64,000 bases of DNA from an uncultured virus (IMG/VR IMGVR_UViG_2821954623_000003). Taxonomy: Duplodnaviria > Heunggongvirae > Uroviricota > Caudoviricetes. Shown here one piece after another: positions 1-64,000 of the stretch. The notes beneath the pieces were generated by a model, which did no database searches, had not been told where the DNA came from, and was given only the letters and a program-made list of their open reading frames with translations. Every line of letters begins with the position of its first letter. Position 1 is the first letter of the stretch. Position numbers and translations under genes: made by a program. The DNA is taken from IMG/VR virus record IMGVR_UViG_2821954623_000003; one strand, given 5' to 3'.

Positions 1-429
1 TTACTTAATTACTTTGTCCATAACTTCTTTATATTTGTTAAATTGGGCATCTTCCATATCACCATTCATTTGTATAAGGAAGTTACCTTTTGCGTAAGTA
101 TGAGAGAATAGCATTTGATTACCATTACCTAAATCGTCATAGTATTTCTTAGCTTTTTCAAGATCTTCTTTGTTTTTAAACTCAAATATTCTACCACCAC
201 TATCTTCACCTAATGCTGGAACAAGAATGCGCTTTGCTTCTTTTCTAGTATTTCCAAATTCTTTTTCTGGTAGGTCACTAGGATTGTCAGCTTCTAATCC
301 TGCAGCTTTAAATTCTTCAATTACCTTACCAACCGTGACATTACTTGTCATTGATTTAACGCTGTCACAAGCGGATAAACCAAATAATAATAGAGCTCCA
401 ATAAGTAATACTGCTAATCTTTTAAACAT
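1..429 (-). CDS. Lipoprotein of unknown function
   Basis: Signal peptide with lipobox LSAC; GGAGG RBS upstream. Confidence 0.8.
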   Translation of the reverse strand: MFKRLAVLLIGALLLFGLSACDSVKSMTSNVTVGKVIEEFKAAGLEADNPSDLPEKEFGNTRKEAKRILVPALGEDSGGRIFEFKNKEDLEKAKKYYDDLGNGNQMLFSHTYAKGNFLIQMNGDMEDAQFNKYKEVMDKVIK

Positions 430-494
430 AGTTGTTCATTCCTCCTAATGTAAATAAATCCGTAAATATAATAACAAATTATTTATCTTTATAT

Positions 495-511
495 TGTCAT
501 ATATTGTCGAA
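495..511 (+). promoter_or_regulatory. Tandem Spo0A-box-like site (TGTCATA + TGTCGAA), copy 1
   Basis: Perfect 0A box TGTCGAA at 505-511 with a degenerate copy 10 bp away; same module at 7570 and 11010. Confidence 0.6.
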
Positions 512-629
512 CGGAAATAAAAAAGAGAGCTGGAGCCTTCAAGAAGGTATGGAAACAATTATGAGCTTCAAGGGCTATCTTGGAATTCAATATCACAATT
601 CATTTTTGGGAAGTGTATTTGAGAACCTT

Positions 630-1190
630 TTATTTTTGGATTATAAGAGTGCTATCACATTTACGACAAGCAATCTTCTCTTCCTCAAAAATGAATAAAT
701 TCTCAGCATCACATTCTGGGCATACAACCGCAAATGGTGTTTTTATATTTTTATAACATAGGAAAGAAAGGGCTGCCAGGATTAGAGCTGGTATAACAAG
801 CATCATAATTAAGAATAGGCCCGCAAAAACGCCTCCAATTATGGAAAGTGGTTTCATTAGTTTTCTACCCACGGAGTTTACTTGATTATCCTTCTTACGA
901 AAAGCAGTAACAATGTAAGTTTTGGTTTCTCTTACCTGCTCAAATGCTCTTACCGTATTGTAATCTTGTTCATTCATAGTGGGATAGGAAGTGTTTTGCC
1001 CTTGAAACCCTCGTTGTATATAATAGTTGTTGGACTCTGCTATTCGTGGTGTATACGAGATTCCAGTTCCAGGTATATAAGTTGTTGTTCTTGATTCAGG
1101 TGGAATGGAGTTCCCTCCCGTACCTGTGTATGTAAAGTTAATTTTCACACCCGGGGAAACTTGGATAATTCTACGAAACTTATAAGCCAT
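630..1190 (-). CDS. DUF4236-like membrane protein with C-terminal Zn ribbon
   Basis: N-terminal YKFRRIIQVSPGVKINFT, hydrophobic hairpin, CPEC...CRKC; start moved to ATG 1190 after a GAGG RBS. Confidence 0.6.
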   Translation of the reverse strand: MAYKFRRIIQVSPGVKINFTYTGTGGNSIPPESRTTTYIPGTGISYTPRIAESNNYYIQRGFQGQNTSYPTMNEQDYNTVRAFEQVRETKTYIVTAFRKKDNQVNSVGRKLMKPLSIIGGVFAGLFLIMMLVIPALILAALSFLCYKNIKTPFAVVCPECDAENLFIFEEEKIACRKCDSTLIIQK

Positions 1191-1530
1191 AATATTGTAT
1201 CCTCGCAATCTAATTAATATAATTATTTACTAATTATAACAATTTTTTAGTCTAACATTAATATATTAAGTTAAAACAAATTAATAAAAAAGAGTAATAT
1301 TGAAGTTTACTAATTTAAGGCGTTTAAGGAGTCCTTTTTTATAAAGAAAAGACACCCTAAGATGCCTTCCTCCGACCTGAATCATTTTAACCTTAAATAA
1401 TATCATTTTTCAAATTATAATAACATCTTATAATTTTATAGAAATATATAGAAATTTATACGAAAATATGACATTATATAACATGAATTTCTATTTTATT
1501 TAATATTTTTCCAAAGGAGGAAGATTTGTC

Positions 1531-3492
1531 TTGAAGAAATTGTTTTCATTTTTAGTATTTGTATTTGTAATTTTTTCAGCGAACAACATTTCATTTGCTG
1601 ATGAAGTTATACCATTTAACAAATCGTTTTTTGCATATAACGAGCCATCGTTTACATCTGCAAAGGGAAATGGTGGAGCTCAATATGGACCTCAAAAAGC
1701 TCTAACTGTAAAAGAGAAGCGTTCAGATGGTTGGTGGAAGATAGGAACTTGGGAAGGCGATAAGTGGATTAATACCGATGGGGAAAAAAAGAAAATAGAG
1801 AAACCCTATATTACTTTTGCTGAACCTAAATTCACATCACCAAAAGGGAACAATGGTAATGTTATAGCACCTCAAGTAGTTACGGCGATAGATGGGCAAG
1901 AAGATGGATGGTTAAAGATTCAAACCAATGAAGGAGATAAATGGATTTTCCTTAATTCTGAAGCGGTAAAAGTGGATAAAAATTTCTATGCGTATAATGA
2001 ACCTTCATTTACATCTGAAAAAGCAAGTGGCGGAAACCAATATGGGCCACAAAAATCACTTGTTGTAAAAGAAAAACGTACAAATGGTTGGTGGAAAGTA
2101 GCAACTTATGAGGGTGATAAGTGGGTTAACCTAGATGGGGAGTTAAAAGCATTTGATAAACCATTTTTAGTGTTTTATGAGCCTGCATTTGCATCTCAAA
2201 AAGGAAATATGGAAGTACCTTATAGTCCTACTACTATTAGAGTGGTTGATGGAAATACAAAAGGATGGTTTAAAGTTCAAACTTGGGAAGGCGACAAATG
2301 GATGTATCCAGGTGTTGCAGAGACAGTAGTACTTGATAAAAGCTTCTATAGCTATAATGAACCGTCCCTTATAGCAATTAAAGGAGCAGGTGGAAATCAA
2401 TTTGGTCCTCAAAAATTCTTACCAATATTAGAAAAACGTCCTGATGGTTGGTGGAAAGTAGTTACATACGAAGGTCCTACGTGGATTGCTCCTGATGGAA
2501 TCAAAATGCCAGTGAATGCTAATTTCACTACTTTTGATGAGCCTTATTTAGAAGCTAAGAAAAGTTCTGAGTTTGGTCCTCAAAAAAATTTAGTTGCTTA
2601 TGATGGAAAAAAGACAGAGCAGGGAGATTTTTATCTAGTCGGTACGTATTTGGGACAGAAATGGATGTCTCTTAATGCTGAAAAAGAGTTCAATGAAAAA
2701 AGGGAACCACTACGTCAGGCATTAGGTTACAACGAAAATGATATTGGACCAGATAAAACACCTCAGCAAAGAGTTGCAGAAGCAAGAGCTGCCTTAAAAG
2801 CACAAGGGCTTGATGATACATACGAAGCTGTAAGAATACCTACAGAAGAAGAAAAAGCTGAGTTTTTAAGAAAAGAAGCAGAAAAACAAAAGAATCCAAA
2901 ACAAGGCGTAGCACGTGCTGGAACAGTAACTTCATCTTGGAACATACCAGATGATTGGGTGCAAAAAGGTGACATTGTTATTACACCAGACTCTAACTAT
3001 GGTGTTACAGGACATTCTGGTATTATTGGTAAAGACTTCACTGAAACACAAGGGTTCTCTGGTGCTAATAAAGGAGAATATCTATTAGTACATGCACCAG
3101 GAACATCAGCATCGCCTGCAATCAAAATAATGCCTTTATCAAAATGGGAGTTTATCCATAAGGGAAATCAGGAATACTCTAACTTTGTATATTTAAGGTA
3201 TAAAAAGGATAAGGGAGCTGCATTTAGAGCTGCTGATTACGCCTATAATCATTTTTATCAGAATGGGTCTAAATATCGATATGATATTTTCGGAACTTCT
3301 GCAAAGAGTAACGATTATAAAACATATTGTTCTAAATTAGTTTACTTATCTTTCAGAGATGGAGCAGGAGTAGATTTCTTCCCAGTAAGTAATTTTTATA
3401 TTATACATCCGTATGATTTCTTACGCCCAATGCCAGGGGTAATTGGATTACGGATTCACTCCTTTGGTAAAGGTGGAATGTGGTGGGGTTAA
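1531..3492 (+). CDS. Secreted protein with about 6 SH3-like repeats and a C-terminal permuted papain-like (NlpC/P60, YycO/YiiX-type) domain
   Basis: Signal peptide; ~58-aa repeats of type WWKxxTxEGDKW; GHSGI precedes YCSKLVY (His before Cys = permuted order). Confidence 0.75.
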   Translation: MKKLFSFLVFVFVIFSANNISFADEVIPFNKSFFAYNEPSFTSAKGNGGAQYGPQKALTVKEKRSDGWWKIGTWEGDKWINTDGEKKKIEKPYITFAEPKFTSPKGNNGNVIAPQVVTAIDGQEDGWLKIQTNEGDKWIFLNSEAVKVDKNFYAYNEPSFTSEKASGGNQYGPQKSLVVKEKRTNGWWKVATYEGDKWVNLDGELKAFDKPFLVFYEPAFASQKGNMEVPYSPTTIRVVDGNTKGWFKVQTWEGDKWMYPGVAETVVLDKSFYSYNEPSLIAIKGAGGNQFGPQKFLPILEKRPDGWWKVVTYEGPTWIAPDGIKMPVNANFTTFDEPYLEAKKSSEFGPQKNLVAYDGKKTEQGDFYLVGTYLGQKWMSLNAEKEFNEKREPLRQALGYNENDIGPDKTPQQRVAEARAALKAQGLDDTYEAVRIPTEEEKAEFLRKEAEKQKNPKQGVARAGTVTSSWNIPDDWVQKGDIVITPDSNYGVTGHSGIIGKDFTETQGFSGANKGEYLLVHAPGTSASPAIKIMPLSKWEFIHKGNQEYSNFVYLRYKKDKGAAFRAADYAYNHFYQNGSKYRYDIFGTSAKSNDYKTYCSKLVYLSFRDGAGVDFFPVSNFYIIHPYDFLRPMPGVIGLRIHSFGKGGMWWG

Positions 3493-3509
3493 AATATAAC
3501 TCTATCATA

Positions 3510-3551
3510 TAAAATATAAAAGTGCCCTANNTAGGGCACTTTTATATTTTA
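3510..3551. terminator. Perfect 20-bp-arm palindrome, probable bidirectional terminator
   Basis: TAAAATATAAAAGTGCCCTA-NN-TAGGGCACTTTTATATTTTA between convergent genes. Confidence 0.75.
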
Positions 3552-3597
3552 AAAAAGCCATCCTAAGATGTCTTCCTCCGACTGGATTAAATATTAA

Positions 3598-3945
3598 TCA
3601 TTTTAGTTCGTCGTGTTTTCCTTGTTCCTCATGATCTTGCCCAAATTCAATTTTGCCAGTATGAGGATTATCCCAACGTACGTATTTGTACCATATGTTT
3701 GGTTCATCTTTAAATATAACATGTGCTCCATATTGAGTTTGTTTACTATCAAAAAAAGGTTTAATTTCTAAAACATCTGACTTTGCATACCCTTGTTCTT
3801 CTAAGTGCCACATAATCCCTATAATGGCTGCTTCTCTTAATTTTGGATCACCTGTAATAAAATAACGATCTATTATCCCTTTTCCAATTATAAATAAGCT
3901 AATTATAAGTAATAAAGATGTAATTATAAGAGCACCTTTTTGCAT
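3598..3945 (-). CDS. Small membrane-anchored protein (DUF3139-like)
   Basis: N-terminal TM helix, V.FKDEP...Y.Y motif, AAGGAGG RBS. Confidence 0.6.
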   Translation of the reverse strand: MQKGALIITSLLLIISLFIIGKGIIDRYFITGDPKLREAAIIGIMWHLEEQGYAKSDVLEIKPFFDSKQTQYGAHVIFKDEPNIWYKYVRWDNPHTGKIEFGQDHEEQGKHDELK

Positions 3946-4300
3946 GTATAAATATCCTCCTTATTTTAATTTATCCTTTATATAAGAATAAGGGAATTGC
4001 ACGTTAAAATATAGATTTAGGAATAAAGAAAAAAAGACACCCTAAGGTGCCTTCCTCCGACTTGAACCACTTTAATTTTAATAATATGTATTGGACTCCC
4101 ATCCAAATATTATTTTACCATGTTAAGTTGTTTTGTTCATTGAGAAAAAGGTAAGATACACGAGATGTTTTTCCTTCTTCTGGATCAACTACATCTGGTT
4201 CCGCTGCTGCCAATATATTTTCTCCTCTGCAACTGTATATTTCTATCATACTATATAATTGTCAGTGAGTTTCCATATTATCATTCTGATTTATGGATAT

Positions 4301-4522
4301 TTATATTTTTAAATACATAGCTGAAAAAGAATTCACGACACAATACAAATAAATCCCTATAGCAAAAAATGCTAGTAAAAGTCTTAATAATTGGTCCTTA
4401 CAATATATACTTACTAGTATTCCAAAAGGAATTAGTAAAATTAGCGGTGCACACAACAATAAAACGCCTTTATATAAGCTGTCAGTTGTAATTTGATTAA
4501 TAAGTTCTATATAGAGTGACAT
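4301..4522 (-). CDS. Small two-TM membrane protein
   Basis: Hydrophobic ORF with AAAGGG RBS. Confidence 0.55.
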   Translation of the reverse strand: MSLYIELINQITTDSLYKGVLLLCAPLILLIPFGILVSIYCKDQLLRLLLAFFAIGIYLYCVVNSFSAMYLKI

Positions 4523-4816
4523 ATGATGTCCCTTTCTAAAATTAATCTATTTATTGTTATAATACATTATATATTCCATAAAGAAAAGACACCCTAAGGT
4601 GCCTTCCCGGGACTTGAACCATCTTAATTTTGAAAAATGGCATTGAAGGAATTTCTTTATTTATAACTATATTAGGGATGTTAATAATGGTATTTTATAG
4701 TGATATGAAAAAATTAATTATTAATGAATTTAAAATAAAGAGAAGACCGAACTAGAATAACAATCTAGTTCGGTCTTCTTTTTATTTGTTTACTTGGAAA
4801 ACTTAATTAAAGTTTC

Positions 4817-5110
4817 TTAATTATTACTTGTTCGCCATCCTTCATAATGTCCTGTCCATGAATTTTTACTTACTTCAGTTGCTCCTTTTAAATACCAAGT
4901 CACTCCATCCCACTCTTTTACAGTAGGTATTTCCCCTTTTGATTTGTAACCAGGGAAGTCTTGTTTTTCTTTTTTCTTAACAAAACTTTTTTTATTATCA
5001 ATCGTTTTTAATTTTACACCTGTATCAGTAGGTGTTTCCGCAAATACTCCTCCAGCACCAGATAACATAATTCCAGTTGCTAATGTTCCAATTATTACTT
5101 TCTTGAACAT
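4817..5110 (-). CDS. Secreted peptide, probable LCI-fold antimicrobial precursor
   Basis: Signal peptide ending VFA; C-terminal DGVTWYLK..SWTGHYEGW resembles B. subtilis LCI; own terminator at 4741-4779. Confidence 0.55.
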   Translation of the reverse strand: MFKKVIIGTLATGIMLSGAGGVFAETPTDTGVKLKTIDNKKSFVKKKEKQDFPGYKSKGEIPTVKEWDGVTWYLKGATEVSKNSWTGHYEGWRTSNN

Positions 5111-5455
5111 GAAAAATCCCCCTTTTTTGGAATGAATATTACATAAATAATGATATCATATTATTTGTATTTTCTAACATTTTAATTTATTTATAAATAT
5201 TTTATTGAATATTCAAACTATATGATTTAATATGAAAAGATTTACAAATAATTAGTACTATTAGTAGTGAATCTCAAGTAAATGACTGGAAGAAAATTAA
5301 ATCATTTATGGGGTAAGAAGTATAGAATCCAAGCTTTTTCAATTTAAATTTATATTCAAAAGTTTATTTTCAGATTAGAAAAGGTTAGCTCCTCGATCCC
5401 CTTTTTGAAAATAAAGAAAAGACACCCATATAAGAGTGCCTTTTCCGATAGTTTT

Positions 5456-5566
5456 TTAGCAGAAGCAAGCAGCTCCAACGATGATTAATAAAATAAATAA
5501 TACAACTAATAAAGCAAATCCTCCTGCAAAGCCACAGCCGCCACCGCAGCTACCACCAAAGCCCAT
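5456..5566 (-). CDS. YjcZ/SscA-family small sporulation protein (36 aa, not in the ORF track)
   Basis: MGFGGSCGGGCGFAGGFALLVVLFILLIIVGAACFC; AAGGAGG RBS; FALLVVLFILLIIVG is the family signature. Confidence 0.85.
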   Translation of the reverse strand: MGFGGSCGGGCGFAGGFALLVVLFILLIIVGAACFC

Positions 5567-5821
5567 AATAATTCCTCCTTTAAATAGTAGGAGAAAAATA
5601 AGGAGTCACTCATGTATTTTAATGGATTCAAATTACTTTATGTTTTTATGGATTAAATGAGCAGGTCCTTTTGAAAATAAAGAAAAGACACCCTAAGGTG
5701 CCTTCCTGCGACTTGAACCACTTTAATTTTAATAATATGTATTGGATCCCCATCCAAATATTATTTTAAGTAATGTTGGTTATTGAAAAATATGGTTCAA
5801 ATCTATATTTTATTAAGTATA

Positions 5822-6418
5822 CTATTTGTTATTTTTCACTTCTTCTTTAACTTTTATAATTTTCCCTTTAATTTCGTCAGAGATAATGACATCAATATTG
5901 CCTTTTGTTTTTTTGTATTCTTGAAGTAATTCATTCGCATTTTGATTAAACGTTATTAATGTCCCGCTCGGTGATTCCATTTGTTCTTTTAAAGCTGTAA
6001 TGGTACTGTACATTTTTTTATATTCTTCATAAAGTTCCTTATACTTTTCTGGTTGTTCTTTTGCAGCTTCAGATAACTCTCTTAGGCTCATTTCCATGCC
6101 GATATAGGTTGAGGACACAGTATCAATTGTTTTATCAAATGATTTTTTCTTTTCAGCGATAGCTAGATTGAAATCCTTACGATTATTAATTGCGTTTGAC
6201 CAGGTTGTTGAGTATCCAGATAATACATCCTCGGAGATCATACCCATTGTTTCCGTTGCGATATAAAATGCAGCAGCAGATGCAATATTATTCGCTTCTT
6301 TCTTTTTTTGCTTTTCGGTTTCTTCCGAATTTTTTTGTACCATGTTCATAGATACAAGTGCGATTATTATAACTATAAAACCAATGACACTGCCAATAAT
6401 TTTTTTATTCATATACAT
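5822..6418 (-). CDS. Membrane-anchored helical protein
   Basis: N-terminal TM followed by a coiled-coil-like body; GGAGG RBS. Confidence 0.7.
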   Translation of the reverse strand: MYMNKKIIGSVIGFIVIIIALVSMNMVQKNSEETEKQKKKEANNIASAAAFYIATETMGMISEDVLSGYSTTWSNAINNRKDFNLAIAEKKKSFDKTIDTVSSTYIGMEMSLRELSEAAKEQPEKYKELYEEYKKMYSTITALKEQMESPSGTLITFNQNANELLQEYKKTKGNIDVIISDEIKGKIIKVKEEVKNNK

Positions 6419-6494
6419 TCCTCCAATCGATTGTTCTCGGATGTTAGATTTTATTTATCGAATCAAAATAAAAGCACTCTTTCGAGTGCCTATT

Positions 6495-6839
6495 TTATGC
6501 AGATACAGTAGCTTTATCTTTACGGAAGATACCCATTAATCCGCCGATTAATAATAATACTCCTGGTAATAAGTAAATCAGAGAAATACAAATAAATCCT
6601 CCGATAGCAGCAACAGTCATCATGATACCGCCAACTTTCGCTTTACTTCTTACCATAACAGATCCAACGATTCCTAATACAGATAGAGCTACAGCGCCCC
6701 AACCTAATCCGATAATCGTATTTGCACCATCAGCTTCGAAAGCTGCTCCCATACCACCGATTAATAGTGCAACAAATGCACAAATAATACCAAAAATACC
6801 ACCAATAAGTCCTAATACAAATTCAGCTGTTCGTTTCAT
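6495..6839 (-). CDS. Four-TM membrane protein (DUF4064-like)
   Basis: MKRTAEFVLGLIGGIFGI start, Gly-rich TM helices. Confidence 0.7.
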   Translation of the reverse strand: MKRTAEFVLGLIGGIFGIICAFVALLIGGMGAAFEADGANTIIGLGWGAVALSVLGIVGSVMVRSKAKVGGIMMTVAAIGGFICISLIYLLPGVLLLIGGLMGIFRKDKATVSA

Positions 6840-6857
6840 GTTTAACTCCCTATATAA

Positions 6858-7499
6858 TTATTTAGATTTAAAGAATACTTTATTCTGTTTCTGAGTTTCA
6901 AATTGAATCGTAAAGTCATCACCAGCATTTACAACTTGTGAAATATAACCTTCGCCTTCAGCGCCTTTGTATAATTTTTGATGTAACTGGTTAGGTGTTA
7001 CAGCGGATAGTTCATGATTATATACTTGTCCTTCTTTTGATACTAATTTAAAGTTCATATCAGACAGTAAATATTCAAAATCTTGTGTTTCAGCATCTAC
7101 TACTTTCCCTTTTACTTTAACTAATACCCATTCTTTTCCCTCAGGAGCAGGTTCGTTGAATTCATTTTCTTTTTTTAGAATTCCAAAAGCTTGTTCACCA
7201 CGTATAACTTCTAAAATGGAAACTTCAACTTTCGCTTTGAATTTCTTAAATTCTCCACCATCAGTATTTAAAATAACATCGTCTATAGAAGCAGTTTCAT
7301 TAAATGCTATAGGATTAGAACGGTTACCCTTAGCAGATTCTGTTTTTCCTTCTTTTGAATTATCTTTTTTTGTTTCTTGTTTTGGTTGCTCTTTTTCTTT
7401 TGTTTCTACTCCATTACTAGTCTTCTCGTTAGATCCGCATGCAGCTAAACTAAAAGCAAGTGCTCCTGTTAAAGCGATTGTACCCAATTTCTTATACAT
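6858..7499 (-). CDS. Lipoprotein (DUF4352-like Ig fold)
   Basis: Lipobox LAAC, charged linker, beta-rich C-terminus. Confidence 0.7.
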   Translation of the reverse strand: MYKKLGTIALTGALAFSLAACGSNEKTSNGVETKEKEQPKQETKKDNSKEGKTESAKGNRSNPIAFNETASIDDVILNTDGGEFKKFKAKVEVSILEVIRGEQAFGILKKENEFNEPAPEGKEWVLVKVKGKVVDAETQDFEYLLSDMNFKLVSKEGQVYNHELSAVTPNQLHQKLYKGAEGEGYISQVVNAGDDFTIQFETQKQNKVFFKSK

Positions 7500-7569
7500 T
7501 ATGTTTCCTCCAGTTATGTAAAATGTAAGATTTCCGAAACTATCATAACAGAAACGGTTACAACTATTT

Positions 7570-7586
7570 TGTCATATTTTGTCGAA
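7570..7586 (+). promoter_or_regulatory. Tandem Spo0A-box-like site, copy 2
   Basis: TGTCATA 7570-7576 and TGTCGAA 7580-7586. Confidence 0.6.
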
Positions 7587-8056
7587 CGAAAATAAAAAAA
7601 GAGAGCCGTAGTATCCAATGGGAAAATGATAAGAATTTACCAATGGAAATGAGAGAGGTTGTCCCCTTGCTAATTAAAAACTTCCCCTATGTTGTACAAA
7701 TATTGAATAATACTTTTTATCAGATTTATAGGGGAGATACGGTTTTACTGTGGGAAGGAGTATGTATCAAAAGGTGTACCTTTTGATGTATATATATTCT
7801 TATAGGGTTGGAAAACAGTTCTTTATAAATTTGCGATTTTTTTTTGGTTATTTCAAGATTAAAAATGAGAAAAAATCCTTGATAGATGCCATAATAACTA
7901 TTAGTAAACCAACGCTGTGTGGGGGCTCGCCCACACACGACGAGCCAGTACATACACCCAAAAACAGGGGGAAAGCCATAAATGCAAATCTAAAAAACCT
8001 GTTCAAAATATCGAACAAGTTTTTTAGATACATTCACTTTAGGAAAAAACTTTAAA

Positions 8057-8446
8057 TTACTGGTAATGATGTGTATTACACATATTTTTACAGACATAGA
8101 AATTACCTCCTGATGTTAGCATGCAATGGGTAAAACAATCAGGATAAGATGACATTTGGGTTATAGGAGAAGTTACCCAAAGTTCCTTCATGCACGTCTC
8201 CATACAAGCCCCTATATCTGGTTTATTCTGACACTGTTGAGCACAGAAAGATGTTCCTGGTGGATGGTTATGATAGGACATGATTGCAGGAGAATTTGAG
8301 GACATTTCTACCGGTCCTGGTTCTGGTATTGGTATTGGAGGTCCTGGCTGAGTTGCACAAGGTATTGAGATACATATTGGTTGTTCATAATAGCAATTTC
8401 CATAAGGATCACAGCGACGTATTAAAAAACATTGTAAACATTGCAT
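8057..8446 (-). CDS. Cys/Pro-rich small protein (possibly spore-associated)
   Basis: AAGGAG RBS; twin CX3C...CX3C units; no signal peptide. Confidence 0.65.
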   Translation of the reverse strand: MQCLQCFLIRRCDPYGNCYYEQPICISIPCATQPGPPIPIPEPGPVEMSSNSPAIMSYHNHPPGTSFCAQQCQNKPDIGACMETCMKELWVTSPITQMSSYPDCFTHCMLTSGGNFYVCKNMCNTHHYQ

Positions 8447-8979
8447 AGTGTTTTCTCTCCTTTTAATTCATATATTAATCTAAATGTAAATTAAGGTTTT
8501 ATAAGATATTTTAAGAGTTTTACATAGTCATTCAAATTATAGATTATGAGTAATTTATCTAATATGATTGGGTATTTTTAAGTTTTTACTTGTCTAAGGG
8601 AAACCACTAAGCGGTTATATGGCGAAAGTTTCTTTACCATGAGGGGGGTTCCCCTCATGGTAAAGAAAACGTGAAATAAATAGCGTCCATCGGGGCAACG
8701 CGAAGGGAAGACCGATGTCTTCCCTTCCTACATAAAAAAGGTCCTCCAGATTGTTTAGCTGGGGACTTTTGTGTTTACATAATTATCGTTATTGGAAGTA
8801 AAGTAAACCCCTCTTAATGGGGTACGAACACTGTTCTTGTTATAATTAGTCTTTTTCAGAACGTCTATAATCCTCTTTTAAAAAATATATGTAAATATAA
8901 TAAAAAACGAATGATTAATAGAAATATTCTACGCCACTCGTTTTTTATCGGACTTCTTTTTACTGTACTTTTATTTTCT

Positions 8980-9282
8980 TTATGAGTTATTAGAAAAATA
9001 ATTGTCTATATAAGTCTTTATTTTTTCAAAATCCTTTTCCATAAATAAGATTGCTGGTACTTCAATTATTGGAAGATTATTTTCATTATCAAAAGGTGGA
9101 CACGGTTTGGGAACTACCAAATAGTCAACTGAGTTTTTATCCCTAATATAATTAATTGAAACATCATAATACTTAGAAAAATATTCCTTCAAATCATCCT
9201 GATTCCTTAAAAATGGTAGAGAAAATATTGAACCATAATTTATACCAGCGTCGACAATTAATACAAAGCATATTTTTTTCAT
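8980..9282 (-). CDS. Hypothetical alpha/beta protein
   Basis: GAGGAGG RBS, 100 aa. Confidence 0.6.
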   Translation of the reverse strand: MKKICFVLIVDAGINYGSIFSLPFLRNQDDLKEYFSKYYDVSINYIRDKNSVDYLVVPKPCPPFDNENNLPIIEVPAILFMEKDFEKIKTYIDNYFSNNS

Positions 9283-9437
9283 GATACACCCTCCTCGTAT
9301 AATAAGTTTTAAGTTAATAACTGTTCCTTGAAAATTAAATAGTTTTTATCTTCAAGAGCTACATCAAAAAAATGATGTATGGGTAAAATTTAGTCTTGGA
9401 TACTGGGGGATTTCCCTACCTTATTCAAAGAAAGGCA

Positions 9438-9635
9438 TTACATGCTATTCCGAATGTAATAAAACAAATAAAATACTAAGACAACAACAGTAATAATACT
9501 CGATGCTGTTCTGAAAGTTTTGTTTTCATACGTTTTATTTAACAAGAAGAAGAACAAAACGACCCAGACCCCGTTGGAAAAGAATGATGTTAGTGCATTG
9601 AAAATAACTCGAAACACAAACATAGAGTCTTCCAT
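9438..9635 (-). CDS. Small two-TM membrane protein
   Basis: Hydrophobic ORF, GGGTG RBS-like sequence. Confidence 0.45.
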   Translation of the reverse strand: MEDSMFVFRVIFNALTSFFSNGVWVVLFFFLLNKTYENKTFRTASSIITVVVLVFYLFYYIRNSM

Positions 9636-10091
9636 TAGCTTTTCACCCTAGTCATTTTCCTTATTATACCATTATTAAAAAGTGATGTGCGGTGTTTTTT
9701 TGATTGTATATTCTATACATGCTTGGTTAACATAACGTCTTATTATTGGTAGCAAGGACAAGGAGGAATCCCTACTTTCACAAGGGAACCTCCTTTTATT
9801 GTTCTATGGATCTATTTATTTTTTTATACATTCCTATCCTAGCACGGTTTTAGAGTTCTCGTTTGTTACTGGGTTCGTCGAAAAACTGTATAAAATCTTG
9901 CATACTCTTAGCTTGTTTTTTCTATGGAATGCTGCCGATACCTTTTTAATGCATAAAGAAAAGACACCCTAAGGTGTCTTCCTGCGACTTGAGCCATCGT
10001 AATATGGTATCGGATGCCAATCCAAATATTATTTTACCATGTTAAATTGTTTTATATATTGAGAAATATGAATCAGGTCTATATTTTTAAA

Positions 10092-10919
10092 TTACTTGAT
10101 TACGCCACCAGAAACTCCGGACATTGCCATAATATCAATTATTTTATCTGATATAGTGGCTTCTTTTCCGCCTCCGTAGTAGGCATTTAATGCATCAATA
10201 AACCAATATGCGTCGGCTGTTACAGAACTACCACCAGATTTCATTGACTCAATAACTGTTTGAACATATATAAATTTATCATCAAATGATAATTTAGCCC
10301 AATCTCTACCAGTCGCATTCTTAATTTTTTCTACTTCTTCATTAGTTGATGAAGAAGTGCCAGTTGAAGGTGGTGTAGTACTGGTTTCAGTTTTGACAGG
10401 TTTAACAGGTATTCCATCTTTAGCGCTTGCATCGTAAATGATATTACTTTCAGTATAACTTTTATCTTTATCATCTAAGTGCAGCTGATCTCCAATTGAG
10501 TAAGAATAATATGTGTAATATTCGTGTTTCTCTGTTTGTAATACAACACTAAACACTTCGCATGCAACGCCTTGTCCACAATATAAATTTCCCGCACCAT
10601 CTTTGCCTTGCGGTTTTCCGCCTTGTTTTTCAATGATTTTACCTATGGATACCAAGTATTTATATTGTTCCTTAGGTTGTAAGTTATCAAATGAATCGTT
10701 AAGGGAAGCTACGATGTCATAAGAATAATATGGATTTTCAGCATTTGGATCTGTATTTTCTAATTCTTTATACATTACGGATTTTAGATGATTTTTAATT
10801 TCTTTATCCTTTGATATTTCGGAGACGATACTATCCAAATTTTTAGTAGTATGTTCTGGTCCGCCACAACCTGATAAAACTAACATTGCAGTGATAATAG
10901 TTAAAATGATTCTTTTCAT
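10092..10919 (-). CDS. Lipoprotein, two domains joined by a Thr/Ser linker
   Basis: Lipobox LSGC; GAGG RBS before ATG 10919. Confidence 0.8.
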   Translation of the reverse strand: MKRIILTIITAMLVLSGCGGPEHTTKNLDSIVSEISKDKEIKNHLKSVMYKELENTDPNAENPYYSYDIVASLNDSFDNLQPKEQYKYLVSIGKIIEKQGGKPQGKDGAGNLYCGQGVACEVFSVVLQTEKHEYYTYYSYSIGDQLHLDDKDKSYTESNIIYDASAKDGIPVKPVKTETSTTPPSTGTSSSTNEEVEKIKNATGRDWAKLSFDDKFIYVQTVIESMKSGGSSVTADAYWFIDALNAYYGGGKEATISDKIIDIMAMSGVSGGVIK

Positions 10920-11009
10920 AGTTGTCCTCAATTCTTATTGTTTTAATGGATGCCATTTGCAATATGTAAAATTTCTCATCTCATAGTAGCAAACGATTCA
11001 TTTCTATAT

Positions 11010-11026
11010 TGTCATATTGTGTCGAA
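11010..11026 (+). promoter_or_regulatory. Tandem Spo0A-box-like site, copy 3
   Basis: TGTCATA 11010-11016 and TGTCGAA 11020-11026. Confidence 0.6.
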
Positions 11027-11117
11027 TGAAAATAAAAAAAGACACCCTAAGGTGCCTTCCGCCGACTTGAACCACTTTAATTTTAATAATATGTATTGGA
11101 CTCCCATCCATATTTTC

Positions 11118-11741
11118 TTATTTTATGTTGTGCTTATCCTTTTGTACTTTACTCATAAATTGTGCAACGAATTTTAATTCATTAGGGTTAAGATTTTCTA
11201 ATTGTTCTTGTTGCTCATTTGTTTTTAAACGCACTTTTATAATTCTATTAAATGCTTCTTGCCCTATTTCATCGAGTGATGAGTAAAGTTTAGGTAAGTA
11301 TTTTAATTGCTTAGGTGTAAGCTTGCCATCTTTTTTTATAGATTGATCGGTAATACCTTGGTGAAACTTATTAGGATATTTAGATAAATAATCATCTAAT
11401 GATTTGTATAGGATATTTTTCCAATAGTCGTTTTTATCTTCTGTTAGTCGTTTTTTATTTACAAGATTTCCATGTATATCATAAAATTCTGTTTTGAAGT
11501 CATCTGTGAATTTCCCTATACAATCTGAACCTACAACCATTGTATTGTTGTTTAGTTGATTTTTAATTGTGTATTCATAACGGATTTCTTCATGATCACA
11601 TAGTTCGCATTTTGCATTGCAATCCTCATTGTCTTCTAACCCTATATACACCCATTCTTTGCGTGCTTTTTGGAAATCCTTTTTTTCCTCACTCATTTCT
11701 AATAAATTTTTTCTCGCTCGTTTTTTCCAATCGTTCTCCAT
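11118..11741 (-). CDS. Zn-binding cytoplasmic protein
   Basis: CELCDH...VGSDC motif; start moved to MENDW. Confidence 0.65.
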   Translation of the reverse strand: MENDWKKRARKNLLEMSEEKKDFQKARKEWVYIGLEDNEDCNAKCELCDHEEIRYEYTIKNQLNNNTMVVGSDCIGKFTDDFKTEFYDIHGNLVNKKRLTEDKNDYWKNILYKSLDDYLSKYPNKFHQGITDQSIKKDGKLTPKQLKYLPKLYSSLDEIGQEAFNRIIKVRLKTNEQQEQLENLNPNELKFVAQFMSKVQKDKHNIK

Positions 11742-12446
11742 TATTTTTCTCTCATTCCTTTCTATTAAATTAATATGATATTTTTCCGTGGATTTGTATT
11801 TCAAAGAGACAAATAAAAAAGACCACCCGTAAGCTCGTAAAAGCATGGGTGGTCTCCTAAAATCAGAAAATAGTATTTAGTTGTGACCACTCACCTTGCG
11901 GTAGCAGTTGTTCAAAGAGACGTTCCAATATCTCTTCTTTTATAATATGTACGTACAAAAAATATCAAAATATCAAAATATCATTAAATAAATTATAGCA
12001 AAGGTTTTAAAAAAAGAAAAGACACCCAAAGGTGCCTTTTACAGACTTGAACTATCTTAATTATAATAATATTTATTGTATCACGCTGGTTTATAGCGAT
12101 TATTGAAAGATACAATTCAAATCTATAATTTTTGTAATTTACTTCAGTTGCTGTCTTTCTTTGTTCGGCTTCCATTTGATGTTCATTTGCTATATGCCCA
12201 GTTGCAAAGCTAATCTTGATTAATGAATACAATGCAACTCCATTAATTATTAAAGATAGATTAGGTCATACAATAACATTAAGCACTTATTCACATTTAT
12301 ACTCAAATGTGAATTTTGAAATTGCTAATAATATGACTGAATCAATTAAATACACAACCGTTAAAAAAGAAAACAAAACTTAAAGGTAATTAAAAGAATC
12401 TGTGAATATTTAATTTCTGAAAATATATGCAGGATCTTTTGAAGTT

Positions 12447-14276
12447 TTATCCAATACTCACGGGTTCTTTTGAAAATCCATGTAATGCATTAGGCAATAT
12501 TAAATCGTTAGAGATTCCTGCCAATGCACGTAGCTTATTAAACATTGTAGCAAAATCTTTAATAAATTCTTTTACGTGCTTTTCATTAACCGGATCTTTT
12601 AACCAATATTTATATACTTCTATTAAGAAAAATTTAAATTCTTTAAATAACTCTTTATATTTTTCTCTCCTAATACCACTAATAGACCTGCCTGCATCCT
12701 CAAGTTCTTTAATATGTTTTTCAATTTTATCTCGCTCTTTTATTACATATTCTATTACGAAGTTTTTTTGATATGCATTTTGTATAATCATAGGCTGCAT
12801 CCAAAAATCATTATATTCTTCACATTGTAAAAGTAAATCTAAATAATTAAACAATAGCGCCTCAGGATTTTTACTACCTGGAAGAGTTATAATTTTTTTT
12901 GGCCAATCATTGTTCATATCACCATCTAAAATACAAAAAGCATTTACTAAGTTATTTACTAAATATGTATCACTAAACATATTTTTCAAATTATTCGAAC
13001 CTATATTCATATCTACAAAATGCAAATAAGAACTAGCACGCTCAAATAAATTATTATCTCTGTCCAAGAATTTTATATAATCTAAAGTAACTTGTATTAA
13101 AAGTCGAGCTTCCTCATCTTCAGTAAATACTGCAATTTTTTTTGAATAATCATCTTGATTTCGCTTTTGTTTTAAATAGTTTCGAATAAGAGAAATATCT
13201 AAATTTCTCCCATTAGGATTCTTTAGTTTCTCTACATTGTGAAGTAAATCTATTAAATATACTACGTTTTGTTTATAGTCTAAAGCAACTTCTAATAAGT
13301 CAATACTGTGTGTTGTGCCAATAACTTGCATCTTATATTTTTTTGAGTACTCTAAAAGTAAAGTATACAACTTTGCTTGATAAAAAGGATGTAAAGTAGC
13401 ATCGAGTTCATCAATTAATAATATACTTTCTACTTCCTTTTCACTTTTATCCAAGGTTTCATAATAATATCTTAACGATACTAAAGCTGTAATAATAATA
13501 TACAGGTTATCTTCTCCTGCCGAAATAGTATTAGAATCTACACCTTCTTTTTCAGTAGTAAATTCGGCTCTAATTTTTTGCTTAACTATTGAGGTGAATT
13601 TTTCGGAGTTATTAATCTTTACATTGGTGAAATCTTCATAAATCTCATTTATACAATTTATATGATTATCAGGAAGCTTTTTACTTAAAGATTTCAACAA
13701 CGGTGTTGAATTATTTCGAATGATTAAATCATTCAATGCTTCTCTATGTTCTTCTTTTAGGCTAGACATTATTTCCTCTGGTATCGATAATTCTGAAAGG
13801 TCTTCTATTTCACCATAAGTGAGAAGGCGACTAAGTCCTAAATAAATTACAGGCATTTCGGGTAAGTGCTCACCTTTTCCTTTTGGATAATAAGGCTTAA
13901 GAGAATATCTAAAATTAGGATTTCCTTTTCCAGAAATATGCTTTCTGAAATTTATATTGTAATGATCATAATAAGTTACATTTAAAATATCCCCAGTTAT
14001 ATCTTTAGCGGGGTCATTATTTGTCTTATCTCCCTTAGTTAAATTCTCTACTTTAGGATTAAATTTATTATTAAGCTGTTGAATTATTTGTATGCATCTT
14101 TTCAGATCAGTACTTTTAGTAGATTGAACTACTTTTTGATAACTGTTACTTACTAAATAAAGCAGTGAGGATTTACAAGTCCCATTCCCTCCAGATATTA
14201 AATTTACATTTGGCGAGAATTCAATATCAAAGTTCGATAACTTTCTATATTTAACAATATCCATCTTTTTAACCAT
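12447..14276 (-). CDS. OLD-like ABC-ATPase with C-terminal TOPRIM-like domain
   Basis: Walker A GGNGTCKS, signature ISAGE, Walker B LLIDELD, H-loop TTHS, TOPRIM-like FTED and ILDGD. Confidence 0.75.
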   Translation of the reverse strand: MVKKMDIVKYRKLSNFDIEFSPNVNLISGGNGTCKSSLLYLVSNSYQKVVQSTKSTDLKRCIQIIQQLNNKFNPKVENLTKGDKTNNDPAKDITGDILNVTYYDHYNINFRKHISGKGNPNFRYSLKPYYPKGKGEHLPEMPVIYLGLSRLLTYGEIEDLSELSIPEEIMSSLKEEHREALNDLIIRNNSTPLLKSLSKKLPDNHINCINEIYEDFTNVKINNSEKFTSIVKQKIRAEFTTEKEGVDSNTISAGEDNLYIIITALVSLRYYYETLDKSEKEVESILLIDELDATLHPFYQAKLYTLLLEYSKKYKMQVIGTTHSIDLLEVALDYKQNVVYLIDLLHNVEKLKNPNGRNLDISLIRNYLKQKRNQDDYSKKIAVFTEDEEARLLIQVTLDYIKFLDRDNNLFERASSYLHFVDMNIGSNNLKNMFSDTYLVNNLVNAFCILDGDMNNDWPKKIITLPGSKNPEALLFNYLDLLLQCEEYNDFWMQPMIIQNAYQKNFVIEYVIKERDKIEKHIKELEDAGRSISGIRREKYKELFKEFKFFLIEVYKYWLKDPVNEKHVKEFIKDFATMFNKLRALAGISNDLILPNALHGFSKEPVSIG

Positions 14277-14416
14277 ACTGTATACTCCATTCTTTCCTTA
14301 TTAACATTTCTATACAATTTTACACTATTTAATTAGCTGGCCAATCATAAATTTATATGATAATATGAATAAAATATTAAAAATCGTAAAATTTATTTAT
14401 AAAGTGGTGATATATT

Positions 14417-15442
14417 ATGAACGAAAAGGATTTTAAGAAAATAATCCAATCTAAGTTAAATATTCAATTAGAGAACTACATTTTAAATTTCTCTTCTCCT
14501 CAAAATCCTTTGAATATAGAAAAAATTTCCAGAGAGGTAATTAAACAAAGTCACATAAACCCTAACACAGCAATTGAAAAGATATTCTATGAAAAACTTT
14601 CAACTGAAGAATATAAAGCTTACAAAAGTCATTATAATATAAAAAACAAGCTATCCCCTTTAAGATACCCCGGTGCTAAAAGTAAGGTGTTAAATAGATA
14701 CACTAAATATTTTAAAACCCAACATAGTGAATATAGAGAACCTTTTGTGGGAGGAGCTTCAATTTTTTTAGGTAAACACCCAGTTGACATTAATGTCTTA
14801 AATGATAAAGATTATAATGTCTATGCTTTTTTATACGCTGTTAAAAATTATCCAGATTTACTATGCCAAAGGGTAAAAGAAACAAAACCGACCATTAATT
14901 TATGGTTGGAAAAAAAAGCAGCTAACTTAAATGATAAAGGTATATTAGAAACTGCATTCGATTTCTTCTTTTTTAACAGGACTAATTATTCTGGAATTTA
15001 TAGTGCTAACCCTTTAGGGGGATTAACGCAAAAATCTAAATATAAGATAGACTGTCGATGGAATAATGAGAGATTATGCAAGCAAATTACAGAAATGAGT
15101 AATAAGCTGAAAAATGTAGAATTATTAAATACTGACTTCGAAGAAATAATTTCAAGGGAAGGTAAAGACGTTCTACTAATTATTGATCCCCCTTACTATC
15201 ATAAAGGTAATAGCTTATATTCTACAAAAATGTCTCATAACGATCATTTGAGATTGGCTGAACTACTCAAAAACACTCAACATAAATACGTGCTTACTAT
15301 TGATGAATGTCCTGAAACAAGAGAAATTTATATGAATGAAAATACATATATTAATCAAGAAACTTGGAAATACACCGTTCACTCTAAGAAATCTGATAAC
15401 AATGGTAAAGAACTTTTTATTTCAAACTTCCCAGTAAATTAA
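14417..15442 (+). CDS. Dam-type (D12 class) N6-adenine DNA methyltransferase
   Basis: SPLRYPGAK, YREPFVGGAS and DPPY motifs. Confidence 0.9.
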   Translation: MNEKDFKKIIQSKLNIQLENYILNFSSPQNPLNIEKISREVIKQSHINPNTAIEKIFYEKLSTEEYKAYKSHYNIKNKLSPLRYPGAKSKVLNRYTKYFKTQHSEYREPFVGGASIFLGKHPVDINVLNDKDYNVYAFLYAVKNYPDLLCQRVKETKPTINLWLEKKAANLNDKGILETAFDFFFFNRTNYSGIYSANPLGGLTQKSKYKIDCRWNNERLCKQITEMSNKLKNVELLNTDFEEIISREGKDVLLIIDPPYYHKGNSLYSTKMSHNDHLRLAELLKNTQHKYVLTIDECPETREIYMNENTYINQETWKYTVHSKKSDNNGKELFISNFPVN

Positions 15443-15476
15443 GTATTATTTGTATCATTAAAGGTATCAATATAAA

Positions 15477-15519
15477 TAAAAGCTTGACGAGCCTACTATT
15501 ATAGGCCCGTCAAGCTTTT
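15477..15519. terminator. Bidirectional terminator
   Basis: AAAAGCTTGACG...CGTCAAGCTTTT between convergent genes. Confidence 0.7.
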
Positions 15520-15589
15520 ACTTTAGTGATGCAACAAATATTACAAATGAAATAGCTGATGTAATGAATAGCTTTCTAGTTTTTGTTTG

Positions 15590-16258
15590 TTACAATTGGT
15601 TTTTGGCATCTTTTAAGTAATCATTGAAAGGATCGTCACATCCTAATCTACGATAAAAATCTTCGGCTAAGTTATAAGCTGTTATAAGAGCCCATTTAGA
15701 ACTACCAAAACCTAAGCATTTGTTAGGAAAGTATGAAGGGACATTCGAGAATAATGGATTTGGATCGAATTTCCCACCATATTTTATTTCCAGTTCTTCT
15801 GTGTTTCCTTCATATTCAACCCACTCCGGTTTGTAATGAACTAAATTATTTCTTAACTCAACCAACAGCTTTGCATCTTGATAGGGATTAGTTTCTTCAT
15901 CGAATATATTTTGTCCTGATTTTTCTAGAACAGTCTTATATTTACGTAAGATAGAGTGACGTTCATTATTCTTAATAGGCTCCCACCAGCTAAGAACATT
16001 GTTTTTTTGCTCAGAAGTAAGGGCTAGTTTTGAATTATGTGTAAAATCTTTTATATGGTAATTAAGGCATTCATTAATTGTGGCTTCCATAAAATTAGCA
16101 GCAGATGTAATAGCCCCAATAGCATAGTTTCTGCTGTCTGTTCTTTTCTCATAACTTTCTTCCGTGTCTGAATTCTCAAGCTTTTTTCCTTGCAAAGCGA
16201 GGTCTACACCCAAAATAAAGTGTGCTTCTCCTAAAAAAGATATAATTTTATTTGTCAT
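15590..16258 (-). CDS. HEPN-like domain protein (putative RNase)
   Basis: RNNLVH (RX4H) motif plus upstream conserved E (FMEATINE), all-helical. Confidence 0.6.
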   Translation of the reverse strand: MTNKIISFLGEAHFILGVDLALQGKKLENSDTEESYEKRTDSRNYAIGAITSAANFMEATINECLNYHIKDFTHNSKLALTSEQKNNVLSWWEPIKNNERHSILRKYKTVLEKSGQNIFDEETNPYQDAKLLVELRNNLVHYKPEWVEYEGNTEELEIKYGGKFDPNPLFSNVPSYFPNKCLGFGSSKWALITAYNLAEDFYRRLGCDDPFNDYLKDAKNQL

Positions 16259-16937
16259 ATGTCTGTTTTCGCCCCTCTTGAATTAATTTATTCATTTTAT
16301 TTAATTATATCATTTTTCTGATTTTAATAGTGCGAATTTATAAATGTTTTATTTGGAAGAGCGTGTTTATATTTCCCCTGACGTAGCTTCTGGATTTGTA
16401 GAGGTAGTAAAAGTAGTACTTGAGAAATTCAAAGTAAATGCAATGGCTACCTATTCGAATTTGTATCAATATGTATGGGTGATATTGTATATTGTTAAGT
16501 AGTAAAAAAAGAGAGCTGTAGCTCTTCTGGTTAATACGATAAAATATGTATGTGGGCACCTCATACAGAAAGATGCACTATTGCATATCCTTATCCGGAA
16601 GCGCGAGAAACATTGATATAAAGCTATCTTCAAACTTTCTCAACATTTTTCTGATAACCACACGACTGAATTTTGGCAAAAATATGATATTATGAAAATA
16701 ATAAAATAAACGGAACGAAAAAAAGACTCACAGCGTGTGTAAGTAGTGTTCGCACCACTCTTACACCGTTCGCCCGACTCACCAGGGGAACATCTGCCAT
16801 AAGTCTCTTTTCGGTCACTTCATGAGTAACAATTACATTATAACATGCCGATATTACTAAAGCATTACTGTGGTATGAATTTCCTGTTTATAATTTGAGG
16901 AAAATAGCGAAGCGTCTTTGTTCCAAAAGGAGCAAAT

Positions 16938-18167
16938 TTGATGGATCAGACACTTATACAAAAAAAAGAAGAGTTAAAAAGAAAAGAATTAATGAAATTC
17001 TTAAGTAGCATTATCGATGAAATTGATTTTCAAAGAAGGAATCAAGAAGACATCGCAAAAGAATTAGGTATTTCAGGAGGGGCACTCTCGAAAAACTTAT
17101 CAGGTAAAAGTCAATTTAATTTTTGGAATATGATTAAGCTGCTTAATATCTTGTACGATGACAATGTTTTAAAGAAAAAAGAGATGATGCATAAGTTTTG
17201 CTCGGTTACAAAGAGCAAACAAAATTTGAGAATTGCAATGGAATATGCAAATTTAAAAGGTGACTTAGAATTATTAAAATTAATTGTAGAAATAGAAAAA
17301 ACGTCCTCGTTGGCGATGAATAGAGAATGGGCTTATGTATACGAATTGGTATGGATGCGAAGTAAAGGTGTCGTTAGTGGTAAAAATTTATTAGAGAAAT
17401 TAGAAGATCGTAAGAAAAGTAAGGTAATTAAGACACAAGAAATGAAGGTTTTATACGGAATACTAACTTTTTATACGATGTATGATTTAGAGAAATTCAA
17501 TTCATTGTTCGAATACGCTGAAGTATTACTGCCTAAAGTCGAAGAAATTCAAGATGCTTTTATTAGAACAGCATTTGCGGGAAGAATTAAAGAAGGCTTA
17601 TCTTACGCCTATTTAATGCAAGATAATGTTGATAGATCAAGGGAATTGTGTCATGAAATTATGCATTTAAAAGATGATAAAAATTGTTTTTCTCTTTTAA
17701 GGGTGTCAGCTTTGGTATACCTTGCAGAATCTTATACTTTCGAAAGTTATGAAAGAGCTTCTTGGTACATCAATAAATCGTTAGAAATGTTAGGTGCATG
17801 CCATTTTGAGAGAGCGATTAAAAGAAAAGAAAATGTTATGAATACTTTAGCTTTTATTAAGCTTGTCTATAATAAAGGACTGGAGGAAATCGAAATATAT
17901 AACGTATGTGAAGAAGCTTTTTATCAAGTGTTAATCGGTCGTTCTGATGTGGCGGTGAAACTTTTAAAGGAAATTGAAAGAAAAGATGAGAAGTTGAGTC
18001 CTATGAAAAAATGCATATTAGGATATGCGTTGAAAGACATTGATTTATTAAAAGAATCATTAGTGGATTTCGAGTGTGCAGGTAATAGGTTTTATAGCAA
18101 ATTACCTAGAAAAATGTTGGTAGAATTTAATAAAATTGGTATAATATATAAGGGTGATGCTAAATGA
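16938..18167 (+). CDS. aimR: Arbitrium receptor (HTH + TPR, RRNPP family)
   Basis: N-terminal XRE HTH, LRIAMEYA...REWAYVY TPR pattern, followed by a secreted peptide gene. Confidence 0.85.
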   Translation: MMDQTLIQKKEELKRKELMKFLSSIIDEIDFQRRNQEDIAKELGISGGALSKNLSGKSQFNFWNMIKLLNILYDDNVLKKKEMMHKFCSVTKSKQNLRIAMEYANLKGDLELLKLIVEIEKTSSLAMNREWAYVYELVWMRSKGVVSGKNLLEKLEDRKKSKVIKTQEMKVLYGILTFYTMYDLEKFNSLFEYAEVLLPKVEEIQDAFIRTAFAGRIKEGLSYAYLMQDNVDRSRELCHEIMHLKDDKNCFSLLRVSALVYLAESYTFESYERASWYINKSLEMLGACHFERAIKRKENVMNTLAFIKLVYNKGLEEIEIYNVCEEAFYQVLIGRSDVAVKLLKEIERKDEKLSPMKKCILGYALKDIDLLKESLVDFECAGNRFYSKLPRKMLVEFNKIGIIYKGDAK

Positions 18168-18322
18168 AAAAAGTGTTAGCTATATTAGCAACAGTTGCCG
18201 TAGTCGGAGTACTATACATAACTCCTGCTAAAGAGCAGAAAGAACAGTCAGCGCAAACAGCAAAGGTTGTTCAGGAAAATACGTATAGAATGATGGTTGA
18301 TCCTGGAGGTGGAATGGGCTAA
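18164..18322 (+). CDS. aimP: Arbitrium pro-peptide (52 aa, not in the ORF track)
   Basis: MKKVLAILATVAVVGVLYITPAKEQKEQSAQTAKVVQENTYRMMVDPGGGMG; ATGA overlap with aimR; signal-like N-terminus. Confidence 0.85.
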   Translation: MKKVLAILATVAVVGVLYITPAKEQKEQSAQTAKVVQENTYRMMVDPGGGMG

Positions 18323-18490
18323 TATCCCGTTCCCAAAGGTTACGATATAAATATTATGAATGCGATTGTCTCAATAGAGGCAATCGCATTCGCTGTTTCT
18401 AGAGATATTTCCTAAATATCGGATTTAATATTCAAGAAAAAATTGTGAAATATTCACAATTCACTATAAAGCTATTGGAGGATGTCGGGG

Positions 18491-18622
18491 ATGACAAGAG
18501 ATGAGGTTTTAAAGGGATTTTTATTGCAAGCTGCTGAATTATCTAATAACGATGAGCAAACAATTGATTTATATATTGAAATGTTGTTTAATACAGAACA
18601 AAAAAATAGCCACGCCTCGTAA
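18491..18622 (+). CDS. aimX-position small ORF (43 aa)
   Basis: MTRDEVLKGFLLQAAELSNNDEQTIDLYIEMLFNTEQKNSHAS; GGAGG upstream; lies between aimP and the repressor. Confidence 0.55.
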   Translation: MTRDEVLKGFLLQAAELSNNDEQTIDLYIEMLFNTEQKNSHAS

Positions 18623-18631
18623 TGGGATTGG

Positions 18632-18988
18632 CTATTTTTCCGGCTGGTTATTTAATTTTTCGAACTCTGCCATTAAATTCTCTGCTTGTTTCATAATCAT
18701 TTCACGTTGGGATTCAGGGAGGTTAGCTAATCGCTCTTTCATCGCCCTGAATTTTACGTCTAACATTTCGTTTAGTTTTTCTTCTGCACTTCGCCCTAAC
18801 AAGAAATCTGTAGTTACATTAAATACTTCTGCGATTTTTGCAGTTACTTCTCTTGAAGGTTGCTTCTTTCCAGATTCGACTTTCGAAATGAAAGATTCAC
18901 TAACATCTACTTTTTCTCCTAATTCTTTCTGAGACCATTTTCTCTCTTTCCTTAGTTCTTTTATCCTAATGGATAGTATAGGTAACAT
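18632..18988 (-). CDS. XRE-family phage repressor (cI-like)
   Basis: HTH_3 motif; divergent from a cro-like gene. Confidence 0.85.
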   Translation of the reverse strand: MLPILSIRIKELRKERKWSQKELGEKVDVSESFISKVESGKKQPSREVTAKIAEVFNVTTDFLLGRSAEEKLNEMLDVKFRAMKERLANLPESQREMIMKQAENLMAEFEKLNNQPEK

Positions 18989-19074
18989 GATTTTATTCCC
19001 CTTTAATTACTGTTTTATATGAAATTTTAATGGTTTTGTTTTACATTGACTATAGTATATATTCTACATAAGAC

Positions 19075-19414
19075 TTGACCACTAGTCCATTTCTTGTTTT
19101 GAAAAATAAATTTTTAAACAAATAATTGACCTAAGGTCAAGTTAGGTGTACAATGAAAATGTAATCGAGAGGTGAAGCCGATGAAAATAAAAGGGAGTTA
19201 CATAAAAGAACTTCGTATGAGTAAAAAACTTACACAAAAACAACTCGCTGAACTATCACAAATCAGTGAGAGCATGGTTTCGAAGATAGAATTAGGTGTT
19301 AAATCAACTAAGATTGAGACATTAAAAAAAATAGCCAATGCTTTATCAACAACAATGGATGACTTAGTAGGATGAGGTCATTTTTAAAACAACACTAACT
19401 TGACCTTAGGTCAT
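19075..19414. promoter_or_regulatory. Repressor operators TTGACC-N3-GGTCAA
   Basis: Perfect palindrome at 19126-19140; variants at 19075-19089 and 19400-19414. Confidence 0.7.
19181..19375 (+). CDS. Cro-like XRE regulator
   Basis: Short HTH protein, GAGGTG RBS. Confidence 0.8.
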   Translation: MKIKGSYIKELRMSKKLTQKQLAELSQISESMVSKIELGVKSTKIETLKKIANALSTTMDDLVG

Positions 19415-19462
19415 ATTAATCAAGGTTAACTTGACCATTAAATAATAAAGGTGGCGGTTTAA

Positions 19463-19719
19463 ATGATGGAAGAAAGCATATTCTCACATTTAATGATTCT
19501 GGTGTCAGTTATCGGGCTTTTGGGATTCATTCAACTTATGGATCGAATAGACAAAAGGTTTATGAAGGATGAACAGTAATGGATAAACAGCAGCGTGATG
19601 AATATGAACAAAAGAAACTCTTGTGGATCATAAAGGATTTAAGAGCTAGGGGTGTACATAACAGCGCAGATAAGGTTGAGGAAACATACAAGAAGTATAT
19701 CACTCTAGCTGAACGATAA
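19463..19719 (+). CDS. Two coupled small ORFs (19463-19579, 38 aa TM; 19579-19719, 46 aa)
   Basis: TAATG translational coupling, RBS before the first. Confidence 0.5.
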
Positions 19720-20239
19720 AAGCCCTACAGGGGATGTAGGGCAAGACTAAGGGTATTAAAGAATTGTCGATTCTAAAAGTAAAGGACTTCTTGGAACGTT
19801 ATAAGTTTAACACGAAATTTAATAAAACTTTATATAAAGATGTTACGAAATTATGGATGTAAAAAACAAAGATAAAAATTATGAAAAAAGTTGATAATCC
19901 ATGGAACCTATAAGGGATTATGTTTGTAATGGCGTCTTTATAAAGTTAGTAGGACAGGATTTTGCTTGTCGTAATATTCAGGAATCTAATAGGATGCCCC
20001 ACCTAATAGGCAGGTTCCTGGGTATTACGATGCGTGAAAGCATCAAAAAAGCCCGTACAGAAGCACGGGCCGGTTGTTACACATATCGGTAACTAAATTT
20101 TAACAGTTTTTCAGAAAGTTAGCTATTGAAAAATAAAAAACGCTCGATGGCAACGAGCGCTGTAGAGAAAACATTCCCTAAAATTAGCTACCTCTATTAT
20201 ACCATAAGTTTTCTCTCAGTAAATAAGGAGGAACGAAAA

Positions 20240-20440
20240 ATGATTGAAAACAGAATGTTAATCGGAAATCACCACGATTCATCAGCAAGGGACTTCATTG
20301 AAGAGTGTGCGGGTTGCAATGGGGAAATATACTTCGGTGAAAGTTGCTTAGATTTCGATGGTACTTACCTACATGCAGAAACAGAGTGCATTACTCAATA
20401 TGTGAAGTCTCATTCTACAGAGAAAGTAGCAGGTGAATAA
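20240..20440 (+). CDS. Small Zn-finger phage protein
   Basis: CAGC...H...C; AAGGAGG RBS. Confidence 0.65.
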   Translation: MIENRMLIGNHHDSSARDFIEECAGCNGEIYFGESCLDFDGTYLHAETECITQYVKSHSTEKVAGE

Positions 20441-20618
20441 GATGGCCCTACAAAACAAAATTGAAGCTGAAATTCAAATTATGAAGAGTTTAGTTGAACG
20501 ATATAAGCAAAGTAATGAACCTAACGCTGCATCAATGGTTGTAGCCTATGAATACGGATTACAGGCACTTACGGAAGTATATGAAGTTAGTAAACAAACA
20601 GAAGTATCACCATTTTAA
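20433..20618 (+). CDS. Hypothetical phage protein
   Basis: Coupled ORF in the early operon. Confidence 0.6.
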   Translation: MNKMALQNKIEAEIQIMKSLVERYKQSNEPNAASMVVAYEYGLQALTEVYEVSKQTEVSPF

Positions 20619-20635
20619 AGGAGAGGGAGATTCAT

Positions 20636-21262
20636 ATGATAATTGAAAATTACTTTTCTAAATTAGCTCAAATAGATTGCACGGAACACGTTGAAAAGAA
20701 AGGGCGCTTTAACTACTTATCATGGGCATGGGCAGTTAAAAAACTTCGTGAGGTTGATCCAACAGCAACATGGGAAGTAAAACGATTTAATGGGGCGCCT
20801 TACCTCAAAACAGATTGTGGTTACTTTGTAGAGGTTGAAGTAACTGTACAAGGAATACCACTAAGTCAGATTCACCCAATACTTAACAATCAGAATAAGC
20901 CAATTGCAGAGCCTAACAGCTTTGACATTAACACAAGTATCCAACGGTGCTTAGTAAAAGCAATTGCACTTCACGGATTAGGATTATACATCTATGCAGG
21001 TGAAGATTTACCAGAAATCCAAGAGGAAATGATTACTGCTCAACAAGTCGGTGCAATCAAATTAAACATAAAAAAATTAGCTACTCTTCGAAAAGTGGAT
21101 GAAAACACGATTAAAGGACACTTAAGTATTAAAGAAGTTGACGAATTGACATTAAAACAAGCCGAAGAAGTACTTAAGAAATCAACAAAGTGGGTTAAAC
21201 AGGCTGAAAAAGAAACTTCTGAAATCGAAGAACAAGTAGAAAAAATAGAACAAACAAACTAA
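20636..21262 (+). CDS. Sak/Rad52-like single-strand annealing protein (DUF1071)
   Basis: YLSWAWA and DINTSIQRCLVKAIALHGLGLYIYAGED motifs. Confidence 0.9.
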   Translation: MIIENYFSKLAQIDCTEHVEKKGRFNYLSWAWAVKKLREVDPTATWEVKRFNGAPYLKTDCGYFVEVEVTVQGIPLSQIHPILNNQNKPIAEPNSFDINTSIQRCLVKAIALHGLGLYIYAGEDLPEIQEEMITAQQVGAIKLNIKKLATLRKVDENTIKGHLSIKEVDELTLKQAEEVLKKSTKWVKQAEKETSEIEEQVEKIEQTN

Positions 21263-21277
21263 GGAGATGCTAAGCCT

Positions 21278-21675
21278 ATGTTAGACAAAAATCACTCTAA
21301 AGTCGTCCTTCCGAGGTGGGTGTGGAAGGGCGCACGGAATGAAAAAGAAGCAAGAGTAAAGGCGATTGAGTACATTACTCCCGATCGCTATCCAGGATAC
21401 AAAGTAATTAAGATTCAAGGCGACATAGCGGTATGCGAAAGGGTGAATGCGTGATGTTTAAGATACCTGTAAGGCGTGGATCGATGAAAGAGATGTTAAT
21501 AGCAGTTCGCGATTTAGAAAAACGAGGTTATGACTATGTAACGCCAATCAAACGAATATATAGGGCAGAAAGAACTTTTTATCATGAAGGTAAGTTCAGG
21601 GGGAGAGAAAAGGTTCGGTTTACTGGCATGGAAGACAATGTGAGCTATGAATGTTGGATGAAGAAGGTGAACTAA
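21278..21675 (+). CDS. Two small coupled ORFs (21278-21454 and 21454-21675)
   Basis: TGATG overlap, RBS present. Confidence 0.55.
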
Positions 21676-22542
21676 ATGGCGAAATACAGACACGTACAAA
21701 CTTCATTTTGGTCAGATGCAAGAGTTTCAGAAGAGATGACGCCAGAGGATAAATACTTTTACCTCTATCTAATGACTAATGAGCATACAAACCAAATTGG
21801 AGTTTATCAGATAACTAGAAAACAAATGGCTTTTGAATTGGGTTACTCAATTGAAAGTGCAAAAGCTTTATTGGATCGCTTTATTAATCATCATGATTTG
21901 GTGGTTTATAACGAAGGAACTAGAGAACTTTGCATACTTAACTGGGGAAAATACAACCTTAACAAAGGTGGCAAGCCGATTGAGGATTGCATAAAGAAAG
22001 AGCTAAAAAGTATTAAAGATTTGTCGTTAGTACGACTGGTGCTAGAACGAACAGAAAACACCTCGTTAGTACAAAAGGTCAGTGTTTATGTGGGTCTTGA
22101 CGATACGTCCCACGATACGTCAACGATACGGGGACAAAAAGAAAAAGAAAAAGAAAAAGAAAAAGAAAAAGAAAAAGAAAAAAAGACTTCTCGTCACAAG
22201 TTTGAAACTTGCGACACCAATGCAGCGAAATATTTGTTCGAACTAATTAAGGGTAATAATCCTAAACAAAAAAGGCCAAAATTCGATTCATGGGCAAATG
22301 AATTTAGATTAATGCGAGAACGAGATAACAGAGAACCGCAAGAGATTAAAGATGTTATTGATTGGTGCCAAGCAGATCCATTTTGGCAAGGGAATATCTT
22401 ATCTCCTAAAAAGCTACGTGAAAAGTTCGATCAACTTACTATTCAAATGAAATCTAAAAAAGGAGCGAAGAACAATGCAGAGAGCGGCGGCAGCAATACC
22501 AACCGATATAGCCAAAAGGGTGAATATGACTATGGATTCTGA
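21676..22542 (+). CDS. Phage replication initiator (replisome organizer)
   Basis: N-terminal winged-helix-like region, KE-repeat linker, C-terminal DPFWQGNILSPKKLREKFDQL; upstream of a DnaC-like gene. Confidence 0.85.
   Translation: MAKYRHVQTSFWSDARVSEEMTPEDKYFYLYLMTNEHTNQIGVYQITRKQMAFELGYSIESAKALLDRFINHHDLVVYNEGTRELCILNWGKYNLNKGGKPIEDCIKKELKSIKDLSLVRLVLERTENTSLVQKVSVYVGLDDTSHDTSTIRGQKEKEKEKEKEKEKEKKTSRHKFETCDTNAAKYLFELIKGNNPKQKRPKFDSWANEFRLMRERDNREPQEIKDVIDWCQADPFWQGNILSPKKLREKFDQLTIQMKSKKGAKNNAESGGSNTNRYSQKGEYDYGF
22100..22182 (+). repeat. Probable lytic origin: 3x ACGATACG followed by a (GAAAAA)n tract
   Basis: Iteron-like repeats inside the initiator gene. Confidence 0.55.
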
Positions 22543-23284
22543 TGTGTGTGATACGCACGGCATGAATAAGAAGAAGTTCGGTGGACAAGTTGTTTGCCCT
22601 CGATGCTTCCTTGAAAACGAAAGTAAAAAGCTTCAGCAACAGGAACAAGCGAAATATGATGCGGATAAGGCGAATGAGAAGAAATCCATGTTTCACCAGC
22701 AAAGCATGATCGCCGATAGCAACATTAAGAAAGCTAACTTTGAAAACTACCAACCTACTAGCGAGGAAGGAGCGAAGAACCTTGAACTCGCAAAGGTCAT
22801 CGCAACGGATTATCTGAACGAAAAGGTGTTTAACACGATTATGGCCGGGAATTGTGGAGCAGGGAAAACGCATCTTGCTTATGCTATTGCAGATCAACTT
22901 GCAGGTGCGGGGAAGTCAGTTGTCTTCGTTACAGTCGGTGAATTGCTACGGAAGATTAAAAGTACGTTCAATAAAGATTCTACCTTAACTGAGGATTCAA
23001 TTATACGAAGCTTAGTAAGAGCAGAAGTATTGATAGTCGATGATTTGGGAGCTGAGTTAGGCGCATTGGATGCGAATACAAAAGCAACAAACTTCATTAA
23101 TAGAGTGTTGTTCGATGTTTTCGATGGCAGGCAAGGTAAATCTACTATCTTTACAACAAACCTTACAGGAGAGCGCCTAGAAGGTGCATATGATGAACGA
23201 ATTGTATCACGTATCTTCAATAACTTTAGAGCGATTGTTTTCAAAGATACAAAGGATTACAGAAGAAAAGCATTGCCATTCTAA
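22475..23284 (+). CDS. DnaC/IstB-like helicase loader ATPase
   Basis: Walker A GNCGAGKT, Walker B LIVDDLG, TTN motif. Confidence 0.9.
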   Translation: MQRAAAAIPTDIAKRVNMTMDSDVCDTHGMNKKKFGGQVVCPRCFLENESKKLQQQEQAKYDADKANEKKSMFHQQSMIADSNIKKANFENYQPTSEEGAKNLELAKVIATDYLNEKVFNTIMAGNCGAGKTHLAYAIADQLAGAGKSVVFVTVGELLRKIKSTFNKDSTLTEDSIIRSLVRAEVLIVDDLGAELGALDANTKATNFINRVLFDVFDGRQGKSTIFTTNLTGERLEGAYDERIVSRIFNNFRAIVFKDTKDYRRKALPF

Positions 23285-23297
23285 GGGGGAAATGAAA

Positions 23298-23927
23298 ATG
23301 ACAAAGGTAACAGTTGAATTAACAGAAAAGCAGGTTGAGTTCTTAAAATTATTTAGCGAAAAACAATACGAAGATGCAGAAGACAATCAATACACATGTG
23401 ATGCTTTGCATGTTGTTCAGAAAAAAAGAGACCGTTTCATCCCATATAGCGAAGAAATTTCAGGTTACTTTGATCCAGATATCTTAAAGTTTTGTGTTGA
23501 TGAAGAACATGAAGGTTGGCATGAGAATGAAACGGAAGCAGTTAAACAACGATATGAATGGATAGAGGAAGAATGTCCGATTGAAATAAAAACGTTCGAT
23601 GATCTGCAATACGAACGAGTTATTGGAACAGATGGAGAAGAAAGATTCATTATGAATTTCGATGATTACTTTAAACATTATGGAATAGAAAATTACGACA
23701 TAGCTTGGGTAGAAAAAGAATGGGAAAATGTAGCGTTCTTCTTCATTTTGGAAGAAGCTAAGCACTATCTAAAATATCAAGCTCATAATCTAGGGAAATC
23801 AAGAATCTACACTTATTCTGCTGGCTATGACAATAGAGGAGATTTTATTCCCTTCCGTGATTTGTTATTGAAAATGGGGCAAGGGCTAAATAAGGAATCT
23901 AATCAAAAAGAAGCAGCGGCTGTTTAA
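23298..23927 (+). CDS. Acidic hypothetical phage protein
   Basis: RBS AGGGGG; long ORF. Confidence 0.7.
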   Translation: MTKVTVELTEKQVEFLKLFSEKQYEDAEDNQYTCDALHVVQKKRDRFIPYSEEISGYFDPDILKFCVDEEHEGWHENETEAVKQRYEWIEEECPIEIKTFDDLQYERVIGTDGEERFIMNFDDYFKHYGIENYDIAWVEKEWENVAFFFILEEAKHYLKYQAHNLGKSRIYTYSAGYDNRGDFIPFRDLLLKMGQGLNKESNQKEAAAV

Positions 23928-23942
23928 AAATATAAAGGGGGA

Positions 23943-24212
23943 ATGACAATGTGTGCATGTAACGGAACGGGAGTAATTCAGAACGATATGGGGAATGGCT
24001 GTTATCAATTTGCACCATGTATTTGCGAAGCAGGGAATCGCAGTCCTGAAGAAGTGGATAGAAGACGTCATGCCGTTATGGCGGAACTAAGAGAGATTCA
24101 TCAATTACAACTGGAGGGGAAATGGGATGCCACGACTTGGAACGGATTTGGAAAAGGAGAATTACACAATGGCGTTGCAGCAGGGAAGGTACATGAAGAA
24201 ATCGCGTCGTAA
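23943..24212 (+). CDS. Small Cys-containing phage protein
   Basis: CACNGTG...PCIC. Confidence 0.6.
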   Translation: MTMCACNGTGVIQNDMGNGCYQFAPCICEAGNRSPEEVDRRRHAVMAELREIHQLQLEGKWDATTWNGFGKGELHNGVAAGKVHEEIAS

Positions 24213-24414
24213 CTTATATATCGCTTTAGAAGAGTTGGACTTATTGTTTGATGAAAGTGAAGTGATTCGATTACGAGAAATGTGGGATGAGGATAAAGAT
24301 ATTCTTGAAATAGCAAAAGAGTTAGGAAGGCATCAATTAGAAATCGCCGCACTAATCATGGATCAGGCAGATAAGAACAAAATTAAATCTCGTCCAATGG
24401 GGTTAGGGGCATGA
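24127..24414 (+). CDS. HTH-containing phage protein
   Basis: ILEIAKELGRHQLEIA helix-turn-helix. Confidence 0.65.
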   Translation: MPRLGTDLEKENYTMALQQGRYMKKSRRNLYIALEELDLLFDESEVIRLREMWDEDKDILEIAKELGRHQLEIAALIMDQADKNKIKSRPMGLGA

Positions 24415-24674
24415 AACAACTAACACTGGAGGATGTAGTAGGAAGTTTTGATTATAGCGCAACAAGTACAGCGGAAAGATTTTTAAAGAGTAATAGCGTT
24501 ATGACGTACTCAGTAGAATTTTACGACAAAGACGAGAAGTGGAAGCTTCGTTGGTTTGAGGCGAAGTCCGAGGGCACAGCTATAGAAATGGCTAAAAAGA
24601 AATACGGAAAGATACAAGTCATTACTACTTATATTTCGGATAGAACCTTAGAGGAAATCATGAATTTGGATTAG
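24411..24674 (+). CDS. Hypothetical phage protein
   Basis: ATGA-coupled ORF. Confidence 0.6.
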   Translation: MKQLTLEDVVGSFDYSATSTAERFLKSNSVMTYSVEFYDKDEKWKLRWFEAKSEGTAIEMAKKKYGKIQVITTYISDRTLEEIMNLD

Positions 24675-24770
24675 GAGGCATAGCGCCATGACGATAAATA
24701 GATGGAATCCACAAAGGGCAGCGACTACACCTATAAGGAGAGCTGCGAAGAAAAGAAGCTAGGAGGTAGC

Positions 24771-24905
24771 ATGGACAGGAAACAAATCTACATCGATGTA
24801 TTACTACAAAAGGGAATTTATAAAGAAGAAAGGACAGGGCGACAACTTTACGAGATGACTGAGCAAGAGTTGTGGAATCTAATAAAAGGAGTGTATTCGG
24901 AATGA
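24771..24905 (+). CDS. FbpA-like (Fur-regulated basic protein) small protein
   Basis: GIYK...GRQLYEMTEQEL signature; AGGAGG RBS. Confidence 0.7.
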   Translation: MDRKQIYIDVLLQKGIYKEERTGRQLYEMTEQELWNLIKGVYSE

Positions 24906-25150
24906 TGGAGATGGAGAACGGTGTATATGAAATCACTAAGTTAATTAGCAAAGCAAAGGGAGGGAAGTAATGAAAAAAGATACTTTGGTGCAGGTGCAAA
25001 GTGAACTCCAAGTAGTAGAGAGTGAAATTCGTAAGATGGAATATCACTTAGTGGGATTGGATAACGAGAAGCGGAAGACGAAGCTTTCCTTGGAAGTGTT
25101 GAAGAAACAGAAAGAGAAATTGAAAAGTTACTTATAAGGAGCGGGAAAGA

Positions 25151-25213
25151 ATGAAATTAAGAGTGAAGATTAAGCGAGTAAAAGATGTGAAATCCAAAGC
25201 GTTATTTGAATAG
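25151..25213 (+). pseudogene. Probable truncated dUTPase N-terminus
   Basis: MKLRVKIKRVKDV after a strong RBS, then an immediate stop; resembles dUTPase starts at this phage position (from memory). Confidence 0.4.
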
Positions 25214-25285
25214 AAAATGGCAGCTGAAAATTCAAGGCTGAATCAGCTGCCAATAGAGTAGTTATTAAATCTTATTATTAAGCTT

Positions 25286-25393
25286 TTAATTTGGATTTTT
25301 GCTCTTATTTCGAGAAGAAATTATACCGAAAATCGCACCAGACATTGCACCGATTAAAGTTGGTAAGAGTATACTCCATGCTGCAAATGACAT
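25286..25393 (-). CDS. 35-aa single-TM peptide with basic tail
   Basis: AGGAGG RBS; own terminator at 25218-25250. Confidence 0.55.
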   Translation of the reverse strand: MSFAAWSILLPTLIGAMSGAIFGIISSRNKSKNPN

Positions 25394-26091
25394 AATTATA
25401 CCTCCTAATAATAAAATGTTGTAACTGTATACTTCATTATATCTTAATTTAAGGATATAACGTAAGGAAATCAAACAAAATAGTTATAAAAAAAGACCCC
25501 TTACGGAAAGATAAGAGGCCATCAAAAATGTTGTATTTGAAACACGTGATGTTTCACAAAGATATTATAAAATAAATTTATATATTACGTAAAATAAATA
25601 TAAAAGTTTGTGAAAAGAATAAAAGTGTATAAAATCCGTATTTAAATGAAGAATCCCTAGACTTAGGGGGCTAGGGATTCTCGGTCTGGTATACTTCACA
25701 CGGTATTATAAAAAGAATAGAACGTACTGAAGATAACACATGAATGTTTCGTAAATGTATCAAAAAAGTGAACAAAAACGATATTTTAATTGTTGCAGCC
25801 CCTTGGAGGGCGCTCCAAGGGGCTAAGATTCGAGAATTTTTAAACTCTTGCTTAATTACATGAGAACTCCCTAAGGAGTATATATGGAATTTTAACACTT
25901 AACTAATAATTTATACAACTATATATTCAAATTAATATATAGAATTAACTAAAAAAATGGCCCCTACTACGTAAGAGCCCCATAAACAGAGAAAAAGTCG
26001 TATGTGACTCTATATGAGAATCACAATAATATTTTAACATTCAAATATATAGTTGTATATACGTGCTGAGTGTAATGGTAATGAAAAAATA

Positions 26092-26373
26092 TTATTTGAG
26101 GGAATTGTGATTATTCAAATGTGTTTCAGCCATTCCCGCGCCAATAATAGTAGCAATAATTAGTACGCAAGCAATTAAAATACCTAACAGTATTAACATA
26201 GCAAAAGTAATTTTTTTCGCTGTATCTCCTTTTGGAGCAAGAATAGCTAAAACAATTGAGATAGATAGTATAAAAATACAAGTTAAAAGATCAACGTGTA
26301 CATACCTAGAAAATGAACTGAAAAATAAGATTGAAGTTAAAAACATTGAAATGAAACCGAAGTATTTTCTCAT
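26092..26373 (-). CDS. Small membrane protein (moron)
   Basis: Three hydrophobic segments. Confidence 0.6.
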   Translation of the reverse strand: MRKYFGFISMFLTSILFFSSFSRYVHVDLLTCIFILSISIVLAILAPKGDTAKKITFAMLILLGILIACVLIIATIIGAGMAETHLNNHNSLK

Positions 26374-26482
26374 TATTTTAGCCTTTCTTGAAAAAATAAA
26401 TTATACAGATTATACCATAAATGAATTAGATTGAAGTGAAATTTGAACAAATACGCTATTTTAAAACAAAGGGGAATAGGAT

Positions 26483-27238
26483 ATGAAAATGTTGGATCTA
26501 TGTTCGGGAATTGCAGGAGTAAGCATGGCAGCGGATTGGGCTGGGATTGAAACAGCAGCCTTTTGCGAAATAGAAGAATTCAATCAGAAGGTGCTCAGAA
26601 AGAACTATCCTAACATTCCTATTTTCCCGGATTTATATAAACTTACGAAACAATCATTAATAGATGGAGGCGTTGACGTTGATGCAATTGGAGTTATTTC
26701 TGCAGGGTATCCCTGTCAGGGAGAAAGTCTTGTTGGCAAGCGAAGAGGTGCAGAAGACGAAAGATGGTTATGGCCAGAAGTCTTCCGACTCATTAGAGAA
26801 CTCAGACCCACTTGGTTTGTTGGAGAAAATGTTGCTGGACACGTCACAATGGGCTTGGACACTGTGCTCTCCGACTTGGAAGAAGAAGACTACTCGACAA
26901 GGACATTCGTATTACCGGCTGTCAGTGTCGGCGCGCCACATCAAAGATACCGGACATTTATTATTGGCCACTCCAATGACAAGTCAAAATTACAAGCCGA
27001 TCCGCGAGTTGTGCCCTTCAGAAGCAAACGGGAAGCACGGAAAAACACTACCAGGATCAATCGGGGAACACTTTCCAGAATATATTGGGAAGAAAATCAA
27101 CCCGCAATTTGTGGAATGGATGATGGGACTGCCACAAGATTGGACGAAGATAGATTGAGATTCTTAGGAAATGCGGTTGTGCCTCAGCAAATCTATCCAA
27201 TATTTGAAGCGATAGCAAAGATTGAAGGTTTATTATAA
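26483..27238 (+). CDS. C5-cytosine DNA methyltransferase, large (alpha) subunit
   Basis: Motifs I DLCSGIAG, IV GYPCQ, VI ENV, VIII QRYRTF, X LGNAV; motif IX missing. Confidence 0.9.
   Translation: MKMLDLCSGIAGVSMAADWAGIETAAFCEIEEFNQKVLRKNYPNIPIFPDLYKLTKQSLIDGGVDVDAIGVISAGYPCQGESLVGKRRGAEDERWLWPEVFRLIRELRPTWFVGENVAGHVTMGLDTVLSDLEEEDYSTRTFVLPAVSVGAPHQRYRTFIIGHSNDKSKLQADPRVVPFRSKREARKNTTRINRGTLSRIYWEENQPAICGMDDGTATRLDEDRLRFLGNAVVPQQIYPIFEAIAKIEGLL
26664..27158 (+). CDS. Nested alternative-frame ORF, probable methyltransferase beta subunit carrying motif IX
   Basis: Ends INPQFVEWMMGLPQDWT, a motif IX pattern; true start uncertain. Confidence 0.7.
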   Translation: MEALTLMQLELFLQGIPVREKVLLASEEVQKTKDGYGQKSSDSLENSDPLGLLEKMLLDTSQWAWTLCSPTWKKKTTRQGHSYYRLSVSARHIKDTGHLLLATPMTSQNYKPIRELCPSEANGKHGKTLPGSIGEHFPEYIGKKINPQFVEWMMGLPQDWTKID

Positions 27239-27483
27239 AAATTTCATTTTGTATTAGTTTAAAACCAAAAAGAGCACTTTATAAAGTGCCCTTTAAGGAA
27301 AAAGTGAGATACTGAAAAGTAAATTAGGGTTTTTTGCTTCGAGATAATATATGACCACTTCATCATAATGTGATGATGAATCACAAAAGAGCAGCTAGCA
27401 AAAGCTAACTGCTCATCTCCAAGGGGGAATGGAGAAACTATCATGTTGTTTATATTATTGACGAAATATTGAGTTTTATTCAT

Positions 27484-27666
27484 CTATAAAAGTCGAGATA
27501 AAATATCTTTAATTAATCCTGAGGCTCCAATAAGGAGTATCGATAGAAAAATTATTGAGAATATACTTTTTTTAGGCTTTTTAAACTCTAGGTATAAGTT
27601 AATGATTGCACCAATTGCAACAACAATAAAGATAACGAGTCTTAATATATCTGGCATGAATAACAC
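27484..27666 (-). CDS. Small two-TM protein
   Basis: Hydrophobic hairpin, AGGAG RBS. Confidence 0.55.
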   Translation of the reverse strand: MLFMPDILRLVIFIVVAIGAIINLYLEFKKPKKSIFSIIFLSILLIGASGLIKDILSRLL

Positions 27667-27784
27667 TCCTATTAATTACTTAATTGTATTATACAGGAAA
27701 AATATTTGAGGTTAATCAATAGTGATACGATTTAAGGAAGATTTAAACAAAATTAATCTTTTTAATAGAAAGCGAGGAATAACA

Positions 27785-28414
27785 ATGGGACTAGGAAACC
27801 GTGGAATGGCATTTGAAATGCTTATCAATCTAGCGAACGAAATGTATCAAAGAGGGGAGGTGGCGCTTATAAATAAGCGCCCGACTCCTGTGAAAGTGTT
27901 AAAAAGTAAAGGTGGCCGTGTACTAAATGGATTCTATGAAGCTAAAAGTACAGTAGACTATGACGGCGTGTATAAGGGACGAGCTATAGCGTTTGAAGCT
28001 AAATCTACAGAGAAGGACACACGTTTTGATTTAAAGAACATTGCGCAGCATCAATTGGATTATCTGGAGAAAGCAGAAAAGATGGGAGCAATATGCTTCT
28101 TCCTTATAGAGTTTAGTAAGGATAAGTCAGTATTCGCAGTACCACTATCAATCATTCAATCTTATGTAAGGATGTCTCATCAACCAAAGGGCAAGAAGTC
28201 TATACCAAGAGCAGACTTTGATATTTATGGATACTTAGTAGAGCAGACAGAACGAGCGCCAGTGGATTACTTACAATACATTGATGAAGCGGTAACTCCA
28301 GTTATGTTTGATAGCATGATTCAATTTGATCAGGACCATAAGAGAGTAGCGAATAACATCAAAGCAGCAAAAGAGAAGATGGCCACTAAGAAACGTAAAT
28401 TATTAAAGGCTTAA
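27785..28414 (+). CDS. recU: Holliday junction resolvase RecU-like
   Basis: NRGMAFE, KRPTP, STVDYDGVYKG, FEAKST motifs. Confidence 0.9.
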   Translation: MGLGNRGMAFEMLINLANEMYQRGEVALINKRPTPVKVLKSKGGRVLNGFYEAKSTVDYDGVYKGRAIAFEAKSTEKDTRFDLKNIAQHQLDYLEKAEKMGAICFFLIEFSKDKSVFAVPLSIIQSYVRMSHQPKGKKSIPRADFDIYGYLVEQTERAPVDYLQYIDEAVTPVMFDSMIQFDQDHKRVANNIKAAKEKMATKKRKLLKA

Positions 28415-28553
28415 TGGATAAGGGAACCATGCACAATAGCACGGTGGGGGCTATGCTAATGCGCACTGTTCTCTTATTCAATAATGAAACAATAAAATTT
28501 CACGTACCTGATGTAAATGTAAAAAACAAAATATGAAATAGGGGGATTCCTTC

Positions 28554-28937
28554 ATGGAACAATTATCTTTATTACCAACAATTGATAGAGAGACAGAAAA
28601 GAAGGTTCAGAAAGAAGTAGTGAAGATTCTAAAGGAATACCGTGCCTTAAAAGCACGCTTTGAGAATGAAGTGGAGCTACAGCAAGAGGGAATCAGTCTG
28701 TTTCCAGAGATAAGGGATACAAGACATGTGAGTAATATTAAGTTTAAGCAAATTGAGAAAGCACTAAAATACGTATTGGATTATGACGAGGCTGAGATTA
28801 TTAAAATGAAGTATTTGAATGGAGAGAAGTTAAAGGATAGTTTTATCTACACTGAGTTATCAATGAAGAAAGATCATTTCTATAATAAAAAGAAAAATGC
28901 AATTCGAATGATTGCTACTTCATTGGGGATGATTTGA
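28554..28937 (+). CDS. ArpU-family late transcriptional activator
   Basis: C-terminal sigma4-like HTH (EAEIIKMKYL...FYNKKKNAI); position before the packaging genes. Confidence 0.85.
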   Translation: MEQLSLLPTIDRETEKKVQKEVVKILKEYRALKARFENEVELQQEGISLFPEIRDTRHVSNIKFKQIEKALKYVLDYDEAEIIKMKYLNGEKLKDSFIYTELSMKKDHFYNKKKNAIRMIATSLGMI

Positions 28938-29046
28938 ATATAAGGGGTTTTGTTGGAATGCTTTCGTGTTAGTATTAAAATGTAATATATAATAAAATTG
29001 ATGTATAGTGTTAACAATTTAATACTAAAAATATGGAGGATTACTA

Positions 29047-29403
29047 GTGAAGGCGAACTTGGAAACGGTAACAGGATACTTACAGAGTAATGAAGAAGTA
29101 ATTGCTATACTTTATTGTGCGATAAATATTGGTTATATTAGTAGATCTGGAATTCTAGCTGCTACAAATAAAAAGTTATTGTTTTGTGCTGACTATATGT
29201 TTGGAAAAGGCCTTAAATGGGAATATGCATACACTGAGGTGAATAACTTAAGTCATACAAATGATATAGTTTTAGAGATGTCTAGTATTCCTTTTATCAA
29301 AAAAATAACAATGGATTCCGGTGATGATTTTATTGTATTTGATAATTTTTCTACCCCATCAAAAGTGAATTCATTTTATGAGCTAGTTCAATCAAAGATA
29401 TAA
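29047..29403 (+). CDS. Bacterial PH-domain protein (moron)
   Basis: GILAATNKKLLF motif, GGAGG RBS, own terminator. Confidence 0.6.
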   Translation: MKANLETVTGYLQSNEEVIAILYCAINIGYISRSGILAATNKKLLFCADYMFGKGLKWEYAYTEVNNLSHTNDIVLEMSSIPFIKKITMDSGDDFIVFDNFSTPSKVNSFYELVQSKI

Positions 29404-30247
29404 TCGTTAAGGAAATGTTATCTTTTTGTTTTACTTAATAGCAAGATTCTTTATAAGAAAGATGCATCTCATGAAAATTGGGGTGCTTTTTTTATAGAAT
29501 AAAAAACATCGACAAAAAACCGATAAAATAAGGGGAATTATGCAAATGAAATCGACGGTAAAGTATAGGTACAAGCCCTTTGACAACAACATATCGAAGA
29601 GGATTAGTACACCTATTAGTGAAGCGTTCTGATGGCAGAATGTCACGGTAACGTATACCGCATAGTAGGGCGGGCAAGACGGTAAGAACCCGCGTTAAGA
29701 CGAAAAGACCAATGAATGTATAACTATGACATATTCCAGTGTGGCGTGTGTGAGATAAATCGCATTCGTCATGCTGTTTCTATTGTATTTAGTGTTCAAC
29801 CCAGAATGCGTCCTCTGGGTTGATAATAAATATAAGTCTATTTCTCTCTAGTATGTCGGTTCTTGAAAATGGAATGGGGTGGTTGCTCATGATTGAGTGA
29901 AGCTTGCATTCTAAAAATCTAAAAAGTATACGTGATCTCGTACATTATTAATTACTCACAATTCTTATTAATGACCAAAACGAGGGCAAAGAGTTCCACT
30001 CTTTGTTTGAGCCAATACAGCGGAAACATTCCCCTTCCGTCCCCTTAGTGTATTGGTTCAAACAAGGCGTCGGAATAATCATATACGTCTTGGATATAAA
30101 GATTAATTCCCTTTATATGATTACATTAAAATGATTTATTTCGAAATGACCTTTCGATTTATTTCTCCTATCCCCTAGGGCTATCATCTTCCGGTGATGG
30201 CTTTTTGTTTGTTATAATAGTAGGGCAAATAGGGGGGAGATTAGAAA

Positions 30248-30550
30248 ATGAGTGAATCGAGAAAATTAGAAGTCATTTTTAACACGAAGAATGGAAAAGA
30301 AATTGTCGTGAGAGTAAATGATAATAAAGCTGAAGTGCTTAAACGTATTGAGAAACATGGATATCAAGGGGCTATGATTTTGGGTGACCATGTTATTAAT
30401 ATGGGAGAGATTGTTTTTGCTGAAGTGAAAGCAGGAGAACATAGCCAAAATGGAAAAGAAATTGTAGAAGCTATGATCGGTAGTTCAGAATCTGTTCGTG
30501 GTCTCTCTCAAAAACAAATAGTAGAAAAATATGAAGGAAAGCACCTATAA
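30248..30550 (+). CDS. Hypothetical protein
   Basis: RBS GGGGGGAG, 100 aa. Confidence 0.6.
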   Translation: MSESRKLEVIFNTKNGKEIVVRVNDNKAEVLKRIEKHGYQGAMILGDHVINMGEIVFAEVKAGEHSQNGKEIVEAMIGSSESVRGLSQKQIVEKYEGKHL

Positions 30551-30916
30551 TGGGTGTTTTTTTCCTTGTTATATAGAAATTACACATTAAACGTATTTAA
30601 TGAGTCATCTAGGTATAAAGATAATCGATAATCATACAATGATACGGAAGGGTCTTTTCTAACGTGTTAGTTACCTCAACGTATATGTATCTTTTTGCGC
30701 CTGGGCGAGGGTGCTTTTTTTATTGCACATTATGATAAGGACAAGCATATTATGTAGTAGGACGAGTTCTTAGTGTCCTATTCAATGCTCAGGATAAAGC
30801 CCAATTCACATTGAGAGCACCCTCGATATTGGTGCTCTCTTTTTATTGAAAATTATATATAAATACATATAATATGATTGATGGATTAATATTTCAATCT
30901 GAGGGGTACAAATTCG

Positions 30917-31102
30917 ATGCGACGTAAAAAGGATTTGTTGAAACAATGGAAGGTGGATTTGCAAGCTGTTCAAGAAGAAAAGAGGATGAAGAAGAAGGCT
31001 AAAAAAAAGAAATATAGCATTCCTGGTAATATAGCGGGATTCATGAATGGAAAGAGTACTTATCGTAAAGAGAATGGGGTATGGAAGCAAAGAAATAAAT
31101 GA
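30917..31102 (+). CDS. Small Lys-rich protein
   Basis: GAGGGG RBS. Confidence 0.55.
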   Translation: MRRKKDLLKQWKVDLQAVQEEKRMKKKAKKKKYSIPGNIAGFMNGKSTYRKENGVWKQRNK

Positions 31103-31429
31103 CGTGAGGATAAATAAGTTGATTAAGTGTATAGGAATTATTGTAGGCGCTACCGTGATTTGGGTGGCGTCTTGTTTGTTGTTAAGGAAAGCTAACAAAA
31201 TAAACGAACACAACGAGAGAAAAAGAAAAGCAAGAATCAAATGACTCCCGCCTGGTGGAGAACTGTAATTAGTCCGCCAATAGCAATAATAAATTTAGGT
31301 GAAATATTAATCTTTAGTTTATCCTGAAGTTCTATGTTCATTTTCTTTCCCTTTTTCAGTTTGAATAATTACATGGGTATATTCAGATGGAATTAGATAG
31401 AGTAACAATATAAAATAAGAAACAATAAT

Positions 31430-31585
31430 GTCCTGTTTAGGTCTACTCTTTCGGTACTTATTTTGTTCACATTTCAGACATAATCAAAACCCTTATTATA
31501 TAACTCTCTTAACGTCCTGTTTACATGTACGGAAAAACAATGGTATTATTGGCTTATAGTTAATTTCCGGACACTTATACGGACG
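31430..31585. other. Probable res site of the resolvase
   Basis: GTCCTGTTTA at 31430 and 31514, with related half-sites (CGGAC/GTAC) up to the RBS. Confidence 0.5.
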
Positions 31586-31600
31586 AAGGAGAGATATGAG

Positions 31601-32185
31601 ATGATTCTTGGGTATGCTCGCGTATCTACACAGGAACAAAACTTAGCAAGACAACTCAAACAGTTAAATGATTATGGATGTGATTATATATTTGAGGAGA
31701 AAACGAGTGGGGCGACAACCGATAGATCAGAATTACTACGCATGTTGGATAATTTGTGTGAAAGTGATATAGTCGTCGTTACAGATTTAACTCGAATTAG
31801 TAGGAGTACTCAAGATTTATTCAAGCTTATAGAAACAATTAAAGGAAAAGGTGCATCGATTAAATCGATAAAAGATACTTGGTTAGATACAACAAGTGAA
31901 AATCCATACAGCACTTTCCTACTTACTGTCATGGCTGGTGTTAATCAGTTAGAGCGTGACCTGATTCGAATGCGACAAAGAGAGGGGATTGAACTAGCCA
32001 AAGAACGTGGTGTTTATAAAGGGCGCCCTAAGAAATATGACGATGATAATCCTAATATGGAACATGCTTTAGATTTGCTTGCGAATCGAGAGACGAATAA
32101 GTTTACAGTAAAAAAGATATGTGAAGTTACTGGTGTAAGTCGTACAGTTCTTTATGAGAGAGCGAAAGAACAAGGTTTGTTATAA
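31601..32185 (+). CDS. Small serine recombinase (resolvase/invertase family)
   Basis: GYARVST catalytic motif, LTRISRS, C-terminal HTH. Confidence 0.95.
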   Translation: MILGYARVSTQEQNLARQLKQLNDYGCDYIFEEKTSGATTDRSELLRMLDNLCESDIVVVTDLTRISRSTQDLFKLIETIKGKGASIKSIKDTWLDTTSENPYSTFLLTVMAGVNQLERDLIRMRQREGIELAKERGVYKGRPKKYDDDNPNMEHALDLLANRETNKFTVKKICEVTGVSRTVLYERAKEQGLL

Positions 32186-32258
32186 AAAAGTATGAAACCT
32201 TTCTAAATTAGCCTCTTTTATTTTGTATAATGAATCTAATTAGAAAGGGGATGTAGAG

Positions 32259-32573
32259 ATGAAGAAGTTGGATCGTTTTACTAAACCGTATTTCGAAACA
32301 AGAGGAGATAAAGAAAATGGAGTATATGAAGTAATAAGATATAAAAATGATGAATTTATTCCATTTAAAGAAAAATTCGATTCATTAAAAAAAGCTAGGA
32401 TGTTTATTTATCGATATGCTCTTAATAATCCAGAATGGCTAAATGTAAACGGTGATATAAGCGAGTTCAACTTCAAAGATGGTAGAGATGAGCAAGACAA
32501 TAAGTGGCATGATAATGTAAGCGAAAAAGTTTATAAAAAGAAATATAAAGACTTTAAAGATTGGAAGAAATGA
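32259..32573 (+). CDS. Hypothetical protein
   Basis: RBS, TATAAT upstream, 104 aa. Confidence 0.6.
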   Translation: MKKLDRFTKPYFETRGDKENGVYEVIRYKNDEFIPFKEKFDSLKKARMFIYRYALNNPEWLNVNGDISEFNFKDGRDEQDNKWHDNVSEKVYKKKYKDFKDWKK

Positions 32574-32638
32574 AAGTAGCGAATCCGCTGCTTTTTTATT
32601 TTGCATAGAAAAAGGAACCCTGAAGGATCCCTTTTACA

Positions 32639-33085
32639 TTACGCAGTCTTATAATTTTTATTTTTAATCCTATTCTTAGTATCCATAAATGTGGCGAATG
32701 TCGCTATAGTGCCACCTAAATAATAGACTTGGAATTTGTGGTCAAAAGCTAATCCTGTAATGAAATTGTAGCCGTATATAAAACATGTAATACCGAATAA
32801 CCATAACATGAACTTCAAATCTTTTAAGCTCAATCTATAATTCTTAATTTTTTTCCACATATGTATCAACTCCTATTGTTATGAGGTTCTGTAGTTTTTC
32901 TTTTTGAAATCGCGCATGTTGAGGATAAAGAATAGAAGGAAGATAACAGCTGCGATGCCATTAATCCAGTAGTATGTGCGCCCTGTTGTGAATCCGTTAT
33001 AGAAGGAATAGGCATTCCAAATTACAAGAAGTACTGAACAGACAGTAGAGATCAATAATGAACTAAAACTTCTCATGATTTTCAC
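32639..33085 (-). CDS. Pair of small two-TM proteins (32639-32869 and 32879-33085)
   Basis: Similar hydrophobic hairpins ending KxKNYxT. Confidence 0.6.
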
Positions 33086-33418
33086 CTCGATTCAAAATGT
33101 TAGAACTTATTTATAATTTTATATATTTATAGATAGATTTACAATGATTGGATGTAATAAGATAATTTAAAGCAATTACTGTTAGGTGGGGGAATATGGC
33201 TAGGTAGCTAATCTGCTGCTTTTTTATTTTGTATAGAAAAAAGGAATCCCGAAAGATCCCTTTTTCTAATTCCGATATATCGTAATCGCATATAAGTAAA
33301 GACATTAAATATTATATAAAAATAAAACAATACAAACAATAAGTATTTTAAGATTTACCATAAAGAGTAGTTATAACGAGTTTCTTCCTATTATATAGAA
33401 GGTGGTGGGTGATATGAA

Positions 33419-34216
33419 GTGAAACAAAAACACGAGTTAGCTCAAGAAGATTACATGCAAGGTATGAAGTATAAGGAACTGGCTGAGAAATATGAGGTTA
33501 GTATTAACACAATTAAATCCTGGAGAAAAAGGCATGGCTGGAATCGAAAAGGGGTGCACCTAAAAGACGAAAAAGGATGCACCCAAACCAAGAAAACAGG
33601 TGCACCCATTGGGAATAAGAATGCAGTGGGTAATCCGGGAAACAAGAATCCTAAATGGGGTAATAAGAATGCAGTAGGGCATGGCCCGCCAAAAGGGAAC
33701 CATAACGCTATGACGCATGGATTGTTTAGGAAGATAATCCCGAGTGACGATCCGCATGCAATGGAATTGCTAGATGAAATACAAAACCATACTGAATTAG
33801 ATATGCTATTCCACTCTATTCAACTGCAATACTTCAATATCCTTAATTCACAACGTATTATGCATGTTCGCAGTCAAAACGATATGTCAAAAGAGATGAT
33901 TAGCGAATCACTGAATGGAGACGCATACACAGTGCAGTTTGCATGGGATAAACAAGCTAATTTACTTACAGCTTATTCGCGCGCTATGACAGCGTTATCC
34001 TCTATGATTGAGAGGTTCGATAAGTTAGCAAATGCTGATGATGAGAGGCGATTGAAGTTAGAGCAGATGAAAGTTAACATTGAAAAAACAAAAGCTGACA
34101 CTGCACGTATTAAGGGTGAAGATGGCGATGAGTACGAAGACGATGGTTTCAAAGAAGCGCTAGAAGGTAAGGTAGAGGAAGTGTGGGATGACCATGACGA
34201 CGATTCCAAAGCGTAA
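33419..34216 (+). CDS. terS: Terminase small subunit
   Basis: N-terminal HTH (INTIKSWRKRHGW), GNKNA repeats, THGLF motif. Confidence 0.9.
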   Translation: MKQKHELAQEDYMQGMKYKELAEKYEVSINTIKSWRKRHGWNRKGVHLKDEKGCTQTKKTGAPIGNKNAVGNPGNKNPKWGNKNAVGHGPPKGNHNAMTHGLFRKIIPSDDPHAMELLDEIQNHTELDMLFHSIQLQYFNILNSQRIMHVRSQNDMSKEMISESLNGDAYTVQFAWDKQANLLTAYSRAMTALSSMIERFDKLANADDERRLKLEQMKVNIEKTKADTARIKGEDGDEYEDDGFKEALEGKVEEVWDDHDDDSKA

Positions 34217-36464
34217 AAAGAAACCTGCTCCATTCAAATTTAAGCCATTCTCCAAGAAGCAGCTGAAAGTATTAACCTGGTGGAAGCCTAACAGTCCCGT
34301 TAAAGATTATGACGGGATTATTTGCGATGGTTCTATTCGTGCCGGAAAAACAGTATCGATGGCTCTTTCCTATGTTATGTGGGCAATGGAATCATTCGAA
34401 GGTGAGAACTTCGGTATGTGCGGGAAAACAATTGGTTCGCACCGTCGTAACGTTATAACGCCCCTCAAGAAGATGTTGAAGTCTCGTGGGTATAAGGTTA
34501 AAGATCACCGCAGTGAAAATATGCTTACTATTACTAAAGACGGTGTGACAAACTTCTTTTATATTTTTGGTGGTAAAGATGAAAGTTCCCAGGATTTGAT
34601 CCAAGGAATTACTGCCGCTGGCATGTTTTTTGATGAAGTGGCACTTATGGTACAAAGTTTTGTTAACCAAGCAACAGGCCGTTTGTCTGTAACTGGTTCG
34701 AAAATGTGGTTAAAATTAGCCACGCTACATAGTGATATGTAGTTTAAAACTCGGTGAACTGGTAAATACCAGGTGTGCCTAAATGGTGCTAACGGTGAAA
34801 ATCTAAAACGAACCAATTTTAATTGCAATCCTTTTGTAGTAAAATAATATCAAAGGGGTGGTTGCAATGAACAATCATATTAAAGGTTATGTTTACATGT
34901 TGATTTCTCCAAGTGGAAAAGAGTATATAGGAAGAACTATTGATATAAAAAGAAGGGTAAATAATTATAAAACCCGTTGTAATTACGTAGAAACTCCAAT
35001 TTATCAAGAAATAAAAAAATACGGTTTTGATAACTTTCAACTTGATATATTAAAGGAAATCACAGGAGAAAGGGAAGAAGTCGAAGAACAACTAAATAAA
35101 TTAGAGGGATGCTATATTGCGAAACATAGAACTTCTGAAATAGGGTTGAATGTAAGGAACTTCGACGGGAAAATACGAACCTATACTCTGAAAGATTCTA
35201 CTAAAGAGAAAATGAAAAGGTCGCAAACAGGAAGGAAGCATTCGTTAGAATCTCGACAAAAAAGAGCAGGAGAGAACGCCTACCAATCAAGAAAAGTCCA
35301 TTCAGAAAAATTAGGTGAAACTTTCAATTCTTTAAGAGAAGCTGCTAAATACGCAGGACTAACAAACGGATGTAAAATTTCTGAGTTTATTAGTGGGAAA
35401 AGGAAGTCAGCGGGTAAACATCCAAAAACAAAAGAACCTTTAAATGATTGGAAATTTGTTTGATATGACAATACCGTGCCAAGCCATAGGGGAAACCATT
35501 TGGAAGGTGTAACGACTAAGATATACAGGCTAAGGAAGCGACTAACGTCGCTTTTTTCTATGCTTATGAAATCTGTACTCATAAGGTGTAATTCCTTATG
35601 GGGAAGCGCCGAGCATCTCTAGAATGAGATGAAGATATAGTCTATTCCCCTAATAAATATCGGGAAACCGAGGGTATAAAAGTTAACTGTAACCCTGCAG
35701 GACCGTATCACTGGTTTAAAGAGAAGTGGTTGGATCAAAAGAAAGAAAAGAATCTACTGCACCTTAAATACTCTATGGATGATAATTTGTCATTAGATGA
35801 GAAGACGAAAAGAAGATATCACCGTATGTATAGTGGTGTTTTCTATCGGAGATATATTAAAGGTGAATGGGCAGCTGCTTCTGGACTTATCTTTGATATG
35901 TTCAAGGAAGAAGTGCACAAAGTTGATTCTGTAGATCGTAATTACGTTGAGTATTATGTTTCTTGCGACTACGGTACACAGAACGCTATGGCGTATGGAT
36001 TATGGGGTAAATGTATTGAAGATGGTGGCAAAGAAGTATGGTACAAAATCAAAGAGTACCATTATAGCGGTCGTGATACGGAGAAGCAGAAAACGGACCA
36101 GGAATATTACGAAGACTATGAAGAATTCGTTGGTGATTTGCCAATTAAAGGAACAGTAATTGACCCCTCGGCTGCTTCGTTTATCGCTGTATTGATGCGT
36201 AATAAGAGGAAAGTATATAAGGCTCGTAATAATGTGAAAGAGGGCATTGGAAACGTTGGTATAGCGCTTAATACAGGCAGAACATACTTTAACGATTGCT
36301 GCGTTGAGACGTTTAAGGAGTTTGCCTCTTATATATGGGATGAAAAAGCGATCCAACGCGGTGAGGATAAACCACTTAAAGAGAATGACCATCACATGGA
36401 CGAAACGAGATACTTCATTAACACGATTATATTCGGATTACGTAAAAAGAAGAAAAAGAAATGA
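34188..36464 (+). CDS. terL: Terminase large subunit (PBSX type); exons 34188-34710 and 35683-36464
   Basis: GSIRAGKT, FFDEVA; splicing restores KMW-F-NCNPAGPYHWFK; nuclease motifs DYGT, DPSA and DHHMD. Confidence 0.93.
34711..35682 (+). mobile_element. Group I intron
   Basis: P1 GUGGU/GCCAC with a U-G pair at the splice site, P3 CUCGGUG/CGCCGAG, P7 GACUA/UAGUC, AAGAUAUAGUC S element, terminal G. Confidence 0.9.
34867..35463 (+). CDS. Intron-encoded GIY-YIG homing endonuclease
   Basis: GYVY...YIGRT, conserved R/E/N, NUMOD3-like GRKHS and C-terminal NUMOD1-like FNSLREAA. Confidence 0.9.
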   Translation: MNNHIKGYVYMLISPSGKEYIGRTIDIKRRVNNYKTRCNYVETPIYQEIKKYGFDNFQLDILKEITGEREEVEEQLNKLEGCYIAKHRTSEIGLNVRNFDGKIRTYTLKDSTKEKMKRSQTGRKHSLESRQKRAGENAYQSRKVHSEKLGETFNSLREAAKYAGLTNGCKISEFISGKRKSAGKHPKTKEPLNDWKFV

Positions 36465-36478
36465 GGTGAAGCAACTTA

Positions 36479-38017
36479 ATGACAAAGAAAAGGAAAGTTA
36501 GTGCAAAGGTAATTAAGGCAGTAGGGACAAGTACTCAAGTATTATCTCGCCAACAAGAGAGCGAGAATGAGAAGAACGCAGTTAATGATATTATCGAACC
36601 GCCTTATAGAATTGAAGATTTGCAGCAGATTAGGGAAAATAGTACGATTCTAGGGCAGTGTATTGATGCGTATAAGCGTAATATTGCTGGATTTGGTCAT
36701 GAGATGAAGTATAAGCAAGGTGATATTAAAGAAACGACAGAGATGAAAACGGAATGGTCCTTTGTGAATGATGGGGTAATTCCTTTCTTTAGTTTCGACA
36801 AACCGTTTAAAGAAGTTCTTGAGACAAGTATCGACGATAGAGAAACCACAGGCAATGGATATATTGAAGTGATTCGTAATTTAGATGGGAAACCTGCCGA
36901 ATTAGTAAATATGTTGTCGCAGTACATGAGGGTCACACGTAAGGATGATAAACCTCAAGAGGTTACTTATACCATTAACGGAAATGAAGTTAAAAGAAAA
37001 AAACTATTTCGTCGCTATGTGCAGCGAGTAGGAAATACTGACACGTACTTTAAAGAATTCGGGGATCCACGCTTCTTGAATAAAGAAACTGGCCAATTTG
37101 GTACTTCTACATTTGGCGAAAAAAACGCCACTGAAGTAATACAACTGAAGATAGGGAATGGCCCTTATGGTATCCCACGTTGGGTATCGCATGTTGTTCA
37201 TATGGTAGGAGCTAGGAAGGCAGAGGAATTAAATCTACGCTATTTCAAACAAGGGCGTCATATTCCGATGGCTATCTTACTGAAGAATGGGATTTTATCA
37301 GAAGAAAGTGAAGCAGCTCTAACTGATTATGTTTCGAATGTTGAAGGTGAAGATAATCAACATAAATATCTGCTACTGCAAGTGGAAAGTGCTGAAGAGG
37401 GGATTGTAGGTGATACTCCAACGTCAGTGGATATCGAGCTTAAATCACTAGCAGATATCCTGCAAAATGATGCTCTATTCCTTGAATACGATGAGAAATC
37501 ACGTCAAAAAGTACAATCAGCATTCCGTTTACCAGACGTATATGTAGGTTATATTCGCGACTTTAACAGAGCAACTGCTGAATCTGTACGAGAGATTACA
37601 GAAGAGCAGGTATTTGAACCGGAACGAAGCGCTTTAGAATTTATTATTAACAATGTGCTGCTACTTCCATATGGATTAAAACACGTATACGTAAACCTAC
37701 GAAAATCAGAGATCAGTAACACGGAGGATATGGTTAAAACTATTGAGGTGCTTGCTGATAAGGGTGGTTTAACATTCCAGGATATACGTAATATTGCTAG
37801 TAATATGCTAAATAAAGAGCTCTCAGATTATGATATTCCTGAAGCGGATCAACCAGTTGCTTTAGTTTTAGAAAGACATCGTAAGGTAAGTGGTTGGGAG
37901 GAAGGGTTAAGTGAGAAGCTACAAAAATCAGCTGGTGGTAATGCTAAGGAAGAACTCGTAAATGTAATGAAAGATGTACGAGACTTATTGGAGTCAATGC
38001 AAGATGCAGAAGATTGA
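36479..38017 (+). CDS. Portal protein
   Basis: Position after terL; GNGYIEV, YGIPRW and FNRATA motifs. Confidence 0.9.
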   Translation: MTKKRKVSAKVIKAVGTSTQVLSRQQESENEKNAVNDIIEPPYRIEDLQQIRENSTILGQCIDAYKRNIAGFGHEMKYKQGDIKETTEMKTEWSFVNDGVIPFFSFDKPFKEVLETSIDDRETTGNGYIEVIRNLDGKPAELVNMLSQYMRVTRKDDKPQEVTYTINGNEVKRKKLFRRYVQRVGNTDTYFKEFGDPRFLNKETGQFGTSTFGEKNATEVIQLKIGNGPYGIPRWVSHVVHMVGARKAEELNLRYFKQGRHIPMAILLKNGILSEESEAALTDYVSNVEGEDNQHKYLLLQVESAEEGIVGDTPTSVDIELKSLADILQNDALFLEYDEKSRQKVQSAFRLPDVYVGYIRDFNRATAESVREITEEQVFEPERSALEFIINNVLLLPYGLKHVYVNLRKSEISNTEDMVKTIEVLADKGGLTFQDIRNIASNMLNKELSDYDIPEADQPVALVLERHRKVSGWEEGLSEKLQKSAGGNAKEELVNVMKDVRDLLESMQDAED

Positions 38018-38930
38018 TAAACTGCTAGATTCATTAAATGGGTGGATAGAGAAAGCTGATACTGGTGATTTTACAGATTCATTGCCTGATGATCTGGAAG
38101 TATTGGACATGTTACCGGGATACGTTGAGGACTTCGAAGAGGAAGTTGCCAAGCTACTTCGGAAGCAGAAGAAGTACATTGTTGATGGAATTAAGAACTA
38201 TACGAAAAAGGATGCTATCGAAAAGGGTATCACGATAAAGGATATTATCGACTTTGTTACTGGCAGTCTATTTGGAGCTGATACATTCGCTAAAAGTTTG
38301 AGTAAAGCAGCGAGGAAATTCCTTAATTACACGATGAAGGATATGACGAAAGCTTTCATGGATGCAATTGATCCTGATATTCAGTTTAATGTCTTCTCAA
38401 AACGCACTACAAAGTGGATTAATAGTTGGTCTGATGAATTAGGTAAGTTAATGCAGATTAACTCGCAAAAAGCGGTAGAGCGTATTTTAAACGAGGGATT
38501 AGAGAAAGGGAAAGGTATTCGTGAAATAGCAAGAGAGCTTGCGAAGCTACCGGAATTCGACCGTAAAAGAGCAAAGACAACAGCGCAGACAGAGGTCCTC
38601 GCAGCATGTTCTGCTTCTCAATTTGAATCATATCGCCAATCCCCTGCTATAATAGGTAAGAAGTGGCGTCATAGCGGTACAAAGAACAATCAACCTCGTG
38701 ATAATCATGTGGCGTATGACGGTACAACGGTTCTGGTAGAGGCAGAATTTGAGCTCCCCGGTTCTGGAGAACGGTGTATGTTTCCTCGTGATAGTTCGTT
38801 AAGTGGGCGTGAAAGAATTAACTGTAAATGTATTATGTCCCCTGCCGTAGATAACAATATATTAGGCCTATCTGAAGAAGAGAAACAGAAGATTAGGGAA
38901 GAAACTTTGAAGGAGTTGAACAAGAAATGA
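38004..38930 (+). CDS. Minor head/morphogenesis protein (Mu gpF-like)
   Basis: RAKTTAQTE, KKW, PRDNH, INCKC. Confidence 0.85.
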   Translation: MQKIDKLLDSLNGWIEKADTGDFTDSLPDDLEVLDMLPGYVEDFEEEVAKLLRKQKKYIVDGIKNYTKKDAIEKGITIKDIIDFVTGSLFGADTFAKSLSKAARKFLNYTMKDMTKAFMDAIDPDIQFNVFSKRTTKWINSWSDELGKLMQINSQKAVERILNEGLEKGKGIREIARELAKLPEFDRKRAKTTAQTEVLAACSASQFESYRQSPAIIGKKWRHSGTKNNQPRDNHVAYDGTTVLVEAEFELPGSGERCMFPRDSSLSGRERINCKCIMSPAVDNNILGLSEEEKQKIREETLKELNKK

Positions 38931-38976
38931 AGACTTCTAAAATTAAGCTGATTCATATTTGAAAGGGGGTGAGTAA

Positions 38977-40011
38977 ATGCCAAGAAAACTAAAAAACGTG
39001 GATGTAAGCTTTGTTTCTATTGTGGATAAAGCTGCAAACAAAAAGAAATTCTTCTTAACGAAAAGTGAACAGGAACCAACGTTTGAAAAAGAAGTCAAAA
39101 TTATTAAAGGGGAAGACGAAGAGCAAAAACTTGTATATGGAATTGTATACTCTCCTGGCAGCGCGGATGATCCAAACACTCATGACGCACACGGGGATTT
39201 CATGACTGCGGAAGAAATAGAAAAATCCGCACATAATTTTATTGCGAAGTATCGTAATATCGACACTCAACATGATTTTAATGCAGGAGCAGGAAAAGTA
39301 GTAGAAAGTTATGTAGCTCCTGTTGATATGGAAATAAATGGTGAAATAATCACAAAAGGTACATGGGTACTGGTGACAGAAGCAACCGATGAGATATGGA
39401 AAGATATTAAAGATGGAAAAATGACAGGTTATTCCCTTGCAGGAGTTGCCGAGACAGAATTAATTGGGGAAGAAGTAACTAAAACTGAAGAGAAACAAAT
39501 GAAGTCCTTCTTCCAATTGGTGAAGGGCTTTTTTAGTGGGCAAAAACAGATTGAAGTTGTGAAAGATGCTGATGATGAAGCAACATTCCTTTTCGCAGTA
39601 GAAAAAGCTGGTAAGAAAATCAGTAATGTGAACATGTCCGATATCGATGCAGCTATTGATTCGTTAACAAATCTAAAAACACGCGTCGCGCCGTCAACAG
39701 AAGGTGCAGGAAGTGAGGAAGATAATATGGAGTTTAATCAAGAACAGTTAGAAAAGACATTAGCATCCGCAGTAGAGAAAGCAGTGAATCCAATTAAAGA
39801 GGAATTAGCTTCTGTTAAAAAACATCTTAATATCGACAAGGAAAAAACAGAAGAAGATATTAGAGTAGAAAAAGCTGTTGAAGCTGCTACTGCTCCTCTA
39901 CGTGAAGAGATTGAAACGTTGAAAAAATCTCAAGGCGTTAGCAATCAACAAGATACTGATGTTGTTGAAAAAATTGAAGTCAAAAAATCTGTATGGAATG
40001 GCTTACTGTAA
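38977..40011 (+). CDS. XkdF-like prohead protease/scaffold
   Basis: VSIVDKAAN, DAHGD, IDTQH, TGYSLAG. Confidence 0.85.
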   Translation: MPRKLKNVDVSFVSIVDKAANKKKFFLTKSEQEPTFEKEVKIIKGEDEEQKLVYGIVYSPGSADDPNTHDAHGDFMTAEEIEKSAHNFIAKYRNIDTQHDFNAGAGKVVESYVAPVDMEINGEIITKGTWVLVTEATDEIWKDIKDGKMTGYSLAGVAETELIGEEVTKTEEKQMKSFFQLVKGFFSGQKQIEVVKDADDEATFLFAVEKAGKKISNVNMSDIDAAIDSLTNLKTRVAPSTEGAGSEEDNMEFNQEQLEKTLASAVEKAVNPIKEELASVKKHLNIDKEKTEEDIRVEKAVEAATAPLREEIETLKKSQGVSNQQDTDVVEKIEVKKSVWNGLL

Positions 40012-40032
40012 GCCTGAAGGAGGAAAAGGTAT

Positions 40033-40962
40033 ATGACACTTAATAACAAAACAATTATTGAAAAAGCAGACGTTACTCTTGCCACATTGGCTAGTGGTGG
40101 TTTAATGAATCCTGAACAAGCTGATACATTCTTACGTATGGTGCAAAACTCCCCTACTATTTTAAAGGATTCGCGCTTTATTCAAATGGCTTCAGACACA
40201 CTTAAAATTGAAAAGATTGGCTTTGGTTCCCGTATTCTTCGTCCTGGCGTTGAAGGTGTACCTTTAAAAGACTCTGATCGCTCTGCTCCATCAACTAGTA
40301 CAATTACGTTAAATGCCAAAGAAGTAATTGCTGAAGTGCATATTACTTATGATACATTGGAAAACAATATTGAGGGTGGGAATCTTCAAAATACTATCAT
40401 GCAGATGATTGCAGATCGTGCTGCATTAGATATTGAAGAATTAATTTTGAATGGTGATATAGCATCTGCAGATCCTTATTTAGCTTTATTAGATGGTCTG
40501 CGTAAACAAGCAACGTCGCATGTTGTAGATGGTGCTGCAGGTGCATTTACTAAAGATGTATTTAAGAAAGCTTATAAAGCTGTTCCTGCTAAATACCTGC
40601 GTAACCCTAAAGATTGGAAGTTTTACACATCACATGGTTTAGAAATTGAATGGAAAGATCAAGTAGCAATGCGACAAACTAACTTAGGGGATGTTTCACT
40701 TCAAGGTGGTTTAGCTTCTGCTTATGGTATTCCAGTAGAGGGGATTGCTATGTTACAGCCATATAATGATGGAGCCAATACTGTATCTGATATTTTATTA
40801 ACTCTTCCTAAAAATATTGTGACAGGTATGAGCCGTAATATTCGAATTGAAGTGGATAAGGATATTCGCGCTCGTAAATTCATTATTGTTTTAACTGCGA
40901 AAGTTGATGTGAAGTTCGAAGAGGAAGATGCAGTGGCAAAAGTTATCAAAGTTAAGGAGTGA
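40033..40962 (+). CDS. Major capsid protein (XkdG-like, HK97 fold)
   Basis: [20 protein letters not shown] motifs. Confidence 0.9.
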
Positions 40963-40968
40963 TGACTT

Positions 40969-41136
40969 TTGAATTACTATGCTAAATTAATAGTCGGGAA
41001 AACATATGACGTCCATGAACGTCTATTTTTATTGGGGCAAGAAGAGAAGGTTACAAAGAAAACGTACGATTATCTAAGTGGTAACGAACAATTTGCAGTC
41101 CGAAAAGAAGGTAGTAAATCTAAAGGAGAGGAGTGA
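40969..41136 (+). CDS. YqbF-like small head protein (TTG start, 55 aa)
   Basis: AKLIVGKTY...YDYLSGNEQF after an AAGGAG RBS. Confidence 0.6.
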   Translation: MNYYAKLIVGKTYDVHERLFLLGQEEKVTKKTYDYLSGNEQFAVRKEGSKSKGEE

Positions 41137-41141
41137 TAGGT

Positions 41142-41534
41142 ATGTCGCTTATTACTGCTCAAGAATTAATAGATTATACTGTGCTACCTGAAGTGAAAAA
41201 GCGTCCTGTTCCTCTATTGGAGCAGGACATACTTGAGGCAGAAACAGAGATTAATAATATTCCTAATATAGCTAATTTCGCTGATCAAATGAAATTCCCA
41301 GTAATTCCTGAAGTGGTAAAGTTAGCTTGTAAAAAGTTAGCACAGTATTATGCGTATACAAACGCTGATACTACTGCAATGAAGGGGATTAAATCTGAAA
41401 GTGTTGGTGGTGGAGATTATTCGTATACGAAGGATAGTTCAAGTATCACCAAACCGGATGTGCTTAATTTATTAAAGGGATTTATACCTAACTCTGGAAA
41501 GAATAAAGTCACGTTCAAAATGAGGACGATTTAA
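41142..41534 (+). CDS. Head-tail adaptor (YqbG-like)
   Basis: KSESVGGGDYSYT motif; synteny. Confidence 0.75.
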   Translation: MSLITAQELIDYTVLPEVKKRPVPLLEQDILEAETEINNIPNIANFADQMKFPVIPEVVKLACKKLAQYYAYTNADTTAMKGIKSESVGGGDYSYTKDSSSITKPDVLNLLKGFIPNSGKNKVTFKMRTI

Positions 41535-41914
41535 TGTCTCTACAAGTAATGATGGCCCATGAATGCGATATTTACCACTTGCAGAAGGAAACAAAGCCAG
41601 GGAAGTACGGGCAACCAGGAGAAGAGGTTTATTCTTACAAGGATAGACCTGATGTAGCAGAACAAAGCTGCTACTTTATAGAAAGCACAACTGCATCTGT
41701 ACAATCAGCGCCAAACCAATTAAACAACCAAGAAATCCGAGTATTATTTATGCCGGATGCTGATGTTAAGCATAATGACAAAGCGATTAAAAAAGATAAG
41801 AATGTCACTTACTATATACGAAATCCCTTTCCAGTAGCGAATCCACGTACTGGTGAGGTTTCACATATAAAAGCCATAGCAGAGAGGAAGAGTGAGCCAT
41901 GGCTAGCCAAATAA
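41534..41914 (+). CDS. Head closure protein (YqbH/XkdH-like)
   Basis: HECDIYHL motif; synteny. Confidence 0.75.
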   Translation: MSLQVMMAHECDIYHLQKETKPGKYGQPGEEVYSYKDRPDVAEQSCYFIESTTASVQSAPNQLNNQEIRVLFMPDADVKHNDKAIKKDKNVTYYIRNPFPVANPRTGEVSHIKAIAERKSEPWLAK

Positions 41915-42384
41915 CGACTAGAGGGTTTCGCGAATTCAGTGCTAAGTTGAATCGTATGGCGAACGGGTTAGATCAGAACGTCGCTTTATGGCTTGAAGCT
42001 AGCGGTTTTCAATTTCTAGAAGAAGTACAAAATCAAATCATTTCTTTAGGGGTTGTTGATACTAGGAGACTGCTAAATTCGTTTGATAAGGGCGGAGATG
42101 GGAACGTATGGCGTTCCTCTGATGGCGGTTTAGTATTAGAGGTGGGGACAAATGTGGAATATGCGAAGCTTCAGAATGATGGATGGCAGCAGGTAAGGCG
42201 ATTCGTCCCAGGAAGGTGGGAAGGTCACAATTTTGAATATGATCCGCATGCACCAACTGGAATGATGCTTACTGCTAAATTCATAGAAGGTCGTCCTTAT
42301 TGGGAGAATGCAATAGCAATCTATGAGCGTATGTTCCAAACTGCCTTTGACCGGAAATTCCGTCAGTGGGTGAATGGAGGTTAG
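41899..42384 (+). CDS. HK97 gp10-like neck protein
   Basis: VDTRRLLNS and VGTNVEYA motifs. Confidence 0.85.
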   Translation: MASQITTRGFREFSAKLNRMANGLDQNVALWLEASGFQFLEEVQNQIISLGVVDTRRLLNSFDKGGDGNVWRSSDGGLVLEVGTNVEYAKLQNDGWQQVRRFVPGRWEGHNFEYDPHAPTGMMLTAKFIEGRPYWENAIAIYERMFQTAFDRKFRQWVNGG

Positions 42385-42387
42385 GTT

Positions 42388-42789
42388 ATGTACGCACAGA
42401 TACACGGTTCTATGAAGGCTTTTGTCTTCGATAACTTGCCACCAGGTACACTTTCTTATCATGAGCAGGTTCCAGAAGAAATACGGATACCTTCAGTGTA
42501 CTTCCCGCACTTATCAACGAATGATTTGAAAAATACAAAGGATACATTCACCTTACTGTACACAATGACAGTGAGGTTTTTTAATGTAACGACAGAGGAA
42601 GCTATGGAGCTATCTGATGGGATTGCAAACTTAATTAGGCGTAGCGGTTACACAGTGAATCTCCGTAATGAAGACGGAAGTGAATCGACTGATACCGTCT
42701 ATTTTAAAAGAGTAACTACCGCCCCAGTTGAGGTTGGTTCTTCACAGTTAACAATGATATTCGAATACCAACAAACTTATAGAAATTAA
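42388..42789 (+). CDS. Tail terminator-like protein
   Basis: Synteny, size. Confidence 0.65.
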   Translation: MYAQIHGSMKAFVFDNLPPGTLSYHEQVPEEIRIPSVYFPHLSTNDLKNTKDTFTLLYTMTVRFFNVTTEEAMELSDGIANLIRRSGYTVNLRNEDGSESTDTVYFKRVTTAPVEVGSSQLTMIFEYQQTYRN

Positions 42790-42802
42790 GGAGAGTGAAG
42801 GT

Positions 42803-43279
42803 ATGGCTGAAGTTACCGAAACGCCTGTTGTGAAAAACAAAATGTATCGTGGTGACGAATATATTATCGCTGCGATGATAAAGGATCCAGCAAATCCAAC
42901 AGCAAAAAAATTAGTTCGTCCGTTTGATCAAAACGAAGAATCTCACAGTATTGAAGCAGATGAGATTGAAGCAGAGTCGAAAGATAGAACGATTAATGAC
43001 TACGGTAAAGTATCTGAGACTCGTTCATTTGGTTGTACGTTATCAGAGGGTGACGTGTTCTACCCAGCTGCAAAAGCTGCTATTCGAAACAAAGAGTACA
43101 TTGAGATCTATGAAATTAATAAGCGTACAAAAGAAGCAGAAATCGGCAATTACATGCTGACTTCTTTTGAGAGATCATCTTCTACTGGTGAATTTATTTC
43201 TTATTCAGTAGAGACAAAGCTTTCTGGTACAACACGTACAGAAACATTGACTGAAATTCCTAAAGGTGCAGGAGAATAA
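42803..43279 (+). CDS. Major tail tube protein
   Basis: Synteny; beta-rich, TP901-1-type size. Confidence 0.75.
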   Translation: MAEVTETPVVKNKMYRGDEYIIAAMIKDPANPTAKKLVRPFDQNEESHSIEADEIEAESKDRTINDYGKVSETRSFGCTLSEGDVFYPAAKAAIRNKEYIEIYEINKRTKEAEIGNYMLTSFERSSSTGEFISYSVETKLSGTTRTETLTEIPKGAGE

Positions 43280-43345
43280 CGGGCGGTTTTTACCGCTTCT
43301 TTTTAAATTTGAAAATAACATCCAATCAAAAGGAGATTGATATAT

Positions 43346-44082
43346 ATGCGTTTTGAAATTAAAGGGAAAGAACACGAATTAAAACTTACTTACAAAACAA
43401 TTGCTGAGCTAAACAAGAAATATAAAGGTGGCGCACAAGAAGTTATTGGAGCTTGTTTACAAGGTGATTTAGATATGTTTGAAGACGCTATTTACTTTGG
43501 ATTAATGCATACAGGTGAAGGAATCACTAGAGAGCAAGTTGTTACTGAAATTGAAAAACAATTCGAAGCAGAGAAAATCTCACAAGAGTTCATTGATGAA
43601 GTTCTTAACGAAGTAGTAGCAGATAATTTTTTCTACAAAGCGACAACGAAGAAACTAAAAACACGAATGAAGAAACAATTGGTAGCGAAGAATCCGGAAC
43701 TGAAAGAGATGGCGGACGAGATGTACGGGACGGACGAAGAACAACCGACTTTACTAGAGAAGAACTAGACAAGGTACAGCAAGATGGATTTAGATACTTA
43801 GGTTTATTACCAAGTGAAGTAATGAACCTTTCTCCTCGTGAGTTTCAAAACATGATGACGGGGAGAAATGAACAATATCTAGATGAATTGCAAACTTACA
43901 GCATATTCGCTCTCATGATGCGGTCTGTTTATCACAGCAATCCGAAGAAAACGATGAAACCTAAGGATTTATTCGACAGAACGAAAATGGTTACTGATGA
44001 ACAAAAGAAAAAATCTATAGAGGACCTTGCGAAGAAAGCAGAAGAAAACATGCAATTCTTACAAAATCTCAACTTCGGTTGA
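43346..44082 (+). CDS. Tail assembly chaperones (43346-43768 plus overlapping -1 frame ORF ending 44082)
   Basis: Two ORFs between tail tube and tape measure; NLSPREF motif. Confidence 0.75.
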
Positions 44083-44101
44083 TTGAAAGGTAGGTGAGAT
44101 T

Positions 44102-47100
44102 TTGGCGACACAAGAAGAATTAGTAGTTCAGTTTAGAGCTGAGACAGATCAGATACGAAGAGAAATGGCTGCTATGCAAAATCAGTTAAATGATTTTGTT
44201 AGAACAACAAACCGTACATCTCGTGAGTATCGAAGAAATATTGAAAATATGGGTGATGCTAATAGTGAATTAAGTAGGGAAATACGTGAAATAAACAGAC
44301 AACAAAGAGAAGCTATGAAACCACATATAGAACAATTAAAGCGAGCAGAACTTCAATATTTGCAAACTGCTATGAGCATGGATACTTATACTGGTTCAGC
44401 TCAAGATTTAATTGCACAAGTTAATGAGATTGGTAAAGCGCAAAAAGCTGCCAATGATGCATTAATAAACAATAATGTTGAAGCGAAAGCTGCTATTTTA
44501 GAAACAATTGCAACCATGAACAATATGACTCCTACAGCAACTAGGCTCAGAGACAATCTAAGAACAATGGGAAACCCATTATACAGCTTGTCACATGGGG
44601 CGTTAGCTGTAGGAGAGGCTATCGAAAGAATGGCGAATAGGGGTAGTGCGGCACAATTAGCATTAGAATTTGTTGGTCCGAATGCGTCAATGAAAGAATT
44701 AAACGATCAAATACGAGTAATAAATACGGGATTAATGCGAATGCAAATGGTTGCGCTCGCTGCTGCGATTTCTTCTGTCTTATTGTATGGCGCATTACAC
44801 AAGGCTAACATGGAAATGAATCCAAAATATGCTGAAGCATATACAAAAATGTTAGAAAAGCTATCTAAAGCCTTTAATCCGATGAAAGAAGCTTTCGCAG
44901 CGGTTATGATACCTATTTATCAATTCGTAACCGCGATAGCAGAATTGATAATTAAATTTAATGAAGCACACCCGGTTCTAGCTAAATTCATTCAGGGAAC
45001 TATGATGTTAGTTCCAGCATTAACATTGATTCTTGCTCCCTTAGCAGTCGGTATTGGACTTCTAAAAGGATATAGAGCAGCCTTATTCTTAGTTTGGCAA
45101 ATGGTAAAACCATTGGCTTTAGGGTTAGCGGTCGTCAGCCCTGTAGTTTGGGCTGTAGCTGCTGCAATTGCTGGATTGGCAGTAGGGTTTACGTATGCAT
45201 ATAAAAACATAGAGCCGTTTAGAAAAGCCGTTGATAATACTGTAACAGCGATCAAAGGCTTATTCCAGTTGGTATTCGGAAGTCAAATAAATGGCGAAAA
45301 AATGCTTAGTTCTATCGGAATGAACGACGAGGTTATACAAGGAATCAATAAATTTGTAGGCAAAATTGAAGAAGCATTTAGAATAATGAAAGAAGCTATT
45401 GTACAGGCTTTCCATGGTGATTTTTCTGGACTGACTGAATTGTTCAAAACAATTTTTCCTTCATTACTTGCCGTAATTATTGGCGGTGTACCTGGGCTAG
45501 TCATTGGAATTGGCACTATGTTCGCAAGAATGACAGAAGCAACTGGTGTTGGTGGCGCTCAAATGGTTACTAAGTTCGGGGAAATCCTGAATAACTTAGT
45601 TTCTGGATTAACAAATTTTGTAACGACTCAATTACCTGTTTTTCTAGAACAAGGAATTAAAATAATCACTGGAATAGTGCAAGGGATCACGCAAGCACTT
45701 CCACAAATTGTAGCAGCCGTTTTGCAAATCATTACAACCTTTATAACAGGTATCACAACGCTGTTACCGCAGATTATAACAATTGGTATTTCTTTGATAC
45801 AAACACTCGTAACGGCTATTGTAACGGCTTTACCTGTCATTATAGAAGCGGCGGTTCAGATTATAAACGCGCTTGTTCAAGGTATTACACAGATGTTACC
45901 TATGATTGTACAGTCGGCAATACAAGTTATAACAATGTTTATTCAAACAATAATTCCTATGATTCCTATGTTAATAGATGCAGGGATTCAAATTTTACTA
46001 TCTTTAGTTAATGGAATCATTCAAATGCTACCCCAATTAATTGAAGCGGCTATTCAGATTCTGACAACATTATTAAATACCATTGTTCAAAATCTGCCGT
46101 TAATTATAGATGCAGGGATTAAAGTCCTTAATTCATTAATTGAGGGAATCATTCAAGTGCTACCTCAATTAATTGATGCTGTGATGCAGATCATTACGAA
46201 ATTCACTGAGGTTGTTATTCAAAATCTACCGCAAATTATTGAATCAGGAATGCAAATTTTAATAAAACTGGTAGACGGGATTATTCAAATGCTCCCTCAG
46301 ATTGTAGATGCGGTTATTAAAATAATTACGAAGTTTACTGAGGTTATAGTACAAAATCTACCACAAATTATAGATGCAGGTGTGCAAATATTAACTAAAT
46401 TAATAGACGGGATAATTAAAGTGCTACCTCAATTGGTTTCTGCTGCAATAAGGTTAATGGCGGAATTGTTAAAAGCAATTATAGAACATTTACCACAATT
46501 GCTAGCAGCTGGCGTTGAACTAATAGGTGCTCTAATTGACGGTATTTTGAGTTTAATTGGCGAAGTATTCAGCTCAGGTGTAGAAATTGGCAGTCAATTA
46601 TTAGAGTCTTTAGGAAATGTCGATCTCTTTGAAACTGGGGTAAATATTGTTCAAGGATTAATAGGTGGAATTGGTTCGATGATTGGCGATGCAATAGATG
46701 CTGCGAAGGATTTAGGAAGTAGCATTGTTAGTACTGTAAATAGAGTATTACAAGTTAAGTCCCCTTCTAGGGAAATGCGAGATACAGGTAATTACGTCGG
46801 TGAAGGTTTAATATGGGGTATTAACCAAATGGAGAACCCGGTTTTAAGAGCCGCAAAGAATATGGCAGTAACAGTGAGGAATGCATTTGATTCGTTATCA
46901 GAAGGGATTTTACTTGGTGATGTTTCAATGGGGGCTGTATCAGGGACAACAATTCCAATGGTTTCTGCTGGATACAAAACACCTGCAAATGCCTCAAGAA
47001 TATCCGCAATTTCTAATTTTGGACAAGATGCTGTAAGTAAAAACCAAAATGGAAGCAATACAAGTGAATCGGATGGACAAACAACAAATAAACAACCGGC

Positions 47101-47200
47101 TTATATTAATGTACAGCTTGGCAAGCAAGAATTCTCAAGATTTGTTGATGATATTACAAGTCAGCAAGAGGCTGTTAAAGAACGTAAGCAAGCGTTTTAG
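44102..47200 (+). CDS. Tape measure protein
   Basis: 1032 aa, 22-aa LPQII repeats, SPSR motif. Confidence 0.92.
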   Translation: MATQEELVVQFRAETDQIRREMAAMQNQLNDFVRTTNRTSREYRRNIENMGDANSELSREIREINRQQREAMKPHIEQLKRAELQYLQTAMSMDTYTGSAQDLIAQVNEIGKAQKAANDALINNNVEAKAAILETIATMNNMTPTATRLRDNLRTMGNPLYSLSHGALAVGEAIERMANRGSAAQLALEFVGPNASMKELNDQIRVINTGLMRMQMVALAAAISSVLLYGALHKANMEMNPKYAEAYTKMLEKLSKAFNPMKEAFAAVMIPIYQFVTAIAELIIKFNEAHPVLAKFIQGTMMLVPALTLILAPLAVGIGLLKGYRAALFLVWQMVKPLALGLAVVSPVVWAVAAAIAGLAVGFTYAYKNIEPFRKAVDNTVTAIKGLFQLVFGSQINGEKMLSSIGMNDEVIQGINKFVGKIEEAFRIMKEAIVQAFHGDFSGLTELFKTIFPSLLAVIIGGVPGLVIGIGTMFARMTEATGVGGAQMVTKFGEILNNLVSGLTNFVTTQLPVFLEQGIKIITGIVQGITQALPQIVAAVLQIITTFITGITTLLPQIITIGISLIQTLVTAIVTALPVIIEAAVQIINALVQGITQMLPMIVQSAIQVITMFIQTIIPMIPMLIDAGIQILLSLVNGIIQMLPQLIEAAIQILTTLLNTIVQNLPLIIDAGIKVLNSLIEGIIQVLPQLIDAVMQIITKFTEVVIQNLPQIIESGMQILIKLVDGIIQMLPQIVDAVIKIITKFTEVIVQNLPQIIDAGVQILTKLIDGIIKVLPQLVSAAIRLMAELLKAIIEHLPQLLAAGVELIGALIDGILSLIGEVFSSGVEIGSQLLESLGNVDLFETGVNIVQGLIGGIGSMIGDAIDAAKDLGSSIVSTVNRVLQVKSPSREMRDTGNYVGEGLIWGINQMENPVLRAAKNMAVTVRNAFDSLSEGILLGDVSMGAVSGTTIPMVSAGYKTPANASRISAISNFGQDAVSKNQNGSNTSESDGQTTNKQPAYINVQLGKQEFSRFVDDITSQQEAVKERKQAF

Positions 47201-47215
47201 GAAGGAGGGAGTAAA

Positions 47216-48694
47216 CTGCTTATTTTTAATGGTATCGACTTAGAAAAACAGTTTACAAATAAAAATAATGACGGTTATCTTTTGGTAGGAATACCAAAAG
47301 GTCGCGGTGTAATGAGTGATGAAATAAGCAGGATTACTACCCAAAATCGTCCTGGATCCCGCTATGTGCAAAAGAGAAACCCAGAGGTGCCCCTTGAAGT
47401 AGATATTACACTTAAAGGGGCCTCTTCTTTTGATTTAAGAAAACGCCTAAACGAATTGAATTCTATATTAGATACAGAAGAAGAGGTACCGATTGTATTT
47501 ACAGATGAACCTGAAATGACATATTACGGTATGAAAGAATCTGTGGAGGAACTACTGGAAACAGATAGACTTTACCAATGCAAGATAACTTTTATTTGTA
47601 CGTCAGCATTTAAATTAGGTACACAACAATCTGTAAAAGCGAAAGTAGAAAGTAATAATTTACTTAAAGCTATAGTGAATAATGCAGGATCAAAGTTTGC
47701 TGATCCAAAATTTAAGATACAAGTAGAGAACCCTTCTACATTTATCGATATTGTAAATGAAAATGGAAATCAGCATTTCCGTATAGGATATCCAGTTAAG
47801 GTAGATGAAACACCGATAAATCGGTACGAATTGGTTATGCACGATAAAGCGAATTCCTTAGTGGGTTGGACAGAAGTAGGGAAAGATTTTGTGTCAGACT
47901 ACGGAATCGTAGCAGGGAAAATAATCGCAGACGGCGCACGTTTTATACCATCAGATTACGGTCAAGGTCAATATTGGCACGGACCCGCAGTGAAAAAAAG
48001 TATCACTGGAGGTCCATTGCAAGATTTCACACTTGATGCAATAGTCGAATGCCGGAACTTAAACCCTGCAACTATGGGACGTGTAGAGCTTTATTTATTA
48101 GATGAGAGTAGCGTTGTAGTCGGAAAAGTAGGCATGTTTGATGCATATAGAAATTCTAGCGAGAATTTCGGTGAAGTCATAGTTGGAAACGGTGACTACA
48201 ATCATAGGATTATAGCGGAAACTGGTTACTATCGTACAACATGGAATGATTTTTATGGTCGACTACACATTGCACGAGTAGGGAACTATTGGCAAGGTGA
48301 TATTGCTTTGATCGATGAAAAAGGAAATTATCATACAGAAAAATTTGCTCAATGGTACGATACGGGCAATAGCTTTATGAAGAAGGTCGCTCAAATTGTT
48401 GTGCATATATGTGCATTTAATGATGCACCTTCGCTAATTGCAGCTGTGCACGATATTAAAGTGCAAAAAGTAAACAGCAATACAGAACGTCAAATCCCCT
48501 ACATTGTTCAAAAAGGAGACGTTGTAGAAATTGATTCATCGGATGCGAGTATTCGTATTAACGGTGCGGATGCAATTAATATAAAAGACTTTCTGAGTGA
48601 CTATATACGTATTGAAAAAGGGAAGAACGATTTAACTGTTTTTCCAAATAACATAGGTCAAGTGGATGTCGCGTATAGGGAGCGCTATCGATGA
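47216..48694 (+). CDS. Distal tail protein (Dit), probable CTG start
   Basis: Synteny; frame open from GGAGG-N7-CTG (LLIFNGIDL). Confidence 0.8.
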   Translation: MLIFNGIDLEKQFTNKNNDGYLLVGIPKGRGVMSDEISRITTQNRPGSRYVQKRNPEVPLEVDITLKGASSFDLRKRLNELNSILDTEEEVPIVFTDEPEMTYYGMKESVEELLETDRLYQCKITFICTSAFKLGTQQSVKAKVESNNLLKAIVNNAGSKFADPKFKIQVENPSTFIDIVNENGNQHFRIGYPVKVDETPINRYELVMHDKANSLVGWTEVGKDFVSDYGIVAGKIIADGARFIPSDYGQGQYWHGPAVKKSITGGPLQDFTLDAIVECRNLNPATMGRVELYLLDESSVVVGKVGMFDAYRNSSENFGEVIVGNGDYNHRIIAETGYYRTTWNDFYGRLHIARVGNYWQGDIALIDEKGNYHTEKFAQWYDTGNSFMKKVAQIVVHICAFNDAPSLIAAVHDIKVQKVNSNTERQIPYIVQKGDVVEIDSSDASIRINGADAINIKDFLSDYIRIEKGKNDLTVFPNNIGQVDVAYRERYR

Positions 48695-51600
48695 ATAAAA
48701 CAAATAATCTATTACACATTGTAGACTTTAAAACAGAGAAAATCATTGGTGTTATACAAGAAAAAAATTATTGGAACGATATCCGCCAGTGGGAGCTTAA
48801 AAATAATATAGACCAATTAGAGTTCAATACAATGGACGGAACAAAAATATCGGCGTCTCTTGTACAGCAAAATATTATAGTAAAACAAACCAGAGATGGC
48901 ACTTTTGTTTCGTATGTTATTACAGAAGCAGAGCAAGATACAGCAGATCGTTCTAAAAAAATTCACGCACTCGGGGAACATACAAAGCTAAAGAAAGCAG
49001 CGGTAATTAAACCACAAACGTTACAAGCTACTACAGTCAACGAATCTATGGACTTTGCTTTACAAGGTACAGAATGGAAACGTGGGAGTACGGAGTACAG
49101 TGGTGTACGTACCATTCCTATTAAGGATTTCACAAATCCGCTTGATTTCTTAAAACAAATCGCATCTACTTTTGGACTTGAGATTCGTTTCAGAATAGAA
49201 ATACTGGGTTCTTTTATTGTCGGTCGTTATGTAGATTTAATAAAAAAGATTGGCCGTGACAATGGGAAAGAATTCGTGCTAGGAAAAGATGTACAAGGCA
49301 TCCGTCGTATTGAGAATAGCCAAAATGTAGTAACCGCTCTTGTAGGTGTTGGGCCATCTAAAGAAAATCCTGATACTGGGAAAGAAGAGTTTCTAACATT
49401 TGAAGATATTAATGGTGGAAAGTTGTACGTAGGTAATAATGATGCATTACAACGCTGGTCGAAAGATGGTAAGCATTTATTTGATATTTATTCACCTCAA
49501 ACAGAAGATCAAGATATGACGAAGCAACGACTCAAACAATTAACAGAAGCCGAATTAAAGAAACGAATTGATAGTTCTACTTTGTATGAAGTTGATGCAG
49601 TTGCACTTGAAAAAGTGTTCGGTTTATCTCATGAAGCGGTTCGTAAAGGAGATACGGTACGAATAAAAGATACAGGGTTTAGTCCACCACTTTTCTTAGA
49701 AGCTAGGTTAATCGCAGCTGATGAATGTGACACTGATCCATCAAAAGATAAATATATCTTTGGTAACTATCGTGAAATTGCAGATACACGAAGCCTTATC
49801 GATAGGTTATACGCACAAATCATGGGTAGCTTATCAAATAAAGCATCTAAAGAATTACTAGATACGTTAGATAAAAAGCTTCAAGAAAACGTAAAAGAAA
49901 CAGAAGTCATTCGAAAAGAATCGGAAGCAGCAAAGAAAATTGCTGAACAAGTGGCTGAAAACTTGAAGAACAATACCGTTGATATTATTGAAGGCGTAAA
50001 TCCACCAACAGAAAACTTAAAAGATAGAAAAACGTTGTGGCAAGATATCAGCAAAGGAAAGCCTGGTATTCTGAAGTTGTGGAAGGATGGTAAATGGGAT
50101 CCTGTTGTTCCTGATGTGGAATCCGTTAAGAAAGAAACATTGGAACAAGTGAGCAAAGATATTGAGACCACAAAAAGCGAATTAAATGAAAAGGTTCAAG
50201 AAGCACAAAAGCAAGTAACAGGGCAATTTAATGAAGTGAAGGAAAGCTTACAAGGTGTTAGTCGTACCATTTCTGATGTGCAAAATAAACAGGGTGAAAT
50301 TGATAAGAAGGTAACGAAGTTTGAGCAGGATGCTAACGGGTTTAAATTATCAATTGAATCGTTAACTAAAAAAGATACTGATATCAACAATAAATTAAAT
50401 ACAGTCGAGCAGACTGTGGAAGGTACAAAAAAAACAATATCTGATGTGCAACAAACTGCAAATGATCTGAAGAAAACAACAACTGAAATTAAAGAGCAAG
50501 CAGGCAAGATTAGTGAGAAGTTAACAAGTGTAGAAAAGCAAGCAAATACTCTAACAAATAAAACAACTGAGATTGCAAAAAGTGTGGATGGAATCAGAGA
50601 AACAGTAACAAAAGTAGAAAATAATCAGGGGGGATTTGATAAGCGTGTAACAGCAGTAGAGAAAAACGTTGAAGGTTTTTCTCAAAATGTTAGTAAGTTA
50701 CAAGAAACACAAACGGCACAAGGTAAACAGATTTTTGACGCTCAATCTACAATCAAACAACATTCTGACGCGCTTGATATGACCTTGAAAATGAAAGATG
50801 TTGAGAACTATGTAGGCGGTCTTGGATCTATTAATGAGATTCGTGACGCTGGTTTTACTCAAGGGAATAAATACTGGGGTTGGGCTACTGGGCACTCTAT
50901 AGATACTAACCTAAAGTACAAAGGATACAATTCATTTTCTATGCACACTACAGGACAAACCCAGGATGTATGGTGGGGTGCTTTTAGTCAATTTATAGAT
51001 TGTTCTCCTAATGAAGATATTGTTATTTCTGCTTACGTTAACACTGATGGAAAAGTTCCTATTGATAATGGTGTATTTATCGAGATGGAGTTTTGGCAAT
51101 CGAATAAAACAACCCGAATTTCAACTGCTAGGGAAAGAGTTCAAATCATTACTAATACTTGGGTCAGGGCTATTTGTACAGCTAAAGCTCCGGCAGGAAC
51201 TGGATTTGTAAGGTTTCGACCATACGTACAAAGAAATGGTAGAGCTTGGTTCTCTATGCCTATGCTGCAGCGAGGTAAAGTCGCTACAGAATTTTGGTTA
51301 CATCCGAAAGATCAAACTGATGCTGATAAAATGATTGAAGATATTGCTAATAGAGTAGCTACTAAGGATTACGATAAAAAAGTAACAGAGTTAGAAAGAA
51401 GTATCAGCGCTACTGAAAAAGGCGTTTCAATTATTAGTGGAAAACAAGAAACGTTTATAAATGAGACGTATAATGCCTATGTAAAGAAAACAGAATCTAG
51501 GTTAGAAGTGTTAGATGAAGGGATTCTAGCACAGATTTTAAAGGATGGCATCATGACTTCTATCAATATGTCACCTGGTAAGATTACAATTGATGCCGAA

Positions 51601-52773
51601 AAACTGAATATTAATGCCGATACAATAGTTAAATGGCTAACAGCAAAAGGAATTGATGCTGATGTTATTAAAATCAGTGGTGATAAAGTAACAATTGATA
51701 AGAATGGTATTACAGCAAAAATGGCTGACTTCTTTTTTGAAGATGAGCGTGGGCAGAAATTTTCAGTAACACCAAGGAAGAATCTCATTCCAGATCATGA
51801 CTTTTCACACATTTCTTTTAAGAATTTTAATAATTATTTTTTGAAGATTGAATACAGTCCTACATGGACAATTATGTCTAATCCATATATTGAGAAACCA
51901 GTGGTTAATAATTATGAGCCAATGGTTAATCCGTTGCGGATAGATTTAGGAAACTGGATTCGTTTTACATTATTTGATGGTGTAAAACCAGGTAAGAATT
52001 ACACATTGTCGGCTCATTTCAGAGCAACTACCAATGATAATCGTGTAAACATTACAAACAAGCCAATCATGAGAGCGGTATTCGGTAAATATAACGGTGA
52101 CACTCCCGTGGAGCTTGGACGAGCATCAAAAACTTACGATGCACCAAGCATTCAAACTGGAAAAATAGTAAGATACGCTTTAACCTTCACTGTGCCGAGT
52201 AACTATGTAGAAGGAAATGGTTATGTTTATATTGATTTATTTGGCGAGGGGCTCTTAAATAATATGCAAGCAATTGCTGTATCAGGTGTTCAGTTGGTGG
52301 AAGGTGACGTTCCTTCCGTTTATAACTGGGATACAACACATGGAGAACTCGTAAACGGAACACTGCCTTTTTCTACAATTGCACTTGGTACAAGAGATAA
52401 TACAATTCGGTACAATCATGTGAACAAATGGAACTATATGAATGCGCCACTTGAAATTATGAACAATGGTGAAATGATGGCACTCGTTGGAACTGATCGT
52501 GCGGGACTTAGTTTTTATCCCCGTGGCGGTGGAGAACGTAGAAGTTACATCGGTCACATTTACAACAATGAAAATAGATTCCGAATTGAATCAAAAGATC
52601 CTGTTGCAACGACACAATCAATTGAATGTAATGGGATTAACGTATGTGGTGGATACTTTGGTGCTAATGCAGGTTCTATTCATTATACAAATGGTAGCTT
52701 AGGTTTAGGGTGGTATTTCCATGATGGTAGATGGAATTATGTTGATTTCACAAATATGACTTCTAGAACATAG
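48691..52773 (+). CDS. Tail spike/Tal protein with coiled coil and carbohydrate-binding-like modules
   Basis: Prophage endopeptidase-type N-terminus, heptad region, beta-sandwich C-terminus. Confidence 0.85.
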   Translation: MNKTNNLLHIVDFKTEKIIGVIQEKNYWNDIRQWELKNNIDQLEFNTMDGTKISASLVQQNIIVKQTRDGTFVSYVITEAEQDTADRSKKIHALGEHTKLKKAAVIKPQTLQATTVNESMDFALQGTEWKRGSTEYSGVRTIPIKDFTNPLDFLKQIASTFGLEIRFRIEILGSFIVGRYVDLIKKIGRDNGKEFVLGKDVQGIRRIENSQNVVTALVGVGPSKENPDTGKEEFLTFEDINGGKLYVGNNDALQRWSKDGKHLFDIYSPQTEDQDMTKQRLKQLTEAELKKRIDSSTLYEVDAVALEKVFGLSHEAVRKGDTVRIKDTGFSPPLFLEARLIAADECDTDPSKDKYIFGNYREIADTRSLIDRLYAQIMGSLSNKASKELLDTLDKKLQENVKETEVIRKESEAAKKIAEQVAENLKNNTVDIIEGVNPPTENLKDRKTLWQDISKGKPGILKLWKDGKWDPVVPDVESVKKETLEQVSKDIETTKSELNEKVQEAQKQVTGQFNEVKESLQGVSRTISDVQNKQGEIDKKVTKFEQDANGFKLSIESLTKKDTDINNKLNTVEQTVEGTKKTISDVQQTANDLKKTTTEIKEQAGKISEKLTSVEKQANTLTNKTTEIAKSVDGIRETVTKVENNQGGFDKRVTAVEKNVEGFSQNVSKLQETQTAQGKQIFDAQSTIKQHSDALDMTLKMKDVENYVGGLGSINEIRDAGFTQGNKYWGWATGHSIDTNLKYKGYNSFSMHTTGQTQDVWWGAFSQFIDCSPNEDIVISAYVNTDGKVPIDNGVFIEMEFWQSNKTTRISTARERVQIITNTWVRAICTAKAPAGTGFVRFRPYVQRNGRAWFSMPMLQRGKVATEFWLHPKDQTDADKMIEDIANRVATKDYDKKVTELERSISATEKGVSIISGKQETFINETYNAYVKKTESRLEVLDEGILAQILKDGIMTSINMSPGKITIDAEKLNINADTIVKWLTAKGIDADVIKISGDKVTIDKNGITAKMADFFFEDERGQKFSVTPRKNLIPDHDFSHISFKNFNNYFLKIEYSPTWTIMSNPYIEKPVVNNYEPMVNPLRIDLGNWIRFTLFDGVKPGKNYTLSAHFRATTNDNRVNITNKPIMRAVFGKYNGDTPVELGRASKTYDAPSIQTGKIVRYALTFTVPSNYVEGNGYVYIDLFGEGLLNNMQAIAVSGVQLVEGDVPSVYNWDTTHGELVNGTLPFSTIALGTRDNTIRYNHVNKWNYMNAPLEIMNNGEMMALVGTDRAGLSFYPRGGGERRSYIGHIYNNENRFRIESKDPVATTQSIECNGINVCGGYFGANAGSIHYTNGSLGLGWYFHDGRWNYVDFTNMTSRT

Positions 52774-52781
52774 AGAGGGAG

Positions 52782-53186
52782 ATGAGTATGAATTCAGACA
52801 AATTTATGCGTCCAATGCCACCTAATGAACAGTCACCATTCTTAGGTAGAGTAGTTGATTTGAAGAAAGGTGAAAATCAAGTCACCGTTAGCATTCCAAA
52901 CGATATGCTAGAATTTTGCGGTATCAAGGAAGATACAAAAGTTGAAGTTTGGGGACTTCCTGATGGCACGTTGAATATGCGGATTGCTACTGCATGTGAC
53001 TTATGTAATAAGGGTGGCAGAGTTTACGAGATTGAGCTTTTCGGTAAAGTAAGTCTTATCTGTGCAGACGATTATGTAAAGCTAACTGGGAAGAGCCCAG
53101 GGGCTTCTGATGAAGTAACAATTGAACATGTGGAAGAAGTAGAAAATAGAATGATAGAAGAAGCATTATCAGCAGATCAGTATTAA
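52782..53186 (+). CDS. AbrB/MazE-fold-like protein with Cys motifs
   Basis: VTVSIPNDMLEFCGIKEDTKVEV; CDLC. Confidence 0.5.
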   Translation: MSMNSDKFMRPMPPNEQSPFLGRVVDLKKGENQVTVSIPNDMLEFCGIKEDTKVEVWGLPDGTLNMRIATACDLCNKGGRVYEIELFGKVSLICADDYVKLTGKSPGASDEVTIEHVEEVENRMIEEALSADQY

Positions 53187-53480
53187 CTAAATACATGTAA
53201 ACAAGTAGGGCAGCCATGAGCTGTTTTTAATTTTGAATAAAATACGGTTTTTATAGGCACTCGAAGGGATGTTTTTCTTTTATCTATTTATTTTATATCT
53301 AATTTAGTAGATTCTTTATGGGAAATGGTAATTAAAGGAGAAAGATATAGTGATTTATAACAAGGAGCTGATAGGATTTCTTTGTTTGTTAAATACTTCA
53401 AAAATATTTAATTATAATATCAAGTAATAGTGATATAATTGTTGGTGTTATATATCCAATTTAATATCAGGAGGTATATT

Positions 53481-54854
53481 ATGAAAAAGAAATTTATGCT
53501 AATGATGCTTCTGCTTATATTGATGGTAGGATTACATCCTAATTCAATGACAAAAGCAGAAACCACTAGTACACAAGGGAAACAATTTGAACAAGGAAAA
53601 TATGATTTAGAGGCAGAAGCTCCTTTCGGGCAACACTGGAACAGAAACTCTCCTTATGCAGGGACAGAAACACCTAATGTAAAATGGGAAAATAAACTCT
53701 ATGATAAAGATGGGGGGGGAAATTTCAGTAATCAACCCGCAATTGGGCGTGACGGTACAATCTATATAGGAAATTACAATGGCAAATTATATGCTTTTAA
53801 TAAAGATGGTTCAACTAAATGGATTAAAGATAACTTAATTACGAATTATGGTTCACCAGTTATAGCCGAAGATGGGACTATTTATGTGCCTGGCTATCAA
53901 TTAACAGCTTTAAATCCAGATGGATCGATTAAATGGCAGATTAAAATAAACGCCGTTGAAACACCAATTATAGGTAAAGATGGGACTATTTACGTACATA
54001 ATAACGGTAGACATCGATTAGAAGCCTATAACCCTGATGGTACGTTGAAGTGGGAATCAAGTGAAATTTTTAGTGGAAGAAACCAAGTACTTTCTTCGAT
54101 GCTCTCACAAAATGGAACAATTTATACTGTAGTTACAAGTGGCGAGACTAATTATCTTTATGCTCATGACCAGAATGGCAAAGAATTATGGAAAAAATAT
54201 GTTTGGAGTAATGGAGGTAATACCGGATTTACTCTTGGTTTAAATGATGAAATATATATTAATGGTGGGAGTAAGTTTTATGTGTTTGATAAAAATGGGG
54301 ATTTAATAAAAGAATGGAAATGGCATCCTTACAACCCTTCATATGCATTTTCTGCTCCTGCTATTAATGCTAAAGATGGAACAATTTATGTCAGCGGGGC
54401 AGATGGATTATATGCCTATAATCCAGATTATACATTGAAGTGGAAATATGTCGCTAATCGTTTTACCGGTGCACCAATAATAGATAAAAATGGTGTAGTT
54501 TATATTACTACAAATGGTATTGGCGGAGTATATGCAATAAACCCAGATGGTACACTTAAATGGAGACTCCCAAAGACATATAATATAGTAGATAACTTTT
54601 CAAATAGTTCTATGACCCTTGGTAAAGATGGAACATTATATGCTATGGCAAGTGGAGGAACTGGATATTATTCACTAATTGCTATTGGTGACTCTTATAC
54701 AGACACTGTATGCACTAAAGATAGTACATACATGGAAGTGCTTAAATCGTTGGAAGCAAAGAGTAAAAATGCTAAATTAACAGATGAAGAGAAGTCGGAA
54801 GCACGTGATATTTTAAAGAAATTATCGGATGATCTTGATAAAACAGATAAATAA
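53481..54854 (+). CDS. Secreted PQQ-like beta-propeller protein (moron)
   Basis: Signal peptide; repeated P.IG.DGTIYV...LYA.NPDGTLKW blades. Confidence 0.85.
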   Translation: MKKKFMLMMLLLILMVGLHPNSMTKAETTSTQGKQFEQGKYDLEAEAPFGQHWNRNSPYAGTETPNVKWENKLYDKDGGGNFSNQPAIGRDGTIYIGNYNGKLYAFNKDGSTKWIKDNLITNYGSPVIAEDGTIYVPGYQLTALNPDGSIKWQIKINAVETPIIGKDGTIYVHNNGRHRLEAYNPDGTLKWESSEIFSGRNQVLSSMLSQNGTIYTVVTSGETNYLYAHDQNGKELWKKYVWSNGGNTGFTLGLNDEIYINGGSKFYVFDKNGDLIKEWKWHPYNPSYAFSAPAINAKDGTIYVSGADGLYAYNPDYTLKWKYVANRFTGAPIIDKNGVVYITTNGIGGVYAINPDGTLKWRLPKTYNIVDNFSNSSMTLGKDGTLYAMASGGTGYYSLIAIGDSYTDTVCTKDSTYMEVLKSLEAKSKNAKLTDEEKSEARDILKKLSDDLDKTDK

Positions 54855-54941
54855 ACTTAATTTGATTAATACAATTGAATGGTTTTTGAGAAAAGAGGGA
54901 CAAGCGTCTCTCTTTTTTATTATAAATAAGGAGATGGAAAG

Positions 54942-55367
54942 ATGGATCGTATTGATGTATTAATGAAAGCATTTATTGCTACATTTGGTGGCTTCTGTGG
55001 TTACTTTTTGGGAGGATGGGATGCTACATTGAAAATCTTAGTAATAATGGCAGTTATTGATTATTTAACTGGCATGATAGCAGCAGGATACAATGGAGAA
55101 TTAAAAAGTAAAGTTGGTTTCAAAGGCATCGCCAAAAAGGTGGTGCTTTTTCTTTTGGTCGGCGCAGCCGCTCAATTAGATACAGCACTTGGAAGTAATA
55201 GTGCTATTCGGGAAGCGACAATCTTTTTCTTTATCGGAAATGAATTGCTTTCACTTTTAGAAAATGCAGGACGTATGGGAATACCTTTACCTTCAGCATT
55301 AACAAATGCAGTTGAAATTTTAGGTGGCAAACAAAAACAAGAAGAGAAAAAAGGAGATGTTGAATAG
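54942..55367 (+). CDS. Holin (phage_holin_4 type)
   Basis: DYLTG, SKVGFKGIAKK, NELLSLLENAG. Confidence 0.92.
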   Translation: MDRIDVLMKAFIATFGGFCGYFLGGWDATLKILVIMAVIDYLTGMIAAGYNGELKSKVGFKGIAKKVVLFLLVGAAAQLDTALGSNSAIREATIFFFIGNELLSLLENAGRMGIPLPSALTNAVEILGGKQKQEEKKGDVE

Positions 55368-56128
55368 TGGGTAAATATAGTTTGCATGGTGGTCATACTG
55401 AATTTGTACAAGGAGCTAACTGTGGGAATCGAAAAGAACATATTATGGACCGTCAGGTAAAGGATGCAGTTGCAGTTAAGTTAAGAGCTTTAGGACATAC
55501 AGTTTATGATGATACGGACGAGGTTGGTAGAACTCAAGCGCAAAACTTAAATAACATCGTTCGCAACTGTAATTCTCATAGTGTGGACCTTGTAATTTCA
55601 TTTCACTTAAACGCATATAACGGAAATGCTAATGGAGTTGAGGTATGTTACTACGATCAGCAATCTTTGGCAGCAAAAGTATCAGCACAACTTGCAAAAG
55701 ATATTGGTTGGTCTAATCGTGGTGCTAAAGAGCGTAAAGACCTTGCTGTACTTCGTGGAACTAAAGCACCAGCAATCCTAATCGAACTTGGATTCATCGA
55801 TAACGAGTCCGATATGGCTAAATGGGATGTAGATAAGATTGCTAATTCCATTGTATACGCATTGACTGGACAAACTGTTGGAGGTAGCCAACCAACCGCA
55901 CCAACTCCACCATTTAATCAAAAACGTAATGTTGTAGAGGCAGGAGGAATCGGTAGAGAAAATTTAGCTGATATAGTAGGAGCTTTAAATTCAGTTCACA
56001 TGACGGGTAATTTAAACCTTAAAAGTGATGGGTACATTTATCCTGTAACTGATCCAACTAGCGACGCTCAATTAAAAGCATTCACTGACTATCTTGATCG
56101 CAAAGGCTGGGTATATACAGTTAAGTAA
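55367..56128 (+). CDS. Endolysin, N-acetylmuramoyl-L-alanine amidase (Amidase_3) with cell-wall-binding domain
   Basis: HGGH, E, SFHLNA and LIELGFIDN motifs. Confidence 0.92.
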   Translation: MGKYSLHGGHTEFVQGANCGNRKEHIMDRQVKDAVAVKLRALGHTVYDDTDEVGRTQAQNLNNIVRNCNSHSVDLVISFHLNAYNGNANGVEVCYYDQQSLAAKVSAQLAKDIGWSNRGAKERKDLAVLRGTKAPAILIELGFIDNESDMAKWDVDKIANSIVYALTGQTVGGSQPTAPTPPFNQKRNVVEAGGIGRENLADIVGALNSVHMTGNLNLKSDGYIYPVTDPTSDAQLKAFTDYLDRKGWVYTVK

Positions 56129-56205
56129 AACATACTATGTAACAGCAAATAAACCTTACGTATTTGTGAAATAAAAAAAGTGCTCATAATGTGAGCACTC
56201 TTTTT

Positions 56206-56706
56206 TTATCTGAATTTTTTGTTGTAACGGTACAACATAGTAGCAGCTTCAGCTCTTGTTGCTGCATCGTTTCCGCGACTACCGTCATAAAGACCCTTAT
56301 CTGTTCCCCATGCAATCGAGTTACTGAATCCACCATTAGGTGTCCATGCTTTGGTGTTAAAACGTACTGCATAGAGCGTAGCTATCATTTCATTACGAGT
56401 AATATAGCTCCCCCCACGAGTTCCGTCAGAATACCCTCTACTCATCATATACTGACGTGCTTCGTCGTAATTTTTAACCCAATGCCCATTGAAGCGAGAA
56501 ACCATCATCCAAACATCTTGTCGAAGTGCAGGACTATCTCGGTAATCATTTCGCATAATTCCTTTTCTGAAAGCCCAATCAATTTCCTGATCAGCCCAAT
56601 GTGCTGAAGCTTCTTTCGGGGCGATTGTTGCGAACCCTGTAGATAACGTAATAGCAGCAATTGCAACAACTATAACCTTTTTAAGTTTTTTTAACATCTT
56701 TTCCAT
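56206..56706 (-). CDS. Secreted SLH-like protein
   Basis: Signal peptide, HWA, ITRNE and ATRAE SLH motifs. Confidence 0.75.
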   Translation of the reverse strand: MEKMLKKLKKVIVVAIAAITLSTGFATIAPKEASAHWADQEIDWAFRKGIMRNDYRDSPALRQDVWMMVSRFNGHWVKNYDEARQYMMSRGYSDGTRGGSYITRNEMIATLYAVRFNTKAWTPNGGFSNSIAWGTDKGLYDGSRGNDAATRAEAATMLYRYNKKFR

Positions 56707-56907
56707 TCCTTCCCTATGTGCTTGTCACTTACGTTATATTAATATATTAAAATTACTAAGTAAATAGATATAACGAAATTCACGGTATTCTTTTAGTAAT
56801 AATTTGTGAACTTAACAAGAAAGTGGAATTATATATATGATGTTATTTCCTACAAAAGAATAGTTTGATTAACAAAAATAAGAGCCGTCCTGTTGGGCGG
56901 CTTGTTT

Positions 56908-57249
56908 TTATTTTGCATCAATAATATCAATAAATTTCAACGTCATATTATTGTAAAATGCATCCGTACAAATTATAGATTTATTCAGCGGATCAATATC
57001 AACAACGGTCATATAGTTAGTAAGTAAAAAACCACCTTCGTAATATGTAATCATTATTTCTTCTTCAGAAAGCAACGAACATAATAGCATGTTCTCAATC
57101 AGTTCTTGTTCATCTTGGGTTAATGTAGGGCGTTCTACTTTCGTCTTTTCTTTAACAATCTTACGGATACCAGCGAATTGCTCCGGCATCGCAGCGAACG
57201 GAGTCCATTTAACCATTCCTCTTCCTTTTGGCATATTAGCGTTGTTCAT
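56908..57249 (-). CDS. YolD-like protein
   Basis: RGMVKWTPFAAMPEQ signature; coupled to the Y-family polymerase. Confidence 0.9.
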   Translation of the reverse strand: MNNANMPKGRGMVKWTPFAAMPEQFAGIRKIVKEKTKVERPTLTQDEQELIENMLLCSLLSEEEIMITYYEGGFLLTNYMTVVDIDPLNKSIICTDAFYNNMTLKFIDIIDAK

Positions 57250-58511
57250 GCTTTATGTCCCCCTAACAATGTGTTTCTGTATCTTGCTGTTGCACTATTT
57301 GTATACGAAATTCCTCGTAATATGCTGTTCTTACCAAATTTAGTGCGTATTTCGTCCATTACTTTAGTTAGTTTCAATTCTTTTTCTCTTTGTATTACAT
57401 TATCGAATAGTGAGATTTGTTCTTCGCCTTCATTGATTAAGTTAGTTAAAGAAACATTGATGGATCTAATGGGCTCCCCAGTATAAAACTCATGTAAAAA
57501 ATATGTACAAATCTTATAAATATCCATTGTTAAATTAGTTGGTCGGTTCATAGTGTGAGTTTTTTTGAAACCACCAGAATAATTTTTGCTGTAACCAATG
57601 GAAAAATGAATAGTTTGAGCTAGTTTGTTTTGTCTTCGCATTCGATAACAAACTTCTTCGATATGCTCTAGTAGAATAATTGGGAATTCCTCTATTGTGT
57701 AATCACGCATTAGTATTTGGCTTTTACCAATAGAAGTTGTTGCTGGAACGTATTTTTCTGATATACGGCTAAAATCAATGCCGTTGCTATGTAAGTGTAG
57801 TTCTTCACCAATAACGCCAAAACTTTGTTTTAAGTATTTAAGCGGGTACTGCGCTAAGTCTCCGATTGAATGTATCCCCTTTCGGTTTAACTTCGCTTCT
57901 GTTTTACCTGAAATCCCCCAAAATTTATTAAGTGGTCGTATTGGCCATAATTTTATGGGTACATCTTCGTACTTCCAGTATGCTATGCAATCTTTCGTTT
58001 TCTTCGCTTCCACATCTAACGCTACTTTGCTCATTAAAGGATTAGGGCCAATTCCTATCGTGCATTCAATTCGTGTCTTCGCATATATTTCACGTTTAAA
58101 TTTCAATGCGAAATCATATGGGTCGTTAGCAAACAAATGAATACTATCCGTAATATCCATAAAGAATTCATCAATGGAATATTGGTGGAAATCCTCAACA
58201 GGAACATATTGTAGAGCTAGTTTCGTGATGAAATTGGAGCATTTTATGTAAGTACTCATAATTGGATTCACCACGAGAACATCTTTACGACGAGGTATTT
58301 CATACAACCGTGCCATTTTCTTAACACCTAACGCTTTTAATGGTGGCGTTGCAGCCAAAACAATAGAACCACTCCTATTCACATCACCAACTACAGCTAA
58401 TTTTGTATGAAGCGGGTCTAATCCCATCTTGATACAACTGACTGAAGCATAAAAGCTACGAAGATCTACACATAAAACAATTCGGTTTGGCAATATTGAA
58501 TAGTCATACAC
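57246..58511 (-). CDS. Y-family DNA polymerase (UvrX/YqjW-like)
   Basis: VDLRSFYAS, YSIDEFF, final GGHKA. Confidence 0.93.
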   Translation of the reverse strand: MYDYSILPNRIVLCVDLRSFYASVSCIKMGLDPLHTKLAVVGDVNRSGSIVLAATPPLKALGVKKMARLYEIPRRKDVLVVNPIMSTYIKCSNFITKLALQYVPVEDFHQYSIDEFFMDITDSIHLFANDPYDFALKFKREIYAKTRIECTIGIGPNPLMSKVALDVEAKKTKDCIAYWKYEDVPIKLWPIRPLNKFWGISGKTEAKLNRKGIHSIGDLAQYPLKYLKQSFGVIGEELHLHSNGIDFSRISEKYVPATTSIGKSQILMRDYTIEEFPIILLEHIEEVCYRMRRQNKLAQTIHFSIGYSKNYSGGFKKTHTMNRPTNLTMDIYKICTYFLHEFYTGEPIRSINVSLTNLINEGEEQISLFDNVIQREKELKLTKVMDEIRTKFGKNSILRGISYTNSATARYRNTLLGGHKA

Positions 58512-58531
58512 CGTTATTCCCCCTAAATAAC

Positions 58532-58568
58532 AGAACGTTAGTTCTTATTATATACGAATGTATGTTCT
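58532..58568. promoter_or_regulatory. Two LexA (SOS) boxes
   Basis: AGAACGTTAGTTCT 58532-58545 and CGAATGTATGTTCT 58555-58568 match GAAC-N4-GTTC. Confidence 0.85.
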
Positions 58569-58634
58569 TTTATGAAGAGGTTTTTTCAAAAAAATAATCA
58601 GCCCGAATTTATTGAGCTGATTATTACTAAATTA

Positions 58635-58922
58635 TTAGCCATTAATTGACCATCCGCCATATGGTGGATAATATCCAACTGAACCCCATCCTCCGTAGGG
58701 AAATCCGCTACTTGAAGTCCAACTTCCATATGGTAAGAAACCACCTGAAGTCCAGCCCCCATATGGCGATACAACCATACCACCACCTGTAGTCCAACCT
58801 CCTGTATAAAATTGCTGTGGTGGTAAAAAACCACTAGAACCACTACCATGACCACCATGACTCATAAAATCTCTAGGTGAAATTGAATTGTAAATTCCTG
58901 TAGAACAATAATAAGAATTCAT
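58635..58922 (-). CDS. Gly/Tyr/Trp-rich repeat protein (possibly spore coat/exosporium)
   Basis: PYGGW repeats; AAGGAGGG RBS. Confidence 0.65.
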   Translation of the reverse strand: MNSYYCSTGIYNSISPRDFMSHGGHGSGSSGFLPPQQFYTGGWTTGGGMVVSPYGGWTSGGFLPYGSWTSSSGFPYGGWGSVGYYPPYGGWSING

Positions 58923-59026
58923 TTTATCCCTCCTTTTTAATATTCCATACAATTTATATGTATTTTTAAAAAAATTTTTAGTTCAAGTGAAGGAAAATAA
59001 AAGAAGCCTCATTCTAACGAACGAAG

Positions 59027-59248
59027 CTACATCCAAAAATCATTTTCATTTATGTTTTTTCCTAATTTTTTCAATCCCCTTGTTATTTGGGATATAGTCG
59101 AAAATTTAGGTGCGTATTCTTTATCGTTACATACTTTCGAAATCGTACCTCTACTTAACTTGGCGGCCTTCTCTAAATCCCCTTGTGTAATTCCTTGCTT
59201 GTCTAACCAGCGCCCGAACTTACTACGTTTTTTACCTAATCCGAACAA
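59027..59248 (-). CDS. XRE HTH regulator
   Basis: HTH motif; divergent from the FtsK operon. Confidence 0.75.
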   Translation of the reverse strand: MFGLGKKRSKFGRWLDKQGITQGDLEKAAKLSRGTISKVCNDKEYAPKFSTISQITRGLKKLGKNINENDFWM

Positions 59249-59541
59249 TATTACCACCTCAACCATAGCTTGCCCTTTTCGTCATTTTTTTAAACAAGAG
59301 AAAAAAACTGACATAAAGACCAAACAGTGCAAAATACCATTTACCATACCAAACAAATTACGATTCTCTGTTCCAAATTAATAGCCTTTTAAAACTTCGT
59401 TTCACCTATTCCAAATAGGATTCGCTCACAGAATAATGCTTCAGACATTGAAAGACTAATAGTTTCAACGATTCATATCTGTTTTCATCTCTTCTAATCT
59501 TTAGGGACTATTCTTGCAGAATACACAAAAATAGGTGGTGT

Positions 59542-60843
59542 TTGAATTTGATGTTTGAGTTAGTAAGTTCAGCAACAGTGGGTGGTGTAATTCTTTTCGC
59601 GAAAATGCATCAAAAAGGGGCTACTACCGATGCTTCTAAGATTCAAAGGATTTGCGCGAATTGCGGTTTGAAAGTGAAAGAAGGTAAAGAAACCAGGACT
59701 ATACAGTTACTCCGTAAGACGAGAAATGAGTGGGGAATAGAGTATGCGTATAGAATTCCGCTTGGCCTTAGTTTCTCTGATTTCGAACAAAAGATACAGC
59801 ATTTAGAAGATGGGCTAAATCACAAGAGCAAAGTTTATGATTTCAAACTACAAGACTTCAAATCTCTTCGACTGCAAAAAGATATCTTGAAACAAATACA
59901 AAACATCATAAACAAGAAAAAACTCGTTAGAAAGGAAATTGAGCTGTCTTACGACGGTTTGCTAAAAATAAGAGTTTACGAGAAAGGGATTCCTGATTTT
60001 GTGAAGTTTGAAGATGACATGATGAAGAAATGTAAAGGATGGGAAGTACCTATTGGTTATACAAGGGATGGATTAGTAAAACACGACTTTGATCAGTTAT
60101 CGCACATGATATCAGCCGGTATGACGGACATGGGGAAATCGAATGTATTAAAACTCATTATTACAGCTCTGGTACGAAACCAATCAGACAATATAAAGCT
60201 ATTCCTTATCGATTTGAAGGGTGGTCTCTCTTTCAACCGATACAGATTCCTAAATCAAGTCGAATCAATTGCGAAGAATCCCGAGGAAGCCCTTGAGACT
60301 CTAAGGGAATTGCAAGATAAACTGAATGCTAGAAACGAATACTTACTAGAAAAAGGATATGAAGATATAAAAGAAGCCGGGGATCCAACTAGATACTTTG
60401 TCATTGTAGATGAAGCAGCCGACATGACGCCATATCAGGAGTGCAAGGACATCGTTGTTGATATAGGTCGTCGTGGCAGGGCAGCGGGATTCCGCTTGGT
60501 ATATGCGACACAATACCCTACTAACGAAGCATTACCATCGCAGTTACGACAAAACATTGGGGCCCGTGTTTGCTTTAGATTACAGACAGAAGCAGGGAGC
60601 CGTGCTGTGCTAGACGAGGGCGGCGCAGAGAGTCTTCCCAACATAAAAGGAAGGGCTATATACCAAACAAATGAGAAGAAGGTCTTACAGACTGTTTATC
60701 TCGATAACAAGCAGATTGATAACATCATAAAACCACACATCAATATCAGAGCGAGAAAGGAGCATGAAAATGCAAAAGTTAGCAATGAAGGAAGCGCGAA
60801 CGGAAAGTATACTCTTGAGCTTGAAGAAACTCGGCTTTCTTAG
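59542..60843 (+). CDS. FtsK/SpoIIIE-family ATPase
   Basis: GMTDMGKS, IDLKGG, IVDEAA, GRAAG, ATQYP, GRAI. Confidence 0.9.
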   Translation: MNLMFELVSSATVGGVILFAKMHQKGATTDASKIQRICANCGLKVKEGKETRTIQLLRKTRNEWGIEYAYRIPLGLSFSDFEQKIQHLEDGLNHKSKVYDFKLQDFKSLRLQKDILKQIQNIINKKKLVRKEIELSYDGLLKIRVYEKGIPDFVKFEDDMMKKCKGWEVPIGYTRDGLVKHDFDQLSHMISAGMTDMGKSNVLKLIITALVRNQSDNIKLFLIDLKGGLSFNRYRFLNQVESIAKNPEEALETLRELQDKLNARNEYLLEKGYEDIKEAGDPTRYFVIVDEAADMTPYQECKDIVVDIGRRGRAAGFRLVYATQYPTNEALPSQLRQNIGARVCFRLQTEAGSRAVLDEGGAESLPNIKGRAIYQTNEKKVLQTVYLDNKQIDNIIKPHINIRARKEHENAKVSNEGSANGKYTLELEETRLS

Positions 60844-61360
60844 TAGAAAGCAAATTCAGGTACTTCATGATCTTGGCGGTGACAGGAATGCTTCTCGTGT
60901 AATGAAGGGTATTGAAGAATATGTGTCTAGTTTTAGGGATGGAGAAAAGGTTTATTATCTCAACAAGGAAGGGCGTGAACGTATTGGGAGCAAGAAAATA
61001 CTCAAACGTTCGAATCAATTTCGCCATTATATTATGAGAAATGACATCTACATTGCTTATGAATGCCCGAAAACGTGGAAGCAAGAAGTAAAGATGAATG
61101 TGAAAGGTATCGTTTCTATAATTGCGGATGCGTTATTTACGGATAATGGACGCTATCACATTGTAGAGGTGGATCATGAGCAAAAAATGAGTGCAAACCG
61201 TATCAAGATGCAGAAGTATAGAAAGTTAATGGAATGCAATGTGTTTGAGAAGCCACCCAAGTTTATTTGGTACACCACGACAGAATATAGAAGAAAACAA
61301 CTTCAGAAGCTTTGCGAGGGATTGGATTGCAACATATTTACGGTTACTGATTTTCATTAA
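60764..61360 (+). CDS. Replication-relaxation (Replic_Relax) family protein
   Basis: N-terminal wHTH, H..MRN, ADA...VEVD nuclease-like motif. Confidence 0.8.
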   Translation: MKMQKLAMKEARTESILLSLKKLGFLSRKQIQVLHDLGGDRNASRVMKGIEEYVSSFRDGEKVYYLNKEGRERIGSKKILKRSNQFRHYIMRNDIYIAYECPKTWKQEVKMNVKGIVSIIADALFTDNGRYHIVEVDHEQKMSANRIKMQKYRKLMECNVFEKPPKFIWYTTTEYRRKQLQKLCEGLDCNIFTVTDFH

Positions 61361-61379
61361 AAATAGGGAGATGGACCAT

Positions 61380-61868
61380 ATGGCAACTGAGACAATGAGC
61401 ATCAAAGATTTTATGGATGGTAACTATGGAGCAAAGAAAAAGTGGAGCTTGTTCAAAAAGAAAGCAAAAAAATACGCACCTGTCGCAGTGCGCGTTTCAT
61501 TAGTAATCGGTAGTGCTATTATATTCAGCAACATAATAGATATTCCTCATGTGTTTGCTGATGGAAATAATCCAGATGTGAATGAAGTATTTAAAGATGT
61601 GCAGTCCAATGACGGGGCAATAAAAAATTATATAGATGGCCAATTATACAATCGCATTGTAAATGCGTTTGAACCGGTTATCTTCTTGATTAAAGCGGTG
61701 TCCTATCCGATAGCGTCCGTTGTAGCGTTATGTGGCGGTCTGTTCATTATGGTCGGTAGCCAGGAACGGGGATTCAGTTTGATTTCAAGGGCAGGGATTG
61801 GTTATATAGTTGTTCAAATGATTCCATTGTTTATGCGATTACTTGTTGAGATTGCAAAGGCTATATAA
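61380..61868 (+). CDS. Membrane protein with TrbC/VirB2 pilin-like C-terminus
   Basis: Processing-site-like VFA, two hydrophobic helices ...AGIGYIVVQMIP. Confidence 0.55.
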   Translation: MATETMSIKDFMDGNYGAKKKWSLFKKKAKKYAPVAVRVSLVIGSAIIFSNIIDIPHVFADGNNPDVNEVFKDVQSNDGAIKNYIDGQLYNRIVNAFEPVIFLIKAVSYPIASVVALCGGLFIMVGSQERGFSLISRAGIGYIVVQMIPLFMRLLVEIAKAI

Positions 61869-61998
61869 TTCTATTAATTAAGGGATTATTATTGGGATTA
61901 ATTTTTATAAATTCCTTCTTTTTCTAATCAAAAAATAGTTATATAATGATTGTTGGAATTATATTATTGACGTTTAACATTAAGGGGAGAGAATAGTA

Positions 61999-62679
61999 AT
62001 GAAAAAATTAATTATTTCAGGTGTATGCGCAGCAGTATTCGGTACAACTTTTTTTGCAAATGATTCGTTTGCGGAGACACCAGGTAATAACACAAATCCA
62101 AGCATAAAAGCAGCAAGTGCTCAATCTAGTATCTTTATAGATGTACCTCAATCGCATTGGGCGTTTAAAGAGATTCAGTATATGGCTGACCATAAAATAA
62201 TGCAAGGATATGGTAATGGTTATTTCGGCGCTAAAGATAAAGTGACACGTGAGCAATTAGCAGCAACCATATATCGGACTATTAAAATTTGGAAAGATCC
62301 TTTAAACCAAACGCACCCTTTTAATGACATAGGTAATTCAATGTTCCAAAATGAGATTAAAGAATTATACGATAATGGAGTATTTGCTTATGTGGCGGAT
62401 GGGAAATTTTATCCTAGTCGTATATTAACTCGAGCGGAAGTTGCAGCTTCATTTAAAAATGCTTTTTGGTTAAATAAGAAGTTTGATCACCAATTTAACG
62501 ATATGCAAGGTCACTGGGCAAATGAAGCTGTGCAAATTTTATACAGTAACGGTATAACTAATGGTGTAGGTGATAATAATTTTGATCCAAATGGATCTGT
62601 AACGCGTGAACAACTTGCGGTATTCTTATATAGAGTTATTCCTGTTTCTTCAAGACCAATTCAAGATGGACTTAAATAA
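61999..62679 (+). CDS. Secreted protein composed of three SLH domains
   Basis: F.DV..HWA, VTREQ, LTRAE repeats. Confidence 0.88.
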   Translation: MKKLIISGVCAAVFGTTFFANDSFAETPGNNTNPSIKAASAQSSIFIDVPQSHWAFKEIQYMADHKIMQGYGNGYFGAKDKVTREQLAATIYRTIKIWKDPLNQTHPFNDIGNSMFQNEIKELYDNGVFAYVADGKFYPSRILTRAEVAASFKNAFWLNKKFDHQFNDMQGHWANEAVQILYSNGITNGVGDNNFDPNGSVTREQLAVFLYRVIPVSSRPIQDGLK

Positions 62680-62722
62680 AATAAACAGAAAAAGCCAACT
62701 TATATAAGTTGGCTTTTTCTTT

Positions 62723-62749
62723 GCAGGATTTTTTTTACCATCATGGAAT
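62723..62749 (+). promoter_or_regulatory. SigH-type promoter
   Basis: GCAGGATTT...GGAAT with AGGA-N17-GAAT spacing. Confidence 0.7.
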
Positions 62750-62776
62750 ACTCTCACTAGGAGGTGTTGTAACGTT

Positions 62777-63367
62777 ATGACGGACGAAATTGTTTATTCT
62801 GCTAGTGAAGTATACAAGCGATTAGGAATAAGTGATAGCACCCTTAGAAAGTACATGGAAGTATTATCACGCGAAGGATTCGCAGTAAAGAAAGATAATC
62901 GCGGCAGACGCCAATACACAGACAGTGACATTATGGTGATTGAGAAGTTAATTGAGCTAAGTAAGCATGACGGTATGACGCTAGAGAAGGCAGCGAAGAT
63001 GATTGTGCAGCAAATAGAAAAAGTTAATCCGGATCTGATTCAAGAAGAGGCTGAGGAAACGGATCTAGTGCCATTCCACATTAAAGAGCAATTACAGGAA
63101 CAGTACAGCGTTATGGCGCAAGAAATGAATCAAAGCATGCTAGCGATGGAGAAGCGATTAAGTGAGCAGGCCAAGCGAAGTAACGAGGAAATCAAAGCAA
63201 GTGTAGAATCGCATAATAAACGAGTGGAAAAACGATTGGAAGCACGAGACGAGACGCTTATGAAGACACTGCGTGAGATGCAGGAAACGAAGAGAATGAT
63301 GCAGGAATTTCGGGATGAGGTTGCTGCATCGAAAGAGAAGAAAAAGCCTTGGTGGCGGTTTTGGTGA
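62777..63367 (+). CDS. RacA-like/DUF3967-type protein (MerR-like HTH, coiled coil, amphipathic tail)
   Basis: YSASEVYKRLGISDSTLRKY...GRRQYT; long coiled coil; ends KKPWWRFW. Confidence 0.7.
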   Translation: MTDEIVYSASEVYKRLGISDSTLRKYMEVLSREGFAVKKDNRGRRQYTDSDIMVIEKLIELSKHDGMTLEKAAKMIVQQIEKVNPDLIQEEAEETDLVPFHIKEQLQEQYSVMAQEMNQSMLAMEKRLSEQAKRSNEEIKASVESHNKRVEKRLEARDETLMKTLREMQETKRMMQEFRDEVAASKEKKKPWWRFW

Positions 63368-63519
63368 GAACAAGAAATATATGAAGTAACCAATAAATTT
63401 GCATAAAATCAATGGTTTGAAAGTCTAATGTCGCAAAATTATCTTTCAAAATAACTTGTATATTTTGTTATAATCAACCCAGGATATATAATACTGGTTA
63501 ATCGAAAAGAGGGATAATA

Positions 63520-63693
63520 ATGAAACAAGTAACTCTCCATCAATTGCACAAAGATCATAATAAACGAATAGCAGAATTTCATAAAAAAAACGAAATTAAA
63601 ATTCAACGTGGTGAAAATGGGAACGGTTTGTTAGCTAAATGGGAAAGATTTTTCTATAACAAGGTGATTTCCCCTCTAAAGAATGTTAAATAA
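63520..63693 (+). CDS. Small basic protein (57 aa)
   Basis: AAGAGGG RBS. Confidence 0.5.
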   Translation: MKQVTLHQLHKDHNKRIAEFHKKNEIKIQRGENGNGLLAKWERFFYNKVISPLKNVK

Positions 63694-63809
63694 TAAAAGA
63701 AAAGCAGGAGTGTTTTGGTTTCCTGCTTAAAATAAAAAAGATACATTTATCTTTAGATACATAACAGCAGATAAAACAGAAGCATCCTCAAAACAAGGAT
63801 ACTTCTGTT

Positions 63810-63998
63810 TTATTTATTCTCTAACGTCTCATAGAGGCGCTTATACATGTCTTTATATGCTCTAGAATGTCGGTTGACTAATTGAGAATCTACATAATGC
63901 TCAACTAGCATGTCAATGATGTTGTTAATTGATGTTTTATCCATACCTTCTTGTTCCTGTATAAATGGTTTAAGGGTATTTAGCTTTAGTAAAACAGC
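63810..63998 (-). CDS. 3' end of a probable ribbon-helix-helix plasmid partition protein (truncated by the window edge)
   Basis: AVLLKLNTLK...SINNIIDMLVEHYV two-helix pattern; terminator at 63774-63811. Confidence 0.45.
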   Translation of the reverse strand, partial: AVLLKLNTLKPFIQEQEGMDKTSINNIIDMLVEHYVDSQLVNRHSRAYKDMYKRLYETLENK

Positions 63999-64000
63999 AG

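What the first reader, a model, noticed from the sequence alone, without database searches (positions are those of the whole stretch)
1341..12080. Integron-like accessory cassette array punctuated by nine copies of one repeat
Seen: nine same-orientation copies of AAAGACACCCTAAGGTGCCTTCC..CGACTTGAACCA separate unrelated genes (papain-like enzyme, DUF3139-like, LCI-like, YjcZ, lipoproteins, Zn protein). All copies share the left edge, which is the 3' U-tract of a minus-strand terminator. They extend rightwards by different lengths: about 120-140 bp at 4023, 5673 and 9953, about 80 bp at 11030, 50-70 bp at 1341, 4578 and 12008, and about 35-40 bp at 3551 and 5408. Several begin just after the stop codon of the cassette gene. 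Inference: this is a gene-capture or shuffling platform in which cassettes are gained and lost at the repeat. The common 3' end with ragged 5' ends suggests a polar, possibly RNA-linked or fixed-site, acquisition mechanism. No integrase or reverse transcriptase lies nearby.
Basis: partly seen in the sequence, partly recalled or inferred. Interest (0 to 1): 0.85.

Follow-up and report, generated by a model that had tools for sequence, protein, structure and literature searches.

The report
Small-RNA repeat shuffles Bacillus phage genes
A 120-base non-coding repeat separates the extra genes of this Bacillus phage-plasmid and marks where its relatives differ in gene content; it likely makes a short RNA and likely lets genes be swapped by recombination between copies, with no integron enzyme found.

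Summary
Nine co-oriented copies are confirmed (5409 weak), plus one just left of the window and one at contig 68555. The host is a Bacillus cereus-group phage-plasmid. The repeat is a ~122-bp minus-strand module (extended -10 promoter, ~77-nt RNA, intrinsic terminator) found in 546 plasmid records, 15 phage records and chromosomal clusters. Cassettes are shuffled at it: neighbours are exchanged in 42 of 51 and 47 of 59 flank families, and 13 cassette pairs occur in both orders. Crossovers fall in non-overlapping intervals within the first ~55 bp, so there is no fixed site. The ragged ends are inherited scars of each cassette's one-time capture. No tyrosine integrase or RT is present; Sak and RecU are. 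A published Cappable-seq start on pXO1 (459-460) lies exactly at the module's predicted +1, so the promoter fires in one diverged copy. Copy counts exclude the plasmid-borne bcr repeats; it is not an integron. It works like T4 PeSL cassettes, but the promoter appears to drive a small RNA. About half of the non-coding breakpoints lie elsewhere. This scan noted the same repeat on three other genomes; the crossover mapping and start-site match were done here.

The parts
1341..1402 (-). Repeat copy, truncated (model 2-61): terminator core plus ~30 bp
   Evidence: the 98% block shared with NZ_CP126518 ends inside it
3547..3600 (-). Repeat copy, degenerate (model 5-59), abutting the DUF3139 stop codon
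4026..4147 (-). Full module: conserved upstream box (~4140-4147), extended -10 TGnTAAAAT (4112-4120), predicted +1 at ~4105, 5' hairpin with GNRA loop, terminator with U-tract ending ~4028
   Evidence: +1 placed by alignment to the mapped pXO1 start
4028..4105 (-). Predicted ~77-nt non-coding RNA (start shown only for the pXO1 copy; 3' end not shown)
4578..4648 (-). Repeat copy, truncated (model 2-71)
5409..5450 (-). Terminator-only degenerate copy, directly after the YjcZ stop codon
   Evidence: E 0.037
5677..5789 (-). Near-full copy; an 8-bp deletion removes the TG of the extended -10; extended tail to ~5812
9953..10066 (-). Full copy with intact promoter and an internal 8-bp deletion; extended tail to ~10087
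11031..11129 (-). Copy to model position 99, overlapping the stop codon of the 207-aa gene
12011..12103 (-). Degenerate near-full copy at the right end of the array
1..1187 (-). Cassette: lipoprotein-like gene (1-429) plus DUF4236-type gene (630-1187); repeat-to-repeat in L240, L206 and L208
1531..3492 (+). Cassette gene: 653 aa, N-terminal repeats, C-terminal permuted papain-like domain (YiiX/LnsA/Peptidase_C92)
   Evidence: score 0.94; weak LnsA hit E 0.0014; no Pfam hit
3598..3945 (-). Cassette gene: DUF3139
   Evidence: 3 of 5 relatives repeat-flanked on both sides
4301..4522 (-). Cassette gene: 73-aa hydrophobic protein, no family hit
   Evidence: 2 of 2 relatives repeat-flanked
4817..5110 (-). 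Cassette gene: LCI-fold secreted peptide, with its own terminator at 4737-4783
   Evidence: 3 of 8 relatives flanked on both sides, 5 on the left only
5456..5566 (-). Cassette gene: YjcZ family, 36 aa
5790..9952 (.). Repeat-free block of six genes (198 aa, DUF4064, DUF4352-like lipoprotein, Cys/Pro-rich 129 aa, 100 aa, 65 aa); its breakpoints fall at other reused promoters and terminators
10092..10919 (-). Cassette gene: 275-aa lipoprotein
   Evidence: signal-region hits only; 4 of 7 relatives flanked on both sides
11118..11741 (-). Cassette gene: 207 aa with a CxxC-like motif seen by eye; zinc binding not tested
   Evidence: 99% identical and repeat-flanked in NZ_CP126518
10983..11030 (-). 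Second reused module: promoter block ahead of lipoprotein genes (also at ~468-524 and ~7543-7599); also a breakpoint site
   Evidence: (family D8)
20636..21262 (+). Sak single-strand annealing protein; candidate catalyst (inferred)
   Evidence: PF06378, E 1e-51; present in 4 of 5 other array-bearing records
27722..28414 (+). RecU Holliday-junction resolvase
31601..32185 (+). Small serine resolvase, 19 kb from the array, no repeat beside it; rival catalyst

Best explanation
The repeat is a 122-bp non-coding module of B. cereus-group phage-plasmids and plasmids that likely encodes a promoter, a ~77-nt RNA and a terminator, and accessory genes are likely swapped, excised and reordered by short-homology recombination between its conserved terminator-side ~50 bp. 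Step 1 (shown): small phages carry one full copy between the replication/partition and repressor/AimR regions; larger ones carry up to 13-16. Step 2 (inferred): a new gene joins the upstream side once, by an illegitimate join often at A/T-rich microhomology, losing a variable part of the promoter end; this junction is then inherited with the gene and gives the ragged ends. Step 3 (inferred from sequence mosaics): the unit 'terminator core + gene + promoter' then moves by crossovers anywhere in the shared core. The catalyst is likely the phage Sak annealing protein and/or host RecA (untested). Step 4 (inferred): the terminator end is always kept because it is both the only homology that all cassettes share and the stop signal that insulates them. 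The function of the RNA is unshown; a base-pairing or protein-binding small RNA is the likeliest reading.
For: Neighbour exchange: 42 of 51 left-flank and 47 of 59 right-flank families have unrelated partners (407 copies). Of 38 multi-member repeat-to-repeat families, 30 have two or more neighbours, and 13 family pairs occur in both orders. Of 34 non-coding breakpoints, 17 fall in repeats, which are 18% of the non-coding DNA (p 2.5e-5). Linkage switches inside the repeat: positions 1-6 follow the left flank; 35-60 follow the right flank (mismatch 0.046-0.11 against 0.10-0.24 for unrelated pairs). Of 28 triplets, 18 fit one crossover; 3 end by position 18 and 6 start at 29 or later. Repeat length follows the right-hand cassette (median difference 1 bp against 32). 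No tyrosine recombinase in the own contig or in 5 of 5 arrays, and in only 1 of 12 records with 5 or more copies; no RT. Sak in the own contig and 4 of 5 arrays. Promoter: fixed 19-bp spacing between two conserved boxes at 120 sites. A Cappable-seq start lies at pXO1 459-460, the predicted +1, in wild type and atxA mutant (PMC8407390 Data Set S1), with ~0.7% chance for a 6-nt window. Of 124 full-copy families, 33 follow a gene that has its own terminator (control 3 of 124).
Against: Half of the non-coding breakpoints (17 of 34) lie outside the repeat, and 70 of 246 repeat-to-repeat segments have only partial relatives. Ten of 28 triplets do not fit one crossover, and several calls rest on one variable base, position 18. 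Exact shared runs are short: median 18 bp, 39% reach 23 bp and 19% reach 31 bp, against minima of 23-27 bp for Red-beta and 31-34 bp for RecA in E. coli (PMC3945230). One 13-copy array lacks Sak. The serine resolvase is enriched in array-bearing records (9 of 12 against 2 of 13). Loci were chosen for holding the repeat, BLAST blocks extend into shared repeats, and pairs are not phylogenetically independent. No compensatory base pair in 70 sequences. The RNA's 3' end is unmapped, and the paper assigns that start to a 139-nt leader of the next gene. No circle or exchange was observed directly.
Confidence: 0.7

Rival explanations
1. The repeat is only a widely reused terminator or small-RNA gene that travels in 3' UTRs. 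Cassettes reshuffle by general short-homology or illegitimate recombination in any shared intergenic DNA, and the repeat is one landing patch among several, not a platform.
For: Breakpoints also fall at a reused promoter block and a second terminator family. The 4.2-kb six-gene block has no copy. Of 282 upstream families, 26 have a relative of at least 90% identity with no scored repeat. Of 70 YjcZ-block relatives, 22 have no scored repeat on either side.
Against: Breakpoints are ~2.8-fold enriched in repeats. Whole cassettes recur repeat-to-repeat in new orders. Alleles switch linkage inside the repeat. Copy number rises with record size (Spearman 0.85, 30 hand-picked records).
Confidence: 0.15
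2. The repeat is the target of the element's small serine resolvase (or another site-specific enzyme), which makes this a true integron-like system with the enzyme encoded far from the array.
For: Resolvase in the own contig, in 5 of 5 arrays, and in 9 of 12 records with 5 or more copies against 2 of 13 single-copy records (Fisher p 0.005). Many crossovers map near the terminator hairpin. An inverted repeat links position ~34-45 to the extended tail (seen by eye).
Against: Crossover intervals do not overlap (25 or less against 29-33 or more, each backed by two variable bases in 2 and 4 triplets). Three arrays of 5-9 copies lack the enzyme. No repeat lies near its gene. The records were hand-picked and are confounded by lineage and size; dimer resolution (recalled role of such enzymes) would also explain the link.
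Confidence: 0.08
3. The module spreads through its RNA (reverse transcription from the U-tract with 5' truncation), inserting itself or capturing genes.
For: Strict polarity (455 of 459 copies; 60 of 62 in the control). The module is transcribed in at least one copy.
Against: 152 of 381 copies and 199 of 455 reach the promoter DNA upstream of +1, which a cDNA of the RNA would not hold. Length follows the upstream cassette. One weak empty-site candidate among 407 copies. No RT on the contig.
Confidence: 0.04
4. It is one of the known bcr1-18 repeats or a MITE, with no link to cassettes.
For: Restricted to the B. cereus group; 100-400-bp size class; also on chromosomes and pXO1. The bcr consensus sequences could not be seen.
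Against: Strain HD521 has 9 copies of at least 61 nt on one plasmid, but Table S2 of PMC6542083 gives 0-2 for every plasmid-capable bcr other than bcr1. pXO1 and pBc10987 have 1 match each against 3 and 4 bcr18. A B. mycoides genome has 11 matches against 101-130 bcr1 in four other strains of that species. Copies are clustered and co-oriented.
Confidence: 0.03

Closest known systems
PeSL (promoter-early stem-loop) cassettes of T4-type phages (Arbiol 2010, PMC2839356; Comeau 2014, PMC4122927)
   Same: Short repeated promoter/terminator modules in hyperplastic regions, mostly one non-essential gene between copies, indels and replacements at the modules, no dedicated integrase, proposed homologous recombination.
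   Different: A PeSL stops upstream transcription and promotes the next ORF, ending in a Shine-Dalgarno and start codon. Here the promoter points into a ~77-nt non-coding RNA and its terminator, and cassette genes bring their own promoters. Copies are eroded from one end. Hosts are temperate phage-plasmids, megaplasmids and chromosomal clusters of the B. cereus group. No sequence relation was tested or is expected, and mini-circles are not shown here.
Integron cassette arrays (attC, attI, IntI)
   Same: Co-oriented repeats separating mostly single, unrelated accessory genes; cassettes reordered between elements.
   Different: No tyrosine recombinase, no single crossover point, repeats are terminators rather than attC hairpins, and cassettes carry promoters. 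The closest relative keeps both array ends and differs in the middle.
bcr1-bcr18 repeats of the B. cereus group (counts from PMC6542083, PMC6199540, PMC3446304)
   Same: Group-specific intergenic repeats of 100-400 bp, often transcribed; bcr18 is plasmid-borne.
   Different: Copy numbers and distribution do not match any of them; here the copies are clustered, co-oriented and tied to accessory-gene arrays. Sequences were not compared directly.
Linker/boundary sequences and morons of temperate phages; mosaicism driven by Rad52-like recombinases (De Paepe 2014, PMC3945230)
   Same: Exchange at short shared sequences; promoter-gene-terminator units; a Sak-family protein is encoded.
   Different: One linker is repeated up to 16 times in tandem in one region, which allows excision, reordering and array growth.

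Membership tests
Integron | IntI tyrosine recombinase beside the array | tested here: not met
   PF00589: 0 in own contig, 0 of 5 arrays, 1 partial hit of 12 records with 5 or more copies. The own record is cut at both ends.
Integron | Single fixed crossover point in the repeat | tested here: not met
   Non-overlapping crossover intervals in 18 clean triplets of 28
Integron | attC structure (R/L boxes, extrahelical bases) | not tested
   No attC model was run; the repeat folds as an RNA terminator with G-U pairs on one strand
Integron | Co-oriented cassettes of mostly one gene, reordered between elements | tested here: met
PeSL-type regulatory cassette | Repeated composite of sigma70/sigmaA-like promoter and stem-loop terminator in a variable region | tested here: met
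PeSL-type regulatory cassette | Promoter drives the adjacent downstream ORF (SD and start codon at the 3' end) | tested here: not met
   The terminator lies ~77 nt after +1. The next gene is co-oriented in only 88 of 152 full copies and often has its own promoter block. Read-through is not excluded.
PeSL-type regulatory cassette | Indels and replacements between relatives map to the modules | tested here: met
   about half of the breakpoints lie elsewhere
PeSL-type regulatory cassette | Excised mini-circles | not testable with these tools
   Needs outward PCR or raw reads; only contigs were served
bcr18, bcr4, bcr6, bcr10, bcr13, bcr16 | Published copy number per strain | tested here: not met
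   HD521: 9 copies of at least 61 nt against 0-2; pXO1 1 against 3; ATCC 10987 plasmid 1 partial against 4
bcr1 | Tens to over 100 dispersed chromosomal copies | tested here: not met
   8-20 matches, fragments included, in 8 of 8 genomes, clustered
bcr1-18 | Sequence identity to the consensus | not testable with these tools
   The paper with the consensus sequences is not held
Known Rfam RNA family | Score above the gathering threshold | tested here: not met
   0 hits in the window; only weak chance-level hits in 3900-6000
Small non-coding RNA gene | Own transcription start | tested here: met
   Published start at pXO1 459-460 in a 78%-identical copy; not shown for the window's copies
Small non-coding RNA gene | Discrete 3' end and conserved structure with covariation | tested here: inconclusive
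   Terminator 99% paired but no compensatory change; GNRA loop in 73 of 114 families; no end mapped
Retroelement or RT-linked capture system | Reverse transcriptase, empty sites, copies that begin at +1 | tested here: not met

The most novel reading that the evidence does not exclude
A small-RNA gene has been co-opted as the universal docking site of a B. cereus-group-wide cassette pool shared by phage-plasmids, megaplasmids (pXO1 included) and chromosomal islands. Cassettes excise as circles and re-enter through the element's own enzymes (Sak with RecU, or the small serine resolvase), giving an integron-equivalent without IntI or attC, while the ~77-nt RNA is an undescribed, dosage-amplified regulator of host or phage.
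Probability: 0.2. Interest if true: 0.85.

Novelty: new variant of a known kind. Interest (0 to 1): 0.6.

Why it matters
B. cereus-group plasmids and phage-plasmids exchange surface, antimicrobial and defence genes, and the route has been unclear. A single 122-bp landmark predicts where cargo begins and ends in hundreds of replicons. That makes the arrays easy to mine for new defence and surface genes and makes the modular-linker theory of phage evolution testable in a Gram-positive temperate system. The mapped start site points to an abundant, multi-copy small RNA family absent from Rfam. The principle itself has a precedent (PeSL), which caps the surprise.

Tried and rejected
Rfam: no family. 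RNA runs: 24 listed, 4 laid, all contigs; they cover the repeat with varied flanks and cannot show ends or strand, and two have very long records that suggest DNA, so they were not used. The B. cereus ATCC 10987 table gives no transcript end for the gene upstream of the single partial plasmid copy. Covariation: none. A coding reading of the repeat was rejected by eye: the start codon is not kept and indels of 2 and 5 nt occur. The tRNA-like look of the GGTTCAAGTC stretch was rejected by eye (no T-stem); ARAGORN was not run. No repeat lies near the resolvase gene. Empty-site search: one candidate at 76%/87% identity, not accepted. PDB search of the 653-aa protein gave nothing. The AAA ATPases of the window and pBTHD521-3 are only remotely alike. 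Literature searches for a description of this repeat found none; subscription papers, including the bcr1-18 paper, are not held, and bioRxiv supplements are closed.


Full report
Observation. The nine copies are real and co-oriented. A profile built from 105 full-length copies scores eight of them at 25-126 bits and the 5409 copy at 9.7 bits in a relaxed search. The same profile gave 658 hits in 2.88 Mb of fetched loci and 0 in the reversed loci. A further copy lies at contig 68555, and a near-identical record (L240) shows one more 126 bases left of window base 1, so the array is cut by the contig end. Seven of eight intervals hold one gene; 5790-9952 holds six.

Host element. The 70.5-kb contig encodes AimR, Sak, a DnaC-like ATPase, RecU, a serine resolvase, portal, capsid, tail, holin, amidase, UmuC/YolD, FtsK with a replication-relaxation protein and, read by eye, a ParA-like ATPase. 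Its structural region is 94.7% identical over 77% to the 87.6-kb circular plasmid NZ_CP126518 of B. toyonensis. It is therefore a B. cereus-group phage-plasmid, with the array between the replication/partition and AimR regions. PfNC7401, phage 250 and Waukesha92 have one full copy at that position.

Distribution. The repeat matches 546 plasmid records at 1552 places (544 Bacillus) and 15 phage records, once each. Exact-word scans gave 115, 38 and 45 viral and 91 and 31 genome stretches. Eight of 8 whole genomes searched held 8-20 matches; in the one complete chromosome they cluster near 549-556, 969-994 and 1181 kb. A 78% copy is on pXO1 at 439-541. Among 30 hand-picked phage records, copy number (1-13) rises with size (Spearman 0.85).

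Anatomy. Conservation has sharp edges at both ends of ~122 bp. On the minus strand the order is: a conserved upstream box, a variable spacer, an extended -10 (TGnTAAAAT), a small hairpin, an AU-rich invariant stretch and an intrinsic terminator. The spacing from box to -10 is fixed at 19 bp in 120 sites. From the pXO1 sequence I placed +1 at record 456-462 before looking at data. Data Set S1 of PMC8407390 lists a Cappable-seq start at 459-460 on that strand, in wild type (FDR 8e-9) and in the atxA mutant; a 6-nt window has ~0.7% chance on that plasmid. The authors assign it to a 139-nt leader of the next gene, but the terminator lies within that stretch. The matching +1 in the window is ~4105, giving ~77 nt (79 of 114 families). 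The 5' hairpin has a GNRA loop in 73 of 114 families and UGGC in 30. In 33 of 124 full-copy families the upstream gene has its own terminator within 70 nt (control 3 of 124), against 9 of 80 and 4 of 90 for shorter copies (controls 6 and 10). This suggests that full copies are separate transcription units, while truncated ones serve as the gene's 3' end. Against this: no pair shows a compensatory change in 70 sequences, Rfam has no match, and no 3' end is mapped.

Polarity. Of 459 distinct copies in 324 loci, 455 begin at the terminator end, and their other ends spread from position 25 to 122. To exclude bias from searching with the terminator word, I fetched loci by a right-end word. Of 62 sites, 57 carry the core by pattern, 3 more by eye, and 2 are non-Bacillus chance matches. 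The length belongs to the upstream cassette: in swapped pairs that share the right flank the median difference is 1 bp (184 pairs), against 32 bp for a shared left flank (294 pairs; pairs not independent). The ragged ends are thus inherited junctions. Of 282 upstream families, 26 have a relative of at least 90% identity without a scored repeat. By eye about seven of these are degenerate copies; several others join at short A/T-rich matches or use another terminator.

Shuffling. NZ_CP126518 has 14 copies and shares window 1-1379 (98%, ending in a repeat) and 10957-16768 (99%, ending in a promoter block ~75 bp left of a repeat), with different genes in between. Across 407 copies with enough flank, 42 of 51 left families and 47 of 59 right families have unrelated partners. 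Of 246 repeat-to-repeat segments (median 869 bp), 129 fall in 38 whole-length families, 30 of which have two or more neighbours; 13 family pairs occur in both orders; 70 segments have only partial relatives and 47 have none. For the window's own eight intervals, whole-length relatives had a scored repeat on both sides in 1/1, 3/5, 2/2, 3/8, 4/70, 0/0, 4/7 and 1/1 cases; the short YjcZ-linked copy falls under the threshold, which lowers the 3/8 and 4/70 figures. The 104 shared blocks end at 42 distinct sites. After dropping 5 in genes and 3 beyond 12450, 17 of 34 are in repeats, which make up 18% of that non-coding DNA (p 2.5e-5). The loci were chosen for holding the repeat and BLAST extends into shared repeats, so this p is optimistic.

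Where the crossovers lie. Positions 1-6 follow the left flank (mismatch 0.09-0.28 against 0.20-0.54 for unrelated pairs), and positions 35-60 follow the right flank. For 28 copies with both a same-left and a same-right partner, 18 fit one crossover without conflict and 10 do not. Among the 18, three end by position 18 and six start at 29 or later. Requiring two supporting bases still leaves 2 at 25 or less and 4 at 29-33 or more. No single site fits; this points to homology-driven exchange in the conserved core. Exact runs between copies are short (window: 10 of 36 pairs reach 23 bp and 3 reach 31 bp; random pairs: 39% and 19%). Passages of PMC3945230 give 23-27 bp for Red-beta and 31-34 bp for RecA in E. 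coli and report that Rad52-like phage recombinases favour short diverged matches. Sak is therefore the likelier catalyst, by inference only; it is in the own contig and in 4 of 5 other arrays.

Rivals. No tyrosine recombinase or RT is on the contig, none in 5 of 5 arrays, and one partial hit in 12 records with 5 or more copies. A small serine resolvase is in 9 of those 12 against 2 of 13 single-copy records (p 0.005). The set was hand-picked, three arrays lack the enzyme, and no repeat lies beside its gene, so I keep it as a minor rival. RNA-linked insertion is unlikely: about 40% of copies include promoter DNA, and 407 copies gave one weak empty-site candidate. The passive-terminator reading is the strongest rival, since half of the breakpoints lie at other reused modules.

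Comparison with known systems. PeSLs (PMC2839356: abstract, sections 13 and 21; PMC4122927: first third of the text) are the closest working model, but there the promoter serves the next ORF, whereas here it appears to serve a short RNA. Integron membership fails on integrase and fixed site. For bcr repeats I saw passages of PMC6542083, PMC6199540 and PMC3446304 and Table S2 of the first; copy counts do not fit bcr1 or any plasmid-capable bcr, and the paper states that the other eleven are chromosomal only. Passages of PMC11526630 do not mention the repeat; PMC7843513 was seen as a listing only. The pXO1 copy is not XrrA-D by coordinates. Searches found no description in the open library. Three earlier notes of this scan describe the same module on other genomes; they are not independent support.

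Verdict. Shown: the module, its polarity, its range, cassette exchange and reordering at it, scattered crossovers, and one mapped start. Inferred: the catalyst, circles, the capture step and the RNA's role. It is a new variant of a known kind; interest 0.6.

Noticed in passing
window 12447-14276 (-) and 14417-15442 (+): Divergent pair at the array's right end: an AAA ATPase (best PADLOC hits PtuA, HEC-04, GajA, AriA, all partial) and a Dam-like methylase whose best hit is PD-Lambda-5_B (E 7e-65). A candidate defence system, 99% identical in NZ_CP126518.
   Followed up: partly
window ~468-524, ~7543-7599, ~10983-11030: A second reused module: a promoter block ahead of three lipoprotein genes, containing TGTCGAA (like a Spo0A box; recalled, not tested). 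It abuts the repeat in 22 of 407 copies and is itself a breakpoint site.
   Followed up: partly
G000:C1 68390-68555; L175, L155, L164, L055: Other promoter / ~80-nt / terminator units share the repeat's upstream box at about the same spacing to the -10 (19 bp in these four loci); one sits head-to-tail with a repeat copy. Possibly a family of related small-RNA modules.
   Followed up: partly
window 5783-5812 and 10059-10087: An extended tail beyond the module's right edge (18 of 407 copies) holds a plus-strand promoter-like site pointing antisense into the upstream gene, and an inverted match to module positions ~34-45.
   Followed up: no
L324 2620-2710 (pXO1 record ~330-420): The pXO1 copy lies just downstream of a reading frame whose end matches the C-terminus of the window's 1-429 lipoprotein, as in the array (by eye): a cassette relic on pXO1.
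   Followed up: no
L208 (NZ_CP043832 175-191 kb): A 9-copy array on a 290-kb conjugative plasmid lies beside FtsK and replication-relaxation genes like those of the phage-plasmid, suggesting a phage-derived island.
   Followed up: no
window 8057-8446 (-): 129-aa Cys- and Pro-rich ORF with no hit in Pfam, PADLOC, NCBIfam or PHROGs.
   Followed up: no
window 8980-9282 (-): 100-aa ORF that looks like a PTS IIB-type domain (recalled resemblance; no family hit).
   Followed up: no
window 3530-3531: Two N bases sit in the loop of a perfect hairpin; two more lie in another palindrome near contig 64350. Probably assembly artefacts.
   Followed up: no
window 16938-18167; 53439-54854; 56908-58511; 61999-62679: Arbitrium receptor AimR; a PQQ-type beta-propeller gene between tail and holin; a UmuC/YolD pair; an SLH-domain protein.
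   Followed up: no
window 45950-46467: 66-bp periodic repeats inside the 1032-aa probable tape-measure gene.
   Followed up: no
hit H52, CP079755.1: One plasmid record labelled Klebsiella grimontii holds a 94% copy; probably a mislabelled or contaminating Bacillus plasmid.
   Followed up: no
G000:C1 69050-69640: A second YjcZ cassette is cut at the point where a repeat would begin and is followed by what reads as a resolvase fragment.
   Followed up: no
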